A stretch of 64,000 nucleotides of DNA from Alphaproteobacteria bacterium. Lineage in GTDB: Bacteria > Pseudomonadota > Alphaproteobacteria > Rs-D84. The notes under the pieces are model-generated. The model ran no database searches. It saw nothing but the letters and a program-made list of their open reading frames with translations, and had not been told where the DNA came from. This document shows, piece after piece, positions 1 through 64,000 of this stretch (position 1 is its first letter; each line of letters opens with the position of its first letter). The position numbers were made by a program, and so were the translations under genes. The stretch is from the NCBI GenBank assembly GCA_017960855.1, contig JAGCYJ010000003.1, positions 4,686-68,685 of the forward strand. The letters are read 5' to 3'.

Positions 1-765
1 TTCTTCAATTGCGCCTTCGGCAGAGGTAACACGACCCGTCAATGTTTCCAATGCGGACTTGCTTGCCAAATCTTCAATTGCTTGATCCAATTCATCAGCA
101 GAAACATAATCGCCACTCAACGCAGACAGATCCAACAAGTTTGTCCATGTTGTTCCATCCTTGGTCCATTTCAAAATATCGTTTGTGCTGTCGTACTGAA
201 TATCAATCGCACTGTCCAAATTCAAAGCGTCCGCTAAATATTCTTCCAGTTCAGTCAAATCCAATGACACTTCGTCATTTTCAATTTTGATATAATCGCC
301 AGCGGTCAAAGCATCTTGCTTTTCATTTTCAAGATTTGTGATATCTTGTTCAATCACTTGGGTCGTGTTAAACAACTGTTGAATATTTTGATTGATTTGA
401 TTGATTTCAGCCGGAGTCGCGCCACCTTCACCGGAACCGCCACCACTGGAACCACCACCAGTACTTACCGATGTAGCACCACCTAAATATTTACCAATAG
501 ACAGACGTTCAGTCGGTGTCGTCGTGCCATCTTCATTAGTGCGTGTAGCAGTTGATACAGAACGTGTTGTTGATGGCGAAATACGCAACGAACCAACACG
601 CGCTGTGGTTGTGCCACTGCGTGTCGCCGCCGCGGTTGTGCCATTGTACGTTCCAGTACCACCCAATGCACGAACAGATCCGGCAGCGAACGCATCACCA
701 ACCGAAACGGCGCACAAAACGCACATGATTGAAACTACTGAAATATTTAATGTGTGCTTTTTCAT
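1..765 (-). CDS. Secreted Thr/Ser/Gly-rich coiled-coil protein, C-terminus cut by window edge (adhesin or tail-fibre-like)
   Basis: Absent from the ORF track because it has no stop in the window. ATG at 765-763, and I checked codon by codon that no in-frame stop occurs down to nt 1. N-terminus MKKHTLNISVVSIMCVLCAVSVGDAFA is a Sec signal. It is followed by a T/S/G-rich linker (GGGSSGGGSGEGG) and heptad-like NQINQNIQQLFNTTQVIEQDITNLENEKQ. The plus-strand ORF 401..832 is its antisense shadow. Confidence 0.6.
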   Translation of the reverse strand, partial: MKKHTLNISVVSIMCVLCAVSVGDAFAAGSVRALGGTGTYNGTTAAATRSGTTTARVGSLRISPSTTRSVSTATRTNEDGTTTPTERLSIGKYLGGATSVSTGGGSSGGGSGEGGATPAEINQINQNIQQLFNTTQVIEQDITNLENEKQDALTAGDYIKIENDEVSLDLTELEEYLADALNLDSAIDIQYDSTNDILKWTKDGTTWTNLLDLSALSGDYVSADELDQAIEDLASKSALETLTGRVTSAEGAIEE

Positions 766-828
766 ATCTCTCTCTTATTTCCACTCTATTATATCACATT
801 TGCGAATCGCGACCAAGCCCTTTTTTGG

Positions 829-1575
829 TTAAAATTCATATCTCAAACCGACCGAGATAGAATTAGACAAAACAAGACCCATTTTGTTTTTCAAATAGCA
901 ACCGCCAACTTCGGTGCCGCCTATTTTTGCATCATCAACCCATGTACGTTTTTGGGTTGTGCCATAGAAACCAGCAAGGCGGTAACGCAAATCCAACACT
1001 AAATTGTCATCCAATTTATATGAATAACCCGCCATCAAAGCACCCATTGGGGAAACTTCCATTTTTTTACCGCCACCGCTTGTAAATTCATCATCCGACA
1101 ATTCGGTTTCAGGAAAAGCAACACCAATACCAGCACCAAGATAGATGCCGTTATTGAAATCATAATATCCGTTAAACATTGCATATGGGACAGACAAGGC
1201 AAATTTATATCCTTCGTCTTCATCAGTGAATTTAGAAATGTAACCCGCTTCTAATTCAGCACGCCAAAAATAATTTATGCGTTTACCAAAAGCTAAGTTC
1301 GCACTGAACAGAGGTTCAAAGGAAAAATCATCGCTCTTAAGTGCTTCATTAACAGTTGGAGAATCCGATGAATATTTATTAGTCCAATTTAATAAACTCA
1401 ATTCTGCACGTGCTGCTGCATACCAACCGGACTTTGCCTTGTCTGTGTAATTATACGTCACATCATACGAACCATCAGATGTCCGTGTAATATGGCTTGG
1501 ACGTGGTGTCTTGGTCGCTGCAAACGCAGGTGTAGCAATGGCTAACAGTGCAACAATCGAAATTAATCTCTTCAT
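829..1575 (-). CDS. Outer-membrane beta-barrel protein (Omp25/OmpA-like small porin family)
   Basis: 248 aa. Signal peptide MKRLISIVALLAIATPAFA, alternating aromatic/Gly beta-strand pattern, and C-terminal GLRYEF with a terminal Phe as in BAM substrates. Confidence 0.7.
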   Translation of the reverse strand: MKRLISIVALLAIATPAFAATKTPRPSHITRTSDGSYDVTYNYTDKAKSGWYAAARAELSLLNWTNKYSSDSPTVNEALKSDDFSFEPLFSANLAFGKRINYFWRAELEAGYISKFTDEDEGYKFALSVPYAMFNGYYDFNNGIYLGAGIGVAFPETELSDDEFTSGGGKKMEVSPMGALMAGYSYKLDDNLVLDLRYRLAGFYGTTQKRTWVDDAKIGGTEVGGCYLKNKMGLVLSNSISVGLRYEF

Positions 1576-1646
1576 ATTTTATCCCCCTATTTTTGCTATA
1601 AGTATATCATATTTTACCCCCCTCAAAAAAGTAAAAAAAACATATA

Positions 1647-1676
1647 TTGACAACTTTTTATAAATTTTGCTAAATT
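1647..1676 (+). promoter_or_regulatory. Sigma70-like promoter for pal
   Basis: TTGACA (1647-1652), 18-nt spacer, TAAATT (1671-1676). Confidence 0.4.
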
Positions 1677-1700
1677 TAATTCGTAGTGAAAGGATGTGAA

Positions 1701-2102
1701 ATGAGAAAGATAATGTTTGTCCCTGTTTTGTTGGCTTTGGCGGCGTGTACCGGCACAAAAACAGATATCAATGACGATAAAGTATTCTTTGCTTTCGATT
1801 CGGCTGTGATTGACAGCAGTGCCAAGAAAGAATTAGAAGCGCAATCGTTGTACTTGAAAAAGAACGAAAACGTTAATGTCGTATTAGAAGGTCATTGCGA
1901 CGAACGCGGTTCAACAGAATATAATTTGGCATTGGGTGCGCTGCGCGCGGGAAATGCAGCACACACTTTGGTCAAAGATGGTATTGAACCAGAAAGAATT
2001 AAAACCATTTCTTATGGCAAAGAAAAACCACAGTACAAAGGTACTGGCGAAGAAGTATGGGCCAAGAACAGAAATGTGACAACAAAAACAACAAACAAAT
2101 AA
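1701..2102 (+). CDS. pal: Peptidoglycan-associated lipoprotein Pal (OmpA family)
   Basis: Lipobox LLALAAC. OmpA_C motifs FFAFDSAVI, LEGHCDERGSTEYNLALGALRA and ISYGKEKP. ATG at 1701 follows AAAGGA. The track ORF begins at an upstream GTG (1686). Confidence 0.85.
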   Translation: MRKIMFVPVLLALAACTGTKTDINDDKVFFAFDSAVIDSSAKKELEAQSLYLKKNENVNVVLEGHCDERGSTEYNLALGALRAGNAAHTLVKDGIEPERIKTISYGKEKPQYKGTGEEVWAKNRNVTTKTTNK

Positions 2103-2103
2103 G

Positions 2104-2130
2104 AAATCGCCCGTTTGGGCGATTTTTTTC
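2104..2130 (+). terminator. Intrinsic terminator after pal
   Basis: AAATCGCCC-GTTT-GGGCGATTT followed by a T-run. Confidence 0.7.
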
Positions 2131-2178
2131 TTTTAATTTTCTTGCAAAACTACCTTATTTTTTACTACCATCAAAAAC

Positions 2179-2961
2179 ATGGAAGAAAAGACCATTATAT
2201 CTTTTGCAAATGTTGCGGCAGCGTATGATAACGCGACCGAAGTGCTTACTGACGTATCTTTTAATATCAGCAGTGGTGCGTTTTATTTTCTGTCGGGTGC
2301 ATCAGGTGCCGGTAAAACAACATTACTGCGATTGATATACCAATTACACAAACCCTTGCGCGGACAGATAAAGTTATTTGGGAAAAACACCGCGGAACTT
2401 ACACGTGATGATATTGCTATGTTACGTCACAGAATGGCGATCGTGTTCCAGGAATATTCTTTGTTATCACACATGACGGTGTTTGATAATGTCGCCCTGC
2501 CCCTGCGGGTGCGTGGCATTGCAGAAGCCAAGGTAAAAAAACTGGTGGCCAAGGTTCTTGATTGGGTCGGTCTGGGTAAGTTCGCTGATGTAAAGCCAAT
2601 GGAATTATCGGGCGGACAACAACAACGCGTTTCCGTTGCGCGTGCAATTATTGTTCAACCATCTATATTATTAGCCGACGAGCCAACTGGAAATTTGGAT
2701 GATGAAAACGCATCGCGTTTGATGGAATTATTTATTCAAATGAATAAATTGTTCGGTACGACTATTATTTTGGCCACACATAATACAAAACTGATGGAAA
2801 CATATAAGTTTCCGGTAATACATGTTGAAAACCATCGTGTCGGTTTTGTTGGTAAATCATCCGCCACTGTGCCAGAGGCGAAAAAAGTATGGAAAGGTCC
2901 AACCCCGAAAAACTATTTCACAGAATTATCAAAACAATTTGATGAAATTGGAAACGCATAG
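2179..2961 (+). CDS. ftsE: Cell-division ABC ATPase FtsE
   Basis: Walker A GASGAGKTT, signature LSGGQQQRVSVARA, Walker B LLADEPTGNLD. Directly followed by an FtsX-like permease. Confidence 0.85.
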   Translation: MEEKTIISFANVAAAYDNATEVLTDVSFNISSGAFYFLSGASGAGKTTLLRLIYQLHKPLRGQIKLFGKNTAELTRDDIAMLRHRMAIVFQEYSLLSHMTVFDNVALPLRVRGIAEAKVKKLVAKVLDWVGLGKFADVKPMELSGGQQQRVSVARAIIVQPSILLADEPTGNLDDENASRLMELFIQMNKLFGTTIILATHNTKLMETYKFPVIHVENHRVGFVGKSSATVPEAKKVWKGPTPKNYFTELSKQFDEIGNA

Positions 2962-3798
2962 ATGAAACGAGCAACTGTATTTTCACTGGTCCGCGAACAA
3001 TCCGTCTTTATGACGGCGATTATGGGTTTGCTCTCTTTCATGGCGGTGTTGGCGTTGGGTGTCGCGATTTCAATTGGAACCGGTGTTATGCGCTGGAATG
3101 CGCAGTGGGATTTATATGCCACGGTTCAGGTTACAAATCAGAAAAACGAATCGGATGTTGCCAAGATATTAAACACCAACGCATCAAAAATCGAAACAAT
3201 GCGCGAAATCACAAATGATGAAATGTTGCGCTTAATGCGCCCTTGGGTTTCAGGCGGCAGCACATTAAAAAATTATTTACCCAAAATGTGGGAGGTTCGC
3301 TTTAAATCCGAATCGGATTTGAACGAAATTTCTGACAAAGTTGCACCGTATGGCCGCTTCCTTACACATGCAGATGCGTTGCAAACACCTATGTCGGCTG
3401 GTTGGAAAATGGCGTTTATTGCCGGACTTATTTTGGCACTGACATTGGGCGCAATTGCGGTATGTGTTTCATATATCGCACGTAATACCGCAATGTTGCA
3501 TAAACGCGAACTGGAAATATTGAACCAGATTGGCGCAACCGATTCGTTTGTTGCGCGCCAAATGCAGATTATTGTTTCGCGCATATGCGTTGTTGCGTGT
3601 TTTGTCGGGTTTCTTTTTGCGGTGCCGGCATTATTACTTATAATTTCATCTGCCCATTCGGCACGCGTTGGTTTAATGGCAATGTTGGCGATAAATGGTG
3701 GTGGTTGGATTTGTCTGGCACTGATGCCGTTTGCGATAACAATATTTGCGATATGGATGACGCGTCGTACGACAATAAAAATATTACGAAACGAATAA
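2962..3798 (+). CDS. ftsX: Cell-division permease-like protein FtsX
   Basis: 278 aa. One N-terminal TM, a periplasmic loop and three C-terminal TM helices. Starts 1 nt after the ftsE stop. Confidence 0.75.
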   Translation: MKRATVFSLVREQSVFMTAIMGLLSFMAVLALGVAISIGTGVMRWNAQWDLYATVQVTNQKNESDVAKILNTNASKIETMREITNDEMLRLMRPWVSGGSTLKNYLPKMWEVRFKSESDLNEISDKVAPYGRFLTHADALQTPMSAGWKMAFIAGLILALTLGAIAVCVSYIARNTAMLHKRELEILNQIGATDSFVARQMQIIVSRICVVACFVGFLFAVPALLLIISSAHSARVGLMAMLAINGGGWICLALMPFAITIFAIWMTRRTTIKILRNE

Positions 3799-4310
3799 TG
3801 AAATTTTTAACCCCACCTTTTGTTGTTTTGGGATTGTTTGTCATCGGTGGCATGGTGTTCAAGTCGTACGCACCACGAACATGTGGCGAAATTATGCCAG
3901 ATGACAGTTTGTTTGTTTTAACTGGTGATGTCCGCCGTATTCCGTTCGCCATGCGTCAGGTTCGCCAATTTCCAGATACAGACATATATATAATTGGTGC
4001 GGGTGCCGAAACGGCGGCATCTGATGCAGATCATCCGGTACTGATTGAATCAGAATCTAAATCAACATATCAGAACGCATTGGCAATAAAAAACATTGTT
4101 GAAACGACGGGTCTTGACCGAATCGTTATCGTCACCACCGAAGATCATATGAACCGCGCCGAACATTTGATACGGCATGAATTACCAACAACAGAAATCG
4201 TCACTTGTCCGGCAACTTTATACGGTATGCCGGCGACCAAACGATTGGAACGTTGGACGACTGAATATATAAAATATTTGGTCACACTGATTGGAATAAA
4301 AGAGGGTTAA
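3798..4310 (+). CDS. DUF218 / YdcF-SanA family protein
   Basis: ATG at 3798 overlaps the ftsX TAA. N-terminal TM helix. Motifs FVLTGD, ESESKSTYQNA and VTTEDHMNRA match the DUF218 pattern. Confidence 0.6.
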   Translation: MKFLTPPFVVLGLFVIGGMVFKSYAPRTCGEIMPDDSLFVLTGDVRRIPFAMRQVRQFPDTDIYIIGAGAETAASDADHPVLIESESKSTYQNALAIKNIVETTGLDRIVIVTTEDHMNRAEHLIRHELPTTEIVTCPATLYGMPATKRLERWTTEYIKYLVTLIGIKEG

Positions 4311-5018
4311 ATGTTCAGAACCATTATTTTTAAAATCGCATCAGCCATACATTTTATTTTATGGGCGCCGATATTGCTTGTCGGTTTAGTCAGCGCACGC
4401 CTGTCGCACTTCTTGGTCGTCAGTTGCGCACGCGGTTTGGCATTGTTGGCACGTATTATATGCGGTGTAAAATATCAGGTACATTTTCCCCTGACCGAAG
4501 AAAATGGAATCCCAATGTTGCCAAATGGCAATTCGCGTTTTGATGGCAAGGCCATTATTGCAGCAAAACATATGTCTTTGTTGGAAATCGTTGTTTTGTC
4601 GCATGTTGTGCCAAACGCGTTTTTTATCTGCAAGCGCGAGATTATGTGGTTGCCGATTTACGGTTGGGCATTTTGGCGCATGGGTTTGTTGCCGGTCAAT
4701 CGTTCACGCGGAAAAACGAACTTGAAAAAATTAGAACATGATGTCGCAAAAAAAATTATGGACGGGCGCACACTTGTCATCTTTCCCGAAGGGACACGTG
4801 TAAAGCCGGGCGCGCACCAGCCACTACGTCGTGGGCTGTTGTTCTTGGCACATGAATTAAGATTACCGATTTTACCGGTTGGCACCGATACGGGGCTTTA
4901 TTGGCCAAAGCATGGTAAAATGACCGCGGGTACCGCGAACATATATTTTGAACCAATGTTGCCGTGCAACGCATCATTGGAAGAAATAACCGAGGCAATA
5001 AACCGCCACAGCGCATAA
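4311..5018 (+). CDS. plsC: 1-acyl-sn-glycerol-3-phosphate (lysophospholipid) acyltransferase family protein
   Basis: Acyltransferase blocks AAKHMSLLE (HX4D/E variant) and FPEGTR. Starts immediately after the upstream stop. Confidence 0.7.
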   Translation: MFRTIIFKIASAIHFILWAPILLVGLVSARLSHFLVVSCARGLALLARIICGVKYQVHFPLTEENGIPMLPNGNSRFDGKAIIAAKHMSLLEIVVLSHVVPNAFFICKREIMWLPIYGWAFWRMGLLPVNRSRGKTNLKKLEHDVAKKIMDGRTLVIFPEGTRVKPGAHQPLRRGLLFLAHELRLPILPVGTDTGLYWPKHGKMTAGTANIYFEPMLPCNASLEEITEAINRHSA

Positions 5019-5024
5019 GAAAAT

Positions 5025-5051
5025 AAAAAATCTGGCAATGCCAGATTTTTT
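5025..5051. terminator. Bidirectional terminator between plsC and the nuclease gene
   Basis: A-run, TCTGGC-AAT-GCCAGA, T-run. Confidence 0.6.
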
Positions 5052-5457
5052 ATTCACACCAACTTTTGCGTTTACCGCCACTATACGCACGTCCAAGTTT
5101 TTCGTTTATTAAAACCTGCCCTGCGTCGCGCCCATCCGGCAAAATCACATTGGCATCAATTCGACCAATATATTTATCATCTTTGATATTCTTTAAATTA
5201 ACAACCGTCCCACGTGGAACCAATTTCATCAATCGTTCGCGCGCCATATTTGCACGCTGAATTTCGCTGTCGCATTCGCCATGCATTTCCGGCGTATCAA
5301 CATTTATCAGACGAACCCGCACATTAACATCTGCACCATCATCAACATGTGCAACTGCCGCAAAAGTATCCCCGTCATAAACATAATCTACCGTCGCCGG
5401 CATTGCGCTCGCATTTCCAACAATAAACAGAAAACATGCGATTAAACCTAACTTCAT
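5050..5457 (-). CDS. Secreted staphylococcal-nuclease-like (thermonuclease) protein
   Basis: Signal peptide MKLGLIACFLFIVGNASA. SNase motifs YDGDTF and VRLINVDTPE. ATG 5457-5455 overlaps the TGA of the upstream ABC gene (ATGA). Confidence 0.75.
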   Translation of the reverse strand: MKLGLIACFLFIVGNASAMPATVDYVYDGDTFAAVAHVDDGADVNVRVRLINVDTPEMHGECDSEIQRANMARERLMKLVPRGTVVNLKNIKDDKYIGRIDANVILPDGRDAGQVLINEKLGRAYSGGKRKSWCE

Positions 5458-7205
5458 CCTATAAATCCGTTCGTCTGCATATCCCACAGTTTTTTATACG
5501 CCCCACCACGACGCAGCAAAGCGGCATGGCTTCCGGACTCTATTATGCGACCATGGCTCATTACGACAATGCGATCCATATTCCGCAGCGTTGATAAACG
5601 GTGTGCCACCGCAATAGTCGTCTTTTTGTTCATAACCATTTTTAGCGATTTCTGAATAAACATCTCGTTTTGGGAATCCAGCGCAGACGTCGCTTCGTCC
5701 AAAATCAAAATCGGTGCATTTTTAAGCAACGCACGCGCAATCGCAATTCTTTGCCGTTGCCCGCCCGACAATTTGATTCCACGGTTTCCAACCAACGTGT
5801 CATACCCATTAGGCAACGACATAATAAATTCGTGTATATGTGCGCGCTTTGCCGCCGTAATCACGTCGTTACGTGATGCATGTGGTCGCGCATAGCGAAT
5901 GTTTTCCAATATAGAACGATTAAACAAAACGGACTCTTGTGGAACATATGAAATATTTTGGCGCAAACTATCTTGTTTTACCGCACGAATATCAATTCCA
6001 TTTACCAAAATTGCACCTTCCTCGACATCATACATGCGCAGCAGCAAACTGCACAATGTTGATTTACCCGCACCAGACAAACCAACCAGACCTATCTTTT
6101 CGCCGGGATTTATGTGCAGATTAAACTGTTTTAGAACGCCACGCGAACCATAACCAAAAGACACATTTTCAAAATCAACCGCCGGTGCTTCATCGATTCG
6201 GATATTCTTGGCATTTTCCGCATCTGCAACTTTTATATGTGCATTTATCTTTTCCCATGCGACCGTTGCAATCGCAGATGCTTCGGAATAATTTTGAATC
6301 AATTTGTTCATATTGGTAAATGCCATTGTTATTGTTGAAAAAGATGACAAAACAAAAGCCAAATCTGATACATTCATCTGCCCGTGTACAACTAAAACGA
6401 TACTCAACAAAATCACACCAACGCCACACAAATCGGACAAGATACCTGTCGGCACCCAACGCAACCTATCTTGATATTCCCACCTTTGTCTTAATTGTAT
6501 CAATGGCTTTCTTGCTTCATACACATATTGTGCTTCGAACTCTGCATTGCCATTTTGTTTTACATTTAATGCATTATCCAATCCATCGGTACGAACACCT
6601 TTCCACTTGGCACTTTCCAACGAAAATTCCCGACGCGTTTTATTCACTGGTTTTAACTTAAAATACTGCCACACAACTCGGATTATGCCGTTAGCCAGTG
6701 TTATGACCAAAATCCAGATATTAACACGCAACAATATCCCAATAATAGCTATGAACCCCAAGGTCACCCCAATAATATCCGCCCAAAATTGAGCTGTCAT
6801 AGTATATTGTCGCGCCGAAACATCTTCGCACCATGATAACAGTTGACCAGATGGGTTATCTATGAAATATTGACCATCATTTTGAAATATGCGTTCGGAC
6901 AATAGCATATTTTTATATGCATTTGCACGTTGTTCGTAATGCCCGGTTGCCACAGACATCACGATACCAGTTACTGTTTCAATAAGATACAAAAACAACA
7001 CAGCTAAAACAACATATATAACAAATTTAACATTGTACATATTGTTGTTATCAAAAATAGAAAAGACCAGTTTGTTGCTAATCGGCCTTATCAACATGTG
7101 CAAAACCGACATCAATATCCCGCCGAAAAACAACGTCCCAAAATATAGTGGAAACTTTCTAACAATCAGCCAGTAAAAACCTTTTACCGTCTTGGGAAAC
7201 GTCAT
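5454..7205 (-). CDS. ABC exporter, fused permease/ATPase (MsbA-like type I exporter)
   Basis: 583 aa. Six-TM N-terminal half, Walker A GLSGAGKST, signature LSGGQRQRIAIARA, Walker B ILILDEATSALD. Confidence 0.85.
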   Translation of the reverse strand: MTFPKTVKGFYWLIVRKFPLYFGTLFFGGILMSVLHMLIRPISNKLVFSIFDNNNMYNVKFVIYVVLAVLFLYLIETVTGIVMSVATGHYEQRANAYKNMLLSERIFQNDGQYFIDNPSGQLLSWCEDVSARQYTMTAQFWADIIGVTLGFIAIIGILLRVNIWILVITLANGIIRVVWQYFKLKPVNKTRREFSLESAKWKGVRTDGLDNALNVKQNGNAEFEAQYVYEARKPLIQLRQRWEYQDRLRWVPTGILSDLCGVGVILLSIVLVVHGQMNVSDLAFVLSSFSTITMAFTNMNKLIQNYSEASAIATVAWEKINAHIKVADAENAKNIRIDEAPAVDFENVSFGYGSRGVLKQFNLHINPGEKIGLVGLSGAGKSTLCSLLLRMYDVEEGAILVNGIDIRAVKQDSLRQNISYVPQESVLFNRSILENIRYARPHASRNDVITAAKRAHIHEFIMSLPNGYDTLVGNRGIKLSGGQRQRIAIARALLKNAPILILDEATSALDSQNEMFIQKSLKMVMNKKTTIAVAHRLSTLRNMDRIVVMSHGRIIESGSHAALLRRGGAYKKLWDMQTNGFIG

Positions 7206-7230
7206 TTTCTCTCCGCCCTTTCTGTTGGTC

Positions 7231-8550
7231 TTACATCAATCGTGGCGACCAAGTCGGTTCCAGGCCGTTCACATTATCAGGCAAATCAATGTCGTAAATG
7301 TTTTGACCCGTTATATCAACGCTGCGAATATGGCTTATACGTTCAATATCGTCATCCGCCTTTTCGGTTTCGTAATACACGATGCGACGCGAACCCGGCG
7401 CCCATGACGGTGCCTCCATAAACCAGCCACCAGCCAAAATCTTTTCGTTACGCCCGCGCGGATCCATAATGCCGACATAAAAGGTGTCGTCTGCAATTTT
7501 TGTAAATGCGATAAATTGTCCGTCCGGTGACCATGCTGGTGTCGCATACCGCCCCGCCCCGTATGTTATGCGTTCTTCCGCCAAGGTGTCCAAATCCAAG
7601 ACATGAATCTGTTGACGCCCAGAACGGTCAGAGTTAAATGCCATCTTTTTACCATCCGGCGAATAGGACGGACTGGTATCAATTGAATCACCAAAGGTCA
7701 ATTGGCGCAGGGTTTTATTTTCCATATCGTATTCATATATATGTGTGATGCCATTTTTTACCAACGACAATGCAATCTTTTTACCATCCGGTGAAAAACG
7801 TGGCGCAAAGTTCATACCACCAAATTGTCCCAAACGACGTTGCGCGCCCGTATCCAAATCCAATGACCATACCATCGGGTCATCATCGCGATAAGACAAG
7901 AACACAACCGTACGCATATTCGGTGAAAAATGCGGCGACATAACAAATGTCTTTTCATCAGATAAATACCGCATGCCATAACCATCATAGTCCATAATTG
8001 CCATACGCTTAACCCGCTTATGTATCGGACCCGTTTCTGCGATAAATACGATTTGGGTATCAAAATAACCAACTTCACCAGTCAGCCGTTCATAAATCGC
8101 GTCCGCCATAATATGTGCCAAACGACGCGCTGACTTCTTGGACGCGACCAAACTTTGTGCCTCTATTTGTTCGGTGCCATTTATATCCCAAACAAAGAAT
8201 TCCAATTTATATTTATTACCACCTTCTACATTCATACGTGCCTGGACCAGAACCTGGGTTTTTATTGCCATCCAAGATTTAAAGTTTGGCATTTCGCCCA
8301 TTTTTACATGTTCTGGAAACGCATCGTGCGAAACAATACGAAACAGACCGGTACGTTTTAAGTCGCTTTCCACCACTTCGCGTATCATTTTTGCATCCGC
8401 ATCCGCGACACCGACACTGGTTTCAAATTTCTGAACAGCGATTGAAGTCGGTTCCAAAGCACCCGCAACAATATCAACTTTTAATTCTGCACGCGCCGGC
8501 ATAACGACAGCGACAAAAATTGCGAACAACGCAAATATTTTCTTAAGCAT
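7231..8550 (-). CDS. tolB: Tol-Pal system beta-propeller protein TolB
   Basis: Signal peptide MLKKIFALFAIFVAVVMPARA. Repeated P.WSPDG propeller motifs (FSPDGKKIA, YSPDGKKMAF, WSPDGQFIAF). ATG at 8550 is preceded by GGAAAGGAAG. Confidence 0.9.
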   Translation of the reverse strand: MLKKIFALFAIFVAVVMPARAELKVDIVAGALEPTSIAVQKFETSVGVADADAKMIREVVESDLKRTGLFRIVSHDAFPEHVKMGEMPNFKSWMAIKTQVLVQARMNVEGGNKYKLEFFVWDINGTEQIEAQSLVASKKSARRLAHIMADAIYERLTGEVGYFDTQIVFIAETGPIHKRVKRMAIMDYDGYGMRYLSDEKTFVMSPHFSPNMRTVVFLSYRDDDPMVWSLDLDTGAQRRLGQFGGMNFAPRFSPDGKKIALSLVKNGITHIYEYDMENKTLRQLTFGDSIDTSPSYSPDGKKMAFNSDRSGRQQIHVLDLDTLAEERITYGAGRYATPAWSPDGQFIAFTKIADDTFYVGIMDPRGRNEKILAGGWFMEAPSWAPGSRRIVYYETEKADDDIERISHIRSVDITGQNIYDIDLPDNVNGLEPTWSPRLM

Positions 8551-8657
8551 ATTTCTTCCTTTCCTTGATAACAATCGCATTGTAAACACACCATTTATAA
8601 AAAGCAAAATATTATTTCATTTTACCCCAAAACAAATACAACACACCCGCCCCCACA

Positions 8658-8754
8658 ACCGTGATTACAGCAGTAATTACAAGTGTATTTATATTTGTAT
8701 TGACAAGTGTAAATACACTGATATAGTCAGTTGTAATCACGGTTGTATTGTTTA
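8658..8754 (+). promoter_or_regulatory. Nested palindromic operator overlapping a near-consensus promoter upstream of the RHH gene
   Basis: Outer arms AACCGTGATTACA (8658-8670) and TGTAATCACGGTT (8742-8754). Inner arms AGTGTATTTA and TAAATACACT. TTGACA (8700-8705), 16-nt spacer, TATAGT (8722-8727). Confidence 0.5.
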
Positions 8755-8772
8755 TTGTATAGGGGTGTGTAA

Positions 8773-8994
8773 ATGCCAAATGTTATGCAACAATTGTTCA
8801 TTATGAATATAGAGGCCTTGCTGCGTGAATATGCCGCGTACAAGACGTTTAACAAATCCGATTGTGTTATCAATATGCGTATTCCAAAGCCCGTTCTGGA
8901 CAAGATTAAACAACTGGCGGAACAACAACATGTCCCCTATCAGTCATTGATATCATCTGTTTTATTTTCATTGGCAAATGTAGAAGATAAATAA
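8773..8994 (+). CDS. Ribbon-helix-helix (CopG / BrnA-antitoxin-like) DNA-binding protein, no partner toxin
   Basis: 73 aa. INMRIPKPVLDKIKQLAEQQHVPYQSLISSVL fits the RHH strand-helix-helix pattern of CopG/BrnA antitoxins. Preceded by a palindromic promoter region. Confidence 0.5.
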   Translation: MPNVMQQLFIMNIEALLREYAAYKTFNKSDCVINMRIPKPVLDKIKQLAEQQHVPYQSLISSVLFSLANVEDK

Positions 8995-9000
8995 GAAATA

Positions 9001-9029
9001 AAAAACGCGGTCAAACGACCGCGTTTTGC
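9001..9029. terminator. Bidirectional terminator (RHH gene / VirB2-like gene)
   Basis: AACGCGGTC-AAAC-GACCGCGTT flanked by A-runs and T-runs. Confidence 0.65.
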
Positions 9030-9044
9030 TATCCTACAACCTTA

Positions 9045-9404
9045 TTAACCGAATACTGATGTCATATCCATATTACCGCACACATCGCTATTTCCAAGAC
9101 CGATTACAAAGTTCAATATAAGACCGACCAAGAACAACAGGATAAAGCCAACCAATAATCCGGTACCCTTGGTCTTAATATCTTTCATTTCGGCCTTACC
9201 ACTGGCGATATACTCCCAAGCCCAACCAGCAATAAAGAACGCAGCACCAATAAATGCAAACGTACGTAATATTTTGAACACATCGCCCAATTCCCTAATC
9301 AAGTCACACATAGCAGAATTCTGTGGATTAACCAGAGCAAACGCCGGCAACGTAGTCATCGCCGCGATAATTGCCAAATTAAATTTATTCATAATTTTCT
9401 TCAT
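9045..9404 (-). CDS. Small exported two-TM protein, TrbC/VirB2 (T4SS pilin)-like topology
   Basis: 119 aa. Signal peptide ending PAFA, then two hydrophobic helices (FAFIGAAFFIAGWAW and LLVGFILLFLVGLILNFVIG) separated by a charged loop, as in VirB2/TrbC. Similarity judged by eye only. Confidence 0.35.
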   Translation of the reverse strand: MKKIMNKFNLAIIAAMTTLPAFALVNPQNSAMCDLIRELGDVFKILRTFAFIGAAFFIAGWAWEYIASGKAEMKDIKTKGTGLLVGFILLFLVGLILNFVIGLGNSDVCGNMDMTSVFG

Positions 9405-9436
9405 ATAAAACCCCTTTTATATTTTCTCGTAATGTA

Positions 9437-9465
9437 ATTCTATCATAAAAAAGTGGCTTTTTCAA
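9437..9465 (-). promoter_or_regulatory. Sigma70-like promoter for the VirB2-like gene
   Basis: Minus strand reads TTGAAA, 17-nt spacer, TAGAAT. Confidence 0.4.
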
Positions 9466-9466
9466 A

Positions 9467-9497
9467 TAAAAAGGCACCAAAAATGGTGCCTTTTTTC
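9467..9497 (-). terminator. Terminator after the lipoprotein gene 9514..9855
   Basis: AGGCACC-AAAAAT-GGTGCCT with flanking A/T runs. Confidence 0.6.
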
Positions 9498-9513
9498 ATA
9501 TCCATTTTTCAAC

Positions 9514-9855
9514 TTACATTGCCGGAACAATGACATAATGTTGTGATTTTACACACGCATTACAACCACAGGAAGATGCCGGTTGTGCCGCACGTGTCAA
9601 AACAGCACGATTTGGACGTGGTGCAACGCCACCATTGTCGCGTGCAAACAGATCTGCACAAGACGTGTTACGATACACAACACGTTTATCTGTATTCAAA
9701 CGATGGATGTCGTTTGTATAGTGATGACCATATTCATCATGGTAAAAGATGCAATCATCGCCATCTTGAACATAGCGAACATCGCCACGATAGTAATCAT
9801 ATGCACAACCCGCCAACGCAGCCAGCGCAATCATTGAAACCAATACTTTCTTCAT
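9514..9855 (-). CDS. Cys-rich lipoprotein, unknown function
   Basis: Lipobox ALAGC. 113 aa with 6 further Cys (SSCGCNAC). No recognised domain. Confidence 0.5.
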   Translation of the reverse strand: MKKVLVSMIALAALAGCAYDYYRGDVRYVQDGDDCIFYHDEYGHHYTNDIHRLNTDKRVVYRNTSCADLFARDNGGVAPRPNRAVLTRAAQPASSCGCNACVKSQHYVIVPAM

Positions 9856-9974
9856 AACAAAGCCCCTTGTTAAAAGTCGGTTCTCTCTGCGCGCCCCCGA
9901 TTCGTCAAACTAATTGTTGCACAAATAACCACATTGTCAAGCATCACAAAAAATCCCCCATACAAGTTAAAATA

Positions 9975-9983
9975 TGCTATAAT
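9975..9983 (+). promoter_or_regulatory. Extended -10 promoter element for fba
   Basis: TGCTATAAT lies 22 nt upstream of the fba ATG. No good -35 element. Confidence 0.4.
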
Positions 9984-10004
9984 CTCTCCATAAGGGGAAA
10001 AATC

Positions 10005-10949
10005 ATGAAATATTCTGATTTTGGTCTGGTAAATACAGAAAAAATGTTTGCCAACGCAATTGCGGGACATTATGCCGTACCGGCATTCAATTTTTACAAT
10101 ATGGAGACACTGACCGCGATTTTGGCAGCGGCACGAAAAACACACAGTCCTGTTATTCTGGCTGCATCAGAATCCGCCCTAAAATATATGGGTGATGATA
10201 TGTTGTTGGGTCTGATTGCTGGCGCATGCATTGCCCCAAACGAGCAGATTGCATTGCACTTGGATCATGGACATTCACTGGACACCTGTATCCACGCGAT
10301 TGAATTGGGTTTTTCATCGGTTATGATTGATGCATCAAAACTGCCCTTCAAAGAAAATATAAAGTTATCACACGAAGTTGCAAAGTATGCCCACCGCCAC
10401 AATGTGTCAGTAGAGGCAGAACTGGGTACCCTGGCCGGAATTGAAGACGAAAACACAAAATCAGAAAAATCATCTTATACACGTCCCGCTGACGTTATCG
10501 AATTTGTAAAACGTACTGGCGTTGATTCACTGGCAATCGCCATCGGAACCAGTCACGGCGCATACAAACGGAAATCCGATGATGAATCTTTGTGCTTTGA
10601 CATATTAAATCAAATTGCAAAACAACTGCCTGATTTCCCACTGGTTTTACACGGGGCATCCAACGTCCCCCCCGCATATGTTGATACAATAAACCACAAC
10701 GGTGGAAAATTACGTGGCGCACGCGGAATTGACACAACACAACTAAAACGCGCGGCAAAAACAAACATTTGCAAAATCAATGTGGACAGTGATTTAAGAT
10801 TGGCATTTACCGCCGGTGTTCGCGAAACATTGAAACAAAATCCGGCCGAATTTAATCCACGCGAATACTTATCGCCCGCGATTGCAAATATGACCGCCGT
10901 ATGCATTGACGAAATTACGCATATAATGGGATCAAAAAATAAAATCTGA
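10005..10949 (+). CDS. fba: Fructose-bisphosphate aldolase, class II
   Basis: YAVPAFNFYNMETL, LHLDHG, EAELG and GTSHGAYK motifs. ATG at 10005 follows AAGGGGA. The track ORF is N-terminally over-extended. Confidence 0.9.
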   Translation: MKYSDFGLVNTEKMFANAIAGHYAVPAFNFYNMETLTAILAAARKTHSPVILAASESALKYMGDDMLLGLIAGACIAPNEQIALHLDHGHSLDTCIHAIELGFSSVMIDASKLPFKENIKLSHEVAKYAHRHNVSVEAELGTLAGIEDENTKSEKSSYTRPADVIEFVKRTGVDSLAIAIGTSHGAYKRKSDDESLCFDILNQIAKQLPDFPLVLHGASNVPPAYVDTINHNGGKLRGARGIDTTQLKRAAKTNICKINVDSDLRLAFTAGVRETLKQNPAEFNPREYLSPAIANMTAVCIDEITHIMGSKNKI

Positions 10950-10950
10950 T

Positions 10951-11622
10951 ATGCCAAGCAAAATTGTATCTGACTTATTTGGTATGCGCGATGAAAAATT
11001 TGCAAAGTTCAATGCAAGTTTGATGCCGACCGCCACCCAACAAAAAGTTATCGGTGTCCGTACCCCTGATTTACGTAAATACGCAAAAACAATTTCTAAC
11101 CCCGAAAAATTTCTAAACGAATTGCCACATAAATATTTTGAAGAAAACCAGATTCACGCATTTATACTTTCCGACATTCGCGACTTTGAAAAATGCGTCA
11201 AAATGGTTGATACGTTTTTGCCGTATATAGACAATTGGGCTACATGCGACCAGTTGATACCAAAAACTTTTGCAAAAAATTTAGACAAACTTTTACCACA
11301 TATACATAAATGGATAAAATCAAAACATACATATTCGGTTCGTTTTGCGATTGGATTGCTAATGCGATTTTATTTGGGCGATAATTTTGATTTCAAATAC
11401 GCCAACATGGTTATTTCTGTGACAAGCAACGAATATTACATAAATATGATGCGCGCTTGGTATTTCGCAACGGCACTTGCAAAAAATTGGGATGAAGTAA
11501 TCGGTATCATTGAAAATAAAAAACTGGATACTTGGACACACAATAAAACGATTCAGAAAGCAAATGAATCGTTTCGTATTACACCGATCCAAAAGCGATT
11601 TTTGGCAGCATTAAAAATATAA
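10951..11622 (+). CDS. DNA alkylation repair protein (AlkD-like HEAT-repeat family)
   Basis: VIGVRTPDLRKYAK and IDNWATCDQL motifs typical of the DNA_alkylation family. Starts 1 nt after the fba stop. Confidence 0.7.
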   Translation: MPSKIVSDLFGMRDEKFAKFNASLMPTATQQKVIGVRTPDLRKYAKTISNPEKFLNELPHKYFEENQIHAFILSDIRDFEKCVKMVDTFLPYIDNWATCDQLIPKTFAKNLDKLLPHIHKWIKSKHTYSVRFAIGLLMRFYLGDNFDFKYANMVISVTSNEYYINMMRAWYFATALAKNWDEVIGIIENKKLDTWTHNKTIQKANESFRITPIQKRFLAALKI

Positions 11623-11652
11623 AAAAAAAGCCGGCAAATGCCGGCATTTTTT
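11621..11652. terminator. Bidirectional terminator (alkylation-repair gene / efp)
   Basis: A9, GCCGGCA..TGCCGGC, T-run. Confidence 0.65.
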
Positions 11653-11669
11653 ATTACAATTTTCATAAT

Positions 11670-12239
11670 TTATTTTGCGCGTTCTACATATTCAAGAGTT
11701 TCAGTATTCACAACAATCTTTTCATCTTGTTCAATGAACAATGGAACCTGGACACGAACACCGTTATCCAAAATCGCCGGCTTACCACCAGATGACGAAA
11801 CGGTCTGGCCCTTTAACGCTGGTTCTGTTTCAACGACGGTTGCAATAACTGTCTTTGGCAATGAAATAGAAACCGGGTGCCCTTCAACAAAGTTCGCTTT
11901 AACTGTCATTTCAGGTGCCAAGAATTTCATCTGTTCACCCAAAGAATCAACCGGCATAGTGAATTGTTCATAGTCCGACAGATTCATAAAGAACGCATCT
12001 GTGCCATCCGAATACAGATATTGGCAGTCAAAATCTTCAACCATCAATTTTTCAACCTTGTCTTCGGCGCGCCAACGATCGCCACCCTTGTTTCCAGAAT
12101 CAATGTCGCGCAAATCTGCCTGGACAAACGCGCCACCCTTGCCTGGTTTAACCTTGGTAATAGATGTGACCGAATAACGTTTTCCGTTGTGGGAAATAAC
12201 CCAACCAACACGCATATCGTTTGCAATGTATGATGCCAT
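11670..12239 (-). CDS. efp: Elongation factor P
   Basis: 189 aa. KVKPGKGGAFVQ loop carrying the modified Lys, and the three-domain length. Confidence 0.95.
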   Translation of the reverse strand: MASYIANDMRVGWVISHNGKRYSVTSITKVKPGKGGAFVQADLRDIDSGNKGGDRWRAEDKVEKLMVEDFDCQYLYSDGTDAFFMNLSDYEQFTMPVDSLGEQMKFLAPEMTVKANFVEGHPVSISLPKTVIATVVETEPALKGQTVSSSGGKPAILDNGVRVQVPLFIEQDEKIVVNTETLEYVERAK

Positions 12240-12310
12240 TGTAATACCTCTTTGCTAAAAATAACGCGACAATTATAAAATCTTGGGTTATAAAATCAAC
12301 ACTTTTTTAA

Positions 12311-12336
12311 TAAAAAGCCCCACATTTCGCGGGGCA
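12311..12336 (-). terminator. Terminator after dnaN
   Basis: Minus strand reads GCCCCGC-GAAAT-GTGGGGC followed by TTTTTA. Confidence 0.6.
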
Positions 12337-12356
12337 ATTTCATCATCATACGCCGA

Positions 12357-13475
12357 TTACATACGCATTGGCATCAACACAAACAACGAATCGGTTTTCT
12401 TTTCTGTTGATTTAATGATTGTTGGCGATAATGGATCCTGCATTTCCATTTGGAATTTTTCACCTTCAACCTGGCCAGCAACATCCAACAAGAACTTTAC
12501 ATTAAATACAATTGTGAATGAATTGTCACCGTTGTATTCAACATCTAATTCCTGGGTCGCGGTTCCGGCATCTGGGCTAGATGCGTTGATAACCAACTTG
12601 TTCATAGAATATGTCAATTGAACAGATTTTGTTTTATCAACCGACGCAACAGAAACCAAGTCCACTGCGTTTACAAATTGCTTTCTGTCCAAAATTGCAA
12701 TCTTGTCATTACCCTTTGGAATAACAACGCGATAGTTTGGATATTGTGCATCAACCAATTTGCTGGTAAGTGTGGCTGGTCCAACAACAAAACGTGCCTT
12801 GGTATCGGACAATTCAACCATAACATCATCAACCGTTGCATCTTCTAACAACTTGGACAATTCGCCAATCACGCGACGTGGCAAAATAACCGACGGCATT
12901 TCAACACTGCCCGCTGGTGCAGCCATTGCACACAATGCCATACGCTGGGCATCGGTTGCAACCGCGGTAAGCATCTTTGATTTACCCTCTTCTGATATAT
13001 GGAAGAATATACCGCCCAAATGATAACGCACATCATCAGTTGGTATTGCGAATTTCGTTTGGTTGATAAGATGCGCCAAGTCGCCCGTTGTCATTTGGAA
13101 CTTAGTAGTCAAATTACTGCCCGCCATAGCCGGGAAATTTTCCGCCGGCAATGTTGGCAAACGAAACACCGCACGACCAGACGACACAACCAATTGATCG
13201 CCCGATTGTTTGAAACTTATTTCAGCATCATCTGGCAATTTACGGACAATATCGTACAGCATCTGGACCGGCACTGTTGTTTTACCACCCAGTGTGATAT
13301 CAGCGGCCACATGCTCAACCAATTCCAAATCAACATTGGTCGCAGACAACACCAAATCATCTGCCACTTCTATTTTGACATTCATCAAAATTGGCAGAGT
13401 CGCGCGTTTTTCCACGATAGATTGCATATGCCCCAGCGCACGAATTAAAACCTGACGAAATACCGAAAATTCCAT
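12357..13475 (-). CDS. dnaN: DNA polymerase III beta sliding clamp
   Basis: 372 aa. N-terminus MEFSVFRQVLIRALGHMQSIVEKRATLPIL and C-terminus FVLMPMRM are typical of DnaN. Confidence 0.95.
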   Translation of the reverse strand: MEFSVFRQVLIRALGHMQSIVEKRATLPILMNVKIEVADDLVLSATNVDLELVEHVAADITLGGKTTVPVQMLYDIVRKLPDDAEISFKQSGDQLVVSSGRAVFRLPTLPAENFPAMAGSNLTTKFQMTTGDLAHLINQTKFAIPTDDVRYHLGGIFFHISEEGKSKMLTAVATDAQRMALCAMAAPAGSVEMPSVILPRRVIGELSKLLEDATVDDVMVELSDTKARFVVGPATLTSKLVDAQYPNYRVVIPKGNDKIAILDRKQFVNAVDLVSVASVDKTKSVQLTYSMNKLVINASSPDAGTATQELDVEYNGDNSFTIVFNVKFLLDVAGQVEGEKFQMEMQDPLSPTIIKSTEKKTDSLFVLMPMRM

Positions 13476-13599
13476 TTTATATGCTCCTAATTATTTTCGT
13501 CTACATTCCTCTTGGGAATTACTTTACCAAAAAATGCCGATTCGGTGCAAGAACGATTTTGTTGACGAAATATTATATTTGTAATATTGCGATATTCGC

Positions 13600-14358
13600 T
13601 TATTTATCTAAAACTTTCATCAGTTTAGCGCGCAATTTTTGAATATCATCGTACTTGGTGAACTTACCGCGTTCTGCGATTGATATGTCCCCAGATTCTT
13701 CGGAAACAACTAATATCGTTGCGCCAGAAACTTCAGATAATCCAAGTGCCGCGCGGTGACGTGTCCCATATTTCCAATTCAAGTTATTTTGCGACAGCGG
13801 CAATATCGCCCCAGCATACGCAATACGATTACGCGAAATTATAACTGCCCCATCATGCAACGGGGTCTTGTTAAAAAATATAGTCAGCAACAATTCGCTT
13901 GTAATTTTTGCATCAATATCTACGCCCTTCTTTTCAATCGCACTTTCGTCCAATGAACGCGGAAAGACAATCAGCGCCCCTGTATGCTTTTGCGACATAT
14001 ATTCAACTGCAGACACAATCGCATCCAATGATTTGTTGTTTGGTTGTTGCGTTCGACCTTTGCTTAACACATGACGCCACTGCTCTACATTACCCATCAA
14101 CGCGAAAAACTTTCGCAATTCTGGTTGGAAAATAACAATCAAACTGATTGATAAAAACAGTGCTGTCCAATGAAAGAACCGCCCCAACAAGTCCAAATGC
14201 GCCCACGACATTGTGAAACCCAACCCCCACAAGAACGCCAGCCCAAACAAACCACGAACTAATTTTTCAGACGAAGTATTTTTAATAAATGTCTTATAGA
14301 AAAACCATATAAGCACAATAATAAGCAGTATCTGAATCAGATTTATCCAACTAAACAT
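13600..14358 (-). CDS. cdaA: Diadenylate cyclase CdaA (c-di-AMP synthase, DisA_N/DAC domain)
   Basis: Three N-terminal TM helices plus DAC motifs LHDGAVII and GTRHRAALGLSE. Confidence 0.85.
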   Translation of the reverse strand: MFSWINLIQILLIIVLIWFFYKTFIKNTSSEKLVRGLFGLAFLWGLGFTMSWAHLDLLGRFFHWTALFLSISLIVIFQPELRKFFALMGNVEQWRHVLSKGRTQQPNNKSLDAIVSAVEYMSQKHTGALIVFPRSLDESAIEKKGVDIDAKITSELLLTIFFNKTPLHDGAVIISRNRIAYAGAILPLSQNNLNWKYGTRHRAALGLSEVSGATILVVSEESGDISIAERGKFTKYDDIQKLRAKLMKVLDK

Positions 14359-14364
14359 ATCTTC

Positions 14365-16461
14365 TTACTCCACAACTTTATTCTCGTTAAACACACCATT
14401 TAGCAATTCTGACATTGGTATATCCATCCATTCTGGATCATCGCGACGCGGTGGCGCACCATGTTTCATTGCCGTCTTACACGGTTCATCATCCGCCAAC
14501 CAGTTTTCCAACAAGTCACCTGCAACCAAACCAAGACCCGCACCCGCAACCAAACTTATACCACCAGTAAAAGGTGCCAGCAACAGACCGATACCAGTTG
14601 CCGATGCAACCTTGCCAGCAACTGACAAACCACTTATCTGAACATCTGGTTCTGCAAGGTTACCTGTTATCTCTACTGAATTTACAACGTTCCCAGTAAG
14701 CGATATCTTAAGTCCGCGTACAGGCACCGTCGTCAACGCTAATTCTATTTTTTCCTTACCCAAATCCAAACTGCCAGCAAGACGTGCGTTTATCGCATTC
14801 GTTTCAACCGCCACCCCATTTCGTGTTTCCGCCAACCCTTTTCTTAATTTTGTATTTAGTGCCACGCATGATATTTTTATTTGATCGTGCTTTTTATCAG
14901 ACGTGAATAAATCTTGGATATTTTGTCGCAAAGTGGTCAGCATATCTTTACCATACATATATGTGACCAAATCAGAATGTGCATAACCTGTATCAGTTGA
15001 TTTTATTTGAACCGGCCCGGTTATTGTTTTCATTATTTCGGACAAATTACGCCCATGCGCCATGGCATATATTTGTATATTGACCGGCAAGTCCGAAATA
15101 AAATCATTAACTTTTATCTCTTCCATCAACTTGCCGACATATATTTTCTTTGCGTTTATAGCAACCTGACCATTTATCATTCCATCGGTGGACACATCAA
15201 AATCAGAAGCCAATTTGAAATTACCATCTGCGATTCCAGTTGATAAATCAATACGACCATTTTTATCAACAACATTAAACTGCAAATCCAGATTCTTTAA
15301 TACCAAGTTGCGATAAACAACCAACGAATTTAATTTGATACGCAATGTCAAATTCATTTGGCTCATTTCTTTACCGTACAATGGAATATCTTTGAACACA
15401 TTTAAATCGCGCTTTGGATGCACCCAATTTCCGCCATATAAATTAGGGAACAATTTTGTTAAAGACACATCGCCTGAACTTATGTTGGCATTTATAATTG
15501 GAATAGATTTTGCCCAATTATATTCACCAGACACATCGACATTGATACCATGCACCGCGATTGACGATTTACGCAATGTGATTTTTTTATTTCCCACACC
15601 ACCCGACGCATTTACAACCATTGGTGGCAAATCAATCCAATCACGTCCAATGGCGGAACCAAATTCTGCAAAATCTGGGACATCGCCTTTTACCACAAAA
15701 TCAATTGGCATCTTGCTGGTACCTTCCAATGCGACATTAGCAATAAGCGGTGTTCCCCCAGTTGTGAACGCAACACTTACCGGATAAACTTTGCGTTCAG
15801 AATTGTATTCAGAAAAAGACACCACGAACGGAAATACTTTTGTGCCCTTTTTAACCCAGCCCGAATATTCTCGTTTACCATGGTGAAAGAAATACCGCAT
15901 ACTGAAATTCTCAATAGAATATTTTTCACCCATCAGATTGGCTTTCAAATTATAAATTTCCACGCCACCTAAACTGATTTCAGGAAAAGGATATTTTGCT
16001 GGTGTTTTTGATTCCTTGGCTTCTTCCTCGCTCTCGGTCGCTTCTTCATCGACTATTTGTGCCAACGAATAATCGCCATTTGAATTTTCTTCCAATGCAA
16101 TTTTTGCGTCATGCACCTTTACATTTTGAATCGTTGGACGATTATGCAACAATGATATAAGATTTAATGTCACATCAACTTTCTTGGCATCAAAACCATA
16201 TTTCTCTTTTGCCCAAGATGCATTTGGCACACGAACATCCGCCAATTCAATTTTCGGACGCAGTGAAAACTTCCATGACACAGCACCATCTATTTCAACC
16301 GGCAATCCGGTTGCGTCACGCATAACATTTAAAATACTGCCACGCAGTGTTTCCAAACTTACATTATTTAACGCGACAAATATTGCCACCGCCATTCCAC
16401 CAATGAACAGCCCGATCAGTCGTAACACTATTAAAAATGTTCTTTTCTTTCTTCGTGCCAT
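14365..16461 (-). CDS. AsmA-family outer-membrane biogenesis / lipid-transport protein
   Basis: 698 aa. Single N-terminal TM anchor, AsmA-like N-terminus (ATGLPVEIDGAVSWKFSLRPKIELADVRV) and a long beta-rich body. Confidence 0.7.
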   Translation of the reverse strand: MARRKKRTFLIVLRLIGLFIGGMAVAIFVALNNVSLETLRGSILNVMRDATGLPVEIDGAVSWKFSLRPKIELADVRVPNASWAKEKYGFDAKKVDVTLNLISLLHNRPTIQNVKVHDAKIALEENSNGDYSLAQIVDEEATESEEEAKESKTPAKYPFPEISLGGVEIYNLKANLMGEKYSIENFSMRYFFHHGKREYSGWVKKGTKVFPFVVSFSEYNSERKVYPVSVAFTTGGTPLIANVALEGTSKMPIDFVVKGDVPDFAEFGSAIGRDWIDLPPMVVNASGGVGNKKITLRKSSIAVHGINVDVSGEYNWAKSIPIINANISSGDVSLTKLFPNLYGGNWVHPKRDLNVFKDIPLYGKEMSQMNLTLRIKLNSLVVYRNLVLKNLDLQFNVVDKNGRIDLSTGIADGNFKLASDFDVSTDGMINGQVAINAKKIYVGKLMEEIKVNDFISDLPVNIQIYAMAHGRNLSEIMKTITGPVQIKSTDTGYAHSDLVTYMYGKDMLTTLRQNIQDLFTSDKKHDQIKISCVALNTKLRKGLAETRNGVAVETNAINARLAGSLDLGKEKIELALTTVPVRGLKISLTGNVVNSVEITGNLAEPDVQISGLSVAGKVASATGIGLLLAPFTGGISLVAGAGLGLVAGDLLENWLADDEPCKTAMKHGAPPRRDDPEWMDIPMSELLNGVFNENKVVE

Positions 16462-16472
16462 TTAATCACAAC

Positions 16473-17447
16473 CTATTGCGGTAATTTTAATTCCAGCAAC
16501 TTTATCACTGGTTGCATAAAATCTGGTACCTTTGCGTAAAAGGTCACAATCTTATTAGTCGCCGGATGACGAAACGTCAAACTGTATGCCAACAAATGTA
16601 AATTGTTCGTAGCCAACATTGCGTTTATCGCGCCATCCATTTTGCGTCCACGACCATAAATGTCATCACCCACAATTGGCGCGTTCAGTGATAACGCACT
16701 GTGTATACGCAACTGATGTGTGCGCCCTGTCTTTGGCTTAAACAGAACCCACGACACACAACCCGACGCAACCCCCAGAACTTCGTATTCCGTAATTGCG
16801 CGCTGTGGCCGCTGACCCGTACCATTGTTCAGGCGTGTTGGTGAGTCAAAAACTTGACCCTTGATCATATAGTTATCAATCACGCCATGCGATTGTTTCA
16901 CTTCGCCGTTTAATAACGCCAAATATTCTTTATGTGCGACCTTGGACTGAAATTGTGTAGATAAAGATTGCGCGGCGCGTTGACTTTTTGCGACGACCAA
17001 CACACCACTGGTTTCCCTGTCCAAACGATGAACCAACGACACCTTGGCATACGGGAATAACGCCGCCGCCATTTTGTCAATGGATTTACGAATACCTGTT
17101 CCGCCTTGAACCGCCAAACCCGCTGGTTTATCAAACACAACAATATCATCATCACTGTGAATAATACATTTACGCAATTGTTCCAAATCTGTCAGCGAGA
17201 ACTTAATCCCACTTTCAGTTTTTTTTACATTTTCGGATGCATACCCCAGAATTGTTGGCGGAACACGAATTGCATCACCGGCACGCAGAACCTCGGTCCC
17301 GCGAACACGCGACGAATTGACACGAATTTGTCCACCGCGACACAACTTATGAAATTCGGCATTTGGTAAAGACGGAAAGTGCCGTCCGAACCACCGCAAA
17401 AGCCGTGTGCCATCTTCAACTTGCGAAACTGTTTTTACTTCCGCCAT
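16473..17447 (-). CDS. RluA-family 23S rRNA pseudouridine synthase (RluC/RluD-like) with S4 domain
   Basis: HRLDRETSGVLVVAKS catalytic-Asp motif and an N-terminal S4-like RVNSSRV region. ATG at 17447 preferred over the TTG at 17465. Confidence 0.85.
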   Translation of the reverse strand: MAEVKTVSQVEDGTRLLRWFGRHFPSLPNAEFHKLCRGGQIRVNSSRVRGTEVLRAGDAIRVPPTILGYASENVKKTESGIKFSLTDLEQLRKCIIHSDDDIVVFDKPAGLAVQGGTGIRKSIDKMAAALFPYAKVSLVHRLDRETSGVLVVAKSQRAAQSLSTQFQSKVAHKEYLALLNGEVKQSHGVIDNYMIKGQVFDSPTRLNNGTGQRPQRAITEYEVLGVASGCVSWVLFKPKTGRTHQLRIHSALSLNAPIVGDDIYGRGRKMDGAINAMLATNNLHLLAYSLTFRHPATNKIVTFYAKVPDFMQPVIKLLELKLPQ

Positions 17448-17470
17448 GGCGGTCCCCGTAAACAACTAAA

Positions 17471-17935
17471 CTAGTCGCCAAAAACAATCTGAACAGAATT
17501 ATTTCCACCTGTGTTTTTGCAATTACCAACTGCACCACTTTCGGTGTGATTTGATGTAATATAACCAACCGAATCGGTCCACGCTTTGGTTGCCAAGTAT
17601 TCACAATCTGTCTGCGACAGACCATCAATTCCAACAATAAACTGACGCGGATTTGATGGATTTACCGATATTGTGTATGACCCACCATATGAATTCTTGT
17701 TGGACATGCCAATTGCACCAAATATTGTCGTATTATCAATATTTGAAAAGTCGTCATATTCGCCCAACAACTGACGTACACCAAGTACAATCTGGGCTAC
17801 ATCATCGTTTGTTGTATTGTGTTTTTGTGTACGCATAGCCGTTGAAATCATCGCGATTGCGCCAACGGTTATGACACCCATAATTGCTAATACGCCCAAC
17901 ATTTCAATCATTGAACGTCCAGATTCTTGTTTCAT
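17471..17935 (-). CDS. Type IV pilin-like / pseudopilin protein
   Basis: Class III signal: MKQESG then RSMIEMLGVLAIMGVITVG with Glu at +5. C-terminal Cys pair (TDCEY...GNCKN) as in a pilin D-region. ATG at 17935 follows GGGGG. Confidence 0.7.
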   Translation of the reverse strand: MKQESGRSMIEMLGVLAIMGVITVGAIAMISTAMRTQKHNTTNDDVAQIVLGVRQLLGEYDDFSNIDNTTIFGAIGMSNKNSYGGSYTISVNPSNPRQFIVGIDGLSQTDCEYLATKAWTDSVGYITSNHTESGAVGNCKNTGGNNSVQIVFGD

Positions 17936-17982
17936 ATTTACCCCCATTTGATTTTTCTTTATATTATTCTATCATAAAGATT

Positions 17983-19407
17983 ATGAATATTCAATTTTCA
18001 GATTTAATTGAAAATAGTCCACGTTCCCCCGGTGTCTATAAAATGTATGACCTGGACGGGAACCTGCTTTACGTGGGCAAGGCAAAAAACCTTAATTCCC
18101 GCCTTAAACAGTATCTGGACATATCAAAATTGGAACCACACAAACAAATCATGCGGACGCTGGTCGCGCGGGTTGAATGGGAAATCACACCTACGGAATC
18201 AGACGCACTTATTCGGGAACAGGAACTGATTAAGACCCAAAAACCAAAATATAACATTATGCTGACCGACGGGAAAATGTACCCGATGATTGCGTTGACC
18301 AATTCAAAATATCCGCGTCTGATGAAGTTTCGCGGCAAAATCACCCAACGGCGTGATGTTTTTGGCCCCTATCCGTCCGTTTCCGCATTGAACGCATCCA
18401 TCAAAACAATTCAAAAAGTTTGTGGACTGCGCACATGTACCGATACATTTATGCGCAATCGCGCACGACCATGCTTACTTTATCAAATTGGTCGTTGCAG
18501 CGGTCCATGTACAATCGCACAAAATGATTATAATGAACGCGTATCATTGGCACGAAGAATCTTGACTGGCGACAGCGAACCAATCATTGCCGATCTGAAG
18601 CGTGAAATGCAAAAATATTCCGCATCAATGGACTTTGAAAACGCGGCAATTTGTCGCGACAAAATTGCGGCACTTACCGGAACATCAAATCGTGGTATGC
18701 GCCGGAATCGTGCACATAGCGCAAATTCAAATTGGGATAAAAATGTATCAGAATTGGAAAAATGGCTGGGCATAAAAATAGAACTTGTCGGTGTATTTGA
18801 TAATTCTCACCTGTTCGGCACGAACCCAGTTGGTGCAATGATAACTTTCGGTCATAACGGCTTTGAAAAATCGGGCTATCGTCATTTCAAATTAAATGAC
18901 AAAAAACGTGCTGGCAACGATATCGCCATGATGGAAGAATTTGTTTCGCGTGCCGTGGCGCATGGTCCAAAAATGGATTTAATAATTGTTGATGGTGGCG
19001 TGGCACAATGGAATATCGCGCACAAGGTTGCCCCAGATATTCATATTCTGGGGGTAACCAAGGGCGAAGTCCGCAATGGTGACGAACACTTTATTATGCC
19101 GGACGGTTCCGTTTGTCGCAACTTGCCAAAAGATTCCCCACTATTTTTGATGCTGCGTGCCGTTCGTGACGAAGCACACAGGTTTGTAATCACATATCAT
19201 CGTACAACTCGTGCCAAGAAAATGACCGCATCGGTTCTGGATGAAATTGACGGTATCGGTCCAAAGCGCAAACATTTGTTGCTTACTCACTTTGGTTCGG
19301 TTCGTGCAATTATGGATGCAGATATGGATGCCCTGCGCCATGTCCCAGAATTAGGCGAAACGGGCGCAAAAAAAATATATGCATATTTCCATTCAGAAGT
19401 GTTATAA
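17983..19407 (+). CDS. uvrC: Excinuclease ABC subunit C (compact, 474 aa)
   Basis: GIY-YIG (PGVYKMYDLDGNLLYVGKAKNLNSRL), UVR motif (DFENAAICRDKIAAL), RNase-H-like endonuclease region and C-terminal HhH (IDGIGPKRKHLLLTHFGS). Confidence 0.9.
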   Translation: MNIQFSDLIENSPRSPGVYKMYDLDGNLLYVGKAKNLNSRLKQYLDISKLEPHKQIMRTLVARVEWEITPTESDALIREQELIKTQKPKYNIMLTDGKMYPMIALTNSKYPRLMKFRGKITQRRDVFGPYPSVSALNASIKTIQKVCGLRTCTDTFMRNRARPCLLYQIGRCSGPCTIAQNDYNERVSLARRILTGDSEPIIADLKREMQKYSASMDFENAAICRDKIAALTGTSNRGMRRNRAHSANSNWDKNVSELEKWLGIKIELVGVFDNSHLFGTNPVGAMITFGHNGFEKSGYRHFKLNDKKRAGNDIAMMEEFVSRAVAHGPKMDLIIVDGGVAQWNIAHKVAPDIHILGVTKGEVRNGDEHFIMPDGSVCRNLPKDSPLFLMLRAVRDEAHRFVITYHRTTRAKKMTASVLDEIDGIGPKRKHLLLTHFGSVRAIMDADMDALRHVPELGETGAKKIYAYFHSEVL

Positions 19408-19439
19408 TAAGGTCGTTCTATAAATAAAGGAGAAAAAAT

Positions 19440-20045
19440 ATGAAGTTCTTTGTTAATTTCTTATCCGCATTTCGTATCTTTACGTCATTTGCGATTATAC
19501 CGACACTGATGTTTCAAATGTATTGGACATCCTTGATATTGTTCGTATTGGCGGCATTAAGCGATTTCTTTGATGGATATCTGGCACGCAAATATGATGT
19601 ATGCACAAAAATCGGTGGTGTTATGGATCACATTGGTGATAAGTTGCTAGTTGTGAACACATTGATTATGTTGACTGTGATGATGCCGGTTTGGTTTATC
19701 GTTGTTCCTGTTATCATCTTGATTGCTCGTGAATTATATGTAAGTGGTCTGCGTGAATTCTTGGGAACGCAAAAAATTGAAATGCCGGTACCAAAGGCGC
19801 GTTTTTCAATGGGCAAAGTGAAAACATCTTTCCAAATGATAACTATCGTTGCTTTTTTGGGTCTGTTTGCATTAAGTACATTGGTCACCCCAGAAACGAT
19901 TTCTAAAAATTATCTGATTGCGATGAACTTGTTATCACAGATTGGAATTATCGGTTTGTGGATTTCATTGTTGGCATCTGTTTGGTCCGCAACACAATAC
20001 ACATTTACATTTGTTGAAAAGTTGAAAAAAGCAAAAAAGAAATAA
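19440..20045 (+). CDS. pgsA: CDP-diacylglycerol--glycerol-3-phosphate 3-phosphatidyltransferase
   Basis: CDP-alcohol phosphatidyltransferase motif DFFDGYLARK...GGVMDHIGDK. Multi-TM. Confidence 0.85.
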   Translation: MKFFVNFLSAFRIFTSFAIIPTLMFQMYWTSLILFVLAALSDFFDGYLARKYDVCTKIGGVMDHIGDKLLVVNTLIMLTVMMPVWFIVVPVIILIARELYVSGLREFLGTQKIEMPVPKARFSMGKVKTSFQMITIVAFLGLFALSTLVTPETISKNYLIAMNLLSQIGIIGLWISLLASVWSATQYTFTFVEKLKKAKKK

Positions 20046-20063
20046 GTATAAAAACACAACATT

Positions 20064-20109
20064 AAAAACGCGCTATATACACCGATTTCTGTATATAGCG
20101 CGTTTTTTA
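20064..20109. terminator. Bidirectional terminator, member of a conserved 14-bp-arm hairpin family (pgsA / dnaJ)
   Basis: AAAAACGCGCTATATAC, 10-nt loop, GTATATAGCGCGTTTTTTAT. Confidence 0.75.
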
Positions 20110-20127
20110 TTTGTATTTTATTACACC

Positions 20128-21255
20128 TTAAAACCAACCTTTTTTGGCTGATTTTGTTTCTGCAAATTCAGTCAAAATCTTTTTCTGTTTTTCGGTAAGT
20201 TTGCTTGGAATTGTTATTGCAATATCAATATACAAATCGCCATACGAATCGCTTCTGCGACCGGTCGGCATACCATGACCACGCACACGCAATTTCTCGC
20301 CAACTTGTGTACCTGCTGGAACTTTGACCGATAATTTTTTGTCGTCAATTGTTTCAATCTCTATTTCCCCGCCCAGCGCAAGTGTTGTAAATGGAACATC
20401 TGCGCGTGTAATCAAATCGGCACCATTACGTGCGAAACGCTTGTCTGGACGAATACGAACATCTAAATAGAAATCACCCGCTGGGGCCCCATTGGCGCCC
20501 GCTTCGCCTTGACCCGCCAAACGCAGACGCGCACCATCTTCTATTCCGGCAGGAATCTTGACATCAATACTGCGCGATTTATTCATCGCCCCCGTTCCGT
20601 CGCACGCAGTACATTTTTTATCAATCTTGTGCCCCAACCCATTGCAATCTGGGCATGGGGTTTCCACTGCAAAAAATCCTTGGCGCGCACGAACATAACC
20701 TGTTCCGCCACAACGCGTACATGTTGGTGCCGCCTTGCCGTCCGCGGTACCATACCCATGACATTTATCACATGCAACCTTGCTGGAAAAGTTGACGGTA
20801 TGTGTTGTACCGAAATAAGCATCTTTCAGGTCAATCACCACTTCGTCCAACAAATCGCGGCCGGCACGATTTTGTGTTGCCCCGCGACCACCGCCCATAT
20901 CAAACCCGAACCCGCGCATTGCTTCGCGTAAAATATCATCCATGCCGGCACCGCCGCCCATACCAAAGTGAAACGCACCATCACCAAATGGGTTGCCACC
21001 AAACCCCGCGCCCGCGGATGCACCATTACCACCGGCAAACGCCGCATCACCAAAACGGTCATAAGCCGCACGCTTTTGTGGATCTTTTAAAATATCAAAG
21101 GCGTTATTGACTTCCTTGAACTTTTCTTCGGCGGTTTTATCGCCCGGATTTTTATCCGGATGGTATTTCAGCACTAATTTATGGTAAGCCCGCTTGATAT
21201 CAGCGTCCGACGCATCACGCGCCACACCCAAAACTTCGTATGGATTTTTATTCAT
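20128..21255 (-). CDS. dnaJ: Molecular chaperone DnaJ
   Basis: J-domain with HPD (YHPDKNPGD), G/F-rich region, and four CxxCxGxG zinc motifs. Confidence 0.95.
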   Translation of the reverse strand: MNKNPYEVLGVARDASDADIKRAYHKLVLKYHPDKNPGDKTAEEKFKEVNNAFDILKDPQKRAAYDRFGDAAFAGGNGASAGAGFGGNPFGDGAFHFGMGGGAGMDDILREAMRGFGFDMGGGRGATQNRAGRDLLDEVVIDLKDAYFGTTHTVNFSSKVACDKCHGYGTADGKAAPTCTRCGGTGYVRARQGFFAVETPCPDCNGLGHKIDKKCTACDGTGAMNKSRSIDVKIPAGIEDGARLRLAGQGEAGANGAPAGDFYLDVRIRPDKRFARNGADLITRADVPFTTLALGGEIEIETIDDKKLSVKVPAGTQVGEKLRVRGHGMPTGRRSDSYGDLYIDIAITIPSKLTEKQKKILTEFAETKSAKKGWF

Positions 21256-21287
21256 TTTTTACGTCCGTAAATCTTTCTTTGGCTAAA

Positions 21288-21315
21288 ATATAGGGCATAA
21301 AACCAGAAAATCAAG
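21288..21315 (-). promoter_or_regulatory. Sigma32 (RpoH)-type heat-shock promoter for dnaJ
   Basis: Minus strand reads CTTGATT, 13-nt spacer, CCCTATAT. This is close to the consensus CTTGAA-N13-14-CCCCATNT. Confidence 0.5.
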
Positions 21316-21408
21316 CCCCCTGCTCTAATAAAAAAGCCCAAATATTAGCCAAAAATGCAATTTTTTCGTTTGCACAAAATCAAATAATGTTCTAATAATA
21401 TAGGCGTT

Positions 21409-23388
21409 ATGGTTGAAAAAAATACACACACATATGACGCGTCTGATATCCAGGTCCTTGAGGGGCTGGAACCTGTTCGTCTGCGCCCTGGCATGTATAT
21501 TGGCGGCACGGATGAAAAGGCGTGGCATCATTTGCCGGTTGAAATCTTGGACAATTCCATTGACGAAGCGGTCGCCGGCTTTGCCAAGAAGATCTCTGTG
21601 GAACTGATTGACGCGAAAACCATTGAAATCACCGACGACGGTCGTGGTATTCCGGTTGATGAACACCCAAAATACCCTGGCAAATCCGCGTTAGAGGTTA
21701 TTTTAACCACTCTGCATTCGGGCGGTAAGTTTAACAATAATGTATATAAGACCAGTGGCGGTCTGCACGGTGTGGGCTCTGCGGTTGTGAACGCGTTGTC
21801 GCAAGAGATGATTGTGACTATTTCACGCGACGGCTATGAATGGCACCAGACCTTTTCCCGCGGTATCGCAACCAGCCCGATAAGTCGTGGCGCCGCGACC
21901 AAGGCACATGGTACCAAAATCCGCTTTACATTGGACGATGACATTTTCGGCGCAAATGCGGTATTCAAACCTATCAAGATTTATCGTATGGCGCGTGCCA
22001 AGGCGTTTCTGTCGCGTGGCGTCAAAATTGATTGGCGGTGCAATCCGTCATTATTGACCGACGACATGGGAATACCCGCCACCACAACATTTTATTATGC
22101 AAATGGTGTTGCGGACTTCTTGGCAGAAAAAACCGACACATCGCCCAAGATTTTGCCCCGTATATTCAGTGGCACCGTTGATTTCCCAGATGATGCTGGT
22201 CGTGTTGAATGGGCACTTACCATATTGACCGACGAAAATGGTGCGGCATCCGACGACGGGTTCTTTGCATCATACTGTAACACGATTGCGACCATTGACG
22301 GCGGCACCCACGAATCTGGATTTAAATCTGCTATTACCAAGGGGATCAAGGCATACGGCGAAAAAGTCAACAACAAGGCCGCAGCCAACATCATTGGTGA
22401 AGATGTTTTTGATTCCGTTGCGGCGATTGTGTCTGTGTTCTATAAAACACCACAGTTTTTGGGTCAGACCAAGGAAAAATTATCCAACCCAGAAATCGCA
22501 CGTTATACCGAAAACGCGCTACGCGACCCATGGGAAATGTTTTTGGCGTCGGACCCCAAGACCGCAAATGCTATTCTGGACTTTGTCATCAATTTGGCGA
22601 ACGCCCGTATCAAAACGAAACAGGTAAAGGAAATCGCCCGCAAAACCCCGACCAAGCGCGCACGTATGCCGGCGAAATTGGCGGACTGTTCCAAGCATGG
22701 TGTTGACGGAACCGAACTGTTTATTGTTGAGGGCGAATCCGCCGGTGGCACCGCGAAACAGGCACGCGATCGCGCAACCCAGGCAATTATGCCCCTGCGT
22801 GGCAAGGTGTTAAATGTTATGTCCAATTCCGACGAACGCTTTAACGCGAACAAGGAATTGAACGAACTTATTGATATTATCGGTGCTGGCACTGCGAAGG
22901 ATTGGGATGACACAAAACTGCGTTATGAAAAAATAATCGTCATGACTGATGCCGATGTTGACGGTTCGCATATTGCATCACTGCTGATGGCATTTTTCTA
23001 TCAGTATATGCCTCAACTGATTTATGGGGGACACTTATATCTGTCTTGCCCTCCACTTTATAAACTGACCTGTGGGACCGAATCGATTTATGTTGATTCT
23101 GACGAAGAATTAGAAGAATTAAAGAACGGCAAATACAAAAACAAGCGGGTTGAGATTTCGCGATTCAAAGGGCTTGGTGAAATGATGCCTAATCAGTTGA
23201 AAGAGACCACCATGTCACCAAAGACACGTCGTTTAATCCGTGTTGATTTGCCGCCAAAGACCGATGACGGAATGGAAGATACGGAAAAAACACGCACAAT
23301 CGTTTCTGAACTTATGGGTAAAAAGCCAGAGTTCCGATTCCGCTTCATTACCGAACACGCCCAGTTTGTGAAAGATTTGTTTGTTTAA
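21409..23388 (+). CDS. parE: DNA topoisomerase IV subunit B
   Basis: GHKL ATPase (EILDNSIDEA, DDGRGIP) and Toprim (EGESAGG, MTDADVDGSHI). A length of 659 aa fits ParE rather than GyrB (about 800 aa). Confidence 0.8.
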   Translation: MVEKNTHTYDASDIQVLEGLEPVRLRPGMYIGGTDEKAWHHLPVEILDNSIDEAVAGFAKKISVELIDAKTIEITDDGRGIPVDEHPKYPGKSALEVILTTLHSGGKFNNNVYKTSGGLHGVGSAVVNALSQEMIVTISRDGYEWHQTFSRGIATSPISRGAATKAHGTKIRFTLDDDIFGANAVFKPIKIYRMARAKAFLSRGVKIDWRCNPSLLTDDMGIPATTTFYYANGVADFLAEKTDTSPKILPRIFSGTVDFPDDAGRVEWALTILTDENGAASDDGFFASYCNTIATIDGGTHESGFKSAITKGIKAYGEKVNNKAAANIIGEDVFDSVAAIVSVFYKTPQFLGQTKEKLSNPEIARYTENALRDPWEMFLASDPKTANAILDFVINLANARIKTKQVKEIARKTPTKRARMPAKLADCSKHGVDGTELFIVEGESAGGTAKQARDRATQAIMPLRGKVLNVMSNSDERFNANKELNELIDIIGAGTAKDWDDTKLRYEKIIVMTDADVDGSHIASLLMAFFYQYMPQLIYGGHLYLSCPPLYKLTCGTESIYVDSDEELEELKNGKYKNKRVEISRFKGLGEMMPNQLKETTMSPKTRRLIRVDLPPKTDDGMEDTEKTRTIVSELMGKKPEFRFRFITEHAQFVKDLFV

Positions 23389-23415
23389 AAAAAACCGCCC
23401 AAACGGGCGGTTTTA
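23387..23415. terminator. Bidirectional terminator (parE / 23417..24466)
   Basis: A-run, AACCGCCC-AAAC-GGGCGGTT, T-run. Confidence 0.7.
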
Positions 23416-23416
23416 A

Positions 23417-24466
23417 CTAGCGAATTCCAACCGTAAATTCATCGCCCCATTCGGCAACCTTTTGACCGCCGATTGTGCATTGAATATCTTCAAAACCTTT
23501 CTTGACCTGATTCTTTTTAACCAGGTGGCTGGTTATCAAACCGCCGGCGGTACCCAACACAACACCCGCAATAGAATCCGATGCAAGACGCGCGGTATTA
23601 AACTTGCCTTCGGCATTTCTCCAAACAGAAGTCGTCAGCCCCAGTTTGCTACGTGTTTCCTTTAACCGTGCATAAGCGGCATCAACAGAAATACCCTCGG
23701 CTGCAGGAACATTAATTTGAACTTCTGGGTGTTCTTTCCTTATTTTGTTTATTTGAACCGCCAATTGAGATAAATAATATGCATATTCTTCAGCCCATTC
23801 TCCTGTCAACAAATCGCCTTCATTGGCACAAATTTTGCTCAATTCCTTAAACGCGTCATCCAAAGCGGCTTTTTCCGGCCCATCATAATTTTTAAGATCA
23901 TTCTGCAAAGTAGCAATATTCTGCATTACTTCATTATCGCAGGTCGGCAAAAACCAAATGACATAAATATCAACCGACCGATGTTCTGGATTATTCATAT
24001 TTTCAAACGGTTCCGCATCTGAAGACCCTGATACATATTTTTCTGCGAATCCGGCTCCTTGCTCACTCCAACCGTTTTCATAAAATAACATATGCACATA
24101 ATCCGCACGTTTCTGTGCTAAACCTCTATTATCATAGCTATTACTGGTTCCCTGTTTATCCGCCATACCAATCATAACAATCCTTGCAACGGACTCTATA
24201 TTCTTGGCTAAATCTTGTGATATCTCCTTATAATAATCTTCACAACCTGTATGTGCTTCAGAACTAGCAGTATCAAAATATATTCTTGCAAATGAATATG
24301 GCGCCCCCTGAAAATATCTGGGATGATCGTAGTCCGGCGAAGAACGATCTATTATTTCATCAACACGCGCACAAACAAAATCACCACTTTTATATTCTTT
24401 CGGTTCCGCTATTGCGCCGCATGTGATGCCAACAAATGCCAAAACGACCAATAATAATTTCTTCAT
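23417..24466 (-). CDS. Exported OmpA-like-domain protein with helical region and C-terminal glycine-zipper segment
   Basis: Signal peptide MKKLLLVVLAFVGITCGAIA. OmpA_C-like block IVMIGMADKQGTSNSYDNRGLAQKRADYV...HRSVDIYV. C-terminal IAGVVLGTAGGLITS. Confidence 0.5.
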   Translation of the reverse strand: MKKLLLVVLAFVGITCGAIAEPKEYKSGDFVCARVDEIIDRSSPDYDHPRYFQGAPYSFARIYFDTASSEAHTGCEDYYKEISQDLAKNIESVARIVMIGMADKQGTSNSYDNRGLAQKRADYVHMLFYENGWSEQGAGFAEKYVSGSSDAEPFENMNNPEHRSVDIYVIWFLPTCDNEVMQNIATLQNDLKNYDGPEKAALDDAFKELSKICANEGDLLTGEWAEEYAYYLSQLAVQINKIRKEHPEVQINVPAAEGISVDAAYARLKETRSKLGLTTSVWRNAEGKFNTARLASDSIAGVVLGTAGGLITSHLVKKNQVKKGFEDIQCTIGGQKVAEWGDEFTVGIR

Positions 24467-24548
24467 GATTCTCTCCCTTCCATAGTCGGAATTACACTTT
24501 TACTATATTTTATCATATTTTCGGCTTTGTTCCAAATAGAAACTAAAA

Positions 24549-24576
24549 TAAAAATCCGGCAAACGCCGGATTTTTA
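24549..24576 (-). terminator. Terminator after dnaA
   Basis: ATCCGGC-AAAC-GCCGGAT flanked by A/T runs. Confidence 0.6.
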
Positions 24577-24602
24577 CAACAACCAAAACAAGAAAGAAAA
24601 CT

Positions 24603-25871
24603 TTATTTATATTCCGCAATCATTTCATTGATTTGCGCATTTAACACCAAATCAGATGATAACTGCTTTTCAATTTGTTTTATCGCATACATAACCGTTG
24701 CATGATCACGACCACCAACATACTGACCAATTTCCGACAGTGATAATTTTGTTGCACCCTTTAATACAACCATCATTGTCTGACGAGCCAAGACCAATGA
24801 ACGATTGCGACCCGAACCACAAACCGCATCATATGATACACCCAATTTTTCGCACATATCGCGAACCATTGTGATCGGTGTTTTTGATTTCTTTAATGTG
24901 TCTGCCAACAAATGTTCCGCAACATCCATTGTTATGTTTGTGTTCATAAGTTCGGCAAACGCCTTTATCTTGGTGGCAACACCGGCAACCATGTGACCGT
25001 CCGCCGCAATACGCCCCGCCAACGCAGTTGCAATATCGGTTGGCACCCCCGCACGCATCAAGATTACACGTTTTACATCATCTGTTGGTGCAACAACATC
25101 TGCAACCAAGCCCGATGCAAATAACGATTGTGCGCGACGATCAAACCCAGTCAAATTGTTTGGTGTTGTTGTGGACGTCAAAACAATATTCTTGCCGGCA
25201 TTACGTAAGTCAATAACCAACTGCATAAATTCGTCCATCGTTGCACGCTTGCCGGCCAAGGCATTAACATCATCTAAAATAAAGGTATCACAATTACGGC
25301 AGAAATCTTTGAACGCGAAAATCTTGCCTTCACGCAAACTGCGCGTGAATTCAGAAACAAATCCACCGCCCGTCATCATAACAACGCGACCCGCCGATGC
25401 ATCACGAATACACCGCGCCAACAAAGTTTTACCACAACCCGGCGCACCGTAAATAAACAGCGGGCTAAATGAAACCGCACCCGCTGCAACCTTTTTACAT
25501 GCCGACAAAACAAAAGTGTTTTCCGCACATGATACAAATGCGTCAAACGCACACAAATCACACGCCGTTTGCACTGGTGTATATTTTTGAACAGAATTGT
25601 CATTTGCAATTGGTGTTGCAACCGCACCACGTACACATATATTTAATGCCAAACCGTATTCATTCGCAACCGCAGACAAAACGCCCGCATGTACTGATTT
25701 AATAAAGTCAGCCGAGAACTGATTCTGGGCAGACAATACCAATGTGTTATCAACAATCTGAAAGTTAAGTGGCGCAATCCAAGAAGTGAAACTAGCAGAA
25801 TCCATTTTTGCGGCGATGGCCCCCCGGATAGCATCCAAGTTAGTCATTTGTTTTGTTGCCGCTGTCTGCAT
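24603..25871 (-). CDS. dnaA: Chromosomal replication initiator DnaA
   Basis: AAA+ Walker A GAPGCGKT, Walker B FILDDV, and C-terminal HTH (LSLSEIGQYVGGRDHATVMYAIKQIE). Confidence 0.9.
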   Translation of the reverse strand: MQTAATKQMTNLDAIRGAIAAKMDSASFTSWIAPLNFQIVDNTLVLSAQNQFSADFIKSVHAGVLSAVANEYGLALNICVRGAVATPIANDNSVQKYTPVQTACDLCAFDAFVSCAENTFVLSACKKVAAGAVSFSPLFIYGAPGCGKTLLARCIRDASAGRVVMMTGGGFVSEFTRSLREGKIFAFKDFCRNCDTFILDDVNALAGKRATMDEFMQLVIDLRNAGKNIVLTSTTTPNNLTGFDRRAQSLFASGLVADVVAPTDDVKRVILMRAGVPTDIATALAGRIAADGHMVAGVATKIKAFAELMNTNITMDVAEHLLADTLKKSKTPITMVRDMCEKLGVSYDAVCGSGRNRSLVLARQTMMVVLKGATKLSLSEIGQYVGGRDHATVMYAIKQIEKQLSSDLVLNAQINEMIAEYK

Positions 25872-25989
25872 GTCGTTTCTCCTTTCCTTCCCTAAAAGAG
25901 TTTCCTGCCCGTGCGAAAGTGAGTATAAAAGTCACCTGCACATAAACGCCAAATTTTTCCGTTTTTGAAAAAATTTAGTGTTTATGTTT

Positions 25990-26231
25990 GCCCTACTTAT
26001 TTATATCTCTCTCGCGTTCTGGGGTGTCAATTTATCATCTGATATTCTGCCGCCCCACCTGGATGATTGATGTTTGGATCAATCGTTTGGATTACAGAAA
26101 ACAATTTATAAGATAATTTTTCATTTGCAAATAAATCTTGATAAAAAATCAAACATTTATTTTTTGACAACGATTCGTTTTTTCGCCTGTTTTCTGCGCT
26201 TTGTATATACACTGTATATACAAGAAAAGAA
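25990..26231. other. Candidate replication origin region (weak DnaA-box-like repeats plus AT-rich tract)
   Basis: Three TGGAT-core sites: CCTGGATGA (26059), TTTGGATCA (26073) and TTTGGATTA (26086). The reverse complement of the second, TGATCCAAA, matches the Caulobacter G-box TGATCCACA at 8 of 9 positions. An AT-rich stretch of about 100 nt follows, and then tandem TGTATATACA x2 (about 26205-26226). Confidence 0.3.
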
Positions 26232-27257
26232 TCATAATTTGATGTACCCACCATCCACTTTTTTTATGATTCCGCGCAATTCCAGGACAACTAAATCGCG
26301 TTTAATTTCCGAAATACTTTTTTTGACAATTTGTGTCAATACAGATTCGGACACTGGAATTGTTCCTAACTTATCCAAAATGTCATTTTCTGATTCGGAA
26401 TTCGTTCCTTCTTTTTTCGATTCAGATGATGCTTTTTTGTCGTCACCATAAAAATCACCTGTCCCCATACACAGTTTTGCGTCACCACTGGCAATAAGCG
26501 AATTCGGTCCTGCCGCGCGCGAATCCGCCGGATGCGATGGGATTGCCCATAATTCCCGATTCATTTCAATTGCGAATCGGGCGGTCGTCATACTGCCGGA
26601 CTTTAAATCTGCTTCGCCCAAAATCAACTTTTCCGCGATACCCGCAATCCAACGATTTCGCTGAACGAAGTTATTTCCGTTGGGAACAAAACCGACGGGC
26701 ATTTCACTTATTATCGCGCCACGTTCTGCTATCTCGTAATACAACGATTCGTTTTCCAATGGCCATATATAATCTGCACCGCCCCCCAGAACCGCAATTG
26801 TCTGCGTATTTCCGGCTGCGCGCAGTGCGCCCCGATGTGCCGCCGAATCGGTTCCGATTGCCATGCCGGACACCACCGCAACACCACGCGATGCGAATTC
26901 GCACGCTAATTCAGACACAAACCCCATACCCGCCGCCGTTGCATGTCGCGTTCCGACAATTCCAATCGTACGGCAACGCAAAGTTTCCAGATTGCCGCAT
27001 GCCGTAATAACCGGCGGATGATTCTTTATTTGTTGCAATGCGTTTGGATACAAATCATCTGTATCAGATATATATGTAATCTTTTTTGCCACCGCATTTT
27101 CCATTTCCCGCGAAACAGAATCACGCAATTCATCGGTTGCCCCAATGGCATCCACCACTGCATCAACCGAACCAAACTTTGAAACCAATTCGTTATATTT
27201 GGCCGGACCGATTCGTGGTGTTCGCAAAATTAATAACTTATTAAATATATCTGACAT
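26232..27257 (-). CDS. dprA: DNA-processing protein DprA (Smf)
   Basis: Rossmann-like core IVGTRHATAAGMGFVSELACEFASRGVAVVSGMAIGTDSAAHRGAL, plus a C-terminal winged-helix-like tail. Confidence 0.9.
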   Translation of the reverse strand: MSDIFNKLLILRTPRIGPAKYNELVSKFGSVDAVVDAIGATDELRDSVSREMENAVAKKITYISDTDDLYPNALQQIKNHPPVITACGNLETLRCRTIGIVGTRHATAAGMGFVSELACEFASRGVAVVSGMAIGTDSAAHRGALRAAGNTQTIAVLGGGADYIWPLENESLYYEIAERGAIISEMPVGFVPNGNNFVQRNRWIAGIAEKLILGEADLKSGSMTTARFAIEMNRELWAIPSHPADSRAAGPNSLIASGDAKLCMGTGDFYGDDKKASSESKKEGTNSESENDILDKLGTIPVSESVLTQIVKKSISEIKRDLVVLELRGIIKKVDGGYIKL

Positions 27258-27308
27258 ACGCGGATTATATGGCGTTTATGCATAAACAGCAATCAAAATA
27301 AATCGCAC

Positions 27309-27339
27309 AAAAAAATGCGCCATTCGGCGCATTTTTTTA
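27309..27339 (-). terminator. Terminator after 27350..28174
   Basis: A7, ATGCGCC-ATTC-GGCGCAT, T7. Confidence 0.7.
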
Positions 27340-27349
27340 ATCTATGCAT

Positions 27350-28174
27350 CTAGTTATTTGCATCTATCAAACCGTACAGACCGCTGTATTCTGTGCATTT
27401 TGCATCTGTATTATTAGCACATGCGTCACGTAACGCCTTAAGGTCTTTGATAAACGCGTCATAACTTGTTTTATCTTTTTCTTTTAATACCAACAATTGA
27501 GAACGCAATAATTCGTTGCCTTGTAATCCTTTTTGCCCTTCTACTGCGCCACCAATCAATTTGTTTCCGAACAATTCCATAGAACCGACACCCAATGCGG
27601 CACCACCAACTGCACCACCAATGGTTGCCCATGTACGTCCCTTCTTTTTGGCATCCAAAATACGTTGTTCAATTTTTGCTTCATCGGCCCAGGCACCACA
27701 TGTAATATTACGTCCCATTTCATAATACTGGCTGCGAATATCACTTAAATCGATGCGTGAATCTGCCGATTTCAACGAAACTAAAACAAAGCATGTATTG
27801 TTTTCTGGATTTTCAACATCTTCTATCATTGTTGAATAATCGTTTATATTGCTGTAACGTGATGCCCAAACAAAAGTATTCCCAACACCGATATTGTTCT
27901 GCAAGCATGCTGCACGTTCTTTTTCACGTTTATCAACAGCGGTTTCGGTCGGAAGAGTTGCATCAACATCTTCTACACGAATGCTTGATTTATTGCTTTC
28001 TGATTCACTGGTCGTTGGTTTCTTTAAATTGATTTTCATAGATGCGATCTTACCAGGTGCTTCTCTATTCGCCGTTGTAACAGGCCCCTTTACACCCAAA
28101 CGACCCGTTGCCGGTGCCGCAAAAGCGGGCATAGCAAAAGCGCACAAAACCATAAAAGAAACAATACTTTTCAT
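27350..28174 (-). CDS. Secreted Cys-containing protein with glycine-zipper segment, unknown function
   Basis: Signal peptide MKSIVSFMVLCAFAMPAFA. WATIGGAVGGAALGVGSMELFGNKLIGGAVEG. No recognised catalytic motif. Confidence 0.5.
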   Translation of the reverse strand: MKSIVSFMVLCAFAMPAFAAPATGRLGVKGPVTTANREAPGKIASMKINLKKPTTSESESNKSSIRVEDVDATLPTETAVDKREKERAACLQNNIGVGNTFVWASRYSNINDYSTMIEDVENPENNTCFVLVSLKSADSRIDLSDIRSQYYEMGRNITCGAWADEAKIEQRILDAKKKGRTWATIGGAVGGAALGVGSMELFGNKLIGGAVEGQKGLQGNELLRSQLLVLKEKDKTSYDAFIKDLKALRDACANNTDAKCTEYSGLYGLIDANN

Positions 28175-28239
28175 ATTCTCTTCTCCATATCACGTTGTGG
28201 ACATTATATCACAAAAAGGGGCTAAAATAAAGCGCAAAT

Positions 28240-28268
28240 AAAAAAACCGCGCACTATTGCGCGGTTTA
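28240..28268 (-). terminator. Terminator after plsY
   Basis: A7, CCGCGC-ACTATT-GCGCGG. Confidence 0.6.
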
Positions 28269-28271
28269 TAA

Positions 28272-28859
28272 CTACTTTTTCCACTTCCATTCTACCTTGG
28301 ACTCTTTACCATGAACCAGACGAATGATATTTTCGCGATGTCGTATCAAACACAACAATGCCACCGCTAAAAATGCGAACCCTACATTTATATCTATAAT
28401 AAACCCGAAAACAGGCACCAAGAAAAATACCACCAATGCCCCCAATGACGAATAACCACTGGTCAAAGCAACAAGCAACCATTCAATACCTATAAATAAA
28501 AATGTAAGTGGCGATATTGCCAATAACAAACCAAACAGTCCCGACACGCCTTTGCCACCATGGAATCGCAACCATATTGGGAAACAATGCCCAACAATTG
28601 CAATGAAACCACACCATGCACCAAACCCAACATCTACGAACGCGCGACCCAATAATACCGCCGCAACAACCTTCGCCATATCAAGTAACCACGTCAGCGC
28701 CGCCATACGCAATCCACCGACACGCATAACATTGGTTGCACCAATATTACCAGATCCGACTTTGCGCAAATCGCCCTTGCCCGCAAATTTAGTCAACAAC
28801 AGCCCCATCGGAACCGAACCCAGCAAGTAAGAAATTATTAACAAAACAGCATTTATCAT
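28272..28859 (-). CDS. plsY: Glycerol-3-phosphate acyltransferase PlsY
   Basis: GSGNIGATNVMR motif. Multi-TM, 195 aa. Confidence 0.9.
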   Translation of the reverse strand: MINAVLLIISYLLGSVPMGLLLTKFAGKGDLRKVGSGNIGATNVMRVGGLRMAALTWLLDMAKVVAAVLLGRAFVDVGFGAWCGFIAIVGHCFPIWLRFHGGKGVSGLFGLLLAISPLTFLFIGIEWLLVALTSGYSSLGALVVFFLVPVFGFIIDINVGFAFLAVALLCLIRHRENIIRLVHGKESKVEWKWKK

Positions 28860-28932
28860 TTTATTTTTCCTTGATTTTATGTTTCTTTTCTATAAAATAT
28901 CAAAAACGTGACGAAAATAAAAGGAAAATAAA

Positions 28933-29193
28933 GTGGCAAATCATAAGTCATCTAAAAAAAGAATTTTGGTAACAGAAAAGAAAAACGCGGTCAATACTGC
29001 ACGTCGCAGTGCGGTTAAAACGGCTGTTAAGAAATCTGTTAAAGCGATTGAATCTGGCGACAAAGCGGCCGCAACAACCGCAACACGCGCAGCAGAAAGC
29101 AGATTGATGAAATCCGCTGGCAAGGTTATGCCAAAGAAACGCGCTGCTCGCAAGATTTCTCGTCTGACCAAGAAAGTTGCCAAAATGGCTTAA
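28933..29193 (+). CDS. rpsT: 30S ribosomal protein S20
   Basis: GTG start. MANHKSSKKRILVTEKKNAVNTARRS is typical of S20. 86 aa. Confidence 0.9.
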   Translation: MANHKSSKKRILVTEKKNAVNTARRSAVKTAVKKSVKAIESGDKAAATTATRAAESRLMKSAGKVMPKKRAARKISRLTKKVAKMA

Positions 29194-29216
29194 CTTTCTG
29201 AAACCAATTCTTAAAT

Positions 29217-29246
29217 TAAAAAATGTCCCGATTGGGACGTTTTTTA
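29217..29246. terminator. Terminator between rpsT and the tail-fibre-repeat gene
   Basis: GTCCC-GATT-GGGAC followed by GTTTTTTATT. Confidence 0.55.
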
Positions 29247-29267
29247 TTACAAATTATTCAAAGTATA

Positions 29268-30272
29268 TTAGTTAAACCATACCCACACACGCCCAGTTGG
29301 TGGTGTACCAGCCGGTTGCGATGTTGGCACAGAATCAAACCGCGCATCATCACCCGCCGCAACAGTTGTTGACGTTGTTCCAACTGGCAAACGCGCAACA
29401 CTCATCGTTCCAGAAGTTATGTTTGCTGCATTTGTTTGATCAACATTTTGAACATTACCTAATCCAACATCACTATTGCTCAATGTCACATTACTTGATA
29501 ACGCATGACCTGCAACCGTTGTTGTCGTTGGAACATAACTGCCACTGGCCTGTTTGCCATCCAACGCTGTTTCCAGTTTTCCAATAGCAGCGTTTATTGT
29601 ATCAGCCGCCGCAATCGCACTAGTTGCGTTTGGTTTTGTATATCCGGTCAATGCTATATCAGCACCATCCAATGTGACATTTGAACTTAATGCTTCTCCA
29701 TTAACTGTTCTGGATGTTGGGACATAATCGGTCGATGCTGTATACGCCGCGGTGCCAAGCCCATGAACCGCAACATCTGTGCCATCAACCTTGATTGTAC
29801 CATTTGCGGTCCCTTCGGTCACAGATTCAACACCGGTGTCAATGTTGCCTATTGAACTCTTAACTTCATTAATTGCCGCAACGACGTTTGTTTTATCGGT
29901 TGTGGTCAAATTGCTTAATGTACCAACCAAACCAGCCGCGGTGCCGGTTGCATCCGCCCCAACATCCGAAGCCGTCAATGTAATATCGGAACTTAATGCC
30001 TTGGAATTAACTGTGCGACTTGTTGGAACCGCACCAACATCCGCTGCTGTGGTCGGCACTGTGATGTTTATTGCCTTATCAACAGATGCATTTGCGGTAA
30101 ACGTATCAACCGTGGTTCCGTTCTTCTGAATCGTTAACACAGCATTGTTAACCGTTGGTGGTTCTAAACTTGAAATAATAGATTGAACATACTGCACACT
30201 GGCGATATCAGCGTGCGCTGTGGAAACGATTCCACAGACCAAACCAAATAAGATAATACGAACCGGTTTCAT
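29268..30272 (-). CDS. Sec-exported protein built from phage tail-fibre-type repeats
   Basis: Signal peptide MKPVRIILFGLVCGIVSTAHA. Three copies of VPT(S/T)RTVNxxALSSxxTLxxxDxG, plus ITSGTMSVARLP and AAGDDARF motifs familiar from phage tail fibres. Confidence 0.65.
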   Translation of the reverse strand: MKPVRIILFGLVCGIVSTAHADIASVQYVQSIISSLEPPTVNNAVLTIQKNGTTVDTFTANASVDKAINITVPTTAADVGAVPTSRTVNSKALSSDITLTASDVGADATGTAAGLVGTLSNLTTTDKTNVVAAINEVKSSIGNIDTGVESVTEGTANGTIKVDGTDVAVHGLGTAAYTASTDYVPTSRTVNGEALSSNVTLDGADIALTGYTKPNATSAIAAADTINAAIGKLETALDGKQASGSYVPTTTTVAGHALSSNVTLSNSDVGLGNVQNVDQTNAANITSGTMSVARLPVGTTSTTVAAGDDARFDSVPTSQPAGTPPTGRVWVWFN

Positions 30273-30293
30273 ATATCTTTTTCGCTACTTCTC

Positions 30294-30325
30294 TATTCAT
30301 TTTTTTGCGTCCAAAAAAATGAATA
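30294..30325 (-). promoter_or_regulatory. Perfect 13-bp AT-rich inverted repeat 22 nt upstream of the tail-fibre-repeat gene start
   Basis: TATTCATTTTTTT-GCGTCC-AAAAAAATGAATA. Confidence 0.5.
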
Positions 30326-30542
30326 CAACACCCAGAAAACCGCCATTTATAAAACAAAAAAGAATTGCTGATTTTAACGTTAATTAAAAACGCAAAACTA
30401 TATCAAATAAATGTCTGCTTTCTGTGATATCCTCTCCTGTTATCCTTACCAAATGCCACAACTACGCGCATTTTCGGTAAAACCCTTTCCTTATAGAGAA
30501 TTTTACTAAAAATCACCCTTGTGTGTAAAGCAAAAAAAATTT

Positions 30543-30572
30543 AAAAAAAGTCCCGCATTTCTGCGGGATTTA
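30543..30572 (-). terminator. Terminator after the secretin gene
   Basis: Minus strand reads TCCCGCA-GAAA-TGCGGGA followed by CTTTTTTT. Confidence 0.7.
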
Positions 30573-30587
30573 AAAATTTTTTATTTT

Positions 30588-32216
30588 TTAATTTAACGGT
30601 GCACCCCAATGTTGTTGAATTGAACGTTCTGCATCCATCGGACTGACCAAAACTTGTGGTGTCAAAATCACAACCAACACGTCGCGTTGTGATGCAGTTT
30701 CACGAGATCCTGACAAAGCCATAAAGTCCGGATCACCCAAACCGTATCTGGTGTCGCTGTTGTTCTGTTTTTCAAATCCAGAAACAACCAACATTTGACC
30801 AGATTCCATGATAACTTCTTGCATGAAACTACGTTCTTCAACTTCTGGCAGCTGCAATGTCACTTCACCAATTGTCTGGGTTGACATCTTTAACAATTCA
30901 CGCACAGACATTCTGAACAACAACAAAATCTTGCCGTTTTCCAAAACATTCGGTAACAATTGCATTGAAAAACCTGTTTCTAAATCGTCTTGGTCAACTG
31001 TGGAAGATTCAACTGTTGTAAAGTTACGTGATTCAAACCGTTTGATATAGCCAGTTGTACGTGTGTTATTGACCGGTGCAACGCGATTATTACGTGTTGT
31101 CACCCCAACGTTTGTAACCAAGGAAACCTTGCCCTGTTTTGCCAACGATTGAATCAAAGCATTCGTTCCTGCAACCCCAGCCAACGAGCCGTTCATAATA
31201 TCATCTTGGGTATACGCACCGGCGACTTGATTTCCATTGACCGTATGTGTTGCCCCGGTAAGCGCAGAAACATCATTGGACAAAACAGCAATGTTCATCG
31301 CACTGGCTTCGGTTGTTGCCAAATTGTTCTTTGGATTCGCAACCAAATTCAAACCAGAAGTAGAGTTAATTGCCGCTGCCAAATTCAGACCAAATGCAGA
31401 ATCATTAGACAACGATACCTGCAAAACCTTCACGTCTATTGTGACCAACTGTGACAAGCGTTTGTTTTGACGATCAATATAGTCGCCGACACGTGCCAAC
31501 ACGGACGGTGGCGCGGTAACTGTAATGGTTCCTAAACTGCGCGACACGGTAAAGTCCGCATTACCACCCTTTCCTATAATAGATGATATAGCATTTTCAA
31601 CTTCGTCCCATTCTTTTAATGTAGATTCCAACGAAACCTGGTTTCCATCATCTGTATTCATTGCGGTCTGATATGAAACCTCGGTCCCCAGGGCATATAA
31701 TGTAAATGTCTTGGTTTCCGTCTCATAGAAAACAATGGATGTCTTGTCAAAGTACCACAACAAATCCAAATCTGTCGCAACTTGTGATAACAGTCCAGAC
31801 AATTTGCCAGTGTATGCTATATTCATTGTCTTTTTCAATTTTTCACCATTGACCTGGCTATCAATCTTTACCGGCAATCCAGTCACAGAATTGATATCGT
31901 TTGCCAACACCTGTAATGTCACTGGTTCATTTAATAATATAGTCACACCAGAATCTGTCTCAAATTGAGATGGCAATTTATTCTTGTGTTCCAAAACCGT
32001 GGATTTATTTCCCAACCAAATACCTTCGGACATAGAAACCGTATCGCCACTGGCAACCTTGGCACGTGGGTTTTTAGACATTTCAAATGCATCATATGCA
32101 TTAACAAAATCCTGATCAACCGATGCCGCCACCTTGGCAGATTCGCGACGGGTGCACCCCCCAACGACACTTGCCACCAGTGCAAACACAACAAATAATC
32201 TTGTCAGTTTTCTCAT
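30588..32216 (-). CDS. Secretin lipoprotein, type IVb pilus PilN (R64) family-like
   Basis: Lipobox VVGGC. C-terminal secretin domain (GFSMQLLPNVLENGKILL...QMLVVSGF...VLVVILTPQVL). Confidence 0.8.
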   Translation of the reverse strand: MRKLTRLFVVFALVASVVGGCTRRESAKVAASVDQDFVNAYDAFEMSKNPRAKVASGDTVSMSEGIWLGNKSTVLEHKNKLPSQFETDSGVTILLNEPVTLQVLANDINSVTGLPVKIDSQVNGEKLKKTMNIAYTGKLSGLLSQVATDLDLLWYFDKTSIVFYETETKTFTLYALGTEVSYQTAMNTDDGNQVSLESTLKEWDEVENAISSIIGKGGNADFTVSRSLGTITVTAPPSVLARVGDYIDRQNKRLSQLVTIDVKVLQVSLSNDSAFGLNLAAAINSTSGLNLVANPKNNLATTEASAMNIAVLSNDVSALTGATHTVNGNQVAGAYTQDDIMNGSLAGVAGTNALIQSLAKQGKVSLVTNVGVTTRNNRVAPVNNTRTTGYIKRFESRNFTTVESSTVDQDDLETGFSMQLLPNVLENGKILLLFRMSVRELLKMSTQTIGEVTLQLPEVEERSFMQEVIMESGQMLVVSGFEKQNNSDTRYGLGDPDFMALSGSRETASQRDVLVVILTPQVLVSPMDAERSIQQHWGAPLN

Positions 32217-32246
32217 CTATTTTCTCCTACGGCCTTAACGGGTTCC

Positions 32247-33188
32247 CTATTCTTCTGATGTTGAAATAACCAACACACGATTTCCTTTGTAAAACTTCGC
32301 ATATGGAATTGGCGTGGCGCGTTCAAAGTTGCGAACCAAAGCAGATGCAACATCAACAAAACGTCCCTTGAACACTGCACTTGCTTCAATTGGATATTCA
32401 CGCGTTGTTGTCCAAACCAAATCCCAACCTTCTTTGTCGCACCAAGATTGTAAAACTTCGCGCAAGGTTTGGCCACTGGCAACGACCCAAGAGCGAACTT
32501 GATCAATCATTACGGCCGGCGCTTCGGCATCTGCGGAGATATTCACACCAAACTCAGATTCCAAACCATTGATTGCCGCATCAACGCCTTCTCTTTCTTC
32601 GGCGGTATATGCCGCGATTTCTTCTTTGCTTAAACCAATCTTTGCCAAGTAAGCGGTATAACCATCGGCATACTTGTTGCAGTTTTTGCGACCCGAACGC
32701 GACAAAGTCAAAACATCGCCACCATCATCTTCCAACACTTCGCGGTGCAACAACGGCATTTCAGCCCCAGTATCGCATTCATCTTCAAAACCCATTGGGA
32801 CCTGATTACCGTGCAACATGTTTGCACCACCAGACCAACCGGTAAAGTCACCACTGACGCCCATATTGAAATTGTTTTCAACAACCAAATCTGCGCCTAT
32901 TTTGGACACGATGCGAATATTGTCAGATTGTTTGTCTTGGCTGCACATATCGTCTTCGCAACCAACTTCTACATCGGCATCGGTTCCCGCGATCGGCCAA
33001 GCCGGCACTTCCACCTGGGCATAGTTCTGATTGACTTCTGTTTCGACATACCGACTTTCATCAACATCCCTATCTTCGGTGTAAAAAACCTCTGATGTCA
33101 CAATCTGGGGCATGACCGTTTCGCTTGCAGCGAAGCAATAACCCGCCGCACAACAGAACATTGCCGCTATCAAAATCTTACGGAACAT
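32247..33188 (-). CDS. TcpQ-domain protein (PilL/TcpQ-like secretin partner)
   Basis: Signal peptide. C-terminal 80 aa WVVASGQTLREVLQSWCDKEGWDLVWTT...AKFYKGNRVLVIS fits the TcpQ domain pattern. Lies 30 nt upstream of the secretin gene. Confidence 0.7.
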   Translation of the reverse strand: MFRKILIAAMFCCAAGYCFAASETVMPQIVTSEVFYTEDRDVDESRYVETEVNQNYAQVEVPAWPIAGTDADVEVGCEDDMCSQDKQSDNIRIVSKIGADLVVENNFNMGVSGDFTGWSGGANMLHGNQVPMGFEDECDTGAEMPLLHREVLEDDGGDVLTLSRSGRKNCNKYADGYTAYLAKIGLSKEEIAAYTAEEREGVDAAINGLESEFGVNISADAEAPAVMIDQVRSWVVASGQTLREVLQSWCDKEGWDLVWTTTREYPIEASAVFKGRFVDVASALVRNFERATPIPYAKFYKGNRVLVISTSEE

Positions 33189-33224
33189 ATTGAACTTCCT
33201 TTCTTTTCCTTATTTAATGTATTA

Positions 33225-33253
33225 ATTATAACAATTTGACCGAATCGGTGCAA
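33225..33253 (-). promoter_or_regulatory. Sigma70-like promoter for the TcpQ-secretin operon
   Basis: Minus strand reads TTGCAC, 17-nt spacer, TATAAT. The palindrome CCGATTCGG abuts the -35 element. Confidence 0.5.
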
Positions 33254-33369
33254 GACCAAAAAACAATCAAAACAAACTTTTTATTTCAGGTTGCAACATA
33301 AAATCGTACGAATCGCAAAAAGTATGTTATACTGGGTTCTGTAATTTAACAATCCAAAGGAAGAAATAA

Positions 33370-33918
33370 ATGCAAAACACATTGTTTTTGGTCGCAATTT
33401 CACTTGTTTTAATTCTTGCCATAATTATTACCGTTGTGGTGTTTCGTACAAATGCACGAATTCAAAACATTAACAAGACCCTGGAATATCAGTATAACCT
33501 GATTGTAAAAATGCAATCTGTGCTGAAAACAAAATCTGCAACAAACGCGGTCGCCGAAAATGCAGAAATGATTTATCAAGATTTACTGCAAAACTTGATT
33601 CCAATTATGGCGGCAATCAGCGTTATGCCCCGCAACACAACCGAACACCCATTGTGGCGCGCACTGGGCGGAATTATGGATGAATATGCTAAAAACCCAT
33701 TTGCATTGGAAAAATTACGTCGGGCAATCAAACTGGACGCTGATATCGCCCGGAATGTTGAAAATTATATTTCGCGTGCCGACCGCTTGTTGCGCCATTT
33801 GAACAACACCGAACCAGACGGCATTTTGGCTACAACCTTTACAGATGGCTTGCTGGGACAATCGCTAACCTTCTTTGCCCAGGCACAAACCTTGGCCAAC
33901 CAAGAACATAATGAATAA
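33370..33918 (+). CDS. Membrane-anchored helical protein, unknown function, overlapping sufB start
   Basis: 182 aa with a single N-terminal TM (LFLVAISLVLILAIIITVVVF). Its stop lies 8 nt inside sufB. Confidence 0.5.
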   Translation: MQNTLFLVAISLVLILAIIITVVVFRTNARIQNINKTLEYQYNLIVKMQSVLKTKSATNAVAENAEMIYQDLLQNLIPIMAAISVMPRNTTEHPLWRALGGIMDEYAKNPFALEKLRRAIKLDADIARNVENYISRADRLLRHLNNTEPDGILATTFTDGLLGQSLTFFAQAQTLANQEHNE

Positions 33919-35236
33919 ACTTTCGGTAAATCTTGTTCGTAAAATATCCGCACTGCGTGGCGAACCAAAATGGTTGTGCGATTGGCGTCTTGATGCGTTG
34001 AAACAATGGAAAAAAATGCACGAACCACATTGGGCAGAATTTGATTACACACCGATTGATTACGATGCATTAAACTATTACAACGAATCCAAGCCCATTG
34101 ACAATTCTGCATTGAAAAAAACTTATGAAAAAATGGGTTTGCCTGAATCGGAACAGCGTGCGCTGCTTGGCATGGCGACCGACACTGTGATTGACAGCAA
34201 ATCTGTTCACACATCTTATTCTGCGGAATTGGAAAAATTGGGGATAATATTTTTACCGTTCTCGGAAGCGGTGCAACAATATCCCGATTTAGTAAAAAAA
34301 TATTTGGGTTCCGTTGTCCCAGCAAACGACAATTTCTTTGCGGCATTGAACGCAGCGGTATTTTCAGATGGCACATTCGTCTATATTCCACCGCACACGA
34401 AATGCCCAATTGATTTGGCCAGTTATTTTAGAATTGAAACCGCCAAGATTGGTCAGTTTGAACGCACGCTTATTATCGCAGACAAAGGTTCCGAATTATC
34501 GTATATGGAGGGCTGCAGTGCCCCACGTCGTCCAAACCACCAATTACACAGCGGTGTTGTTGAAATCATTGTTGCAGATGACGCAACCGTAAAATATTCT
34601 ACTGTTCAAAATTGGTATGCCGGTGAATACAAACACGGAAAACAAACTGGTGGTATTTTGAACTTTGTTACCAAACGTGGTCGTTGCGAAAAAAATGCAA
34701 CGCTTAATTGGACCCAGGTCGAAATTGGATCGGCATTAACATGGAAATACCCATCAACGATTTTGGCCGGAAACAATGCACATAGCGACTTTTATTCGTT
34801 GGCAATTACACGTGACGCGCAACAGGCAGATACAGGTACAAAAATGATTCATTTGGGTAATAATACTGTATCAAATATTTTGTCATATGGCGTTGCGTTG
34901 GACAATTCAAAACAGACATTTCGCAGCATGGTTTCTTTTTCAGGTCATGGTTGTAAAAACGCATCAAAGTGCGACACACGAATAATTGGTAATAATGCCA
35001 TCGCAAATACATTACCAACAATAATTCATACCAATGGCGACAACACACAAAGTCACGAAGCAACCACCGGTGCAATTGACGCGAAACAATTACAATACCT
35101 TATGCAGTCGGGCATGGACGCAGATAGCGCAATCGCACTAATTATCGGCGCAGCGGCATCGCCAATTATCGCGCGTTTGCCGATGGAGTTTTTAGTTGAA
35201 TCTAAACAGTTGATTCAGATGGCATTGTCGCACTAG
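33911..35236 (+). CDS. sufB: Fe-S cluster assembly scaffold SufB
   Basis: WTQVEIGSALTWKYPSTILAGNNAHSDFYSLAITRDAQQADTGTKMIHLG matches the SufB core. ATG at 33911. Confidence 0.9.
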   Translation: MNKLSVNLVRKISALRGEPKWLCDWRLDALKQWKKMHEPHWAEFDYTPIDYDALNYYNESKPIDNSALKKTYEKMGLPESEQRALLGMATDTVIDSKSVHTSYSAELEKLGIIFLPFSEAVQQYPDLVKKYLGSVVPANDNFFAALNAAVFSDGTFVYIPPHTKCPIDLASYFRIETAKIGQFERTLIIADKGSELSYMEGCSAPRRPNHQLHSGVVEIIVADDATVKYSTVQNWYAGEYKHGKQTGGILNFVTKRGRCEKNATLNWTQVEIGSALTWKYPSTILAGNNAHSDFYSLAITRDAQQADTGTKMIHLGNNTVSNILSYGVALDNSKQTFRSMVSFSGHGCKNASKCDTRIIGNNAIANTLPTIIHTNGDNTQSHEATTGAIDAKQLQYLMQSGMDADSAIALIIGAAASPIIARLPMEFLVESKQLIQMALSH

Positions 35237-35258
35237 AATAAAGATAAATGGACAAACT

Positions 35259-35936
35259 ATGTTGGAAATAAAAAATCTTTGTGTATCAATGGATGGTCGC
35301 GAATTATTGCACGACATTAGTTTGCGTGTTCCACGTGGCGCACGGCATTTGCTGTTGGGTCCAAACGGTTCTGGAAAATCAACACTGGTCCAGACGATTG
35401 CAGGGAACCCTGAATTCACCGTTGATTCAGGAAAAATTACTTTCAATCGGCAAAATATTTTGGACAAGAACACAACGACACGCGCCTTGCTTGGTATATT
35501 TGTTGGGTCACAAAATGTTCCTGAAATACCGGGACTGACGGTGTTAAGTTTTCTTAAACATTCATGCATTGCGCATCACCACTTTGATACTGGACGTGAT
35601 TTGTCTATGGCAGAGTTTTTAACCAAGTTAGAATCTGCACGCGAAAAATTAAATATTCCCAAGGATTGGTTAAATCGTGGAATCAATGTTGGTTTTTCTG
35701 GGGGCGAACGTAAACGTTTAATGTTGTTGCAATTGATTATGACTAAACCAAAACTTGCGATTCTAGATGAACCTGATTCTGGTGCTGATGTTGATACGCA
35801 AAAACAAATCGCTAATACAATTGCAGAAATGAAAAATACAACATTTCTGTTTATATCACATCAACCGCAATTTACAAAAATGGTTAAACCGACACACGAA
35901 ACAAAACTTAAAAATGGAAAAGTAATAGGAGGGTAA
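35259..35936 (+). CDS. sufC: Fe-S cluster assembly ATPase SufC
   Basis: MLEIKNL start, Walker A GPNGSGKST, FSGGERKR signature, ILDEPDSG. Confidence 0.9.
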   Translation: MLEIKNLCVSMDGRELLHDISLRVPRGARHLLLGPNGSGKSTLVQTIAGNPEFTVDSGKITFNRQNILDKNTTTRALLGIFVGSQNVPEIPGLTVLSFLKHSCIAHHHFDTGRDLSMAEFLTKLESAREKLNIPKDWLNRGINVGFSGGERKRLMLLQLIMTKPKLAILDEPDSGADVDTQKQIANTIAEMKNTTFLFISHQPQFTKMVKPTHETKLKNGKVIGG

Positions 35937-35937
35937 A

Positions 35938-36975
35938 ATGCACGCAATGATATTCTTTCTGCTGTTGTTGGGGTTCTTTTGGGTGGCACGTTCTATATTT
36001 ATACCGTTCTTAATCGCACTGTTTTTGTGGTACATGATGAATGTTATCGCCGATGGTTTCAGACAGTTTATGCCATACTATAAACACCCTTCGGTTATGG
36101 GACGTATGCTTGATTGGATATCACGCATTTTGTCCATTGGTGCAATTTGTTTTGTCTTCTATTTATTCGCGACACATATTAAGCCAATGTTTGCGCAATT
36201 ACAAACGACGCTGCCGGTATTACAAGAAAGATTATTATCGGCAATGGGATATATATCTGGCTTGTTGGGAATTTCTTTTGATATGAATTTATTACCAAAC
36301 TTTGCACAAATTGCTGCAACCGTTGGCGCATCTGCTGCTGGTATTGCCGCATCTGTCGGTATGATTGTGATTTACATTTTGTTTCTATTTTTGGAACAAG
36401 AAACATTTGGAAACAAGATTAAAAACCTGTTTGCTAACAAACGCCAATCCAAGAAATATGCGTACATTATTGAAAGCGTTGATAGAAATATGAAACGCTA
36501 CTTATTTATGAAAACAATTATTTCTGGGCTGACTGGATTAAGCGCTTATGTTTTGTTGCGTGTGCTTGGATTAGAATTCGCTGGCGCTTGGGCATTTATG
36601 ATATTCATATTAAACTATATTCCAACGCTGGGTTCCATTATGGCATGCGCATTACCAATCTTGTTTGCATTGGCAACGGGCTCATCTTTTGAATTGGTAT
36701 TCTTTACCTCTGTTGGCTTAATTGGCCTTGAAATATTGTTTGGCAATATATTGGATCCAAAACTTACCGGCAAGGCATTAAATCTTTCCACACTTGCTAT
36801 TTTAATAAACTTGGTATTTTGGGGAATGATATGGGGTGTTGTCGGAATGTTCCTAAGTGTTCCATTATTGATGATTATATTCATCATAGCTGCCCAGTTT
36901 GATTCAACGCGTCCGCTTGCCGTTTTATTATCTGCAAATGGAAACATACCAGACATTCGTGGCGACGAAGAATAA
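35938..36975 (+). CDS. AI-2E (PerM/YhhT, UPF0118) family transporter
   Basis: 345 aa with about 8 TM helices. Motifs NYIPTLGS and GMIWGVVGMFLSVPL are typical of AI-2E. Confidence 0.75.
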   Translation: MHAMIFFLLLLGFFWVARSIFIPFLIALFLWYMMNVIADGFRQFMPYYKHPSVMGRMLDWISRILSIGAICFVFYLFATHIKPMFAQLQTTLPVLQERLLSAMGYISGLLGISFDMNLLPNFAQIAATVGASAAGIAASVGMIVIYILFLFLEQETFGNKIKNLFANKRQSKKYAYIIESVDRNMKRYLFMKTIISGLTGLSAYVLLRVLGLEFAGAWAFMIFILNYIPTLGSIMACALPILFALATGSSFELVFFTSVGLIGLEILFGNILDPKLTGKALNLSTLAILINLVFWGMIWGVVGMFLSVPLLMIIFIIAAQFDSTRPLAVLLSANGNIPDIRGDEE

Positions 36976-36983
36976 TATAAAAT

Positions 36984-37029
36984 AAAAACGCGCTATGTGC
37001 TTTTATTCCTGTACATAGCGCGTTTTTTA
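36984..37029. terminator. Bidirectional terminator, second full copy of the conserved hairpin family (AI-2E gene / ruvX)
   Basis: AAAAACGCGCTATGTGC, 10-nt loop, GTACATAGCGCGTTTTTTAT. Confidence 0.75.
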
Positions 37030-37039
37030 TACCCTATTT

Positions 37040-37477
37040 TTATAATCTGTTTATAACCGCGATTGCATTTTCCAAAATTATTCGTGCGGATTCAGAATCC
37101 AGTTTTTCTTTCACTTCTTTTACCGTACGTAATTTGCTTTCTTCACTGGCACTGCTGCTGGTCAAAGTTTCATCGATAAAACAGATTGGCAAGTCAGTAT
37201 ATTTTGCGATCTGCCCCGCCACTTCACGAACCATCTTCGTCGTTTCTGATTCTGTGCCATCTGTCCGCAGGGGCAACCCCACCACAATTCCAACAACACG
37301 TTCAGCAACCGCTAAATCCGCCATTTGTTTCGCCATATCGCCACCAACAATCGGCGGACGAGCAAAGGTAAAATCGCGCTTTTCATCAGAAATGGCAACA
37401 CCTGTGCGCCGTGCGCCCCAGTCAAACCCAATAATGCGTCCCACGCGTGGAAAATCCTTGAAATCGGGCATAATCAT
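37040..37477 (-). CDS. ruvX: Holliday-junction-resolvase-like pre-16S rRNA nuclease RuvX (YqgF)
   Basis: IIGFDWGARRTGVAISD and GLPLRTDGTES motifs. Start at 37477 or 37471. Confidence 0.85.
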   Translation of the reverse strand: MIMPDFKDFPRVGRIIGFDWGARRTGVAISDEKRDFTFARPPIVGGDMAKQMADLAVAERVVGIVVGLPLRTDGTESETTKMVREVAGQIAKYTDLPICFIDETLTSSSASEESKLRTVKEVKEKLDSESARIILENAIAVINRL

Positions 37478-37485
37478 TGTATAAT
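37458..37485 (+). promoter_or_regulatory. Sigma70-like promoter for gatC and downstream genes
   Basis: TTGAAA (37458-63), 16-nt spacer, TATAAT (37480-85). It lies over the divergent ruvX start codon. Confidence 0.5.
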
Positions 37486-37515
37486 CAACCTCTGGACTTA
37501 ATAATAGGATGTAAA

Positions 37516-37812
37516 ATGGCATTTAGCAAGGAACAATTACATAAATTTGCGGACCTTATTCACATTGATATTCCGGATGAAAAATTGGCATCTATGGACA
37601 TTGATTCCGTTATTGATTGGCTGGATAAATTACAGAAAATTGACACAACTGGGGTTGAACCAATGTTGAATCCGGCATCACACGACTTGCCACGTCGCGC
37701 CGATGTTGTGACCGACAATGCTCCACGTGCAGACATATTGAAAAACACACCCGATACTGCTGGTGTATCACGTGGCTATTTCGCAGTGCCCAAGGTTATG
37801 GATGGTGAATAG
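37516..37812 (+). CDS. gatC: Asp/Glu-tRNA amidotransferase subunit C
   Basis: 98 aa. LIHIDIPDEKL...VEPMLNP...RAD pattern of GatC. ATG at 37516 follows AGGATG. Confidence 0.85.
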   Translation: MAFSKEQLHKFADLIHIDIPDEKLASMDIDSVIDWLDKLQKIDTTGVEPMLNPASHDLPRRADVVTDNAPRADILKNTPDTAGVSRGYFAVPKVMDGE

Positions 37813-37814
37813 GT

Positions 37815-38435
37815 ATGAGCAAGGGTCACAAAATAAATTTTTATCGTTCAAGTAAAGTACCGTATGCAAATCCGTATGCATATCGCAAACCTGCTTCGCT
37901 ATATCCAAAATCCAAACTGACAACACAGAAAAGTGAAAAAACATCAACAAAAACTATCGAGCATCAACAAAAACCGGTATCAGCAATATCTTATAGTGAA
38001 AAAGCATCAACAAAAACCATTGAGCAACCAAAAAAACCGGTATCAGTGATATCTTATGTTGAATCATTTGTTGAAGAAGAAGAATACACAGCATCACAAA
38101 CAAGCAAGAATATCGTTTCGCTAAATGGTCGGTTTCTGCACATTAGGGATGGCTATACTACTATTCAAAATCTTACGAATTTAGCAAAAACCATGGAACC
38201 CGAACCACAATCATGCATACGGGCGATTGAATATGTGTTGGATAACGGCACCTTTGTATTGATAACCGAATTCAATATGAAAACAAAATGCACAGATTGG
38301 ATGGATGAGCCATCAGATGAAACAAAACAGAAACTGTGTCGTAAATTTTCGTGTGCCGGTGAATGTATCGATGCAGATATGCGCAAGATTTTGGCACTAA
38401 TATTACCTGAAACATATGGAACCACACAGAGATAA
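37815..38435 (+). CDS. Basic protein of unknown function (gat-cluster insert A), contains 2x21-aa repeat
   Basis: 206 aa, starting 2 nt after the gatC stop. N-terminus is K/T/Q-rich with YAYRKPASLY. Tandem SEK(T/A)STKTIE...KPVS(A/V)ISY. Cys-containing C-terminal domain. No signal peptide or TM helix. Confidence 0.5.
   Translation: MSKGHKINFYRSSKVPYANPYAYRKPASLYPKSKLTTQKSEKTSTKTIEHQQKPVSAISYSEKASTKTIEQPKKPVSVISYVESFVEEEEYTASQTSKNIVSLNGRFLHIRDGYTTIQNLTNLAKTMEPEPQSCIRAIEYVLDNGTFVLITEFNMKTKCTDWMDEPSDETKQKLCRKFSCAGECIDADMRKILALILPETYGTTQR
37932..38057 (+). repeat. 2 x 63-bp in-frame tandem repeat inside insert A
   Basis: AGTGAAAAAACATCAACAAAAACTATCGAGCATCAACAAAAACCGGTATCAGCAATATCTTAT versus AGTGAAAAAGCATCAACAAAAACCATTGAGCAACCAAAAAAACCGGTATCAGTGATATCTTAT. 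Confidence 0.9.
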
Positions 38436-38439
38436 ATAG

Positions 38440-39051
38440 ATGAAAAAAATACCGCAAAAAACTCTTAATCGTTTAGACAAACTAAAAGCACAAACAGATG
38501 TGCTAAACCGTGATTTCCAAAATGACATCTGGGCATTGCAAAAGAAATATAATATCACAGATAAACATTTTGATTATGACTATGATAACTGGGTGCAAAA
38601 TGATTATGACTTTCAAGACGATTTTGCAGAATTGTATCACGAACATGACCGTAAATATCAAATGGCTTTGGCACAATGGGCGGCACTGTTTCTGATTGCG
38701 ACAAATATCGCACGTCGTGGAAAACCATTACACCCCGATGTTGCAATACAAAAATTATCAAAAATGGGCAACAGTCGCACGACTATGACCATAACAGACA
38801 TGATAGATATGCCGGTTCTTCGGCCGATGGTTGGAGATTCTGAACCATTCTTGGCCAACGAATTATATTACACATATGGTGTTGTGTTGATGGACTCGTA
38901 TTTGGCTAATCGGGTAAAACAAAAAATCACCCACTATTCAGCCATACCATGGCAACAGAAAAAGGCGCAACATTACAAAAACTTTCTGAAGAAGTTTCAC
39001 AAGTCGGTGTTAGCACCAAAATTTGACCAACGCGAATACGAACATTTTTAA
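38440..39051 (+). CDS. Protein of unknown function (gat-cluster insert B)
   Basis: 203 aa, starting 4 nt after insert A. Acidic DYDYDNWVQNDYDFQDDF patch followed by a basic C-terminus. No recognised motif. Confidence 0.5.
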   Translation: MKKIPQKTLNRLDKLKAQTDVLNRDFQNDIWALQKKYNITDKHFDYDYDNWVQNDYDFQDDFAELYHEHDRKYQMALAQWAALFLIATNIARRGKPLHPDVAIQKLSKMGNSRTTMTITDMIDMPVLRPMVGDSEPFLANELYYTYGVVLMDSYLANRVKQKITHYSAIPWQQKKAQHYKNFLKKFHKSVLAPKFDQREYEHF

Positions 39052-39073
39052 TCACGAAAGATAGGAAGAGCAA

Positions 39074-40540
39074 ATGATTGATTTAACAATACACGAAGCA
39101 TTGGAAAAATTAAAGAGCGGTGAAATAAGCGCGACCGAATTGACGCGTGCATATATTGATCGTATTGAAAAATATGGCGACGAATTAAATTGCTATATCA
39201 CACGCACCCCTGAACGCGCATTGGCGGATGCGGCGGTGGCAGATGAACATTATAAAAACGGTACCGCACGTGCACTTGAAGGGATTCCAATCGGTATGAA
39301 GGATTTATTTGCCACACGTGGTATTCGCACAACGGCGGCGTCCCGAATGCTGGAAAACTTTGTCCCTGAATACGAATCCACTGTTTCACAAAAATTCATT
39401 GATTCTGGTTCTGTTCTGTTGGGTAAAACGAATTTGGATGAATTCGCAATGGGAACATTCAGCAAGACATCTTATTTCGGCGCACCGGTTAATCCGTGGC
39501 AATTGGAACGCAAATTAACGGCGGGCGGTTCGTCTGGCGGTTCTACATCAGCCGTTGCTGGTGGTTTATGCATGGGCGCGACGGGAACCGACACCGGTGG
39601 TTCAATTCGTTTCCCATCTGCGATTACTGGTCTGGTTGGTATGAAACCAACATACGGTTTGTGCTCTCGTTGGGGCTGTGTTGCATTCGCATCAAGTTTA
39701 GATACCCCAGGGGCAATCGCACGCACGACCGATGATGCAGCACTGATGTTATCGGTTATGGCGGGTCATGATCCCAAGGATTCAACCAGCGAAGATGCCG
39801 GATTTAATGTACATACACCACTTGACCCAATTTTGGGAAATGGTAAAAAATTACGCGTCGGGGTTATTCGTGAATTGAACGATGTCAAAATTTCTGACGA
39901 TATGAAAAAGTTATTCAACGACCGTGTTGCTGATTTAAAATCTGCGGGCGCTGAAATAGTAGAGGTTTCAATTCCAAACATTTTGGATGCATTGGCGGCA
40001 TACTACATTATTGCTCCAGCAGAGGCGTCATCTAACCTTGCCCGTTATGATGGTATGCGCTATGGATTGCGGGTTGAGGGTTCCGATTTAATTGACACAT
40101 ATAACAAGACACGTGCAGCGGGATTTGGAACTGAAGTACAACGCCGTATGATTGTTGGAACAGCTGTGTTGTCCAGTGAATCTTATGAAGTTTATTTCAT
40201 GCAGGCCGCACGTGTTCGTCGCATGATATCGGACAGTTTTAATGCCGCATTTAAACAATGTGATTTGATTGTTTGCCCAACAAGCGCAGGAACCGCACAA
40301 CCATTGGATGCGGATTTGACACCATTGGAATATTATGCGTTGGATATGTTTACCGTCGCAATGAATTTGGCGGGCATTCCGGCATGCAGTGTTCCGGCGG
40401 GAATGGCCACGAACGGTCTGCCATTGGGCATGCAGGTTGTTGGGAATCGTTTTGACGATTTGCGCGTGATGCAGTTGGCAAAACACATTGAACAATTCGC
40501 CGGCGTTGATAATCGCCCAACAAAAATTATGGGGAAATAA
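39074..40540 (+). CDS. gatA: Glutamyl-tRNA(Gln)/Asp-tRNA(Asn) amidotransferase subunit A
   Basis: Amidase signature GGSSGGSTSAVA...GTDTGGSIRFPSA. 488 aa. Confidence 0.95.
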   Translation: MIDLTIHEALEKLKSGEISATELTRAYIDRIEKYGDELNCYITRTPERALADAAVADEHYKNGTARALEGIPIGMKDLFATRGIRTTAASRMLENFVPEYESTVSQKFIDSGSVLLGKTNLDEFAMGTFSKTSYFGAPVNPWQLERKLTAGGSSGGSTSAVAGGLCMGATGTDTGGSIRFPSAITGLVGMKPTYGLCSRWGCVAFASSLDTPGAIARTTDDAALMLSVMAGHDPKDSTSEDAGFNVHTPLDPILGNGKKLRVGVIRELNDVKISDDMKKLFNDRVADLKSAGAEIVEVSIPNILDALAAYYIIAPAEASSNLARYDGMRYGLRVEGSDLIDTYNKTRAAGFGTEVQRRMIVGTAVLSSESYEVYFMQAARVRRMISDSFNAAFKQCDLIVCPTSAGTAQPLDADLTPLEYYALDMFTVAMNLAGIPACSVPAGMATNGLPLGMQVVGNRFDDLRVMQLAKHIEQFAGVDNRPTKIMGK

Positions 40541-40541
40541 A

Positions 40542-41009
40542 ATGAATCCGTATCGCGAATTAAGCAACTTTATAATTACAAATATTTATAAACAATTGCA
40601 AAAAAAAGGCCCACTTACTTTATTTGACCTAAAACACATGGTTGCTGGTGCACTTTGGGAAGAGAAGCAAAAGAAGAAATCCAAAATAGATAGAAACTTT
40701 GCTTTGCACAGGTATTCTGTATACCGCAAACGTTGGATATCACTAATGGATTATTGTTTAGGCGCCCAAGAATCGGCGGGTTTTTTACGAAAACAACCCT
40801 GCGAAGTTCCACCTACGGCTACGTATTTTGAAGACAGTGCTATTCTATATTCGATTACGGATGCAGGGCTTACACAGTTGAAAAACTCTTCCCCAGATTC
40901 TATGTTTGGTGCCGCCCAACAAGTAATTCATTCACGTGCGGAACAAATGTTAAAATGCAGAGTAATTCAAACAAGGAAACATTATGATTTAATAACGAAA
41001 AAAAGGTAA
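40542..41009 (+). CDS. Basic protein of unknown function (gat-cluster insert C), possibly winged-helix-like
   Basis: 155 aa. ATG lies 1 nt after the gatA stop and follows GGGGA. The pattern GPLTLFDLKHMV...FLRKQP...ILYSITDAGLTQL loosely resembles a PadR-type wHTH. This is a weak call made by eye. Confidence 0.4.
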   Translation: MNPYRELSNFIITNIYKQLQKKGPLTLFDLKHMVAGALWEEKQKKKSKIDRNFALHRYSVYRKRWISLMDYCLGAQESAGFLRKQPCEVPPTATYFEDSAILYSITDAGLTQLKNSSPDSMFGAAQQVIHSRAEQMLKCRVIQTRKHYDLITKKR

Positions 41010-41015
41010 AAAAAA

Positions 41016-41091
41016 TGGTGGCTAGGAACGGAATCGAACCGCTGACACAGGGATTTTCAGTCCCTTGCTCTACCAACTGAGCTACCTAGCC
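41016..41091 (-). tRNA. tRNA-Phe (anticodon GAA)
   Basis: The reverse complement GGCTAGGTAGCTCAGTTGGTAGAGCAAGGGACTGAAAATCCCTGTGTCAGCGGTTCGATTCCGTTCCTAGCCACCA folds as a cloverleaf. It has a 7-bp acceptor stem, anticodon loop CT-GAA-AA, a GTTCGATTC T-loop and an encoded CCA. Confidence 0.95.
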
Positions 41092-41101
41092 AACGGACGC
41101 C

Positions 41102-41130
41102 ATAATAGGATACGAAAAACGAAAAAGCAA
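41102..41130 (-). promoter_or_regulatory. Promoter for tRNA-Phe, overlapping the gatB RBS on the other strand
   Basis: Minus strand reads TTGCTT, 17-nt spacer, TATTAT. The -10 element ends 10 nt before the mature tRNA 5' end. Confidence 0.45.
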
Positions 41131-41142
41131 GGAAAAAGAAAA

Positions 41143-42663
41143 ATGTTTACAATAAAAGGCAAAACAGGTGAATGGGAAGTTGTTGTTGGGTTGGAAACTC
41201 ATATAGAGGTCTTGTCCAATTCAAAATTGTTCAGTGGCGCATCTGCGGACTATAATCCGACCGTTGCCCCGAACACCCAGGTTTCTATGGTTGATGCGGC
41301 TATGCCGGGTATGTTGCCGGTATTAAATGATTACTGTGTCGACCAAGCGATTAAATTCGGTTTAGGGATAAACGCCGAAATATCACACAAAAGCAAGTTT
41401 GCCCGTAAACAGTATTTTTACCCTGACCTGCCCCAAGGATACCAAATTTCACAGCCAGCCGAAGAACCACCGGTTGTCGGTCGTGGCTATGTTGAAATCA
41501 TCGGCGACGATGGTAATCCTAAAAAGATATTTATTGAACGCGCCCACATGGAACAAGACGCCGCAAAGAATAAACACGATATGCACCCGTCAAAATCTTT
41601 TGTTGATTTGAATCGTTCGGGGGTTATGTTGCTGGAAATCGTCACTTTCTTGGACACAAAAAATCCAGAAAATAATTCATATATTACATCACCTGACGAA
41701 GCGGAAAGATACCTGCGTGAAATTCGTGAAATCGCGCGCGCACTGGGCGTATCCAAAGCGAACATGGAAGAAGGATCCATGCGCGCCGATGTTAATGTTT
41801 CTGTGCGTCCGGTCGGCGAAAAAACTTTCCGTACGCGTACCGAAACAAAAAACATGGTATCGTTTAAATTTATTAAATCTGCAATTGAATACGAAGCGCG
41901 TCGTCAAATTGAAGTATATGAAAATGGTGGCGAAGTCACCCAAGACACTATGCGCTATCACCCGGACGAAGGTATCACAACTGTTATGCGTTCCAAAGAA
42001 AACGCACTGGATTATCGTTATTTCCCAGATCCAGATTTGTTGCCGTTGATTATCACCGACGAACGCATTGAACGTATACGCAAAACTATGCCGGAATTGC
42101 CGGCGGCGACCCGCACGCGCTATATTGAAAAATATGGACTCTCGGAATATGATGCAACACGTCTTACCGAAACAACCGATATTTCGCATTGGTTTGATGC
42201 CGCGGTTGGTGATAAAACCGCACGTGCAAAACCAATTGCGAACTGGATGATTTCGGAACTGTTTGCGCATCCTGAAAACTATGATATCGAAAATCAAAAA
42301 TCTGGTGTCGTTGATGGCATGCGTATTATCACACCAACAGATTTAGCCGAATTGGTTGACATGATTGCAGCAAACGAAATCAACGGAAAGCAAGCCAAAG
42401 AAATCTTTATCAAAATGTTAGACGGCGAAACAGGCACCCCGCATGAAATTGCTGATAAATTTGGTATGAAGCAAATCACCGATACATCGGCAATAGAATC
42501 GGCGGTTGATGAAGTTATCAAAAACAATCCAGCCCAGGTTGAACAGTATAAATCTGGCAAGGTTGGATTACTTGGCTTCTTTGTTGGTAATGTTATGAAG
42601 GCAACAGCCGGTAAAGCAAACCCAGCAGTTGTAAATGAATTATTGCGTAAAAAATTAGGATAA
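41143..42663 (+). CDS. gatB: Asp/Glu-tRNA amidotransferase subunit B
   Basis: MFTIKGKTGEWEVVVGLETHIEV start and QYFYPDLPQGYQISQ motif. The track ORF start (41065) overlaps the tRNA and is rejected. ATG at 41143 follows AAGGAAAAAG. Confidence 0.95.
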   Translation: MFTIKGKTGEWEVVVGLETHIEVLSNSKLFSGASADYNPTVAPNTQVSMVDAAMPGMLPVLNDYCVDQAIKFGLGINAEISHKSKFARKQYFYPDLPQGYQISQPAEEPPVVGRGYVEIIGDDGNPKKIFIERAHMEQDAAKNKHDMHPSKSFVDLNRSGVMLLEIVTFLDTKNPENNSYITSPDEAERYLREIREIARALGVSKANMEEGSMRADVNVSVRPVGEKTFRTRTETKNMVSFKFIKSAIEYEARRQIEVYENGGEVTQDTMRYHPDEGITTVMRSKENALDYRYFPDPDLLPLIITDERIERIRKTMPELPAATRTRYIEKYGLSEYDATRLTETTDISHWFDAAVGDKTARAKPIANWMISELFAHPENYDIENQKSGVVDGMRIITPTDLAELVDMIAANEINGKQAKEIFIKMLDGETGTPHEIADKFGMKQITDTSAIESAVDEVIKNNPAQVEQYKSGKVGLLGFFVGNVMKATAGKANPAVVNELLRKKLG

Positions 42664-42666
42664 AAA

Positions 42667-42819
42667 ATGTATCGTTCAGCAAAAGAAGATCATGCACGCG
42701 TAAAACTTGCTTCAAAGCAAAATAGCGTTGCACAAAAGCAAAACAAATATCAACGAGCATTTACTAATGCTAAAATTGCCCAGCGCAATCGTGGTATCAA
42801 CAGATCAAAACATAGATAA
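42667..42819 (+). CDS. Possible 50-aa highly basic small protein (gat-cluster insert D)
   Basis: Below the track cutoff and translated by hand: MYRSAKEDHARVKLASKQNSVAQKQNKYQRAFTNAKIAQRNRGINRSKHR. ATG lies 3 nt after the gatB stop, with AGGAT upstream. Confidence 0.3.
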   Translation: MYRSAKEDHARVKLASKQNSVAQKQNKYQRAFTNAKIAQRNRGINRSKHR

Positions 42820-42837
42820 TAATAAGAAGGTAGAATA

Positions 42838-43335
42838 ATGGACGATTCCGTAGCAGAACTAGACATACATAAAATCCTTAAAACACCAGCACTTATCATT
42901 GCAGAATTAAAAGAAGAAGCGGCAAAGAGCAAAAAGCCACAGCCAGTAGAACATACTGTTGTTGTGCATGTGCCATTGCCAAAATCTATGGAACACATCA
43001 GGATTAAACCAACAGAATCTATTCCGTCTATTAAATATCCTGTTGTGATTTTAACACCGTTGCTTTCGGCACAACAAATATCAGTGCCCGAAATCGAGAT
43101 TCCAGAGATAGATATAGAGAAGATATATAATCTTTTTCATCAAGAACCAAAAAAATTTATTCTGTTGGCTTCGTACAAATATCGCAAACCAGCTATTTAT
43201 GCTAAAACGGCACAACTGTATGCGAACTCCAAGTGGATAAACAAAAGAGAGAGAATGTTGCACGCACGGTTTTTACGTGCAAAATTAAAACATCGTAAAC
43301 ACATGCACTGTATCGTAAGAATTGACTCAAAATAA
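42838..43335 (+). CDS. Basic protein of unknown function (gat-cluster insert E)
   Basis: 165 aa with RBS GAAGG. Contains YKYRKPAIYA (also present in insert A) and a basic tail RFLRAKLKHRKH. Confidence 0.45.
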   Translation: MDDSVAELDIHKILKTPALIIAELKEEAAKSKKPQPVEHTVVVHVPLPKSMEHIRIKPTESIPSIKYPVVILTPLLSAQQISVPEIEIPEIDIEKIYNLFHQEPKKFILLASYKYRKPAIYAKTAQLYANSKWINKRERMLHARFLRAKLKHRKHMHCIVRIDSK

Positions 43336-43351
43336 AAGGAAGGTAAGAAAA

Positions 43352-44023
43352 ATGAAATTAGTAAATAACCCGATTACAGGTGTAACATATATTCCGACAG
43401 AAGGACACCCTGGTACTGTGACTCGGGTAAAACGTGCAAAACCACAAGAAGCGGCAGTTCAAACACCAGATGCCACAGGAACACAAACTGGTAAATCACG
43501 TCAAAAAACACCAGCAAAAAAACATGCAACAACACAACAACATGTTGCCCCTAAAAAAACTAAAAAACCGGCTCGCGAAAGTTTAAATGTGTCATGTAAA
43601 ATAGTGACAACGGCACCATCAAAAAATCCCGTTACTGTTCGTTATGCCCGCAAAAGAACGTTGGCAATGAAAGAGCATCGCAAAGCCAAACAGATTCTGC
43701 AAACCATGCCTTTTACGCAGCCAACAGAACTTGATTATTCAGAAAAACTTGAACAGTTTTGGAACAAAGCGACAACAAAAATGAATAATCTTAAACGCAC
43801 TTTGTACCTTATACTAACATATCCAGATATAACAACGAACAAAAACACACCAAAAGATTTGTCAGAAATGCTGAACTCTCTGTTGCAAATATATAATTCC
43901 ATAAACCAATTGCCAAATATTTCTAAAAACACGAAGAAAAAGATGCGGTATGTTGTATACAGCACGATAATGGTAACACGAAACACACGCAAGATTCTGC
44001 TTGCAAACAGAAAAACTAGATAA
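43352..44023 (+). CDS. Basic protein of unknown function (gat-cluster insert F), histone-H1-like low-complexity segment
   Basis: 223 aa with strong RBS AGGAAGG. TPAKKHATTQQHVAPKKTKKPA stretch. No TM helix or signal peptide. Confidence 0.45.
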   Translation: MKLVNNPITGVTYIPTEGHPGTVTRVKRAKPQEAAVQTPDATGTQTGKSRQKTPAKKHATTQQHVAPKKTKKPARESLNVSCKIVTTAPSKNPVTVRYARKRTLAMKEHRKAKQILQTMPFTQPTELDYSEKLEQFWNKATTKMNNLKRTLYLILTYPDITTNKNTPKDLSEMLNSLLQIYNSINQLPNISKNTKKKMRYVVYSTIMVTRNTRKILLANRKTR

Positions 44024-44030
44024 CAACAAA

Positions 44031-45332
44031 ATGCAGAAATACTTTATTCAAACTTTTGGTTGTCAAATGAACGTCTATGACGGATGGCGCATTGCCACCA
44101 TGCTGAACGCGCGTGGTATGGTTCAAACAAATGATGTGGCGGATGCGGATATCATTATTTTGAACACGTGCGCCGTTCGTGCAAAAGCGACGGATAAAGT
44201 ATATTCTGCATTGGGTCGTATTCGTCTGATTAAAAAGCCCGATGCTATAATGGGCATTGTTGGTTGTGTTGCACGTGAATCTGGCGCAGATGCATTCCGC
44301 CGTGTTCCTGATTTGAATTTTGTTTTGGGACCCCAAAGTTATCATAAATTACCCGAGATATTTGAAAACCCAGACACACGTTTATTGAATATTGATCTGG
44401 GCGGTTTGGAAAAGTTTGATGAAATGCCCCAGATGGAAAAGTCGCCACTGGTAACCTATATTCCAATTCAAGAGGGTTGCAATCATTGTTGTACATACTG
44501 TATTGTGCCATATACCCGCGGTCGTGAAATATCGCGCGCTTTTGCCGATTGTGTTCGTGATACCGAATTGGCGGCAAATACCGGTGCAGTGGAAATCTGT
44601 TTCTTGGGTCAAAATGTTAACGGCTATAAATACACAGATGAAGACGGAAAAGTGTATCGCCTGTCTGATTTAATTCGTGCTGCTGCAAAACTAGACACAG
44701 TGAAACGCATTCGCTTTACATCCAGTTATCCAACCGAAATGACGGATGATTTGATTGATATGTTCGCGACGGAACCCAAATTATTACCGTTCTTGAATAT
44801 GCCGATTCAAAGCGGTTCACCCGATGTTCTGCGCCGTATGAACCGTCCATACGATTTAGATCAGTATATGTGCATTGTTAAAAAACTTAAACAAGCGCGT
44901 CCAGATATTCAAATATCATCTGATTTTATTGTCGGTTTCCCTGGCGAAACAGATTCTGATTTTGAACAAACACTTCAAATCGCACGAACCGTTAAATACA
45001 TCAATTCTTATTCATTCAAGTATTCGCCCCGCCCCCATACCGCTGCGGCAATTATGCCGGATCAGATTCCTGAAAATATTAAATCAAAACGGTTAGCTGT
45101 TCTGGACGCAGAACTTAATGAAATTCAACGTGCGTTTAATGAATCTTGTGTTGATAAAACCCTGATGTGTTTATGTGAAGGTCCCGACAAGACCGGTCGT
45201 CATTTGGTATATCGCACCCCATATATGCAACAATGCATTGTCGCAAAGCCAGACGGCGAACCAAAACAAATGTGCAACATCAAAATCACCGCCGCAAACA
45301 AGGCATCACTGCGCGGAAAAATCGTTGATTAA
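44031..45332 (+). CDS. miaB: tRNA-i6A37 methylthiotransferase MiaB
   Basis: FIQTFGCQMNVYD N-terminal cluster, radical-SAM CNHCCTYC, and a TRAM-like C-terminus. Confidence 0.9.
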   Translation: MQKYFIQTFGCQMNVYDGWRIATMLNARGMVQTNDVADADIIILNTCAVRAKATDKVYSALGRIRLIKKPDAIMGIVGCVARESGADAFRRVPDLNFVLGPQSYHKLPEIFENPDTRLLNIDLGGLEKFDEMPQMEKSPLVTYIPIQEGCNHCCTYCIVPYTRGREISRAFADCVRDTELAANTGAVEICFLGQNVNGYKYTDEDGKVYRLSDLIRAAAKLDTVKRIRFTSSYPTEMTDDLIDMFATEPKLLPFLNMPIQSGSPDVLRRMNRPYDLDQYMCIVKKLKQARPDIQISSDFIVGFPGETDSDFEQTLQIARTVKYINSYSFKYSPRPHTAAAIMPDQIPENIKSKRLAVLDAELNEIQRAFNESCVDKTLMCLCEGPDKTGRHLVYRTPYMQQCIVAKPDGEPKQMCNIKITAANKASLRGKIVD

Positions 45333-46891
45333 AATCTAAATCGTCCATTTAGTGCGACACTAAACGACATTCCAAACACATCATCATGAACGACCGCTAT
45401 GTGCATGTCACCGCCGGCCGCATCAAATACAGACCATGCGGACACACCAAATCCCACACCAAAAGTTTTATCTGTTTGAATAAGTGCACGCGCAATATAA
45501 TCGTATCGCAAACCAGCAAATTCATAACCGTATTTAAAATCAGCACCACCACCTGCAAATAATTTTGTATCGTCACAATCTAATACACCGACATATTTTT
45601 CGCCAACCGTTATAAACGGCGACACATTATATCCACCCGACAAATTAAACTGATGACCGTATTCACCAATCGCATATAAATAGGTACCGTCTGGGTTATT
45701 GGTCGCGCCACGCCCGTTAAACACCGGACCAACATTAAAATATGTCTTATTTGCCCCAACATGCACTCGAACAAAATCATCATTGTCCACATCATATTGG
45801 GCATCTAACCCGCCACCCAAAGACCGACCTGTATATTCATTGATATCGTCTGAACGATCGATATTCATAAAATAACCTGATAATTCCAGATGCAGATTAT
45901 TATACGGGTTTATTTTGACACTTGGTTGAATTCCACTAAGCGCCACATCTGACGAATATACAAAAAAAGGTTTTAGCCCCAACACAACGCCCTTCTCTAT
46001 ATACATTGATTCCAACATTTTATGTGAATACATTAAAGATACTGGTTCCATCAGTTTGATTGGATTGGTGCGAACACTGTCCGACAAAATACCGTTTATT
46101 TCACTCATCGTTTGCGCACGATCTAGTTTAGAAAACAATTTATTATCCGTACCAGACGCACGCAAATCGTTCAAGAACCGCCCCTTGTCATTTTTCAATA
46201 TCCGCGCATAATCAGTTGAACGAACCAATCGAACAAAGATATCATTATCGACCTTGTATGTCTGAAACACATGCAACACGTCCAGTGCATCAGAATCAAC
46301 ATATACAACACCATCGCCAGTTGCATTTAAAAACAATAGAAGCGGACTATTAACCACACTATCAAAACTTAAGATCACATCACCCGATAAATATATATTC
46401 TCCGGCGCATTAAAATCATACATATTACCAACGGAAAATCTGGCATTAGTAAAACTGACTGAATCTGCGTGCGCCGCAAGTTGCGTAATATTATTTAAAT
46501 CAATCCCGTTCGCATCACGCACCGCAATATCATAACCAGAATTTAATCCGATATCGGTGGCACTCGCATTTGAACTTATAACTTGGACAAAGTGCGCCCC
46601 GCTCTGCAACGACACATTTGCACCGAACACACCGGTGTTTTCCAATTCTACGGTGCAATTAGCACAAACATTAACAGTGCCCGCTATTTCACCAAAATTA
46701 AAGATATGTAAATTATCAACAACCTTGATATCGTGCGCTTCGAACAATACCCCGTCATGAACTGTAATATCTTCGTATACTGTAAAATCCGCATCACTAA
46801 TCGTATTCCCCGTCAAGTCCAACGATTTTGCATTGTTGGAAATACCGCCCAAAAACACAGAAATCACGAAAAGATGCGCCAGATTTTTCAT
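45329..46891 (-). CDS. Autotransporter (type Va) outer-membrane protein
   Basis: 520 aa. Signal peptide, repetitive N/G/V-rich passenger, and a C-terminal beta-domain of about 270 aa ending in GRFRF. Its stop overlaps the miaB stop (convergent genes). Confidence 0.6.
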   Translation of the reverse strand: MKNLAHLFVISVFLGGISNNAKSLDLTGNTISDADFTVYEDITVHDGVLFEAHDIKVVDNLHIFNFGEIAGTVNVCANCTVELENTGVFGANVSLQSGAHFVQVISSNASATDIGLNSGYDIAVRDANGIDLNNITQLAAHADSVSFTNARFSVGNMYDFNAPENIYLSGDVILSFDSVVNSPLLLFLNATGDGVVYVDSDALDVLHVFQTYKVDNDIFVRLVRSTDYARILKNDKGRFLNDLRASGTDNKLFSKLDRAQTMSEINGILSDSVRTNPIKLMEPVSLMYSHKMLESMYIEKGVVLGLKPFFVYSSDVALSGIQPSVKINPYNNLHLELSGYFMNIDRSDDINEYTGRSLGGGLDAQYDVDNDDFVRVHVGANKTYFNVGPVFNGRGATNNPDGTYLYAIGEYGHQFNLSGGYNVSPFITVGEKYVGVLDCDDTKLFAGGGADFKYGYEFAGLRYDYIARALIQTDKTFGVGFGVSAWSVFDAAGGDMHIAVVHDDVFGMSFSVALNGRFRF

Positions 46892-46983
46892 AACAGAAAA
46901 ACCTTAGCACAAAAGAATATATTCCTAAAACACAAAAATATAATTGGGGCACCAAAAAGCACCCCAATTCGCACACAATGAAA

Positions 46984-47550
46984 TTATTGCTTCAATGTTC
47001 CCCACGCGGCCTTATACCCGCCATCACGCGTCAGAATCAAACGAGCATTATTTAACTGGGTCGCCGTTAAACCACGAACAATATAAGATTGTTGCAAACG
47101 CCCCACCCTATCTATTCTTAATTGTGGCAAATCCACCGCCATTGGCGACATATCGCAACAGGTACTGTCATTACACGTTCCACACTGATAGATATGGGCG
47201 GTATAAGTTTTTCCTGGTCGTAAATCAATCAAATCAACCTTCATTTTCAAGCCGGCATCCGTTTCTTTGAATTTGATTGTCCCCATGGGTGATTCACCAC
47301 CACGCGAACTGCGCGTAAACATTTTTGCTTGGACATCATCTACATCTGACACATCATATGTTTGATAAAAAATAATTGTTTCTGACGACTGCCCTTGGCG
47401 CATTTTTTGTTTATTGTGCTGGCACCCACTGTGATCTTTTCTATTACATTGTGCGTGATGGGCATAATAACTTTTCGGACAAGAACACCCACCCATCAAT
47501 GACGCAATACCTAAAAATGATGCCAATAAAAATAAAGATTTAGATTTCAT
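46984..47550 (-). CDS. Lipoprotein with degenerate Cu/Zn-superoxide-dismutase (SodC)-like fold and Cys/His-rich N-terminus
   Basis: Lipobox LMGGC. GTIKFKETDAGLKMKVDLIDLRPGKTYTAHIYQCGTC aligns by eye with SodC GSVTITETDKGLEF...PPGEHGFHIHAKGSC, but most metal-binding His residues and the Zn loop are missing. Confidence 0.45.
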   Translation of the reverse strand: MKSKSLFLLASFLGIASLMGGCSCPKSYYAHHAQCNRKDHSGCQHNKQKMRQGQSSETIIFYQTYDVSDVDDVQAKMFTRSSRGGESPMGTIKFKETDAGLKMKVDLIDLRPGKTYTAHIYQCGTCNDSTCCDMSPMAVDLPQLRIDRVGRLQQSYIVRGLTATQLNNARLILTRDGGYKAAWGTLKQ

Positions 47551-47645
47551 AAATGTCTCCTTTGGTTGTTATGGTTACAGCAACATTTTATATTATTTAT
47601 CGTAATATATCGTCAGGTTTGAATTCATAAACCCCAGGAAATGAT

Positions 47646-47662
47646 GCACATAGCGCGTTTTT
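47646..47662. repeat. Half-copy of the conserved hairpin family
   Basis: GCACATAGCGCGTTTTT equals one arm of the 36984..37029 element. I found no matching second arm nearby. Confidence 0.6.
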
Positions 47663-47692
47663 AAAAAAATGTCGCCAGCGTTACTGGCGACA
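47663..47692 (-). terminator. Terminator after OMP gene 47716..48321
   Basis: Minus strand reads GTCGCCAG-TAACG-CTGGCGAC followed by ATTTTTTT. Confidence 0.65.
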
Positions 47693-47715
47693 CTAACATA
47701 CACAACGAACAAACA

Positions 47716-48321
47716 TTAGAACATAAATCTTACACCGACATCACCACCAAAGTCGTGCAACCCAGAGTGAACATCTGCATAAGTGTATCTGGCCGACACA
47801 TCAACCGCGAATACTTTCCAGTCAAATGTCATACCCAGTGTTCCCATTGCAGAGAAACGTGTTTTATCATCACTCTTGCTGCCGATGACATCAGATTTGC
47901 GCGACACATCGGTAAATGCCATACCGATACCGGCACCAACGAACGGACGAACCATTTCATACCCACCGAATTCCCAGTATGAATTCCACATCAAAGTCTG
48001 CAATTTGTTTTCTACCTTGACATCTTTGATATCGCCGAAATCTTTTGTGTCTTTGGTTTTGCTGTATATAGACCATTCAATTTCAGAACGCACTGTATCA
48101 CAGATATCCAAACCCATTGCCAAGCGGCCACGGAAATCCATATCTTCAATAGATTTCTTTTCGCCATTGAACTTATAGTTCAAATTGTTATACCCCAAAC
48201 CACCGCGCATTGCGATATATGGGTCCAGCCCCATGACGGTAAAACTCGGATCGGAACTTTGACCTGCAAATGCAGGGCACGCCAAAACGACCGCCATTGC
48301 TGATATTGCTAGTTTTTTCAT
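47716..48321 (-). CDS. Small outer-membrane beta-barrel protein (8-strand OmpA/Omp25-like)
   Basis: Signal peptide MKKLAISAMAVVLACPAFA. Ends VGVRFMF. Confidence 0.7.
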   Translation of the reverse strand: MKKLAISAMAVVLACPAFAGQSSDPSFTVMGLDPYIAMRGGLGYNNLNYKFNGEKKSIEDMDFRGRLAMGLDICDTVRSEIEWSIYSKTKDTKDFGDIKDVKVENKLQTLMWNSYWEFGGYEMVRPFVGAGIGMAFTDVSRKSDVIGSKSDDKTRFSAMGTLGMTFDWKVFAVDVSARYTYADVHSGLHDFGGDVGVRFMF

Positions 48322-48425
48322 TTTTTCTCCTTTTTGGTTTTTGTTTTCATGTCTATGTAAAAGATGTTATCAGACAAAAGTGCCTGATTACATAGGTATG
48401 GTTTCCAAAAAGAAGTGATTGAAAA

Positions 48426-49898
48426 TTAAAACCGCTGACGCATGGTAAACTCTGCCGTCCATTTATCATACTCACGCGAATGAATATTTGAATCGCGTTT
48501 GGTATAACTGACTGTTATTGTTGGGACAAATCCCCAAATATCAATTTTGTTATTAGACAGCGACACTGCATAACGTTGCAAAAAGTTGCGTTCCGTAATT
48601 TGTGCAAACTTATGGTTTTTTACCGTCCAACGCGGGCCATCATAATTCATCCACGAAAAAGACGGTTCCAAATATACACTGAATCCCCATGGCATCTCTG
48701 CGCCAAACCCCAGCCCGACATTATATTGCCAATTTGCATAAGAATCATCTTTTGCGGTATCACGATCAACCCCACCAAACAGCGCCACATATTTTGTCGC
48801 ATCCAACGAATAACTGACATATGGCGAAACACTGTATGTCTGACCGTCCATATATTCGCCGTATTCGTCGTATTTATTGTTCAACACACGGAAAGTCAAC
48901 CCCGTTGATAACTTACGCGTCCAGTCATAATGGGTGTCTAATTTTCCACCCGCCGACCAATTATATTTATCCCAACCATACCAGCGTCGCCCAGCTACCG
49001 CCGCCAACCACACATCACCGCGTTCCCAGATATAGCGTGGACCAGTTGATGCCGACAAATACAGGTCATCAAACTTATGCTTGTTATAAATATTGGTGTA
49101 AATATTGGCTTCGTTTTTCCAGCGCCAGTGATCCGCCAACACAAATTCGTAATTGCCCCCCAACACAAAGTTATAACCAAACGCCCTTTCGGGTTCCGGC
49201 AAAACGCGGGTAAATTCGCCCCATTCGTTTACGATTGTTTCTTCGCCACCTGACGCTTGATTGACATTGTTATCAGGTGCCGCACCAAAATTAAACCATG
49301 CGTTCCAGCGTTTATTTTGTCGTGCGACCCAGCGATAATACATCATTGCCTGCCGAACCTTTGGCGGAATGTCCGCCCCCGCCATAGCAAGACGCAAATG
49401 ATAATCGGCACGATACCACTGGTGCTTTGCCATATAGCAGAGCGCCAATTCATAGCGGATTTTTACAAGGTCGGGTTGGTCATCTAGTATCTTGCGATAT
49501 ATTTTTATCGCTTCGTCTAAATTACCCTTTTTCTGTTCCATTTGTGCCAGCAAATACCACCGTTCAATTTCTACCGGCAGATTATTTGTCTGAGGCATTT
49601 GGGTTAATATCTTTGTTGCTTGGTCATAGTCCCCCAAGAATACTAAATGCCCCGCATGTTTTACCGCATCCAGCGCAGACATTGCTACTATTTCGTTTTT
49701 GTATGTTTTTTGTTTCTTGGGTGATTTTTGTGCCGTTTTTGCTGGTTTATTTTCTTGGGCTTTTTTATCTTGTTCCGCCTTGATATAATCTATATAAGCA
49801 GTTTCCACAACCAGTGGTTTTGTTTCATCGGCGGGTGCAGATTTTATTCCCACACAACACATACACAATACGGCAAAAATAGTTGCAAATCTTTTCAT
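48426..49898 (-). CDS. Slam-like outer-membrane protein (TPR + DUF560 barrel; type XI secretion)
   Basis: Signal peptide, TPR-like helices (GNLDEAIKIYRKILDDQPDLVKIRYELALCY), the DUF560 start RQNKRWNAWFNFGAAPDNNVNQAS, and a barrel ending FTMRQRF. ATG at 49898 follows AGGAA. Confidence 0.7.
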   Translation of the reverse strand: MKRFATIFAVLCMCCVGIKSAPADETKPLVVETAYIDYIKAEQDKKAQENKPAKTAQKSPKKQKTYKNEIVAMSALDAVKHAGHLVFLGDYDQATKILTQMPQTNNLPVEIERWYLLAQMEQKKGNLDEAIKIYRKILDDQPDLVKIRYELALCYMAKHQWYRADYHLRLAMAGADIPPKVRQAMMYYRWVARQNKRWNAWFNFGAAPDNNVNQASGGEETIVNEWGEFTRVLPEPERAFGYNFVLGGNYEFVLADHWRWKNEANIYTNIYNKHKFDDLYLSASTGPRYIWERGDVWLAAVAGRRWYGWDKYNWSAGGKLDTHYDWTRKLSTGLTFRVLNNKYDEYGEYMDGQTYSVSPYVSYSLDATKYVALFGGVDRDTAKDDSYANWQYNVGLGFGAEMPWGFSVYLEPSFSWMNYDGPRWTVKNHKFAQITERNFLQRYAVSLSNNKIDIWGFVPTITVSYTKRDSNIHSREYDKWTAEFTMRQRF

Positions 49899-49943
49899 TT
49901 CCTGATGCATACAGCATAGCAATTTTAATAATTTTTACCATAG

Positions 49944-49976
49944 AAAAATCCCCCGCGATAGAGGGGGATTTTTTTA
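49944..49976 (-). terminator. Terminator/attenuator-like hairpin between the surface-lipoprotein gene and the Slam gene
   Basis: ATCCCCC-8 nt-GGGGGAT with T/A runs on both sides. Confidence 0.55.
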
Positions 49977-49991
49977 TCTAGCCAGTAAATA

Positions 49992-51344
49992 TCATTCTGG
50001 GTTTGATGGTGTATATGGTTTCATACCATAGCCCGCACGGAATTCGCGTTCATATTGAACAGCGTCGTCGCCAGTGCCTTCGTTGGTTGTTTCCTTGAAA
50101 CGAACAACACCTGTTGCTTCTTCTGGTCCGGCCAAGCCATAATAACCCATATCCAACATACCTTCGCGTTTCACACCATTCGCGTTTGTAGATGTTGCAA
50201 AGTTATTTACAGTCAAACCATCGCCAGTATCCGTTCTAAACTGGTTACCGTCATCACCCGTGGTGCCATTAAAGTTGCTAAAGGCAATGCTTTGGCTTGA
50301 ACCATTTTTAGTGACAGTCACATCATACCAGTTATTAAACGCCATATTCAATGTTTCCACACCACCAACAAAATCTAATGTGGCTGCATTATCCACCAAT
50401 GCAGCATTGGCGTTATGGTGATTGTCATCATTTGTTGCATATACACTACCTACGGCTTTACCCTTAAAGTGCATATCTGATGTTGGTCTGTGTTGCAAGG
50501 TTGCTACTTTATATCCCCCCGCAAACACATCATAGTCCGCATCATCAAATTCAAGACCATCCCAATCGGCAACAGCGTCTGTTTCCACACCGTCCTTGCC
50601 ACGATTGTGTGTTTTTGCATTATCAAAATTATCTTCTGTCACCCCTTTGTATTTACCAAAGTTGGTTGTTTGCAACATACCAAAATCGGAATACGTAAGT
50701 TCGTCTGTGCCACCTTGGGCGGTTATACGGAACGCTTGGTCAATACGGTCCCAACGGCACTTTTTATCCTTTGGACATTTATCCCGACCATTTGCCGCAG
50801 CATGCAAATCTGCGAATGTAGCAGGATCGTCGTCTATGCTGTAAACCAAACGGGCAATGGTTTCTTTGTCCGAAGCAGCATAGTCATTATGTCCCGATGC
50901 ATTATCATCCAACACAATATACTCATAAACGATTCCGCGGAAATCGGATGTTTCGCCATTACGGAACAACTTTTGTTTCCCGCCACCCGCATTAACTATC
51001 AAGGAATCTATTCTGCCGTTGTTGTCCATTCTGAAATGCAACGTCGGGTTTCCACCACCACCGGTTGCAATGCGGAAATTAACGTCGTCCAATCTGTATG
51101 ATGTATATGACAATCCGTCAATATCAACAGTTCCCGTACGGGTAATGATTGAACCTCCACCCTTTGGAACCAAAACTTCGGATGCCATTGATGTAATTGC
51201 GGCATTACTTGTCAACGCATCATCACTGACCGCTTCGCGCACCGTAACAGGTGATGCGCCACGTTGGCCAGAGCCGCCACCACCGCCACCGCCGCCACAG
51301 GCGACCAGTGCCAATATAGATGCCAATGCAATATATTTTTTCAT
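49992..51344 (-). CDS. Predicted Slam-dependent surface lipoprotein (TbpB/fHbp-like C-terminal barrel)
   Basis: Lipobox LVAC followed by a GGGGGGGGSG linker. C-terminal signature FKGKAVG...ATLDFVGG...GYYGLAGPEEATGVVRF...FRAGYGMK. Confidence 0.65.
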   Translation of the reverse strand: MKKYIALASILALVACGGGGGGGGSGQRGASPVTVREAVSDDALTSNAAITSMASEVLVPKGGGSIITRTGTVDIDGLSYTSYRLDDVNFRIATGGGGNPTLHFRMDNNGRIDSLIVNAGGGKQKLFRNGETSDFRGIVYEYIVLDDNASGHNDYAASDKETIARLVYSIDDDPATFADLHAAANGRDKCPKDKKCRWDRIDQAFRITAQGGTDELTYSDFGMLQTTNFGKYKGVTEDNFDNAKTHNRGKDGVETDAVADWDGLEFDDADYDVFAGGYKVATLQHRPTSDMHFKGKAVGSVYATNDDNHHNANAALVDNAATLDFVGGVETLNMAFNNWYDVTVTKNGSSQSIAFSNFNGTTGDDGNQFRTDTGDGLTVNNFATSTNANGVKREGMLDMGYYGLAGPEEATGVVRFKETTNEGTGDDAVQYEREFRAGYGMKPYTPSNPE

Positions 51345-51394
51345 TTTATCCTTCCTTTGTTGGACTGTTGAATTGAATTTCCCCTATCCCACTA

Positions 51395-51422
51395 ATTATA
51401 CCATAAAAAAGCATTAAAGCAA
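51395..51422 (-). promoter_or_regulatory. Promoter for the surface-lipoprotein/Slam genes
   Basis: Minus strand reads TTGCTT, 16-nt spacer, TGGTATAAT (extended -10). Confidence 0.45.
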
Positions 51423-51472
51423 GCCCCCGCCGACCGCAAAAAAAAACGAACAATCAAAGAGTTATCAAATAC

Positions 51473-51500
51473 AAAAACCGCCCAAACGGGCGGTGTTTAT
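51473..51500 (-). terminator. Terminator after tRNA-Lys
   Basis: Minus strand reads ACCGCCC-GTTT-GGGCGGT followed by TTTTG. Confidence 0.6.
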
Positions 51501-51502
51501 TC

Positions 51503-51578
51503 TGGTGGACGCGCAGGGACTCGAACCCTGGACCCACTGATTAAGAGTCAGTTGCTCTACCAACTGAGCTACGCATCC
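51503..51578 (-). tRNA. tRNA-Lys (anticodon CUU)
   Basis: The reverse complement GGATGCGTAGCTCAGTTGGTAGAGCAACTGACTCTTAATCAGTGGGTCCAGGGTTCGAGTCCCTGCGCGTCCACCA forms a cloverleaf with anticodon loop CT-CTT-AA and an encoded CCA. Confidence 0.95.
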
Positions 51579-51628
51579 AGCGACGACAATTATATACGCT
51601 TTTCCGCCAAATGCAAGTTTTTATCGTA

Positions 51629-52618
51629 TCACCGGATTTTTTCGGTTTGTATCAATGGACCTTGCATATCCGCCGTTTCATAGTCATAACGCCACGGTGT
51701 CAAAAGGTTTATATTATTTGTTCTACTACGATTTAATGAAGCATGTTCCTTTCCACCAATTTGGCGTTTACCCCTTGTTTGAATTCCCATAAGGTTACCC
51801 TCGTTATCAAATACCCCCCCACCGGAATTTCCACCCCATACTTGGCATTTTTTTTCAATGCCAGAAGCATAATATCTACATTTTGACACTTTCAATTTGT
51901 AATTATCTCCAAAAACATATTCGTAATACGCCCCATCTCTGTCTGCAAGATAGCCAAGAAAATTTATTACGTATTTGTTGGTTAAATCAACATCGCCTTT
52001 TCTCCAGCCCAATGCAGGTTCGGTAACGTCGGTATGTACATGTTCTATTCCAGTCAAATAACTATAATACAACCCCTTGAATTTTTCTATTTCAGCATCA
52101 CTCATTATTTTTAATGCGCCATATCCAATAACACGCGCACTGTATGGTATATTAAGTCCTGCCTTTGTTTTGTCACTAAATGTGGTTGAATAGATATATT
52201 CATATTCTTCTGGAATTTTATAAACCGCCCAATCACCATTGAAATTAACATCATTTATGGAATCATAATCCCCAACTCTATATTTATCTGCTGTTATTCT
52301 TGTACCACTCTGGGTCACTATATTTAGTTTATCCGATACAATGCCATTATCGTCAACGACACAATGTTTAGCGGTATATAAAAACTTATCGGCTGTTTCT
52401 TGATTTTTTACCTGGTGTATTATAGTTCCCGTACAGTATCCACTGGGCGTTTCAACGGCCACCACAGAATTATATGGATACAGCCATTTTTCATTATCTC
52501 TGACATAACAGCGTTTATCAATCGTAAAATCTTTTGGATACGAACAAGAATCGTCTTCTGCCCACGAAACCGTAGGCACCATGAAAAATAATAAAAACAG
52601 CGCGAATAATTTTTTCAC
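51629..52618 (-). CDS. Secreted trypsin-like (S1 family) serine protease
   Basis: His motif TAKHCV and Ser motif GGNSGGGVF. The preferred GTG start at 52618 gives MKKLFALFLLFFMVPTVSWA and overlaps the upstream TAG by 1 nt. The track start is a TTG at 52636. Confidence 0.75.
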   Translation of the reverse strand: MKKLFALFLLFFMVPTVSWAEDDSCSYPKDFTIDKRCYVRDNEKWLYPYNSVVAVETPSGYCTGTIIHQVKNQETADKFLYTAKHCVVDDNGIVSDKLNIVTQSGTRITADKYRVGDYDSINDVNFNGDWAVYKIPEEYEYIYSTTFSDKTKAGLNIPYSARVIGYGALKIMSDAEIEKFKGLYYSYLTGIEHVHTDVTEPALGWRKGDVDLTNKYVINFLGYLADRDGAYYEYVFGDNYKLKVSKCRYYASGIEKKCQVWGGNSGGGVFDNEGNLMGIQTRGKRQIGGKEHASLNRSRTNNINLLTPWRYDYETADMQGPLIQTEKIR

Positions 52619-53565
52619 TACAATGTGCCTTCGCAACGTTCAGCAGTATCAATAAGTTTCTTGGTCAATGTTATCAACGATATATTCAATCCTGTTTCAA
52701 CTGCGCCCGTTGCGATATTTGCCCCCGCCATAACATTTGCAGTTGTATTCAGTGCGTGTTCCTTCTTCTTTTCTTCACCGGTCAACGCATACTTGTTTCG
52801 TGCGTCCATGTATTTATCGCTGTTTGCGGCCGCACTGGTTCCTACACCAATACCACCAATCACTGTGCCCGCAATAGATGTTCCCATAACGCCCTTCATT
52901 CTGTTTTCTATTTTTTCTATATCATGAGTGTCTATCTTGTTGCACCAAGTGCTTACACCTCTTAAACGATTCACAATTGGATATTCCATTGGGTTTACCC
53001 CAGCGGCCTTTAATTGTATTTCAATATCAGGAATCGCTTGTACCATTTCATTACACGCGGTTATATGTTGAATCAAATCAGATTGATTTGTGTTTAACCC
53101 AGAAAGTATCGCAGATGCCAAATTTGTTCCAACTGTACCAGCCATTAAACCAGTACGCCAATTACCAAGTTTTTTTGATCTCTCAATTTTCTCCTGTAAT
53201 ACGGCAACATCTGCATATGGCTGCACAACTTTTTCATAAAATTCTTCTAAACTCATTGCACGAACCTTGTCGACATCAAAGGCGCCGTTTGCCTTCATAT
53301 TTTCAATGATATCCTCTATTTCTTTTTCCTCTTGCGATTTCTTGACCCCAGCATACAGCGCACCACCCGCTGCGACTGTTCCAACTGCGGTCACAGCAGT
53401 ATTCACCTTGGACACATTTGCAACCTTGGCGATTTCATCCGAAATACCTGAACAAACGATTCGTGTTGCTTCATAAACCTGTTCAGCATTTGCCACGACA
53501 TCCGCCGTATCTGCCATGGATACTATCGGGAACATACATAAGACCAATGCTAAAAGTTTTCTCAT
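52618..53565 (-). CDS. Secreted protein with four Gly/Ala/Thr-rich zipper segments, unknown function
   Basis: Signal peptide MRKLLALVLCMFPIVSMA. Segments VTAVGTVAAGGALYAGV, GLMAGTVGTNLASAIL, GTSIAGTVIGGIGVGTSAAA and VMAGANIATGAVETG are separated by charged helices. Confidence 0.5.
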   Translation of the reverse strand: MRKLLALVLCMFPIVSMADTADVVANAEQVYEATRIVCSGISDEIAKVANVSKVNTAVTAVGTVAAGGALYAGVKKSQEEKEIEDIIENMKANGAFDVDKVRAMSLEEFYEKVVQPYADVAVLQEKIERSKKLGNWRTGLMAGTVGTNLASAILSGLNTNQSDLIQHITACNEMVQAIPDIEIQLKAAGVNPMEYPIVNRLRGVSTWCNKIDTHDIEKIENRMKGVMGTSIAGTVIGGIGVGTSAAANSDKYMDARNKYALTGEEKKKEHALNTTANVMAGANIATGAVETGLNISLITLTKKLIDTAERCEGTL

Positions 53566-53574
53566 TTTTACTGC

Positions 53575-55191
53575 CTACTTCTTCAAATATTGAATTGGGT
53601 TATATGCCTTGGTTCCTTTACGAATCTCAAAGTGCAATTGTGGCTTATCAACCTTGCCCGTTTGACCGACGGTCCCGATTTTTTGACCGACATTCACCCG
53701 CGCCCCACGACGCACTGCCAGCGAATCCATATGTGCATACACCGTCATCCAACCATCAGAATGTTGAATAATTATCAAATTCCCCATGCCCTTGACTTCG
53801 TTGCCGGCATATGCCACAACACCATTTTCCGCTGCGCCAACCGCCGCACCACGCGACGCCGAGATATTTATACCATCGTTAAACAGTCCACCATTTTTAG
53901 CACCATAGTTTGATAATATTTTACCACGCACCGGCCACGAGAATTTTGATGAAGAACGTGCCGCAATTGCCGGTAATTTTTTCACTGCACCCGACGACTT
54001 TTTGTCATCCGCTTTTTTGGTTTCTGTTTGTTTCTTGGTCGTTTCTGTTTTTTTAGGTTCTGCTTTTTTAGTTTCTGTCTGTTTTGGCTTTGTATTTGTT
54101 GTTTCTGTTTTCGTTGTTGCCGGCTTTGTTGTAGTTGGTGTTGTTGCCTTGGCGGGTGCGGTTGTCGCCGTACGAACCGGTGCAGATGCCAAATTTGGAA
54201 CACGTACCACTTGACCCGCATACAATGCAAACGGTGGTGTCAAATTATTCATAACAGCCAAATCATTGACCGGCACAGAATACTGTCGCGACAAAGAATA
54301 CAGTGTATCGCCCGGGGTAATCTTAACCTCGGTCAAATCAACACGAGTCGTCGTGGCACGCACCGGCGTTGTTTGTTTCAAGGTTTCTTTTGTTTTAATT
54401 TCTTCTTTAACAATCGGCTTTGGTTCTTCCTTGACCGCTGGCTTTGGCTCTTCTTTGACCACAGGTTTTGGTTCTTCCTTCACAACGGGTTTTACCTCGG
54501 CTGGTTTTGTGACTGGTTTCGCCTCGGGTATTTTTGGGATTTCGGTCACGACCTGTTCCCGTGATGCACGAACAATCAACTTTTGCCCAACAGACAAATT
54601 GTATGGTTCAGACAAGTTGTTCAACCTTGCGATTTCATCAACCTTCATACCATACTTCGCACCAATCGCATACAATGTATCACCACGCGCGACCGTTATT
54701 TCGGTTTCGTCATGCCCACCATACATATACTTTGGAATGTTCAAAACATCATCAGTTGGTGTCCATGGGGTATCCGTTTCCACTTCGGCTTTTGGTTCTT
54801 CCTTTACCGGTTCAGGTTCTTCCACAACCCGATTACCAACGACCAATGTATCATCAACATTTGACTGTTCCGGGGCAACTGTCGTTGGTTCTTCTGTGGG
54901 TGCTTCTGGAACATCTTCTGGGGGTACAATATAGTCATCAACAGATGCATATAAAACATAATCGTCGGTTGTCACACCAGTACCGTATAATTCTGGCGCA
55001 GCATACACACCATAGTCCGTCGCAGCAGAATTATAAATCTCGGGCTGGGTCGTTGGGTCCGCCAACAAAGCCGGATATCGTGCGGTAATAAACTCACCCA
55101 CGGTATCTGGCAACGCGGTAATTTTAGGTTGCAAATCACACGCAACCAATCCCCCCGTTACAATCAACAAAAATGCTGACAATTTTCTCAC
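53575..55191 (-). CDS. LysM-domain lipoprotein with M23 peptidase domain (NlpD-like)
   Basis: GTG start and lipobox GGLVAC. Two LysM domains (GDTLYAIGAKYGMKVDEIARLNNL and GDTLYSLSRQYSVPVNDLAVMNNL). KPxVKEEP and T/K-rich low-complexity linkers. M23 C-terminus (GNLIIIQHSDGWMTVYAH...LHFEIR) with Asn in place of the first catalytic His (FNDGINI). Confidence 0.85.
   Translation of the reverse strand: MRKLSAFLLIVTGGLVACDLQPKITALPDTVGEFITARYPALLADPTTQPEIYNSAATDYGVYAAPELYGTGVTTDDYVLYASVDDYIVPPEDVPEAPTEEPTTVAPEQSNVDDTLVVGNRVVEEPEPVKEEPKAEVETDTPWTPTDDVLNIPKYMYGGHDETEITVARGDTLYAIGAKYGMKVDEIARLNNLSEPYNLSVGQKLIVRASREQVVTEIPKIPEAKPVTKPAEVKPVVKEEPKPVVKEEPKPAVKEEPKPIVKEEIKTKETLKQTTPVRATTTRVDLTEVKITPGDTLYSLSRQYSVPVNDLAVMNNLTPPFALYAGQVVRVPNLASAPVRTATTAPAKATTPTTTKPATTKTETTNTKPKQTETKKAEPKKTETTKKQTETKKADDKKSSGAVKKLPAIAARSSSKFSWPVRGKILSNYGAKNGGLFNDGINISASRGAAVGAAENGVVAYAGNEVKGMGNLIIIQHSDGWMTVYAHMDSLAVRRGARVNVGQKIGTVGQTGKVDKPQLHFEIRKGTKAYNPIQYLKK
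54392..54504 (-). repeat. About 4.5 copies of a 24-bp in-frame tandem repeat (KPxVKEEP) in the LysM/M23 gene
   Basis: Units GGCTTTGGTTCTTCCTTGACCGCT, GGCTTTGGCTCTTCTTTGACCACA and GGTTTTGGTTCTTCCTTCACAACG, plus partial units at each end. Confidence 0.8.
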
Positions 55192-55242
55192 GCCGTAATT
55201 ATATCACATTTTCGGCGTCAAATAAACAGTTATGCACAAAAA

Positions 55243-55950
55243 CTAGTCGCGTTTCATGAATAAAATACTGACTTCAAACAGAGCCCACAATGGCACCGCC
55301 AGCAATATCTGGGACACCACATCCGGCGGTGTCAAAACAGCCGCCGCAATCACAATTATTACAATCGCATAACGGCGCATTTTTACTGCATATTTTCGTG
55401 GCAATACGCCCAATCGGTTAAGCATAACCAGCACCAACGGCAATTGGAATGCCAATCCAAATACCTTTAACAAACCAATCGCAAAAGACAAATAATCACG
55501 CGCCACCGGCAATATCAGCGATGGCACCGGTGCCGACTCATTTAACTCTATAAAAAAGCGAAACACAAAAGGCATTAAAACATAGAATGCGAACCCTGCC
55601 CCAAGCGCAAACAAAATCGGCGACAAAATAATTATTGGAAAAATGAACCGCTGTTCTTTTTTCTTTAACCCCGGCGAAACATATGCCCATATATGCCACA
55701 AAGCAACCGGAATTATTATCATAAGCGCAACGACAAATGCCAACGATAATTGTATCATCAAACCATCGGTCAGACCAGAATACAACAACGCCCCATCTGG
55801 CCAAACATTAATCAATGGCGCGGTCAAAAAATCTTGAACAACTGGCGCAACACACCAACCAAAAACCAATGCACAAACAAATATCAAAAAGATCCATAAT
55901 ATACGGCGACGCAATTCGGCGAAATGTTGCATCATTGTCATTTTTTTCAT
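55243..55950 (-). CDS. tatC: Twin-arginine translocase subunit TatC
   Basis: HFAELRRRILW N-terminus and 6 TM helices. ATGA overlap with the upstream tatB-like gene. Confidence 0.9.
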   Translation of the reverse strand: MKKMTMMQHFAELRRRILWIFLIFVCALVFGWCVAPVVQDFLTAPLINVWPDGALLYSGLTDGLMIQLSLAFVVALMIIIPVALWHIWAYVSPGLKKKEQRFIFPIIILSPILFALGAGFAFYVLMPFVFRFFIELNESAPVPSLILPVARDYLSFAIGLLKVFGLAFQLPLVLVMLNRLGVLPRKYAVKMRRYAIVIIVIAAAVLTPPDVVSQILLAVPLWALFEVSILFMKRD

Positions 55951-56249
55951 TTCTTGCGCCCCGTTGTTTTTTTAGTTTTTACGGCTTTCCTTTTCACCAC
56001 TTTTCGTTTCGTAGAAAAGTCCGCCAAAATATCATCCGTGGTTGTTTTAATAAGTTCATCAATCGGACGTTCCAAATCAATTTGCGTTTTTATCTTTTCA
56101 GATGCATCTGTTATTTTCCATATGATGTCGCGAACGAATCGCACCACACGCGCCAAGAATCGCGCAACATCAGGCCACATACGGCTTGGGACGACCAAAA
56201 CAGCCACTAAAATGATAACTAAAAATTCGGGCCCACTTATACCGAACAT
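55947..56249 (-). CDS. tatB: Twin-arginine translocase TatA/TatB-family protein (TatB-like)
   Basis: MFGISGPEFLVIILVAVLVV TM helix plus an amphipathic helix and a basic tail. Confidence 0.75.
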   Translation of the reverse strand: MFGISGPEFLVIILVAVLVVPSRMWPDVARFLARVVRFVRDIIWKITDASEKIKTQIDLERPIDELIKTTTDDILADFSTKRKVVKRKAVKTKKTTGRKK

Positions 56250-56258
56250 ACGGTTCCT

Positions 56259-56873
56259 TTAATCATAGAAATCGTCGCCATTGCTGGTATTAACCGTTTT
56301 ATGACGTTGAATTTGGAAATAATCTTTGCCGAAATTGGTCTTGGTTTTCATATTATGAAACGCAACATCTGTCTTGGCACCCGTCGCATCAACAACCGAC
56401 CAAGAATTTAATTTCACAGGTTTGTTATCAAACACAACCGTCATGTTGCCCAAACCTTCTTGCCCACGCAAATTCATCTTTAATGAAAATGTATTTGGTC
56501 CTTCGCTTGTTTCAACAACACGAATATCTGCATTGCGTAAATCGATATTTTTACGAATCAGAATACCCGCCGGTGTACTGGCTAATGGTACCGTCGTAAT
56601 TTGATCCAATGATTTATCAAAGAAATATAAATCTTTGCCATCCGCAATCAGTTGTACCGGCATCTCATTATAATCTAAACGAACGCGTCCTGGACGCAAC
56701 ATTGAAAATGTCCCCTTGTCCACACGCGCCCCAGATGTTTGCACGAAATCACCAGCAAGCCCCGTTATACTGTTTAAATATTTTTCTGCGCGACTAACCA
56801 ATGCCGTATCCACCGCCGCATACGATATACTTGATACAAACAAAGACAAAATAAACATAAATATTTTTTTCAT
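56259..56873 (-). CDS. lolA: Outer-membrane lipoprotein carrier LolA-like protein
   Basis: Signal peptide. LAGDFVQTS...GTFSMLRPGRVRLDY...DGKDLYFFD matches the LolA pattern. Confidence 0.75.
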   Translation of the reverse strand: MKKIFMFILSLFVSSISYAAVDTALVSRAEKYLNSITGLAGDFVQTSGARVDKGTFSMLRPGRVRLDYNEMPVQLIADGKDLYFFDKSLDQITTVPLASTPAGILIRKNIDLRNADIRVVETSEGPNTFSLKMNLRGQEGLGNMTVVFDNKPVKLNSWSVVDATGAKTDVAFHNMKTKTNFGKDYFQIQRHKTVNTSNGDDFYD

Positions 56874-56876
56874 TTT

Positions 56877-57830
56877 CTACATTCCCTTGAACGCTTCTAT
56901 TATTCTTGCATGAACGTTTTCCAATGTGTCACCACGCACAACCGCGCCTGCGGCACGTTCATGTCCCCCACCCCCAAATGACGCAGCAATACCATCAATC
57001 GCGGCACCGCGACTGCGTATAGATATGCCGATTTGAGTTTCTTTTTGTTCCTTTAATAAAACGATATATTCAACACCCTTGATTTGTCCCAATATATTCA
57101 ACAGCATTTCGCCACGACCGTCCATGTCGCGATAATCACGACGACTAATTGTGGCAACCGCCAAACGATTGCGATAGAAAAACTCTGCATTAGCCACAGC
57201 CGCCGCTTCGACCAAAACTGCCTTGCGTGGTTTATTATTCATCAATTCAATCAAGCGATTTATATAAACACCCTTATTCACCAAGTCCGCCATCACCGTC
57301 AACGCTTCACCTGTTTGTGTGAACTTAAAGTTTCCGGTGTCCGTCAAAATTGCAATTGCCAACAAGTCGCGAATATCTGCATCATCACGCCAACCGACCG
57401 TTTGCATAATACGATATAAAATTATTGCGGTTGCTTCGGCTGTATCATCATTAAGACACAAGTCGGCAATCGGTTTATCATTTTTATGGTGATCTATTTC
57501 TATCACGAACTTGGCTTTTTTTACCATCTCCAACGGACCGCCAACTTGATGTTCTGCGCCATAGTCCAACACAATCGCAACATCAAATGTTTTTTTCGCA
57601 CTTACTTTATCCCAATAAAGTGCTTTATCGCGCAACGGAATATTGTCCAAATAGTCAGGTGCATTTCCGTCATAAACGCAAACACATTTCGCATGATAAT
57701 TTTTTTCAATCAATCGCGCCATTGCCAAAACACTGCACAGCGCATCACCGTCTGGGTTTTTATGTGCCAAGACAAGGACGCTTTTTGCATCACGTAATTT
57801 TTCAGTAAAAAGTTTTATATTCTTGTTCAT
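56877..57830 (-). CDS. DHH/DHHA1 phosphoesterase (NrnA-like oligoribonuclease / pAp phosphatase)
   Basis: Motifs HKNPDGDALCS, DHH (EIDHHKN) and GGGHERAAG. Confidence 0.8.
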   Translation of the reverse strand: MNKNIKLFTEKLRDAKSVLVLAHKNPDGDALCSVLAMARLIEKNYHAKCVCVYDGNAPDYLDNIPLRDKALYWDKVSAKKTFDVAIVLDYGAEHQVGGPLEMVKKAKFVIEIDHHKNDKPIADLCLNDDTAEATAIILYRIMQTVGWRDDADIRDLLAIAILTDTGNFKFTQTGEALTVMADLVNKGVYINRLIELMNNKPRKAVLVEAAAVANAEFFYRNRLAVATISRRDYRDMDGRGEMLLNILGQIKGVEYIVLLKEQKETQIGISIRSRGAAIDGIAASFGGGGHERAAGAVVRGDTLENVHARIIEAFKGM

Positions 57831-59620
57831 TATTCCAGCGCAATATCTTCTATTGTGAACTGGGGCGACACGCGTCCGTTATACTCGTTTTTCTTTAACT
57901 TACCCAACAATGTTATTTTAGTGTTTGTATTCGCATCGTCCAGTAAAAAATTACCGACCGGCGTTCCAACCAAATTAAAGCCAACAAATGACAAATTGTT
58001 TCCGCGTGCCGTTGATACGTTTCCACGCAAATGCGCACCATTACCCATAACAGATGCAAACCGCAACATTGCACCATGCAGCACCAATGTCGGTTCTGGG
58101 TTTCCTTGACCAAACGGTTCAAGAACAGCCAACCGGTCAATCAAATCCAGCGTTGCACCACTGGCGTCTATTTCGGCATCAACCAATATCTCCGCCTTGG
58201 GCGAATTACCGTTTAATTGTTCCCGAACTGCTTTTTCCAAGAATTCACAAAAAGCCCCCTGTTTTTCCTCAACCAACGAAAAACCCGCCGCCGCCGCGTG
58301 TCCGCCACCCTCGCTTAAAATGCCGGCCGCTAATGCTTGATGAATAATATGTCCTAAATCAATTCCGGCAATTGAACGACCAGAACCATTTATAACCCCT
58401 TCGCCTTTTGTTGCGACACATGTTGGCAAGTTATATCTGTCCTTTAATCGTCCGGCGATAATTCCCATAACACCACCATGCCAACCATCACCACAAACAA
58501 ATAAACTGCACTTACCATCCGCACAACATTTGTCCGCCATTTCGGTTGCACGCAACATAATCGCGTTTTGAATATCAATTCGTTCGCGATTCATTTCGTT
58601 TAATTGGCTCGCTAAATCAGATGCAATCAGCGGATTATCAGTCAATAAAAGTTCCAGTGCCGGCGCCGCAGAATCTAATCGACCCGCCGCATTCAAACGC
58701 GGTCCCAGTGCAAAACCAGCGGTATAAACCGACGCATGTTTAATTTCTGCGACATCCATTAACACACGCAACCCCAGATTTTGCCGACGTTCCAATGCCT
58801 GTAATCCCGTTGCAACAAATGCACGATTAAGTCCAATTAACGGCATAGTGTCGCATATTGTTCCCAAGGCAACCATATCCAAATACGAACTGGGGTTTAT
58901 GGCATCTATCTTTTCACGCAAATCGGAATCTATATCACGCGACCGCAATTCACGACGCAATGCAACAAGCGTCATAAAGGCAACCCCTACACCCGCCATG
59001 TATGACAACCCAGATGTATCATCGCTGCGCTTTGGATTAACCACCGCATCCGCGGATGGTAAAACATCATCTGGTGAATGATGGTCAGTTACCACAACTT
59101 TAAGACCGTGTTCTTTTGCATAGGCAACTTCTTCCACACCACTTATACCGCAATCAACGGTTACTACTAACTTTACATTGTTCGCGATAATGTCATCAAT
59201 GGCACTAATGTTTAATCCATACCCTTCACCTTCACGCGTTGGCAGGTGCCATATTACATCACACCCCAAACCACGCAAATACTTAACCAGCACCGCGGTT
59301 GATGTAACTCCATCAACATCATAATCACCATAGATTGCAATTTTATCATGTGCCAAAATTGCATCGGCAATTACACGCGCCGCAACATCCATATCTTTTA
59401 ATGTGGACGGATCCGGCATATTGTTTTTGATACTGGGATTCAGGAAATGCAAAACATCATCAGGCGACGTCAGACCGCGCTGTGCCAAAATCTTTTCTAC
59501 CAAATGGTCGGTTGCATACGCATTGTTGTCAGAATCTTCACTACCATCCACAACCCATGCCCGACCGAGCACGGATTTTTCAACTATCTTTCTCACGCTA
59601 TACTCTTTTTTTATTATCAA
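57830..59620 (-). CDS. recJ: Single-stranded-DNA-specific exonuclease RecJ
   Basis: DHH-family motifs IYGDYDVDGVTS, VTVDCG, VVTDHH and GGGHAAAAG, with an OB-fold C-terminus. The start is uncertain: TTG at 59620 or GTG at 59596. Confidence 0.9.
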   Translation of the reverse strand: MIIKKEYSVRKIVEKSVLGRAWVVDGSEDSDNNAYATDHLVEKILAQRGLTSPDDVLHFLNPSIKNNMPDPSTLKDMDVAARVIADAILAHDKIAIYGDYDVDGVTSTAVLVKYLRGLGCDVIWHLPTREGEGYGLNISAIDDIIANNVKLVVTVDCGISGVEEVAYAKEHGLKVVVTDHHSPDDVLPSADAVVNPKRSDDTSGLSYMAGVGVAFMTLVALRRELRSRDIDSDLREKIDAINPSSYLDMVALGTICDTMPLIGLNRAFVATGLQALERRQNLGLRVLMDVAEIKHASVYTAGFALGPRLNAAGRLDSAAPALELLLTDNPLIASDLASQLNEMNRERIDIQNAIMLRATEMADKCCADGKCSLFVCGDGWHGGVMGIIAGRLKDRYNLPTCVATKGEGVINGSGRSIAGIDLGHIIHQALAAGILSEGGGHAAAAGFSLVEEKQGAFCEFLEKAVREQLNGNSPKAEILVDAEIDASGATLDLIDRLAVLEPFGQGNPEPTLVLHGAMLRFASVMGNGAHLRGNVSTARGNNLSFVGFNLVGTPVGNFLLDDANTNTKITLLGKLKKNEYNGRVSPQFTIEDIALE

Positions 59621-59638
59621 GAGTATTATAAACGAAAA

Positions 59639-61270
59639 TTATTCAAATAGCAATGGCAGTATTCTGCTCATAATTTTTCCGGCTGTTGGCACCGCATTCC
59701 AAGCAGATGTCCGCAGGTTCCAAGTTTCCTTGATTCCCTTTGGTTCGTCCAAAATCACCAACAAAATGTATTGTGGCGCATCCGCGGGGAATATTCCCAC
59801 AAAAGCCGTCTGATTACGTTTCTTATCGTTTGTCCCAGATATATATTTTTCTGCGGTTCCTGTTTTACCACCAATTTTAAACCCAGGAACACGTGCGTTT
59901 CGCCCACTGGTTTCTTCAACGACACCAAACATTATTTCACGCAATTTAGCAGAAATCTCTTCATCCAAAACACGTTCACCCCGAACCGCCCCAATGCTGC
60001 GTTTTTGTAATGTTGGATAAATATAGATTCCACCATTTGTCATGGCATTAACCGCCAACAGCAAGTGCATCGGGGTCACCGAAATACCATGACCAAATGA
60101 CACCGTTGCGCGTTCCACCGGTCCCCATTTGCGTGGCATCAATGGCTTTTCTGTTTTTCCGAATTCCAAATCTAACTTTTCATCCAAGTGCAAACGATGG
60201 AAAAATTCTTCCTGGGTTCCATCAGGCAAATCCAGTGCAATTTGTGCACTGCCGACATTGCAAGAATGCAACATTATTTCTTCAACCGACATTGTTGGCG
60301 TCTTGGGTCTGAATGTTGCGACATCGGTAATACGTGTTGCGACACGCCCCCTTCTATCTAATATCGGATACGGTTTATTTATCACATATTTTTTATTAAT
60401 GTGATTTTCCATTGCCATCGCAGTATTAAATATTTTGAACACAGAACCCATTTCAAACACACCACGCAACGGCTTGAATAAATGATTTGATTCTGGATCC
60501 AGATTTCTATTTTCAGGATCAAAGTCGGGCAACGATACCATTGCCAACATTTCGCCAGTGCGCGAATTCATCAACAACCCCATCGCACCTTTGGCCTCAT
60601 ACTTCTGCATCGCAATTGATAATTGTTCATAGAACGCCATTTGAATTCTTGTATCCAACGACAACCGCAACGGATCTATATTTTCGTCCAAGTAATCATC
60701 AAAGATACGTTCCGCCCCTTCAAGCCCGTGACCATCTTCACCAACAAAACCAACAACATGTGAAAACAATCTGTGCTTTGGATACTTACGCATTTGAACA
60801 CGTTTAACATCCAACCCATCTATTCGTGCGGCACGCAACGGTTTGCATTGTCCATCTGGCAAATTCTTTGCCAACAACTTGTATCTTGTCGTATTCTGAA
60901 CAAGATTTACAGCATCTGCCAAAGAATACTTATATGGTAAAACTTCGTGTAATAATTGGGCGGCACGTTCTTTATTCTTTTCAGCCAAACGCGATGGCAC
61001 CAACGCAACATCACAAGAAGCAATATTCTTTGCCAGAATATCAGTTCCGTTTCTATCAACAATATCTGCACGCGACACATTCCAATCGCCACTTGCCCGT
61101 GCACGATTTTCATCAGATCCAGCAAACCCCAAGAACAATGTTTTTACAACAAACAACACAAACAACGTGCAGAAAAACCCCAGCACTACGGCCATACGCC
61201 CCTTGCTGTTGTGCGCAGATTTCACATCATTTGAACCGTGTTTAAAAATATCATGACCAACTTCAAACAT
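59639..61270 (-). CDS. ftsI: Peptidoglycan D,D-transpeptidase FtsI (PBP3-type class B PBP)
   Basis: N-terminal TM anchor. Motifs SVFK, SCN and KTGT. Confidence 0.85.
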   Translation of the reverse strand: MFEVGHDIFKHGSNDVKSAHNSKGRMAVVLGFFCTLFVLFVVKTLFLGFAGSDENRARASGDWNVSRADIVDRNGTDILAKNIASCDVALVPSRLAEKNKERAAQLLHEVLPYKYSLADAVNLVQNTTRYKLLAKNLPDGQCKPLRAARIDGLDVKRVQMRKYPKHRLFSHVVGFVGEDGHGLEGAERIFDDYLDENIDPLRLSLDTRIQMAFYEQLSIAMQKYEAKGAMGLLMNSRTGEMLAMVSLPDFDPENRNLDPESNHLFKPLRGVFEMGSVFKIFNTAMAMENHINKKYVINKPYPILDRRGRVATRITDVATFRPKTPTMSVEEIMLHSCNVGSAQIALDLPDGTQEEFFHRLHLDEKLDLEFGKTEKPLMPRKWGPVERATVSFGHGISVTPMHLLLAVNAMTNGGIYIYPTLQKRSIGAVRGERVLDEEISAKLREIMFGVVEETSGRNARVPGFKIGGKTGTAEKYISGTNDKKRNQTAFVGIFPADAPQYILLVILDEPKGIKETWNLRTSAWNAVPTAGKIMSRILPLLFE

Positions 61271-61557
61271 TATTTACGTTCCGGCAACTCGTTTATTGAA
61301 ATATTTTTTTGGAAACCGACTGTTTCCGCTTTTGGGTTTATCAACTTTACAACACTGCCTAAAATTTCGGGACGAACATAAGCGGCAAAATCTGTTTCTG
61401 CCACAGCAATATTTTGTTTAGTTTGGATAATGTCTGCACGCACATGATTCAGCACACGATTTTGGGTTCGATAACACACCTGTAATATAACGGTCAACAC
61501 CGCCATTATCATCAACGACCATACCCCAATTTGAAACATTTTCTCGTCTTCGTTCAT
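61270..61557 (-). CDS. ftsL: Cell-division protein FtsL
   Basis: 95 aa bitopic protein (WSLMIMAVLTVILQV) with a short coiled coil. Its stop overlaps the ftsI start by 1 nt. Confidence 0.7.
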   Translation of the reverse strand: MNEDEKMFQIGVWSLMIMAVLTVILQVCYRTQNRVLNHVRADIIQTKQNIAVAETDFAAYVRPEILGSVVKLINPKAETVGFQKNISINELPERK

Positions 61558-61593
61558 ATCCCACCAACTTTGATTTTATTCTTAATAAGTTTA

Positions 61594-61968
61594 TCACAAA
61601 TTATTCAAAAAGCGAATCATTGAATTCACCCCGTTTAAACGCCCTGCCCCCAGATTCAAATTCAGCGATAAAAACTCTTTTTGAAGATCCATTTTCTTTA
61701 TCTGCCCTGGGGTTTTACCATCAACCATGGCAATCATTATCGCAACAATTCCAGAAACAAGTGCCGAATCGGCATTACCATAAAACCGGTTTCCTTTGTG
61801 GCATATTTCAACGCGTGATGCACAACCGGATATTTCACTGCATACGGCATCCTTTGGCGCAGATGGCAAATCTTTGCCCAATTCCATAACCAGTTCCAGT
61901 TTTTCCACCGGGTCTGTTATCACAGATAAAATGTTTTTCATTTCATCAAATGTCATCTGTATTACCAA
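61594..61968 (-). CDS. sufE: Cysteine desulfuration protein SufE
   Basis: ISGCASRVEI active-site Cys motif. 124 aa. Confidence 0.8.
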   Translation of the reverse strand: MVIQMTFDEMKNILSVITDPVEKLELVMELGKDLPSAPKDAVCSEISGCASRVEICHKGNRFYGNADSALVSGIVAIMIAMVDGKTPGQIKKMDLQKEFLSLNLNLGAGRLNGVNSMIRFLNNL

Positions 61969-62276
61969 CCCATTTCTGTTAAATCCAGTTCAACACGCGC
62001 GGCATCTGACATCATGGAAACATTCCATGGTGGATCCCACACCAATTCCACACGCACCGGCATTCCATGTGCAACGGACGATACAGTATTTTTAACCTGT
62101 GCTAAAATCTCTTCCATTAATGGACATGTGGGACTGGTAAAGGTCATCGTTATAACAACTTCATTTTTTTTAATTTCTATACTATACACCAACCCAAGTT
62201 CCCAAATATCAACGGGAATTTCTGGGTCATATACCGTCTTCAATGCACCAATAATATCTTCGCGACTTGTGGTCAT
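61962..62276 (-). CDS. sufT: DUF59 / SufT-like Fe-S assembly protein
   Basis: VYDPEIPVDIWELGLVY and TFTSPTCP motifs of the MIP18/DUF59 family. Confidence 0.8.
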   Translation of the reverse strand: MTTSREDIIGALKTVYDPEIPVDIWELGLVYSIEIKKNEVVITMTFTSPTCPLMEEILAQVKNTVSSVAHGMPVRVELVWDPPWNVSMMSDAARVELDLTEMGW

Positions 62277-63382
62277 TACTTTACTATTCCCCGAATTACA
62301 TCAACAACTTGCTTTGCTTCGTCCATCGTATTCCATGGTCCGACCGATATACGCACAGAACCATCAATTCCCATCACAGAATGTATCCACGAAGCACACA
62401 TATTACCAACACGAACACAAATATTATGCGCACCAATCAATGCCCCGAAATCCAGCACATGCATACCATCAACAACAAACGAAATTATTTTTGCATCACG
62501 AACACTCAGCAATTTTACACGTGGCATTTTTGACAATTCATCATATATATACGAAACAATGTCCGCCCCACCCGACCATGTACACCATTCTTTAATCGCA
62601 ATGGGCAAACCTGCAATTTGTGTTAATGGCAAAGTCCCTGCTTCAAACTTATTAGGTGCCGAATCAATATTCCATTTATCACCTGAAATTGTTTGCACCA
62701 TACCACCACCAAATTTATCAGGCGAAAACGAATCGGCATCTTTTATATACATTATGCCGACACCGGTATTCGCACCAATCTTGTGTCCCGAAAAACACAT
62801 AAAATCGCAACCCCATTCGCGCACATTGATTTGTTCGTGTGCAACATATTGCGCCGCATCAACAATCGTAATTACATTTGAATTATTTTTGCGTGCAGCA
62901 GAAATTATTTCCGCAACATTTTGTGCGACACCCAACACATTAGACATTGCGGTAATAACCACAACATCAGCGACTGGCATATTTTTATAATCTAAATCCA
63001 GATTGTCAGTCAGGGGTATTTTCACTATTTCCACCCGACCGTTCCGCGCAAGATTTTCCCATGGCATACGTGCACTGTGATGATCCAAGTCAGAAACCGC
63101 CACTGTTTTAACTTCTCGTGAATTGCAAATAATATTGACGATACGATTCATTGCATCTGTTGTTCCAGATGTAAATATCACACCACTTGCAGATTCGGCA
63201 CCAATGAATTTCGCCACATAACTGCGGGCATTTGCCAACATTTCGTCCGCCAATGCTGCACGGGCACAAACCCCCCGCCCCGTATTAGCGTACGAATTGC
63301 GCACAAAATCCCCCTCGGCTTCCATGACCGATTTGGGTTTCAATGCACTGGCCGCCGCATCTAAGTATATGATTTTATTCAT
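62276..63382 (-). CDS. sufS: Cysteine desulfurase (SufS-like class V aminotransferase)
   Basis: PLP-Lys motif FSGHKIGANTGVGIMY and catalytic Cys VRVGNMCASW. ATG at 63382 (MNKIIYLDAAAS). Confidence 0.85.
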   Translation of the reverse strand: MNKIIYLDAAASALKPKSVMEAEGDFVRNSYANTGRGVCARAALADEMLANARSYVAKFIGAESASGVIFTSGTTDAMNRIVNIICNSREVKTVAVSDLDHHSARMPWENLARNGRVEIVKIPLTDNLDLDYKNMPVADVVVITAMSNVLGVAQNVAEIISAARKNNSNVITIVDAAQYVAHEQINVREWGCDFMCFSGHKIGANTGVGIMYIKDADSFSPDKFGGGMVQTISGDKWNIDSAPNKFEAGTLPLTQIAGLPIAIKEWCTWSGGADIVSYIYDELSKMPRVKLLSVRDAKIISFVVDGMHVLDFGALIGAHNICVRVGNMCASWIHSVMGIDGSVRISVGPWNTMDEAKQVVDVIRGIVK

Positions 63383-63457
63383 TTTGTGTTTTCTCTTGCT
63401 TTTTTTGACGATTATAATACACTTTGCGACAATATCAATAACCAAGGGAGAAAAAAG

Positions 63458-63778
63458 ATGGCATTACAGCACGCAAATGATGAAACATTTTCCGCAATGA
63501 TTGGTGATGGCATAACATTGGTTGATTTCTGGGCGACTTGGTGTGGTCCATGTCGTATGTTTGGCCCGATTTTTGAATCTGTTTCGGAAAAAATGCCCGA
63601 TGTCAATTTTGTAAAATTTGAAATAGATGACACAAACCGTCGCACACCGGCAAAATACGGAATTCGCAGCATTCCAAGCGTTTTGGCTTTTAAAAATGGC
63701 GAACTGGTCGAGGCGCGCACCGGTCTTATGGACGAAGATACAGTTATCACATGGATTAATGAATTAAAGGCATCTTAA
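63458..63778 (+). CDS. trxA: Thioredoxin
   Basis: WCGPC active site. 106 aa. ATG at 63458 follows AGGGAG. Confidence 0.95.
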   Translation: MALQHANDETFSAMIGDGITLVDFWATWCGPCRMFGPIFESVSEKMPDVNFVKFEIDDTNRRTPAKYGIRSIPSVLAFKNGELVEARTGLMDEDTVITWINELKAS

Positions 63779-63779
63779 A

Positions 63780-64000
63780 ATGGCTACCAAGAAAAACTAT
63801 AAAACTATTGTATTACCAGAAAAGTACACCCCGAAAAAGACGGAACCATATATGTGTCCTGAACAGTTGGCGTACTTCTATCAAATATTAACCGCTCAAA
63901 AGCAGGAACTAGTGCACACATCGGATTCTGTCTTAAACTCTGTTCGTTTGGCGGACAAATCTGCATCTGACGGTGTTGGCGACGATTCGGATAACGCAAC
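63780..64000 (+). CDS. dksA: RNA-polymerase-binding factor DksA (3' end beyond window)
   Basis: Hand translation MATKKNYKTIVLPEKYTPKKTEPYMCPEQLAYFYQILTAQKQEL parallels E. coli DksA EEYMNEAQLAHFRRILEAWRNQL. No stop before nt 64000. Confidence 0.7.
   Translation, partial: MATKKNYKTIVLPEKYTPKKTEPYMCPEQLAYFYQILTAQKQELVHTSDSVLNSVRLADKSASDGVGDDSDNA

Follow-up and report, generated by a model that had tools for sequence, protein, structure and literature searches.

Organization of the gatC–miaB region

The window, the whole stretch of 64,000 nucleotides that was analysed, derives from an uncultured gut bacterium of Candidatus Enterousia (order Rs-D84) with a genome below 1 Mb. A dependence on partner cells has been predicted for Enterousia (PMC12306168). 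The GC content of the window is about 42%, making it only moderately AT-rich where a preliminary description had called the genome AT-rich, and an AT skew of 0.19–0.29 gives an A-rich coding strand.

Four anchor genes are located on the forward strand, namely gatC (37516..37812, Pfam GatC on a contig with the identical locus), gatA (39074..40540, Pfam Amidase), gatB (41143..42663, Pfam GatB_N and GatB_Yqey) and, as the last gene of the operon, miaB (44031..45332, Pfam UPF0004 and Radical_SAM). The identity across the clade is 62–100% for GatC and 65–98% for GatA. The six ORFs that the preliminary description had placed between these genes on the same strand, here O1 to O6, are all present at the coordinates given below. 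A tRNA-Phe(GAA) gene lies antisense between gatA and gatB (41016..41091, reverse strand; ARAGORN, Rfam 72.5 bits). Of 113 related loci, 110 have it here, and solely the three most basal lineages are without it.

The spacers between consecutive genes from gatC to miaB are 2, 4, 22, 1, 3, 18, 16 and 7 nt, and a purine run resembling a Shine-Dalgarno sequence precedes most of the six ORFs, so both the 1–22 nt spacing and the sequences resembling ribosomal binding sites noted earlier were seen again. The only strong promoter-like site on the forward strand is a σ70-like sequence upstream of gatC (37458..37485, TTGAAA-16-TATAAT, 11 of 12 matches), which by its match to the consensus is likely to be the operon promoter. 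No convincing forward-strand terminator was found inside the operon. The short spacers, the Shine-Dalgarno-like sites, the single promoter-like site and the lack of an internal terminator together indicate that the six ORFs and gatC-gatA-gatB-miaB are one predicted transcription unit with translational coupling, with the antisense tRNA gene between gatA and gatB.

Coding capacity and families of the six ORFs

All six ORFs are real accessory genes that code for proteins and evolve under purifying selection. Metagenome contigs with the identical locus, called independently, carry these six genes at unchanged lengths. By codon-usage log-likelihood every one of the six scores above zero in its annotated frame and below zero in the remaining frames, with the weakest signal in O3. 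The sister species L085 retains all of them with indels solely in multiples of three, and the median dN/dS of the insert families across the clade is 0.15–0.36, compared to 0.09–0.11 for the anchor genes, the inserts evolving 2–4 times faster. The earlier argument that such consecutive ORFs are unlikely to be noise is thereby borne out by the coding signal and by L085. It had also been proposed that the idea should be given up if close relatives carried contiguous gat genes and there was no sign of purifying selection or translation; contiguous gat genes do occur in many relatives, but purifying selection is clear. The six ORFs had been thought to fit no described family, and indeed gave no match in Pfam, NCBIfam, PHROGs, PADLOC, PDB, or phage or plasmid records.

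O1 (37815..38435, forward strand, 206 aa) belongs to family A and consists of a disordered, hypervariable N-terminal half followed by a four-cysteine domain at about residues 106–203. The cysteines (C134, C159, C175 and C184), not mentioned in the preliminary description, are invariant or near-invariant in the family, which also has invariant glycine columns, a median dN/dS of 0.24 and 88 members, with 84 of 87 in the gatC-gatA slot. The AF2 model has residues 1–105 disordered and a C-terminal domain with the order beta-alpha-beta-beta-alpha-alpha, predicted with low confidence (pLDDT 45–70). A 63-nt tandem duplication in the N-terminal region (37932..38057, forward strand, two copies with 87% match) encodes a 21-aa repeat, and in comparison with L085 the repeat-bearing region is essentially unalignable whereas the cysteine domain is nearly identical. 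Stand-alone helix-hairpin-helix proteins resembling the C-terminal domain of the RNA polymerase alpha subunit (alpha-CTD) are found in the same slot in L018, L021, L027, L041 and L047, and in L032 such a domain is fused to an O1-type cysteine domain. The stand-alone and fused domains match PF03118 with 37–41 bits against a cut-off of 23.8, while a match in L053 is below the cut-off.

O2 (38440..39051, forward strand, 203 aa) is located directly upstream of gatA and is a member of a family of all-helical proteins of about 200 aa found at this position, with 47 cluster representatives in an exhaustive, context-blind HMMER search. Four of four sampled distant members are likewise positioned between gatC and gatA, directly upstream of gatA. 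The family has a conserved core, FLIA.NIARRGKPLH, and many members share a conserved tail, E.RPF. A diverse alignment gave an AF2 model with a well-packed helical-hairpin fold (pLDDT 93.5, pTM 0.87), for which neither PDB nor BFVD gave a structural neighbour. The close relatives L089 and L090 are without O2.

O3 (40542..41009, forward strand, 155 aa; 173 aa from an alternative TTG start at 40488) starts 1 nt past the gatA stop codon. It is a divergent representative of family E, a family found specifically between gatA and gatB. It matches the slot ORFs of L117, L136, L137, L140 and L170 (hmmsearch E = 6e-6; hhalign 90% probability, E = 1.5e-6, 124 columns), and has a dN/dS of 0.33 against L090. 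A loosely winged-helix-like fold had been suggested for one ORF, presumably O3, and was not confirmed. A weak similarity of residues 74–143 to PriB (primosomal replication protein N), seen for O3 only, is below significance (E values of 0.03–0.12); the matched PriB entries are all closely related and count as one observation, and Pfam gives no support; O3 joins the clade-specific slot family instead.

The gatB-miaB slot contains O4, O5 and O6. The basic O4 (42667..42819, forward strand, 50 aa) probably belongs to the small family fB2 with the motif REM..EA.SKI...RTKHK; the statistics are weak because it is so short (phmmer E = 6e-5 against the protein that L005 has in this slot, profile E = 0.003, hhalign E = 0.002 over 47 columns), and the slot position and C-terminal tail agree with the assignment. 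O5 (42838..43335, forward strand, 165 aa) is an orphan: a set of 15,879 ORFs taken from about 170 related loci includes no homologue other than that of L085, against which it shows a dN/dS of 0.22 and in-frame indels; its coding log-likelihood ratio is +0.24. O6 (43352..44023, forward strand, 223 aa; 233 aa from an alternative TTG start at 43322) is an expanded member of family fB, with the N-terminal motif NPITGV.Y and a basic C-terminal tail separated by about 160 lineage-specific residues, a net charge of about +36 and a dN/dS of 0.29. Its match to fB is short (hhalign E = 4e-5, 70% probability, 15 columns). O6 also has the invariant glycine of the motif, and it is similar in a collinear manner to a 244-aa ORF that L019 carries in this slot. 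The O4 and O6 families have the tail RTKHK in common, and this tail is conserved across unrelated slot families in protein and not in DNA.

Slot content in related loci

About 170 related loci keep the order gatC-gatA-(antisense tRNA-Phe)-gatB-miaB, with the three slots varying from empty to 2.5 kb. Counted in these loci with 6–10 kb flanks, the families are nearly always confined to one slot, O2-type in 22 of 22 cases (gatC-gatA), alpha-CTD-like in 9/9, D in 20/21, C in 37/37, fB in 68/68, fB2 in 18/18 and fB3 in 19/19. Families fB and fB3 are old and widespread: they occupy 75 of 101 gatB-miaB slots, also in lineages whose GatA is only 73–77% identical. At least five of the six ORFs thus belong to clade-specific families, each tied to a single operon slot and vertically inherited, in agreement with the earlier proposal of a lineage-specific set in a constitutive operon. 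The earlier view of the six as a uniform group of basic proteins does not hold, since they fall into at least five unrelated families that differ in architecture.

The families change fast by tandem duplication, domain fusion, internal repeat growth, divergence and loss, and the combination therefore differs by species. The window species is among those with the largest insert loads. The compact state is seen in 32 of 102 gatC-gatA slots and in 7 of 101 gatB-miaB slots, and in species such as L043 and L060 the tRNA gene is the sole insert; the inserts are hence dispensable on evolutionary timescales. The slots of L029–L031, L050 and L122 contain unrelated cargo, a NUDIX hydrolase and ORFs without family assignment, so cargo unlikely to be related to GatCAB is tolerated.

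Possible roles of the inserted genes

We tentatively favour the reading that the inserts are slot-locked accessory genes encoding dispensable, fast-evolving, non-catalytic adaptors for GatCAB, MiaB or tRNA. The functional link is positional, being drawn from the operon, and the strict slot fidelity strengthens the idea of a transamidosome or tRNA factor in this sense, although the genes could also have been born in place and have no means of moving.

It is somewhat less probable that the inserts are functional proteins which arose in the slots, are kept there by constant expression, and have a task unrelated to GatCAB and MiaB, as DNA-, nucleoid- or RNA polymerase-binding factors or as proteins acting on a partner or host cell. 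Purifying selection tells that there is a function and not which one, and the frequent loss, the species without any inserts, the unrelated cargo, the very basic composition and the predicted dependence of Enterousia on partner cells (PMC12306168) are all compatible with this. The alpha-CTD-like domains speak for DNA or RNA polymerase no less than for tRNA, and their presence as neighbours and fusions in the gatC-gatA slot of other species gives the nucleoid-protein idea indirect support, the domain itself being present in none of the six ORFs of the window. What such an origin leaves unexplained is the confinement of many unrelated families to one operon throughout the history of the clade, with O2-type genes always directly before gatA and fB-type genes directly after gatB, and ORFans being much sparser in the rest of the window.

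An arms race appears improbable. The inserts would here shield GatCAB assembly from toxins that mimic GatA, such as the T6SS effector Tse8, or would themselves be exported, with the tails RTKHK and E.RPF as recognition signals. Toxin action on the transamidosome has been documented (bioRxiv 10.1101/733030), and the rapid turnover, the copy-number variation, the hypervariable O1 N-terminus, the conservation of short tails in protein across unrelated families, and an O2 identity of 47% between species with 98% identical GatA would fit. However, all pairwise dN/dS values obtained are below 1, the mosaic divergence is in part the result of ordinary homologous recombination, to which the gat genes are subject as well, PADLOC gave no match, and neither signal peptides, secretion-system genes nor a toxin-like partner gene were seen in the window.

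Very unlikely is an explanation in which the residues are irrelevant and selection keeps the inserts translated so that coupling is maintained and Rho-dependent polarity avoided in an essential operon. The junctions are extremely tight, an A-rich coding strand alone would give products rich in Lys, Asn, Thr and Gln, O5 is without relatives, and segments such as O1 residues 1–84 are disordered, repeat-bearing and unalignable. Against this stand the low dN/dS of every family, the invariant cysteines, the confident O2 fold, motifs conserved across lineages with 73–100% GatA identity, and the persistence of the inserts in so small a genome when the compact state can be reached by deletion. The explanation is largely refuted for O2, O3, O4, O6 and the C-terminal domain of O1, and may apply to some linker segments.

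That the inserts are remnants of phages, plasmids, integron-like cassettes or an island integrated at tRNA-Phe, an origin in known phage or plasmid families having been raised earlier, is disfavoured and the least credible possibility, since the variable slot content and the position of O3 at the 3' end of the tRNA gene, a classic integration site, are outweighed by the lack of matches in PHROGs, phage and plasmid records, IMG/VR contigs and PADLOC, of any integrase or transposase nearby and of direct or inverted repeats flanking the inserts, by a GC content similar to the surroundings and by the confinement of every family to one slot; the six ORFs are not mobile DNA.

For the adaptor reading there are several systems to compare with. 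GatC and GatF are small third subunits of tRNA-dependent amidotransferases that stabilise GatCAB and GatFAB. They are, like the inserts, small proteins encoded with or acting on GatA and GatB, but a canonical, highly conserved gatC is already present, and the inserts come on top of it and do not resemble GatC in sequence. In Helicobacter pylori, Hp0100 (QueH) is an accessory protein of the Asn-transamidosome that is reported to stimulate GatCAB and to nucleate a stable complex (PMC8406222). As a lineage-restricted extra partner of GatCAB in indirect aminoacylation it has the role proposed here for the Enterousia inserts. No sequence relationship to the six ORFs was detected (no Pfam or NCBIfam match), and Hp0100 is not known to be encoded within the gatCAB operon, whereas the Enterousia proteins are operon-embedded, species-variable and of many unrelated families. 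In archaea, SepCysE bridges the transsulfursome SepRS-SepCysE-SepCysS (PMC5688128), an interaction shown by experiment, and it resembles the inserts in being a small, lineage-specific, non-catalytic scaffold of a complex for tRNA-dependent amino acid conversion, but it belongs to another pathway and has no detectable homology, and the Enterousia interaction is a proposed one. Hp0100 and SepCysE are thus precedents for lineage-specific partners in indirect aminoacylation.

By the shared mRNA and the presumed translational coupling, the products of the six ORFs should be made together with GatC, GatA, GatB and MiaB, and would serve as non-catalytic adaptors for the tRNA-handling machinery. The features taken as being of a binding type are the O1 cysteines, the alpha-CTD-like neighbours and fusions, the positive charge, the RTKHK tail and the O2 fold. 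O1 would bind tRNA or enzyme subunits through its four-cysteine domain, O2 through its helical hairpin, and O4 and O6 through their basic tails. Such binding may aid assembly or the transfer of substrates, the bacterium presumably being reliant on the indirect Asn/Gln-tRNA pathway, and the inserted proteins would be helpful and individually dispensable.

The gatC-miaB operon and its six additional ORFs

The three gaps, or slots, between the forward-strand genes gatC (37516-37812), gatA (39074-40540), gatB (41143-42663) and miaB (44031-45332) hold six ORFs on the same strand. O1 (37815-38435, 206 aa) and O2 (38440-39051, 203 aa) precede gatA, O3 (40542-41009, 155 aa) follows it, and O4 (42667-42819, 50 aa), O5 (42838-43335, 165 aa) and O6 (43352-44023, 223 aa) are located between gatB and miaB, all exactly at the coordinates of the preliminary description, and independent gene calls on metagenome contigs with an identical locus give the same genes with the same lengths. 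On the identical contig the anchor genes are recognized by Pfam as GatC, Amidase (GatA), GatB_N with YqeY (GatB) and UPF0004 with radical SAM (MiaB), with all domains on one strand and in an order that is kept in about 170 related loci. The gatA-gatB gap also contains a tRNA-Phe(GAA) gene (41016-41091) on the minus strand, antisense to the operon, and transcription of the operon would cross this convergent gene. The tight spacing of consecutive genes (2, 4, 22, 1, 3, 18, 16 and 7 nt) and the Shine-Dalgarno-like purine run in front of most ORFs are as had been claimed. A single strong promoter-like site with 11 of 12 consensus matches is found upstream of gatC (37458-37485), no convincing forward-strand terminator was detected inside the operon, and the tRNA is the sole Rfam match in the gaps, which were searched for hidden RNA elements. 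The genome had been called AT-rich, but the window has a GC content of about 42% and is thus only moderately so. A hairpin at 36967-37039, where the AI-2E transporter gene and ruvX converge, probably terminates transcription from both sides and gives sub-threshold miRNA-like Rfam matches on both strands.

O1-O6 are real genes. By codon-usage log-likelihood each of the six scores above zero in its annotated frame and below zero in the remaining frames, with O3 being the weakest. In the sister species (locus L085, GatA 98% identical) all six are present in the same order with 206, 215, 155, 50, 164 and 223 aa, and the indels between the two species are multiples of three only. The dN/dS values in this comparison are 0.70 for O1, 0.30 for O2, 0.22 for O5 and 0.29 for O6, with 0.015-0.08 for neighbouring housekeeping genes. 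O3 and O4 are near-identical between the two species; for O3 a dN/dS of 0.33 was obtained against the more diverged locus L090. A special constraint on, or a recent transfer of, O3 and O4 was rejected as the cause of this near-identity, since the tracts of 99% identity reach beyond O3 and O4 into parts of gatA, gatB and the ruvX-gatC region, indicating ordinary recent homologous recombination that is not specific to these two ORFs. Such tracts of about 99% identity to L085 are located at 37378-37677, 38126-38425, 39570-39719, 40470-41369 and 42570-42869, interspersed with tracts of 85-91% in housekeeping genes and inserts alike, indicating that homologous recombination is frequent between Enterousia lineages.

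Slot fidelity and turnover in the clade

GatA-anchored loci from GTDB species genomes place the window in Candidatus Enterousia or related Rs-D84 Alphaproteobacteria of rumen and gut. The window species is present in the data sets ERZ27256983, ERZ28653446, SRR12529099 and SRR32285420. The Enterousia clade is uncultured, with genomes below 1 Mb and a predicted obligate dependence on partner cells (PMC12306168). Throughout the clade the order ruvX (minus strand), gatC, gatA, gatB, miaB and an autotransporter-like gene (minus strand) is conserved, while the gaps range from 1 to 2,502 nt (gatC-gatA), 1 to 1,435 nt (gatA-gatB) and 8 to 1,860 nt (gatB-miaB). Relatives with contiguous gat genes, foreseen in the preliminary description as a counter-argument, do occur, with a compact slot (at most 40 nt) for gatC-gatA in 32 of 102 loci and for gatB-miaB in 7 of 101, but purifying selection is present. 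The gatC-gatA slot is at least 300 nt in 67 of 102 loci, and expanded gaps are in every case occupied to more than 90% by same-strand ORFs. Among 77 complete loci (median 1,098 nt), only two have a larger total insert than the 3,230 nt of the window. In 110 of 113 loci the gatA-gatB gap carries the antisense tRNA-Phe; the only three without it are the most basal lineages, whose gatA and gatB abut, indicating an old, fixed insertion; in 88 of 97 loci this gap contains the tRNA alone. ORFs of 57-76 aa in the gatA-gatB gap of other species were rejected as genes, being read-through of the antisense tRNA gene.

A small set of clade-specific families of gap ORFs was defined by all-against-all comparison and iterated profiles, and their positions were surveyed in about 170 loci with 6-10 kb of flanking genes each. 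The key result is slot fidelity, each family being found in one slot. Family A is located in gatC-gatA in 84 of 87 cases, as are O2-type (22/22), alpha-CTD-like (9/9) and family D (20/21) proteins, and gatB-miaB holds families C (37/37), fB (68/68), fB2 (18/18) and fB3 (19/19). The three exceptions in family A are tandem copies in L040 (7413-8678) between ruvX and gatC, just 5' of gatC, which is the only case of this family outside its slot. Slot content changes fast, since relatives with 91-98% identical GatA have different combinations, and L089 and L090 are without O2. The clade-wide median dN/dS is 0.24 for A, 0.36 for C, 0.25 for both fB and fB2, 0.29 for D, 0.21 for fB3, 0.26 for O2-type and 0.15 for E proteins, and 0.085-0.11 for gatA, gatB, gatC and miaB in the same computation. 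Longer slot ORFs outside the small basic families were seen in L029 (11625-12871), L122 (5288-5989), L031 (13253), L030 (13672) and L050 (11430), and include a NUDIX hydrolase (Pfam, 21.4 bits), a 437-aa ORF and a family of 233-238 aa common to L029 and L122; the slots of these few lineages show that unrelated cargo can be accepted.

Other parts of the window also carry variable or basic ORFs. A 520-aa gene convergent with miaB (45329-46891, minus strand) has no Pfam match. Its product ends in '...GRFRF', as outer-membrane beta-barrel proteins or autotransporters typically do, and it evolves very fast, with 24-50% identity where MiaB is 67-93% identical. An 86-aa ORF with a net charge of +22 (28933-29193, plus strand), small, very basic and outside the operon, is located 5' of secretin/TcpQ genes, has no Pfam match and is included in the gene calls for the identical contig. 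Beside the secretin gene a 334-aa ORFan (29268-30272, minus strand) is replaced in the close relative L086 (441-2216) by ORFs of 525 and 60 aa, and constitutes a further variable locus in an otherwise syntenic region. From gene positions, the window is probably near the chromosomal replication origin, since dnaN (12357-13475), gyrB (21409-23388) and dnaA (24603-25871) are all within 14 kb.

The inserted proteins and their families

O1 belongs to family A (n=88). Four cysteines (C134, C159, C175 and C184 in O1) are invariant or nearly so in this family, which also has the motif 'GKC.DEFIR.TLG..LFP..Y', and 19 of 102 loci carry it as tandem pairs or triplets. The N-terminal half of O1 is predicted to be disordered, contains a 63-nt tandem duplication and cannot be aligned to that of L085, whereas the Cys domain is almost identical. 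The four cysteines would be the ligands if this were a zinc-ribbon or other metal-binding Cys4 domain; they are not in the CxxC pairs usual for such knuckles, and the domain geometry is weakly modelled by AlphaFold2 (pLDDT 45-70). The whole model, from a 37-sequence alignment, has a mean pLDDT of 42, and this low-confidence query gave no Foldseek hit below E=0.085. L032 encodes a fusion of a family A domain with RNA_pol_A_CTD, a helix-hairpin-helix domain (PF03118), which scores 37.6 bits against a cut-off of 23.8; the fusion in L053 reaches 21.4 bits and is under the cut-off. Stand-alone alpha-CTD-like proteins are present in the gatC-gatA slot of five species, and PF03118 is matched in slot neighbours of other species and the one fusion with 37.6-41.4 bits; in O1-O6 no match above 23.8 bits was found. 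RpoA matches in PDB profile searches with alignment A1 were discarded, as they derive from the alpha-CTD extensions of fused members and not from the Cys domain.

The O2 family consists of proteins of about 200 aa, of which HMMER, run exhaustively against 1.84 billion proteins, recovered 47 clusters (50% identity), with the sharply conserved core 'FLIA.NIARRGKPLH', 'KYGV.LLD' and 'F.K.FHK' and, in many members, a C-terminal 'E.RPF'. The search took no account of genomic context, and the four distant relatives (25-31% identity) whose contigs were retrieved are all located between gatC and gatA, directly 5' of gatA. The AlphaFold2 model from the family alignment is confident and all-helical (pLDDT 93.5, pTM 0.87): residues 6-36 and 53-87 form a long hairpin, and a compact helical domain lies C-terminal to it. 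With Foldseek E<=0.001 or TM>0.5 taken as a known fold, no significant structural neighbour was found in the PDB (best E=0.92, TM 0.31) or BFVD (best E=0.23, TM 0.24).

Family E, found in the gatA-gatB slot of L117, L136, L137, L140 and L170, includes O3 as a diverged member (hmmsearch E=6e-6; hhalign 90%, E=1.5e-6, 124 columns). A relation of O3 to PriB, an OB-fold ssDNA-binding protein, was rejected as insignificant (best E=0.034, one cluster of related PDB entries), and no Pfam match supports it. O4 fits the small family fB2, 'REM..EA.SKI...RTKHK', and fB is a near-universal family of 55-60 aa just 3' of gatB. O6 shares with fB an N-terminal '(I/V)(T/L)G..Y' motif including an invariant Gly, and a basic tail, but is missed by a plain full-length fB HMM, so that its N-terminus is linked by profile-profile comparison and motif alignment only; it has about 160 additional lineage-specific residues, as has the 244-aa ORF of L019. 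No relative of O5 was detected outside the window species and L085, and homology to family C or to the middle ORF of L104 and L109 was rejected (hhalign and HMM negative; score 13.1 against 11.8 +/- 2.0 for shuffles). The ending 'RTKHK-stop' is common to fB, fB2 and C. Its synonymous codons vary freely (His CAT 10, CAC 8; Arg AGA, CGA, CGC or CGG), indicating conservation at the protein level, and a cassette end, ribosomal binding site or other element acting as DNA was rejected.

The suggestion that no described family was involved is borne out, as O1-O6 have no significant match in Pfam-A, NCBIfam, PHROGs or PADLOC; the best curated-family matches (E=0.0065-0.6) are all far under the gathering cut-offs, scans of the complete O2 and fB families came out negative too, and PDB sequences gave no significant match. 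An origin as phage or plasmid genes, which had been considered, gained no support: O3, O5 and O6 match no phage or plasmid record, and the O2 family matches no IMG/VR contig. Judged from these comparisons, O1-O6 are not members of any known family. In public records they are labelled hypothetical only, and no description of them was found in the Enterousia paper PMC12306168 or in the transamidosome search results examined.

Possible roles of the inserts

O1-O6 are clade-specific accessory genes, vertically inherited, under moderate purifying selection and position-locked in one operon, and the insert families change as members are duplicated, fused, lengthened by repeats or lost. We tentatively favour, as somewhat short of an even chance, that they act as non-catalytic, individually dispensable adaptors for the tRNA-handling machinery of GatC, GatA, GatB and MiaB, because they would be co-transcribed and translationally coupled with these proteins and because many unrelated families are confined to one operon. 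The putative association with the transamidosome is drawn from genomic linkage, namely slot fidelity and tight coupling. By analogy, functional precedents exist for lineage-specific accessory proteins on the indirect aminoacylation machinery, namely Hp0100/QueH of the Helicobacter pylori GatCAB (PMC8406222) and SepCysE of the archaeal Cys pathway (PMC5688128). Homology to Hp0100/QueH received no support, no Pfam or NCBIfam family being matched by any ORF.

The main rival is that the proteins are functional but unrelated to GatCAB, for instance DNA- or RNA polymerase-binding, with the operon as an expression platform. The alpha-CTD-like modules hint at such binding, inserts are frequently lost, and the NUDIX hydrolase in some lineages is unrelated cargo in the same slots; we regard this as possible though rather unlikely. 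It is improbable that the inserts are driven by conflict, which would agree with their rapid turnover and with the poisoning of GatCAB assembly by the T6SS toxin Tse8 (bioRxiv 10.1101/733030), but dN/dS stays below 1 in pairwise comparisons and nothing indicative of defence or secretion was detected. Pure spacer ORFs are largely excluded and very improbable, and mobile elements, likewise largely excluded, are the least probable of all, as the 64 kb window has no integrase, transposase, secretion-system or phage genes and otherwise contains ordinary housekeeping genes, no att-type or inverted repeats are present at the insert boundaries, the phage, plasmid and IMG/VR searches above gave no match, and each family keeps to one slot.

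A more far-reaching reading, which we consider speculative and doubtful, is that the Rs-D84 operon carries a hypervariable transamidosome- or tRNA-binding layer, with turnover driven by conflict or by adaptive tuning of Asn/Gln mistranslation. In the conflict version the inserts would, for instance, protect GatCAB during its assembly against GatA mimics that neighbouring bacteria use as toxins. If true, this would mean a new class of species-specific modulators of indirect aminoacylation, in which at least one fold, that of the O2 family, would be new, as would a four-cysteine domain that pairs with alpha-CTD-like modules. A demonstrated binding or conflict role would make the gene set considerably more novel.

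ORFans are common in metagenome-assembled genomes. Most bacteria cannot live without GatCAB, a drug target that determines how often mistranslation occurs, and its operon is usually compact; here a partner-dependent gut clade with genomes below 1 Mb carries up to about 3.6 kb of extra genes between gatC, gatA, gatB and miaB. Should these proteins bind the enzyme or its tRNAs, the clade would offer a new kind of species-specific transamidosome component, and the birth, duplication, fusion and loss of accessory subunits could be followed as in a natural experiment. Even if unrelated to GatCAB, they make up nine or more protein families that had not been characterised before. One of these (O2) has a confident predicted fold without known structural neighbour, and together the families show that essential operons can be nurseries for new genes in reduced genomes.

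Follow-up and report, generated by a model that had tools for sequence, protein, structure and literature searches.

A putative Slam-lipoprotein pair with a variable candidate cargo in uncultured gut Alphaproteobacteria

To our knowledge, the cargo of Slam translocons (type XI secretion systems, T11SS) has so far been found mainly through similarity to the domains of TbpB, fHbp, and hemophilin, and mainly in cultured Proteobacteria. Some cargo proteins, such as fHbp and NilC, have no TonB receptor. Among the 185 Slam-lipoprotein clusters described by Hooda et al. 2017, a TonB receptor is present in 120 and missing from 65 (PMC5449769). NilC, from the gut-associated Xenorhabdus, is thought to function in host interaction rather than in nutrient uptake (PMC9100927) and had no matches in a 2025 cargo survey (PMC12282271).

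We analyzed a two-gene unit on the minus strand of a 64-kb stretch of alphaproteobacterial DNA (hereafter, the window), in which a lipoprotein gene (49992..51344) lies transcriptionally upstream of a Slam gene (48426..49898). The two genes very probably constitute a self-contained type XI (Slam) surface-display module, with the lipoprotein as its export cargo. The system is of a known kind, whereas the cargo is one of a sizeable uncatalogued family in which the exposed part is swapped in the manner of a cassette. Our analysis establishes that the downstream gene encodes a Slam and that the cargo has lipoprotein features, and it documents the predicted fold of the cargo, the recurrent pairing of the two genes, and the pattern of their conservation.

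The Slam gene and its lipoprotein partner

The features of the locus, in window coordinates and in the order of transcription, are the following:

51503..51578, minus strand: tRNA-Lys (CTT), detected with ARAGORN, directly upstream of the lipoprotein gene
51477..51494, minus strand: terminator-like hairpin after the tRNA, a 7-bp stem (6 GC pairs) and then a T run; a consensus match only
51395..51400, minus strand: TATAAT, a candidate -10-like hexamer situated some 50 nt before the lipoprotein ATG, read from the sequence
51350..51355, minus strand: GGAAGG, a candidate ribosome-binding site, read from the sequence
49992..51344, minus strand: gene for a predicted Slam-dependent surface lipoprotein of 450 aa; the ORF exactly matches NCBI MBP5363808.1 ('hypothetical protein')
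51264..51344, minus strand: signal peptide, LVAC lipobox (Cys16), and poly-Gly tether, residues 1-27, from the sequence
50490..51263, minus strand: beta-rich N-terminal and middle region, residues 28-285, from DSSP of the AF2 model
49995..50489, minus strand: C-terminal domain, residues 286-450, a predicted beta-barrel with eight main strands, from the AF2 domain model
49943..49966, minus strand: short GC hairpin and T run in the 93-nt intergenic gap, from a scan and the sequence
48426..49898, minus strand: gene for a Slam / T11SS outer-membrane protein of 490 aa, from Pfam SlipAM; NCBI MBP5363807.1 ('DUF560 domain-containing protein')
49374..49676, minus strand: periplasmic TPR region of the Slam, about residues 75-175, with TPR_Slam, TPR_19, and TPR_14 matches at residues 112-164
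48441..49307, minus strand: DUF560 membrane barrel of the Slam, residues 198-486, from PF04575
48369..48388, minus strand: terminator-like hairpin downstream of the Slam gene, from a scan; weak, a consensus match only

The hairpin at 51477..51494, a consensus match only, is predicted to divide the upstream unit from the lipoprotein-Slam unit. The TATAAT hexamer was missed by a consensus promoter scan because the -35 element is weak. The intergenic hairpin at 49943..49966 falls within a stretch that is conserved in the syntenic locus L012 (see below) and may act as a partial terminator that raises the expression of the cargo above that of the translocon. The Slam ORF starts with an ATG at 49898, with alternative in-frame starts at 49910 and 49922. 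Elsewhere, the window encodes LolA (56259..56873) and SufB (33875..35236).

The preliminary description of this DNA, which was made from the sequence alone, had proposed that the downstream gene encodes a Slam with TPR helices followed by a DUF560 barrel, and both the translation and the domain searches bear this out. The product contains RQNKRWNAWFNFGAAPDNNVNQAS and the C-terminal FTMRQRF, and it matches PF04575 (SlipAM) far beyond chance, over profile positions 1-284 of 288 (E 5.4e-35, 121.8 bits, cut-off 22). Two TPR profiles, TPR_19 (31.8 bits, cut-off 25) and TPR_14 (28.4 bits, cut-off 23.5), also score above their cut-offs; the match to TPR_Slam (PF24575; E 2.1e-8, 35.0 bits) lies just below the cut-off of 35.2, and homologs of this Slam have unmarked PF24575 matches. 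By its PF04575 match and its TPRs, the product of 48426..49898 is a Slam/DUF560 protein, with a predicted function in translocation.

The gene directly upstream indeed encodes a lipoprotein with the proposed LVAC followed by GGGGGGGGSG: the N-terminus reads MKKYIALASILALVAC and then G8SG, comprising a Sec/SPII signal peptide, a lipobox cysteine, and a flexible tether, and A15, C16, and G19 are invariant among 37 homologs. The family consists of 511 representatives at 50% identity. Its matches are modular, covering profile positions 1-139 and 260-437, and the variable middle part spans about residues 140-260. Conservation by block shows several islands within residues 28-285, namely, SN..ITSM.SEV, Y.SYRLDD, YSDFG, and FAGGY. 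Profile positions of about 260-437 match paralogs with differing N-termini (E 1e-20 to 7e-24), and the C-terminal domain is the common denominator of the family and is presumed to be the Slam-targeting domain.

A C-terminal eight-stranded barrel was part of the initial proposal, where it had been read from four short motifs. All four (FKGKAVG, ATLDFVGG, GYYGLAGPEEATGVV, and FRAGYGMK) are present in the product of 49992..51344, but they yield no significant TbpB_B_D or Lipoprot_C match in HMM or profile-profile comparisons, and the barrel is supported by structure prediction only. The AF2 model of the full-length lipoprotein (pLDDT 85, pTM 0.83) combines a beta-rich N-terminal region with a C-terminal barrel; the C-terminal domain by itself (pLDDT 89) has eight main strands and two strands of 3-4 residues in a variable loop. 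The best PDB fold match of the full model is the TbpB C-lobe 5kkx_B (E 1.9e-4, prob 1.0), followed by TbpB structures 4o3w, 4qq1, and 9dc4 and by fHbp 5nqz (E up to 2.4e-3); these matches are weak, with TM of 0.2-0.4. When the isolated C-terminal domain was compared with Foldseek, the TbpB C-lobe (prob 0.93) and fHbp (prob 0.96) were retrieved with TM of about 0.3, and generic eight-stranded barrels (YwiB, PsbO) ranked above both. A Foldseek search of the viral structures in BFVD yielded nothing useful. According to the model, the lipoprotein would display the SLP architecture, that is, a lipobox, a Gly tether, a beta-rich N-terminal part, and a C-terminal barrel.

Similarity to known cargo was not detected at the sequence level. 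The lipoprotein has no match in Pfam, NCBIfam, or the PDB sequences, and Pfam and NCBIfam scans of the cargo, its 37 aligned homologs (E<=1), and 10 distant members detected no known domain. Specifically, TbpB_B_D (PF01298) and Lipoprot_C (PF08794) were absent at E<=1 from the 37 members, and at E<=0.1 from the 10 distant members. Thus, one half of the proposed pair is recognized by HMMs with a strong DUF560 match, whereas the TbpB-type barrel profile that had been expected to match the cargo does not do so even at E<=1. PDB sequence searches, with the single protein or the family profile, returned only poly-Gly linker and lipobox noise, along with a chance match to a neurexin LNS domain (E 0.05); with the family profile, the search was empty for proven Slam cargo. 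In hhalign comparisons, the family profile retrieved nothing from the single fHbp sequence, aligned with the fHbp profile at the lipobox alone, and aligned with the TbpB C-lobe profile only at a GYYG..P.EA.G (FYGP-like) motif (E 0.34, prob 0.2%). The template sequences agree with PDB entries at about 100% identity; the negative results with the two template profiles are insensitive because the fHbp and TbpB template sets are shallow, Neisseria-only, and low in diversity. The Smith-Waterman score against the fHbp C-terminal domain was below the shuffle mean. The designation 'TbpB-like' is therefore best read as a description of the predicted fold and the gene context, not of motifs. The observation that the N-terminal domain carries no recognized motif is borne out, in that its ~260 aa match nothing in Pfam, NCBIfam, PDB sequences, PDB folds, or BFVD.

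The gene context is the best evidence that the two proteins are a cargo-translocon pair. A family member adjoins a Slam gene in 8 of the 10 distinct loci, with otherwise unrelated flanks. The Slam gene is located immediately downstream in the window, L001, L002-4, L008, L009/10, L011, and L012; in L006, two paralogs flank a single Slam; and the remaining two loci, L005 and L007, encode family members with no Slam nearby. As originally noted, there is no adjacent TonB-dependent receptor, and none was detected anywhere in the window or in the surroundings of six other loci. The window ORFs that were scanned have no match to Plug or TonB_dep_Rec, and the four ORFs of at least 580 aa encode an AsmA-family protein, the B subunit of a type IIA topoisomerase, RecJ, and an ABC transporter. 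The precomputed Pfam gene tables of L001-L004 and L009-L012 similarly lack a TonB-dependent receptor. Judging by the published clusters (PMC5449769) and by fHbp and NilC, such an arrangement is not unusual for a Slam-lipoprotein cluster.

Exchange of the mature coding region between conserved flanks

The translocon and the cargo evolve very differently. The Slams of five loci are 61-78% identical, where the cargos comprise three or more types with only 27-33% identity to each other. In the closest pair, the window and the syntenic L012, the identity is 78% for the Slam, 89% for MiaB, and 84% for RecJ but 27% for the cargo. At the DNA level, the stretch 51622..51473 is 88% identical to L012, and blastn matches 51344..51274, the first 71 nt of the lipoprotein gene, at 76%; apart from this segment, which encodes the signal peptide and tether, the gene shows no homology to the L012 allele at the DNA level. 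There is none between the tether and a point 12 nt past the lipoprotein stop codon, where the homology resumes. The tRNA-Lys occupies the same position in L012 and, by this comparison, is a conserved upstream boundary of the swapped region. We infer a cassette-like exchange of the sequence encoding the mature protein, whose flanks stay conserved (the tRNA, signal peptide, and tether upstream and the Slam downstream).

Within one cargo type, the lipoprotein gene is apparently under purifying selection, as estimated from a single pair of near-identical strains with 10 amino-acid differences (dN/dS 0.18, compared to 0.07 for the Slam). There is no sign of positive selection on the lipoprotein overall in this pair; 5 of the 10 changes cluster in the loop 65-74, in a very small sample. 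Given the purifying selection within a cargo type, the diversity seems to stem from allele replacement rather than from rapid point change.

Regardless of the cargo type, conservation in the Slam peaks in the TPR region: in L001, L012, L002/3, and L009, residues 141-175 are 86-97% identical, and residues 106-140 are 74-91% identical. The possibility that the N-terminal region of the Slam co-varies with the cargo type was accordingly rejected. A Slam that is this constant, especially in the TPR region, must serve very different cargo types.

Proposed role and alternative explanations

By analogy with the transport pathway of TbpB and Slam1 (PMC9090332), Sec would export the 450-aa precursor, which would receive its lipid at Cys16 of the LVAC lipobox and cross the periplasm unfolded, with LolA and a holdase as carriers; the lipid anchor would then flip, leaving the protein hanging from the outer leaflet by its poly-Gly tether. 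Because there is no TonB-dependent receptor at these loci and the mature region is exchanged as a cassette, we tentatively favor, at slightly less than an even chance, the interpretation that the exposed part is a variable surface ligand or antigen, involved in adhesion to host or partner cells or in immune or phage evasion, rather than the lipoprotein partner of a TonB receptor in nutrient piracy. A broader scenario is speculative and rather unlikely in its entirety: the mature part would be a horizontally exchangeable cassette served by one promiscuous Slam and used for attachment or evasion, not TonB-coupled piracy, in genome-reduced, possibly partner-dependent gut Alphaproteobacteria, and the module would also have moved into Elusimicrobiota.

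Alternatively, the lipoprotein, either anchored or in a released form, could capture a metal, haem, a vitamin, or the like at the surface and pass it to an importer whose gene lies elsewhere, as TbpB, HpuA, and hemophilin do with TonB-dependent receptors. Most characterized Slam cargo acts in this manner (compare the 120 of 185 clusters with a TonB receptor, PMC5449769), the genome needs iron (SufB, 33875..35236), and our view is limited to 64 kb of it. We nevertheless consider nutrient scavenging unlikely, if well short of negligible: no TonB-dependent receptor, TonB/ExbBD, or haem oxygenase lies beside the pair in the window or in six loci with differing flanks, and ligand-binding nutrient receptors tend to preserve their binding site, whereas here cargo types only 27-33% identical occupy one locus. 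Named relatives (Ca. Enterousia, order Rs-D84) have genomes of <1 Mb and no respiratory chain (PMC12306168), which lowers the need for haem. It is far less probable that the lipoprotein is not cargo at all but faces the periplasm as an ordinary outer-membrane lipoprotein or serves as an accessory subunit to a Slam that exports something else. Although sequence homology to proven cargo was not found, the fold matches are weak, and some family members are not beside a Slam, this explanation would have to accommodate Slam adjacency in 8 of 10 distinct loci from two phyla with unrelated flanks, as well as the layout of a cargo protein, with a lipobox and a Gly tether, an N-terminal part that varies, and a C-terminal barrel that is conserved. 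If the lipoprotein were an accessory subunit, it should vary together with the Slam; instead, it retains 27% identity where the Slam retains 78%, and such hypervariability is hard to explain in a periplasmic protein.

The copies in Elusimicrobiota, where a serine recombinase gene and a tRNA gene are found close to the family member, suggest that T11SS are not confined to Proteobacteria. All the data come from MAGs or metagenome contigs, so both these copies and the extreme divergence of the alleles might in principle reflect chimeric assembly or binning. This appears extremely improbable: independent samples yielded 5 contigs that encode the identical window lipoprotein; 11 contigs contain the Elusimicrobiota locus, together with MurC, glycogen phosphorylase, and further genes with the RefSeq name Ca. 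Avelusimicrobium; and the breakpoints relative to L012 fall exactly at the tether and the stop codon rather than at random.

Comparison with known systems

As the putative cargo of a Slam, the window lipoprotein invites comparison with the cargo of Neisseria Slam1 and Slam2 (TbpB, LbpB, HpuA, and fHbp). In both cases, the translocon consists of a DUF560 barrel and an N-terminal TPR region; the cargo combines a Cys-Gly-rich tether with a 'handle' part at the N-terminus that is beta-rich and with an eight-stranded barrel at the C-terminus (predicted here); the genes of cargo and Slam are neighbors, as are those of HpuA and Slam2; and the cargo is far more variable than the translocon, as in the antigenic variants of TbpB and fHbp. 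Unlike the Neisseria proteins, the window cargo has no detectable TbpB_B_D or Lipoprot_C sequence similarity, no TonB-dependent receptor partner at its locus, and an N-terminal region of ~260 aa with no fold match, and the allele types of its family differ far more (27-33% identity). The hosts also differ: the Neisseria are mucosal pathogens, whereas this family occurs in uncultured gut Alphaproteobacteria and Elusimicrobiota.

The Xenorhabdus NilB/NilC pair is similar as a two-gene DUF560-lipoprotein module with no adjacent TonB-dependent receptor and a cargo that, like the window lipoprotein, has no sequence similarity to TbpB-type cargo. However, the glycan-related colonization role of NilC is not transferable to the window lipoprotein, and the biological pay-off of the present module is uncertain on account of its ligand. 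What the module does offer is a natural experiment on Slam specificity, with a near-constant translocon (86-97% identity in residues 141-175) paired with cargos that are 27-33% identical. Under this combination of a constant Slam and divergent cargos, the conserved cargo islands (FAGGY, F.GKA.G, WYDVTV, GYYG..P.EA.G, and YGMK), mostly in the C-terminal barrel, become candidate recognition signals.

The predicted T11SS cargo proteins analyzed by Grossman et al. 2025, built from an effector, a pedestal, and a C-terminal barrel, resemble this family in having a conserved barrel, conserved beta-strand islands, and a variable region. In that work, cargo was collected by BLASTp with known cargo domains, whereas here it was recognized by co-occurrence with DUF560. 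A family such as this one, MAG-derived and dissimilar to known cargo domains, would probably escape that approach; a cargo family of ~500 clusters (50% identity), invisible to known-domain searches, comes into view in uncultured animal-gut lineages, here from the ruminant gut. Furthermore, T11SS were regarded there as a proteobacterial system; this family, in contrast, is also present in Elusimicrobiota, and if the module has indeed moved into that phylum, it would represent a working T11SS outside Proteobacteria.

The lipoprotein-Slam gene pair

The two genes are co-directional, with the lipoprotein gene located upstream and the Slam gene following after a gap of 93 nt. The locus, with the hairpins and the promoter identified by consensus reading only, includes the following features:

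51503..51578, tRNA-Lys, preceding the lipoprotein-Slam unit
51477..51494, terminator-like hairpin, preceding the unit
51395..51400, TATAAT hexamer 5' of the lipoprotein ATG, putative promoter
preceding the lipoprotein ATG, GGAAGG ribosome-binding site, by sequence reading
49992..51344, minus strand, lipoprotein gene, 450 aa (NCBI MBP5363808.1, 'hypothetical protein')
49943..49966, short GC hairpin and T run between the two genes, putative terminator
48426..49898, minus strand, Slam gene, 490 aa from the ATG at 49898 (NCBI MBP5363807.1, 'DUF560 domain-containing protein')
48369..48388, weaker hairpin 3' of the Slam gene, putative terminator
47716..48321, 8-stranded OMP_b-brl protein, envelope gene run after Slam
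46984..47550, 188-aa lipoprotein with a faint SodC-like match, same run
45329..46891, 520-aa protein ending in RF, no Pfam match, same run

The preliminary description of 48426..49898 as a DUF560-type Slam gene proved correct. Residues 198-486 of the product match Pfam SlipAM/DUF560 (PF04575; E 5.4e-35, 284 of the 288 profile positions, 121.8 bits with a cut-off of 22), and residues 112-164 match TPR families, with TPR_Slam at 35.0 bits, just under the cut-off of 35.2. Alternative in-frame starts are present at 49910 and 49922. The lipoprotein starts with MKKYIALASILALVAC-GGGGGGGGSG, that is, a signal peptide with an LVAC lipobox and, behind it, a poly-Gly tether; all the peptide strings originally quoted were found in the two translations. 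Both NCBI proteins are exact matches from a MAG named only 'Alphaproteobacteria bacterium', and contigs from sample sets with the label XIEF21, to judge by the record names probably a series of ruminant gastrointestinal metagenomes, carry identical copies.

No TonB-dependent receptor is adjacent to the pair, as noted initially: the four window ORFs of at least 580 aa encode an AsmA-family protein, a type IIA topoisomerase B subunit, RecJ and an ABC transporter, 24 further window ORFs that were scanned show no match to Plug or TonB_dep_Rec, and the gene tables of six other loci contain no such receptor. This absence is, however, less unusual than had been implied, given that 65 of 185 Slam-lipoprotein clusters lack the receptor (PMC5449769).

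Several other features of the neighborhood are of note. The envelope gene run (45329..48321) is kept in L012, the closest syntenic genome, and in L013, a near-identical strain. In the metagenome locus L001, the equivalent position to 45329..46891 is occupied by a 514-aa gene annotated Autotransporter, which tblastn (E<=1e-5) did not link to the 520-aa protein of the window. Of two genes at 51629..53565, between an NlpD/DipM-like gene and tRNA-Lys, one encodes a secreted protease of the trypsin type (335 aa; Pfam Trypsin, Trypsin_2) and the other a protein of 315 aa with a signal peptide and no family; L012 lacks both, which look like a strain-specific insertion beside the tRNA gene. A secretin gene (PF00263) with a TcpQ-domain gene beside it (30588..33188) points to a type IVb-like pilus, possibly a further surface-attachment system of this genome.

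Predicted fold of the probable cargo

The AlphaFold2 model of the full-length lipoprotein (pLDDT 85, pTM 0.83) shows a first segment of 29 residues, the signal peptide and tether, with pLDDT below 50, which we read as predicted disorder; a beta-rich region (residues 30-285) of about eleven strands with a few short helices; and a C-terminal region with eight main strands (291-304, 311-326, 329-334, 341-347, 350-356, 391-402, 409-422 and 429-443), including a long variable loop (357-390) that is mostly missing in distant homologs. When residues 262-450 were modelled separately, the same strands were obtained with pLDDT 89.

A Foldseek comparison of the full model with 350,542 PDB chains yielded the TbpB C-lobe 5kkx_B as the top match (E 1.9e-4, probability 1.0), with full-length TbpBs (4o3w, 4qq1, 9dc4, 9clt) and fHbp (5nqz) among the other leading matches, at low TM-scores of 0.2-0.38. 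For the isolated C-terminal domain, generic eight-stranded barrels (YwiB 1r0u, PsbO) lead, followed by the TbpB C-lobe (probability 0.93), fHbp (0.96) and TbpB 3v8u (0.90), the TbpB and fHbp matches having E values of about 1e-2 and TM-scores of about 0.3. Of the TbpB-like C-terminal barrel proposed previously, the models predict the eight main strands, and TbpB and fHbp lead the matches of the full model, but the low TM-scores and the proximity of the isolated domain to generic barrels do not single out the TbpB type. We interpret the model as a barrel with eight strands that is generally of the expected kind and location, following a handle-like region; such a structure alone would not prove TbpB-type identity. 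For the N-terminal region, neither PDB nor BFVD provided an assignable match, in agreement with the original statement that this domain contains no recognizable motif.

The claim that the barrel carries a sequence signature of Slam cargo fared worse. Searches of the lipoprotein against Pfam, NCBIfam and PDB sequences found nothing real, a profile of 37 homologs had no match in PDB, and Pfam scans of each of the 37 members (E<=1) and of ten more distant family members detected no TbpB_B_D, Lipoprot_C or, in the 37, related match. We also built small profiles from fHbp and the TbpB C-lobe, using sequences that, when checked against PDB 7ket and 3v8u, were identical or matched at 213 of 214 residues. 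In hhalign, only the lipobox aligned with the fHbp profile, and only GYYGLAGPEEATG, a motif noticed initially, aligned with GGFYGPKAEELGG at the equivalent late-barrel position of TbpB, not significantly (E 0.34, probability 0.2%); because both templates are shallow and Neisseria-only, this negative is not very sensitive. In Smith-Waterman alignment, the fHbp C-domain scored lower than the mean of the shuffles (z = -1.2). Sequence comparison thus does not demonstrate the signature. Proven Slam cargos have themselves been reported to lack sequence similarity to one another (PMC5449769).

Conserved translocon and variable cargo

The strongest evidence for a cargo-translocon pair is gene context. 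The lipoprotein has 60 homologs in a 90%-clustered collection and 511 (E<=1e-3), 403 (E<=1e-10) or 147 (E<=1e-30) in a 50%-clustered library, nearly all of them unnamed metagenome proteins; the named ones come from 'Alphaproteobacteria bacterium', Ca. Enterousia sp. and Ca. Avelusimicrobium caledoniensis. Slam directly follows a family member in seven of ten distinct contexts (the window and metagenome loci L001, L002-4, L008, L009/10, L011 and L012), in otherwise unrelated flanks: a P-type ATPase, a YadA-type adhesin, S8 peptidases with glycosyltransferases, or a mobile element. The L006 locus (1905..6507), from a Ca. Enterousia MAG, has one Slam with a cargo gene on either side; these two paralogs, of 566 and 505 aa, have only their first 55 residues and the barrel at the C-terminus in common with the window protein. 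L009 contains a second paralog 6.5 kb away, and orphan members in L005 and L007 adjoin tRNA synthetase genes. The family matches are modular: members have in common the start of the profile (positions 1-55, spanning the signal peptide, the tether and the SN..ITSM.SEV segment) and the barrel at about 260-437 (domain E 1e-20 to 7e-24), and they differ in the middle. In four loci, the gene immediately upstream of the cargo gene is one for a tRNA, whose identity differs by lineage: Lys in the window and L012 (6569..6644), Gly in L011 (6685..6759) and Pro in L008 (2463..2539). These tRNA genes may be integration or recombination anchors for the module.

Among five loci, Slam identity is 61-78%, whereas the cargos form at least three types with between-type identity of 27-33%: the window with L001 (64% identical), L012 with the Elusimicrobiota locus (48%), and L009. 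The window and L012, the closest genomes, share gene order from the PBP gene to GatB, with identities of 89% for MiaB, 84% for RecJ, 86% for LolA and 78% for Slam, but just 27% for the cargo. In DNA, they match at 88% over tRNA-Lys and the terminator that follows it. Within the lipoprotein gene, homology is limited to the first 71 nt (76%), which encode the signal peptide and tether, and the mature coding region shows none; homology resumes 12 nt past the stop codon and extends for 2.4 kb, at 76%, across Slam and the gene after it. The exchanged segment therefore coincides exactly with the predicted exposed part of the protein, which appears to be swapped as a cassette. Slam itself does not track cargo type: across the four loci compared, identity is 86-97% in residues 141-175 of its TPR region and 74-91% in residues 106-140.

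Within one cargo type, dN/dS is 0.18 for the cargo and 0.07 for Slam, and loop 65-74 holds five of the ten cargo substitutions, weak evidence from a single near-identical strain pair. Between window 46987..49898 and L013 1490..4404, dS varies sharply among adjacent genes (Slam 0.18, cargo 0.06, OMP gene 0.00, small lipoprotein gene 0.07), which hints at mosaic recombination across the locus.

The Elusimicrobiota copy (P0036 and its Slam, 68% identical to that of the window) is present on 11 contigs that also bear MurC, glycogen phosphorylase, PFOR and type IV pilin genes; in RefSeq, their proteins are named Ca. Avelusimicrobium, and Slam is annotated as 'surface lipoprotein assembly modifier'. 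The pair is located between a zeta-toxin gene and two HTH_17 genes, and about 3 kb beyond Slam, a large serine recombinase gene overlaps a tRNA-Glu gene. This stretch (L002 7934..17396; also in L003 and L004) looks like an integrative element that carried T11SS across phyla. T11SS has been described as proteobacterial (PMC8406197, PMC12282271), and none of the papers searched combines Elusimicrobia with T11SS terms.

Proposed function and known systems

The Slam identity, lipoprotein features, predicted fold, gene pairing and conserved/variable pattern come from the present analysis; the route of the cargo is modelled on the TbpB-Slam1 reconstitution (PMC9090332). The precursor would be exported by Sec and lipidated, cross the periplasm with LolA and a holdase, and be recognized through a C-terminal motif by Slam, which would mediate translocation followed by lipid flipping. 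With slightly more doubt than confidence, we propose a role as a variable adhesin or antigen, not as a nutrient receptor, for the exposed part. This proposal rests on the missing TonB partner, the apparent cassette exchange and the way of life of the named relatives: the order Rs-D84 and Ca. Enterousia have genomes below 1 Mb, lack a respiratory chain and may depend on a partner (PMC12306168).

Altogether, the initial observation is confirmed and its interpretation is supported; the most interesting additions are the exchange of the cassette and the copy in Elusimicrobiota. The cargo belongs to an undescribed family that current domain libraries miss. The system is already known in kind, namely, T11SS/Slam with a lipoprotein cargo, and the modular pattern of the family matches the logic of effector, pedestal and targeting barrel of predicted T11SS cargo (PMC12282271).
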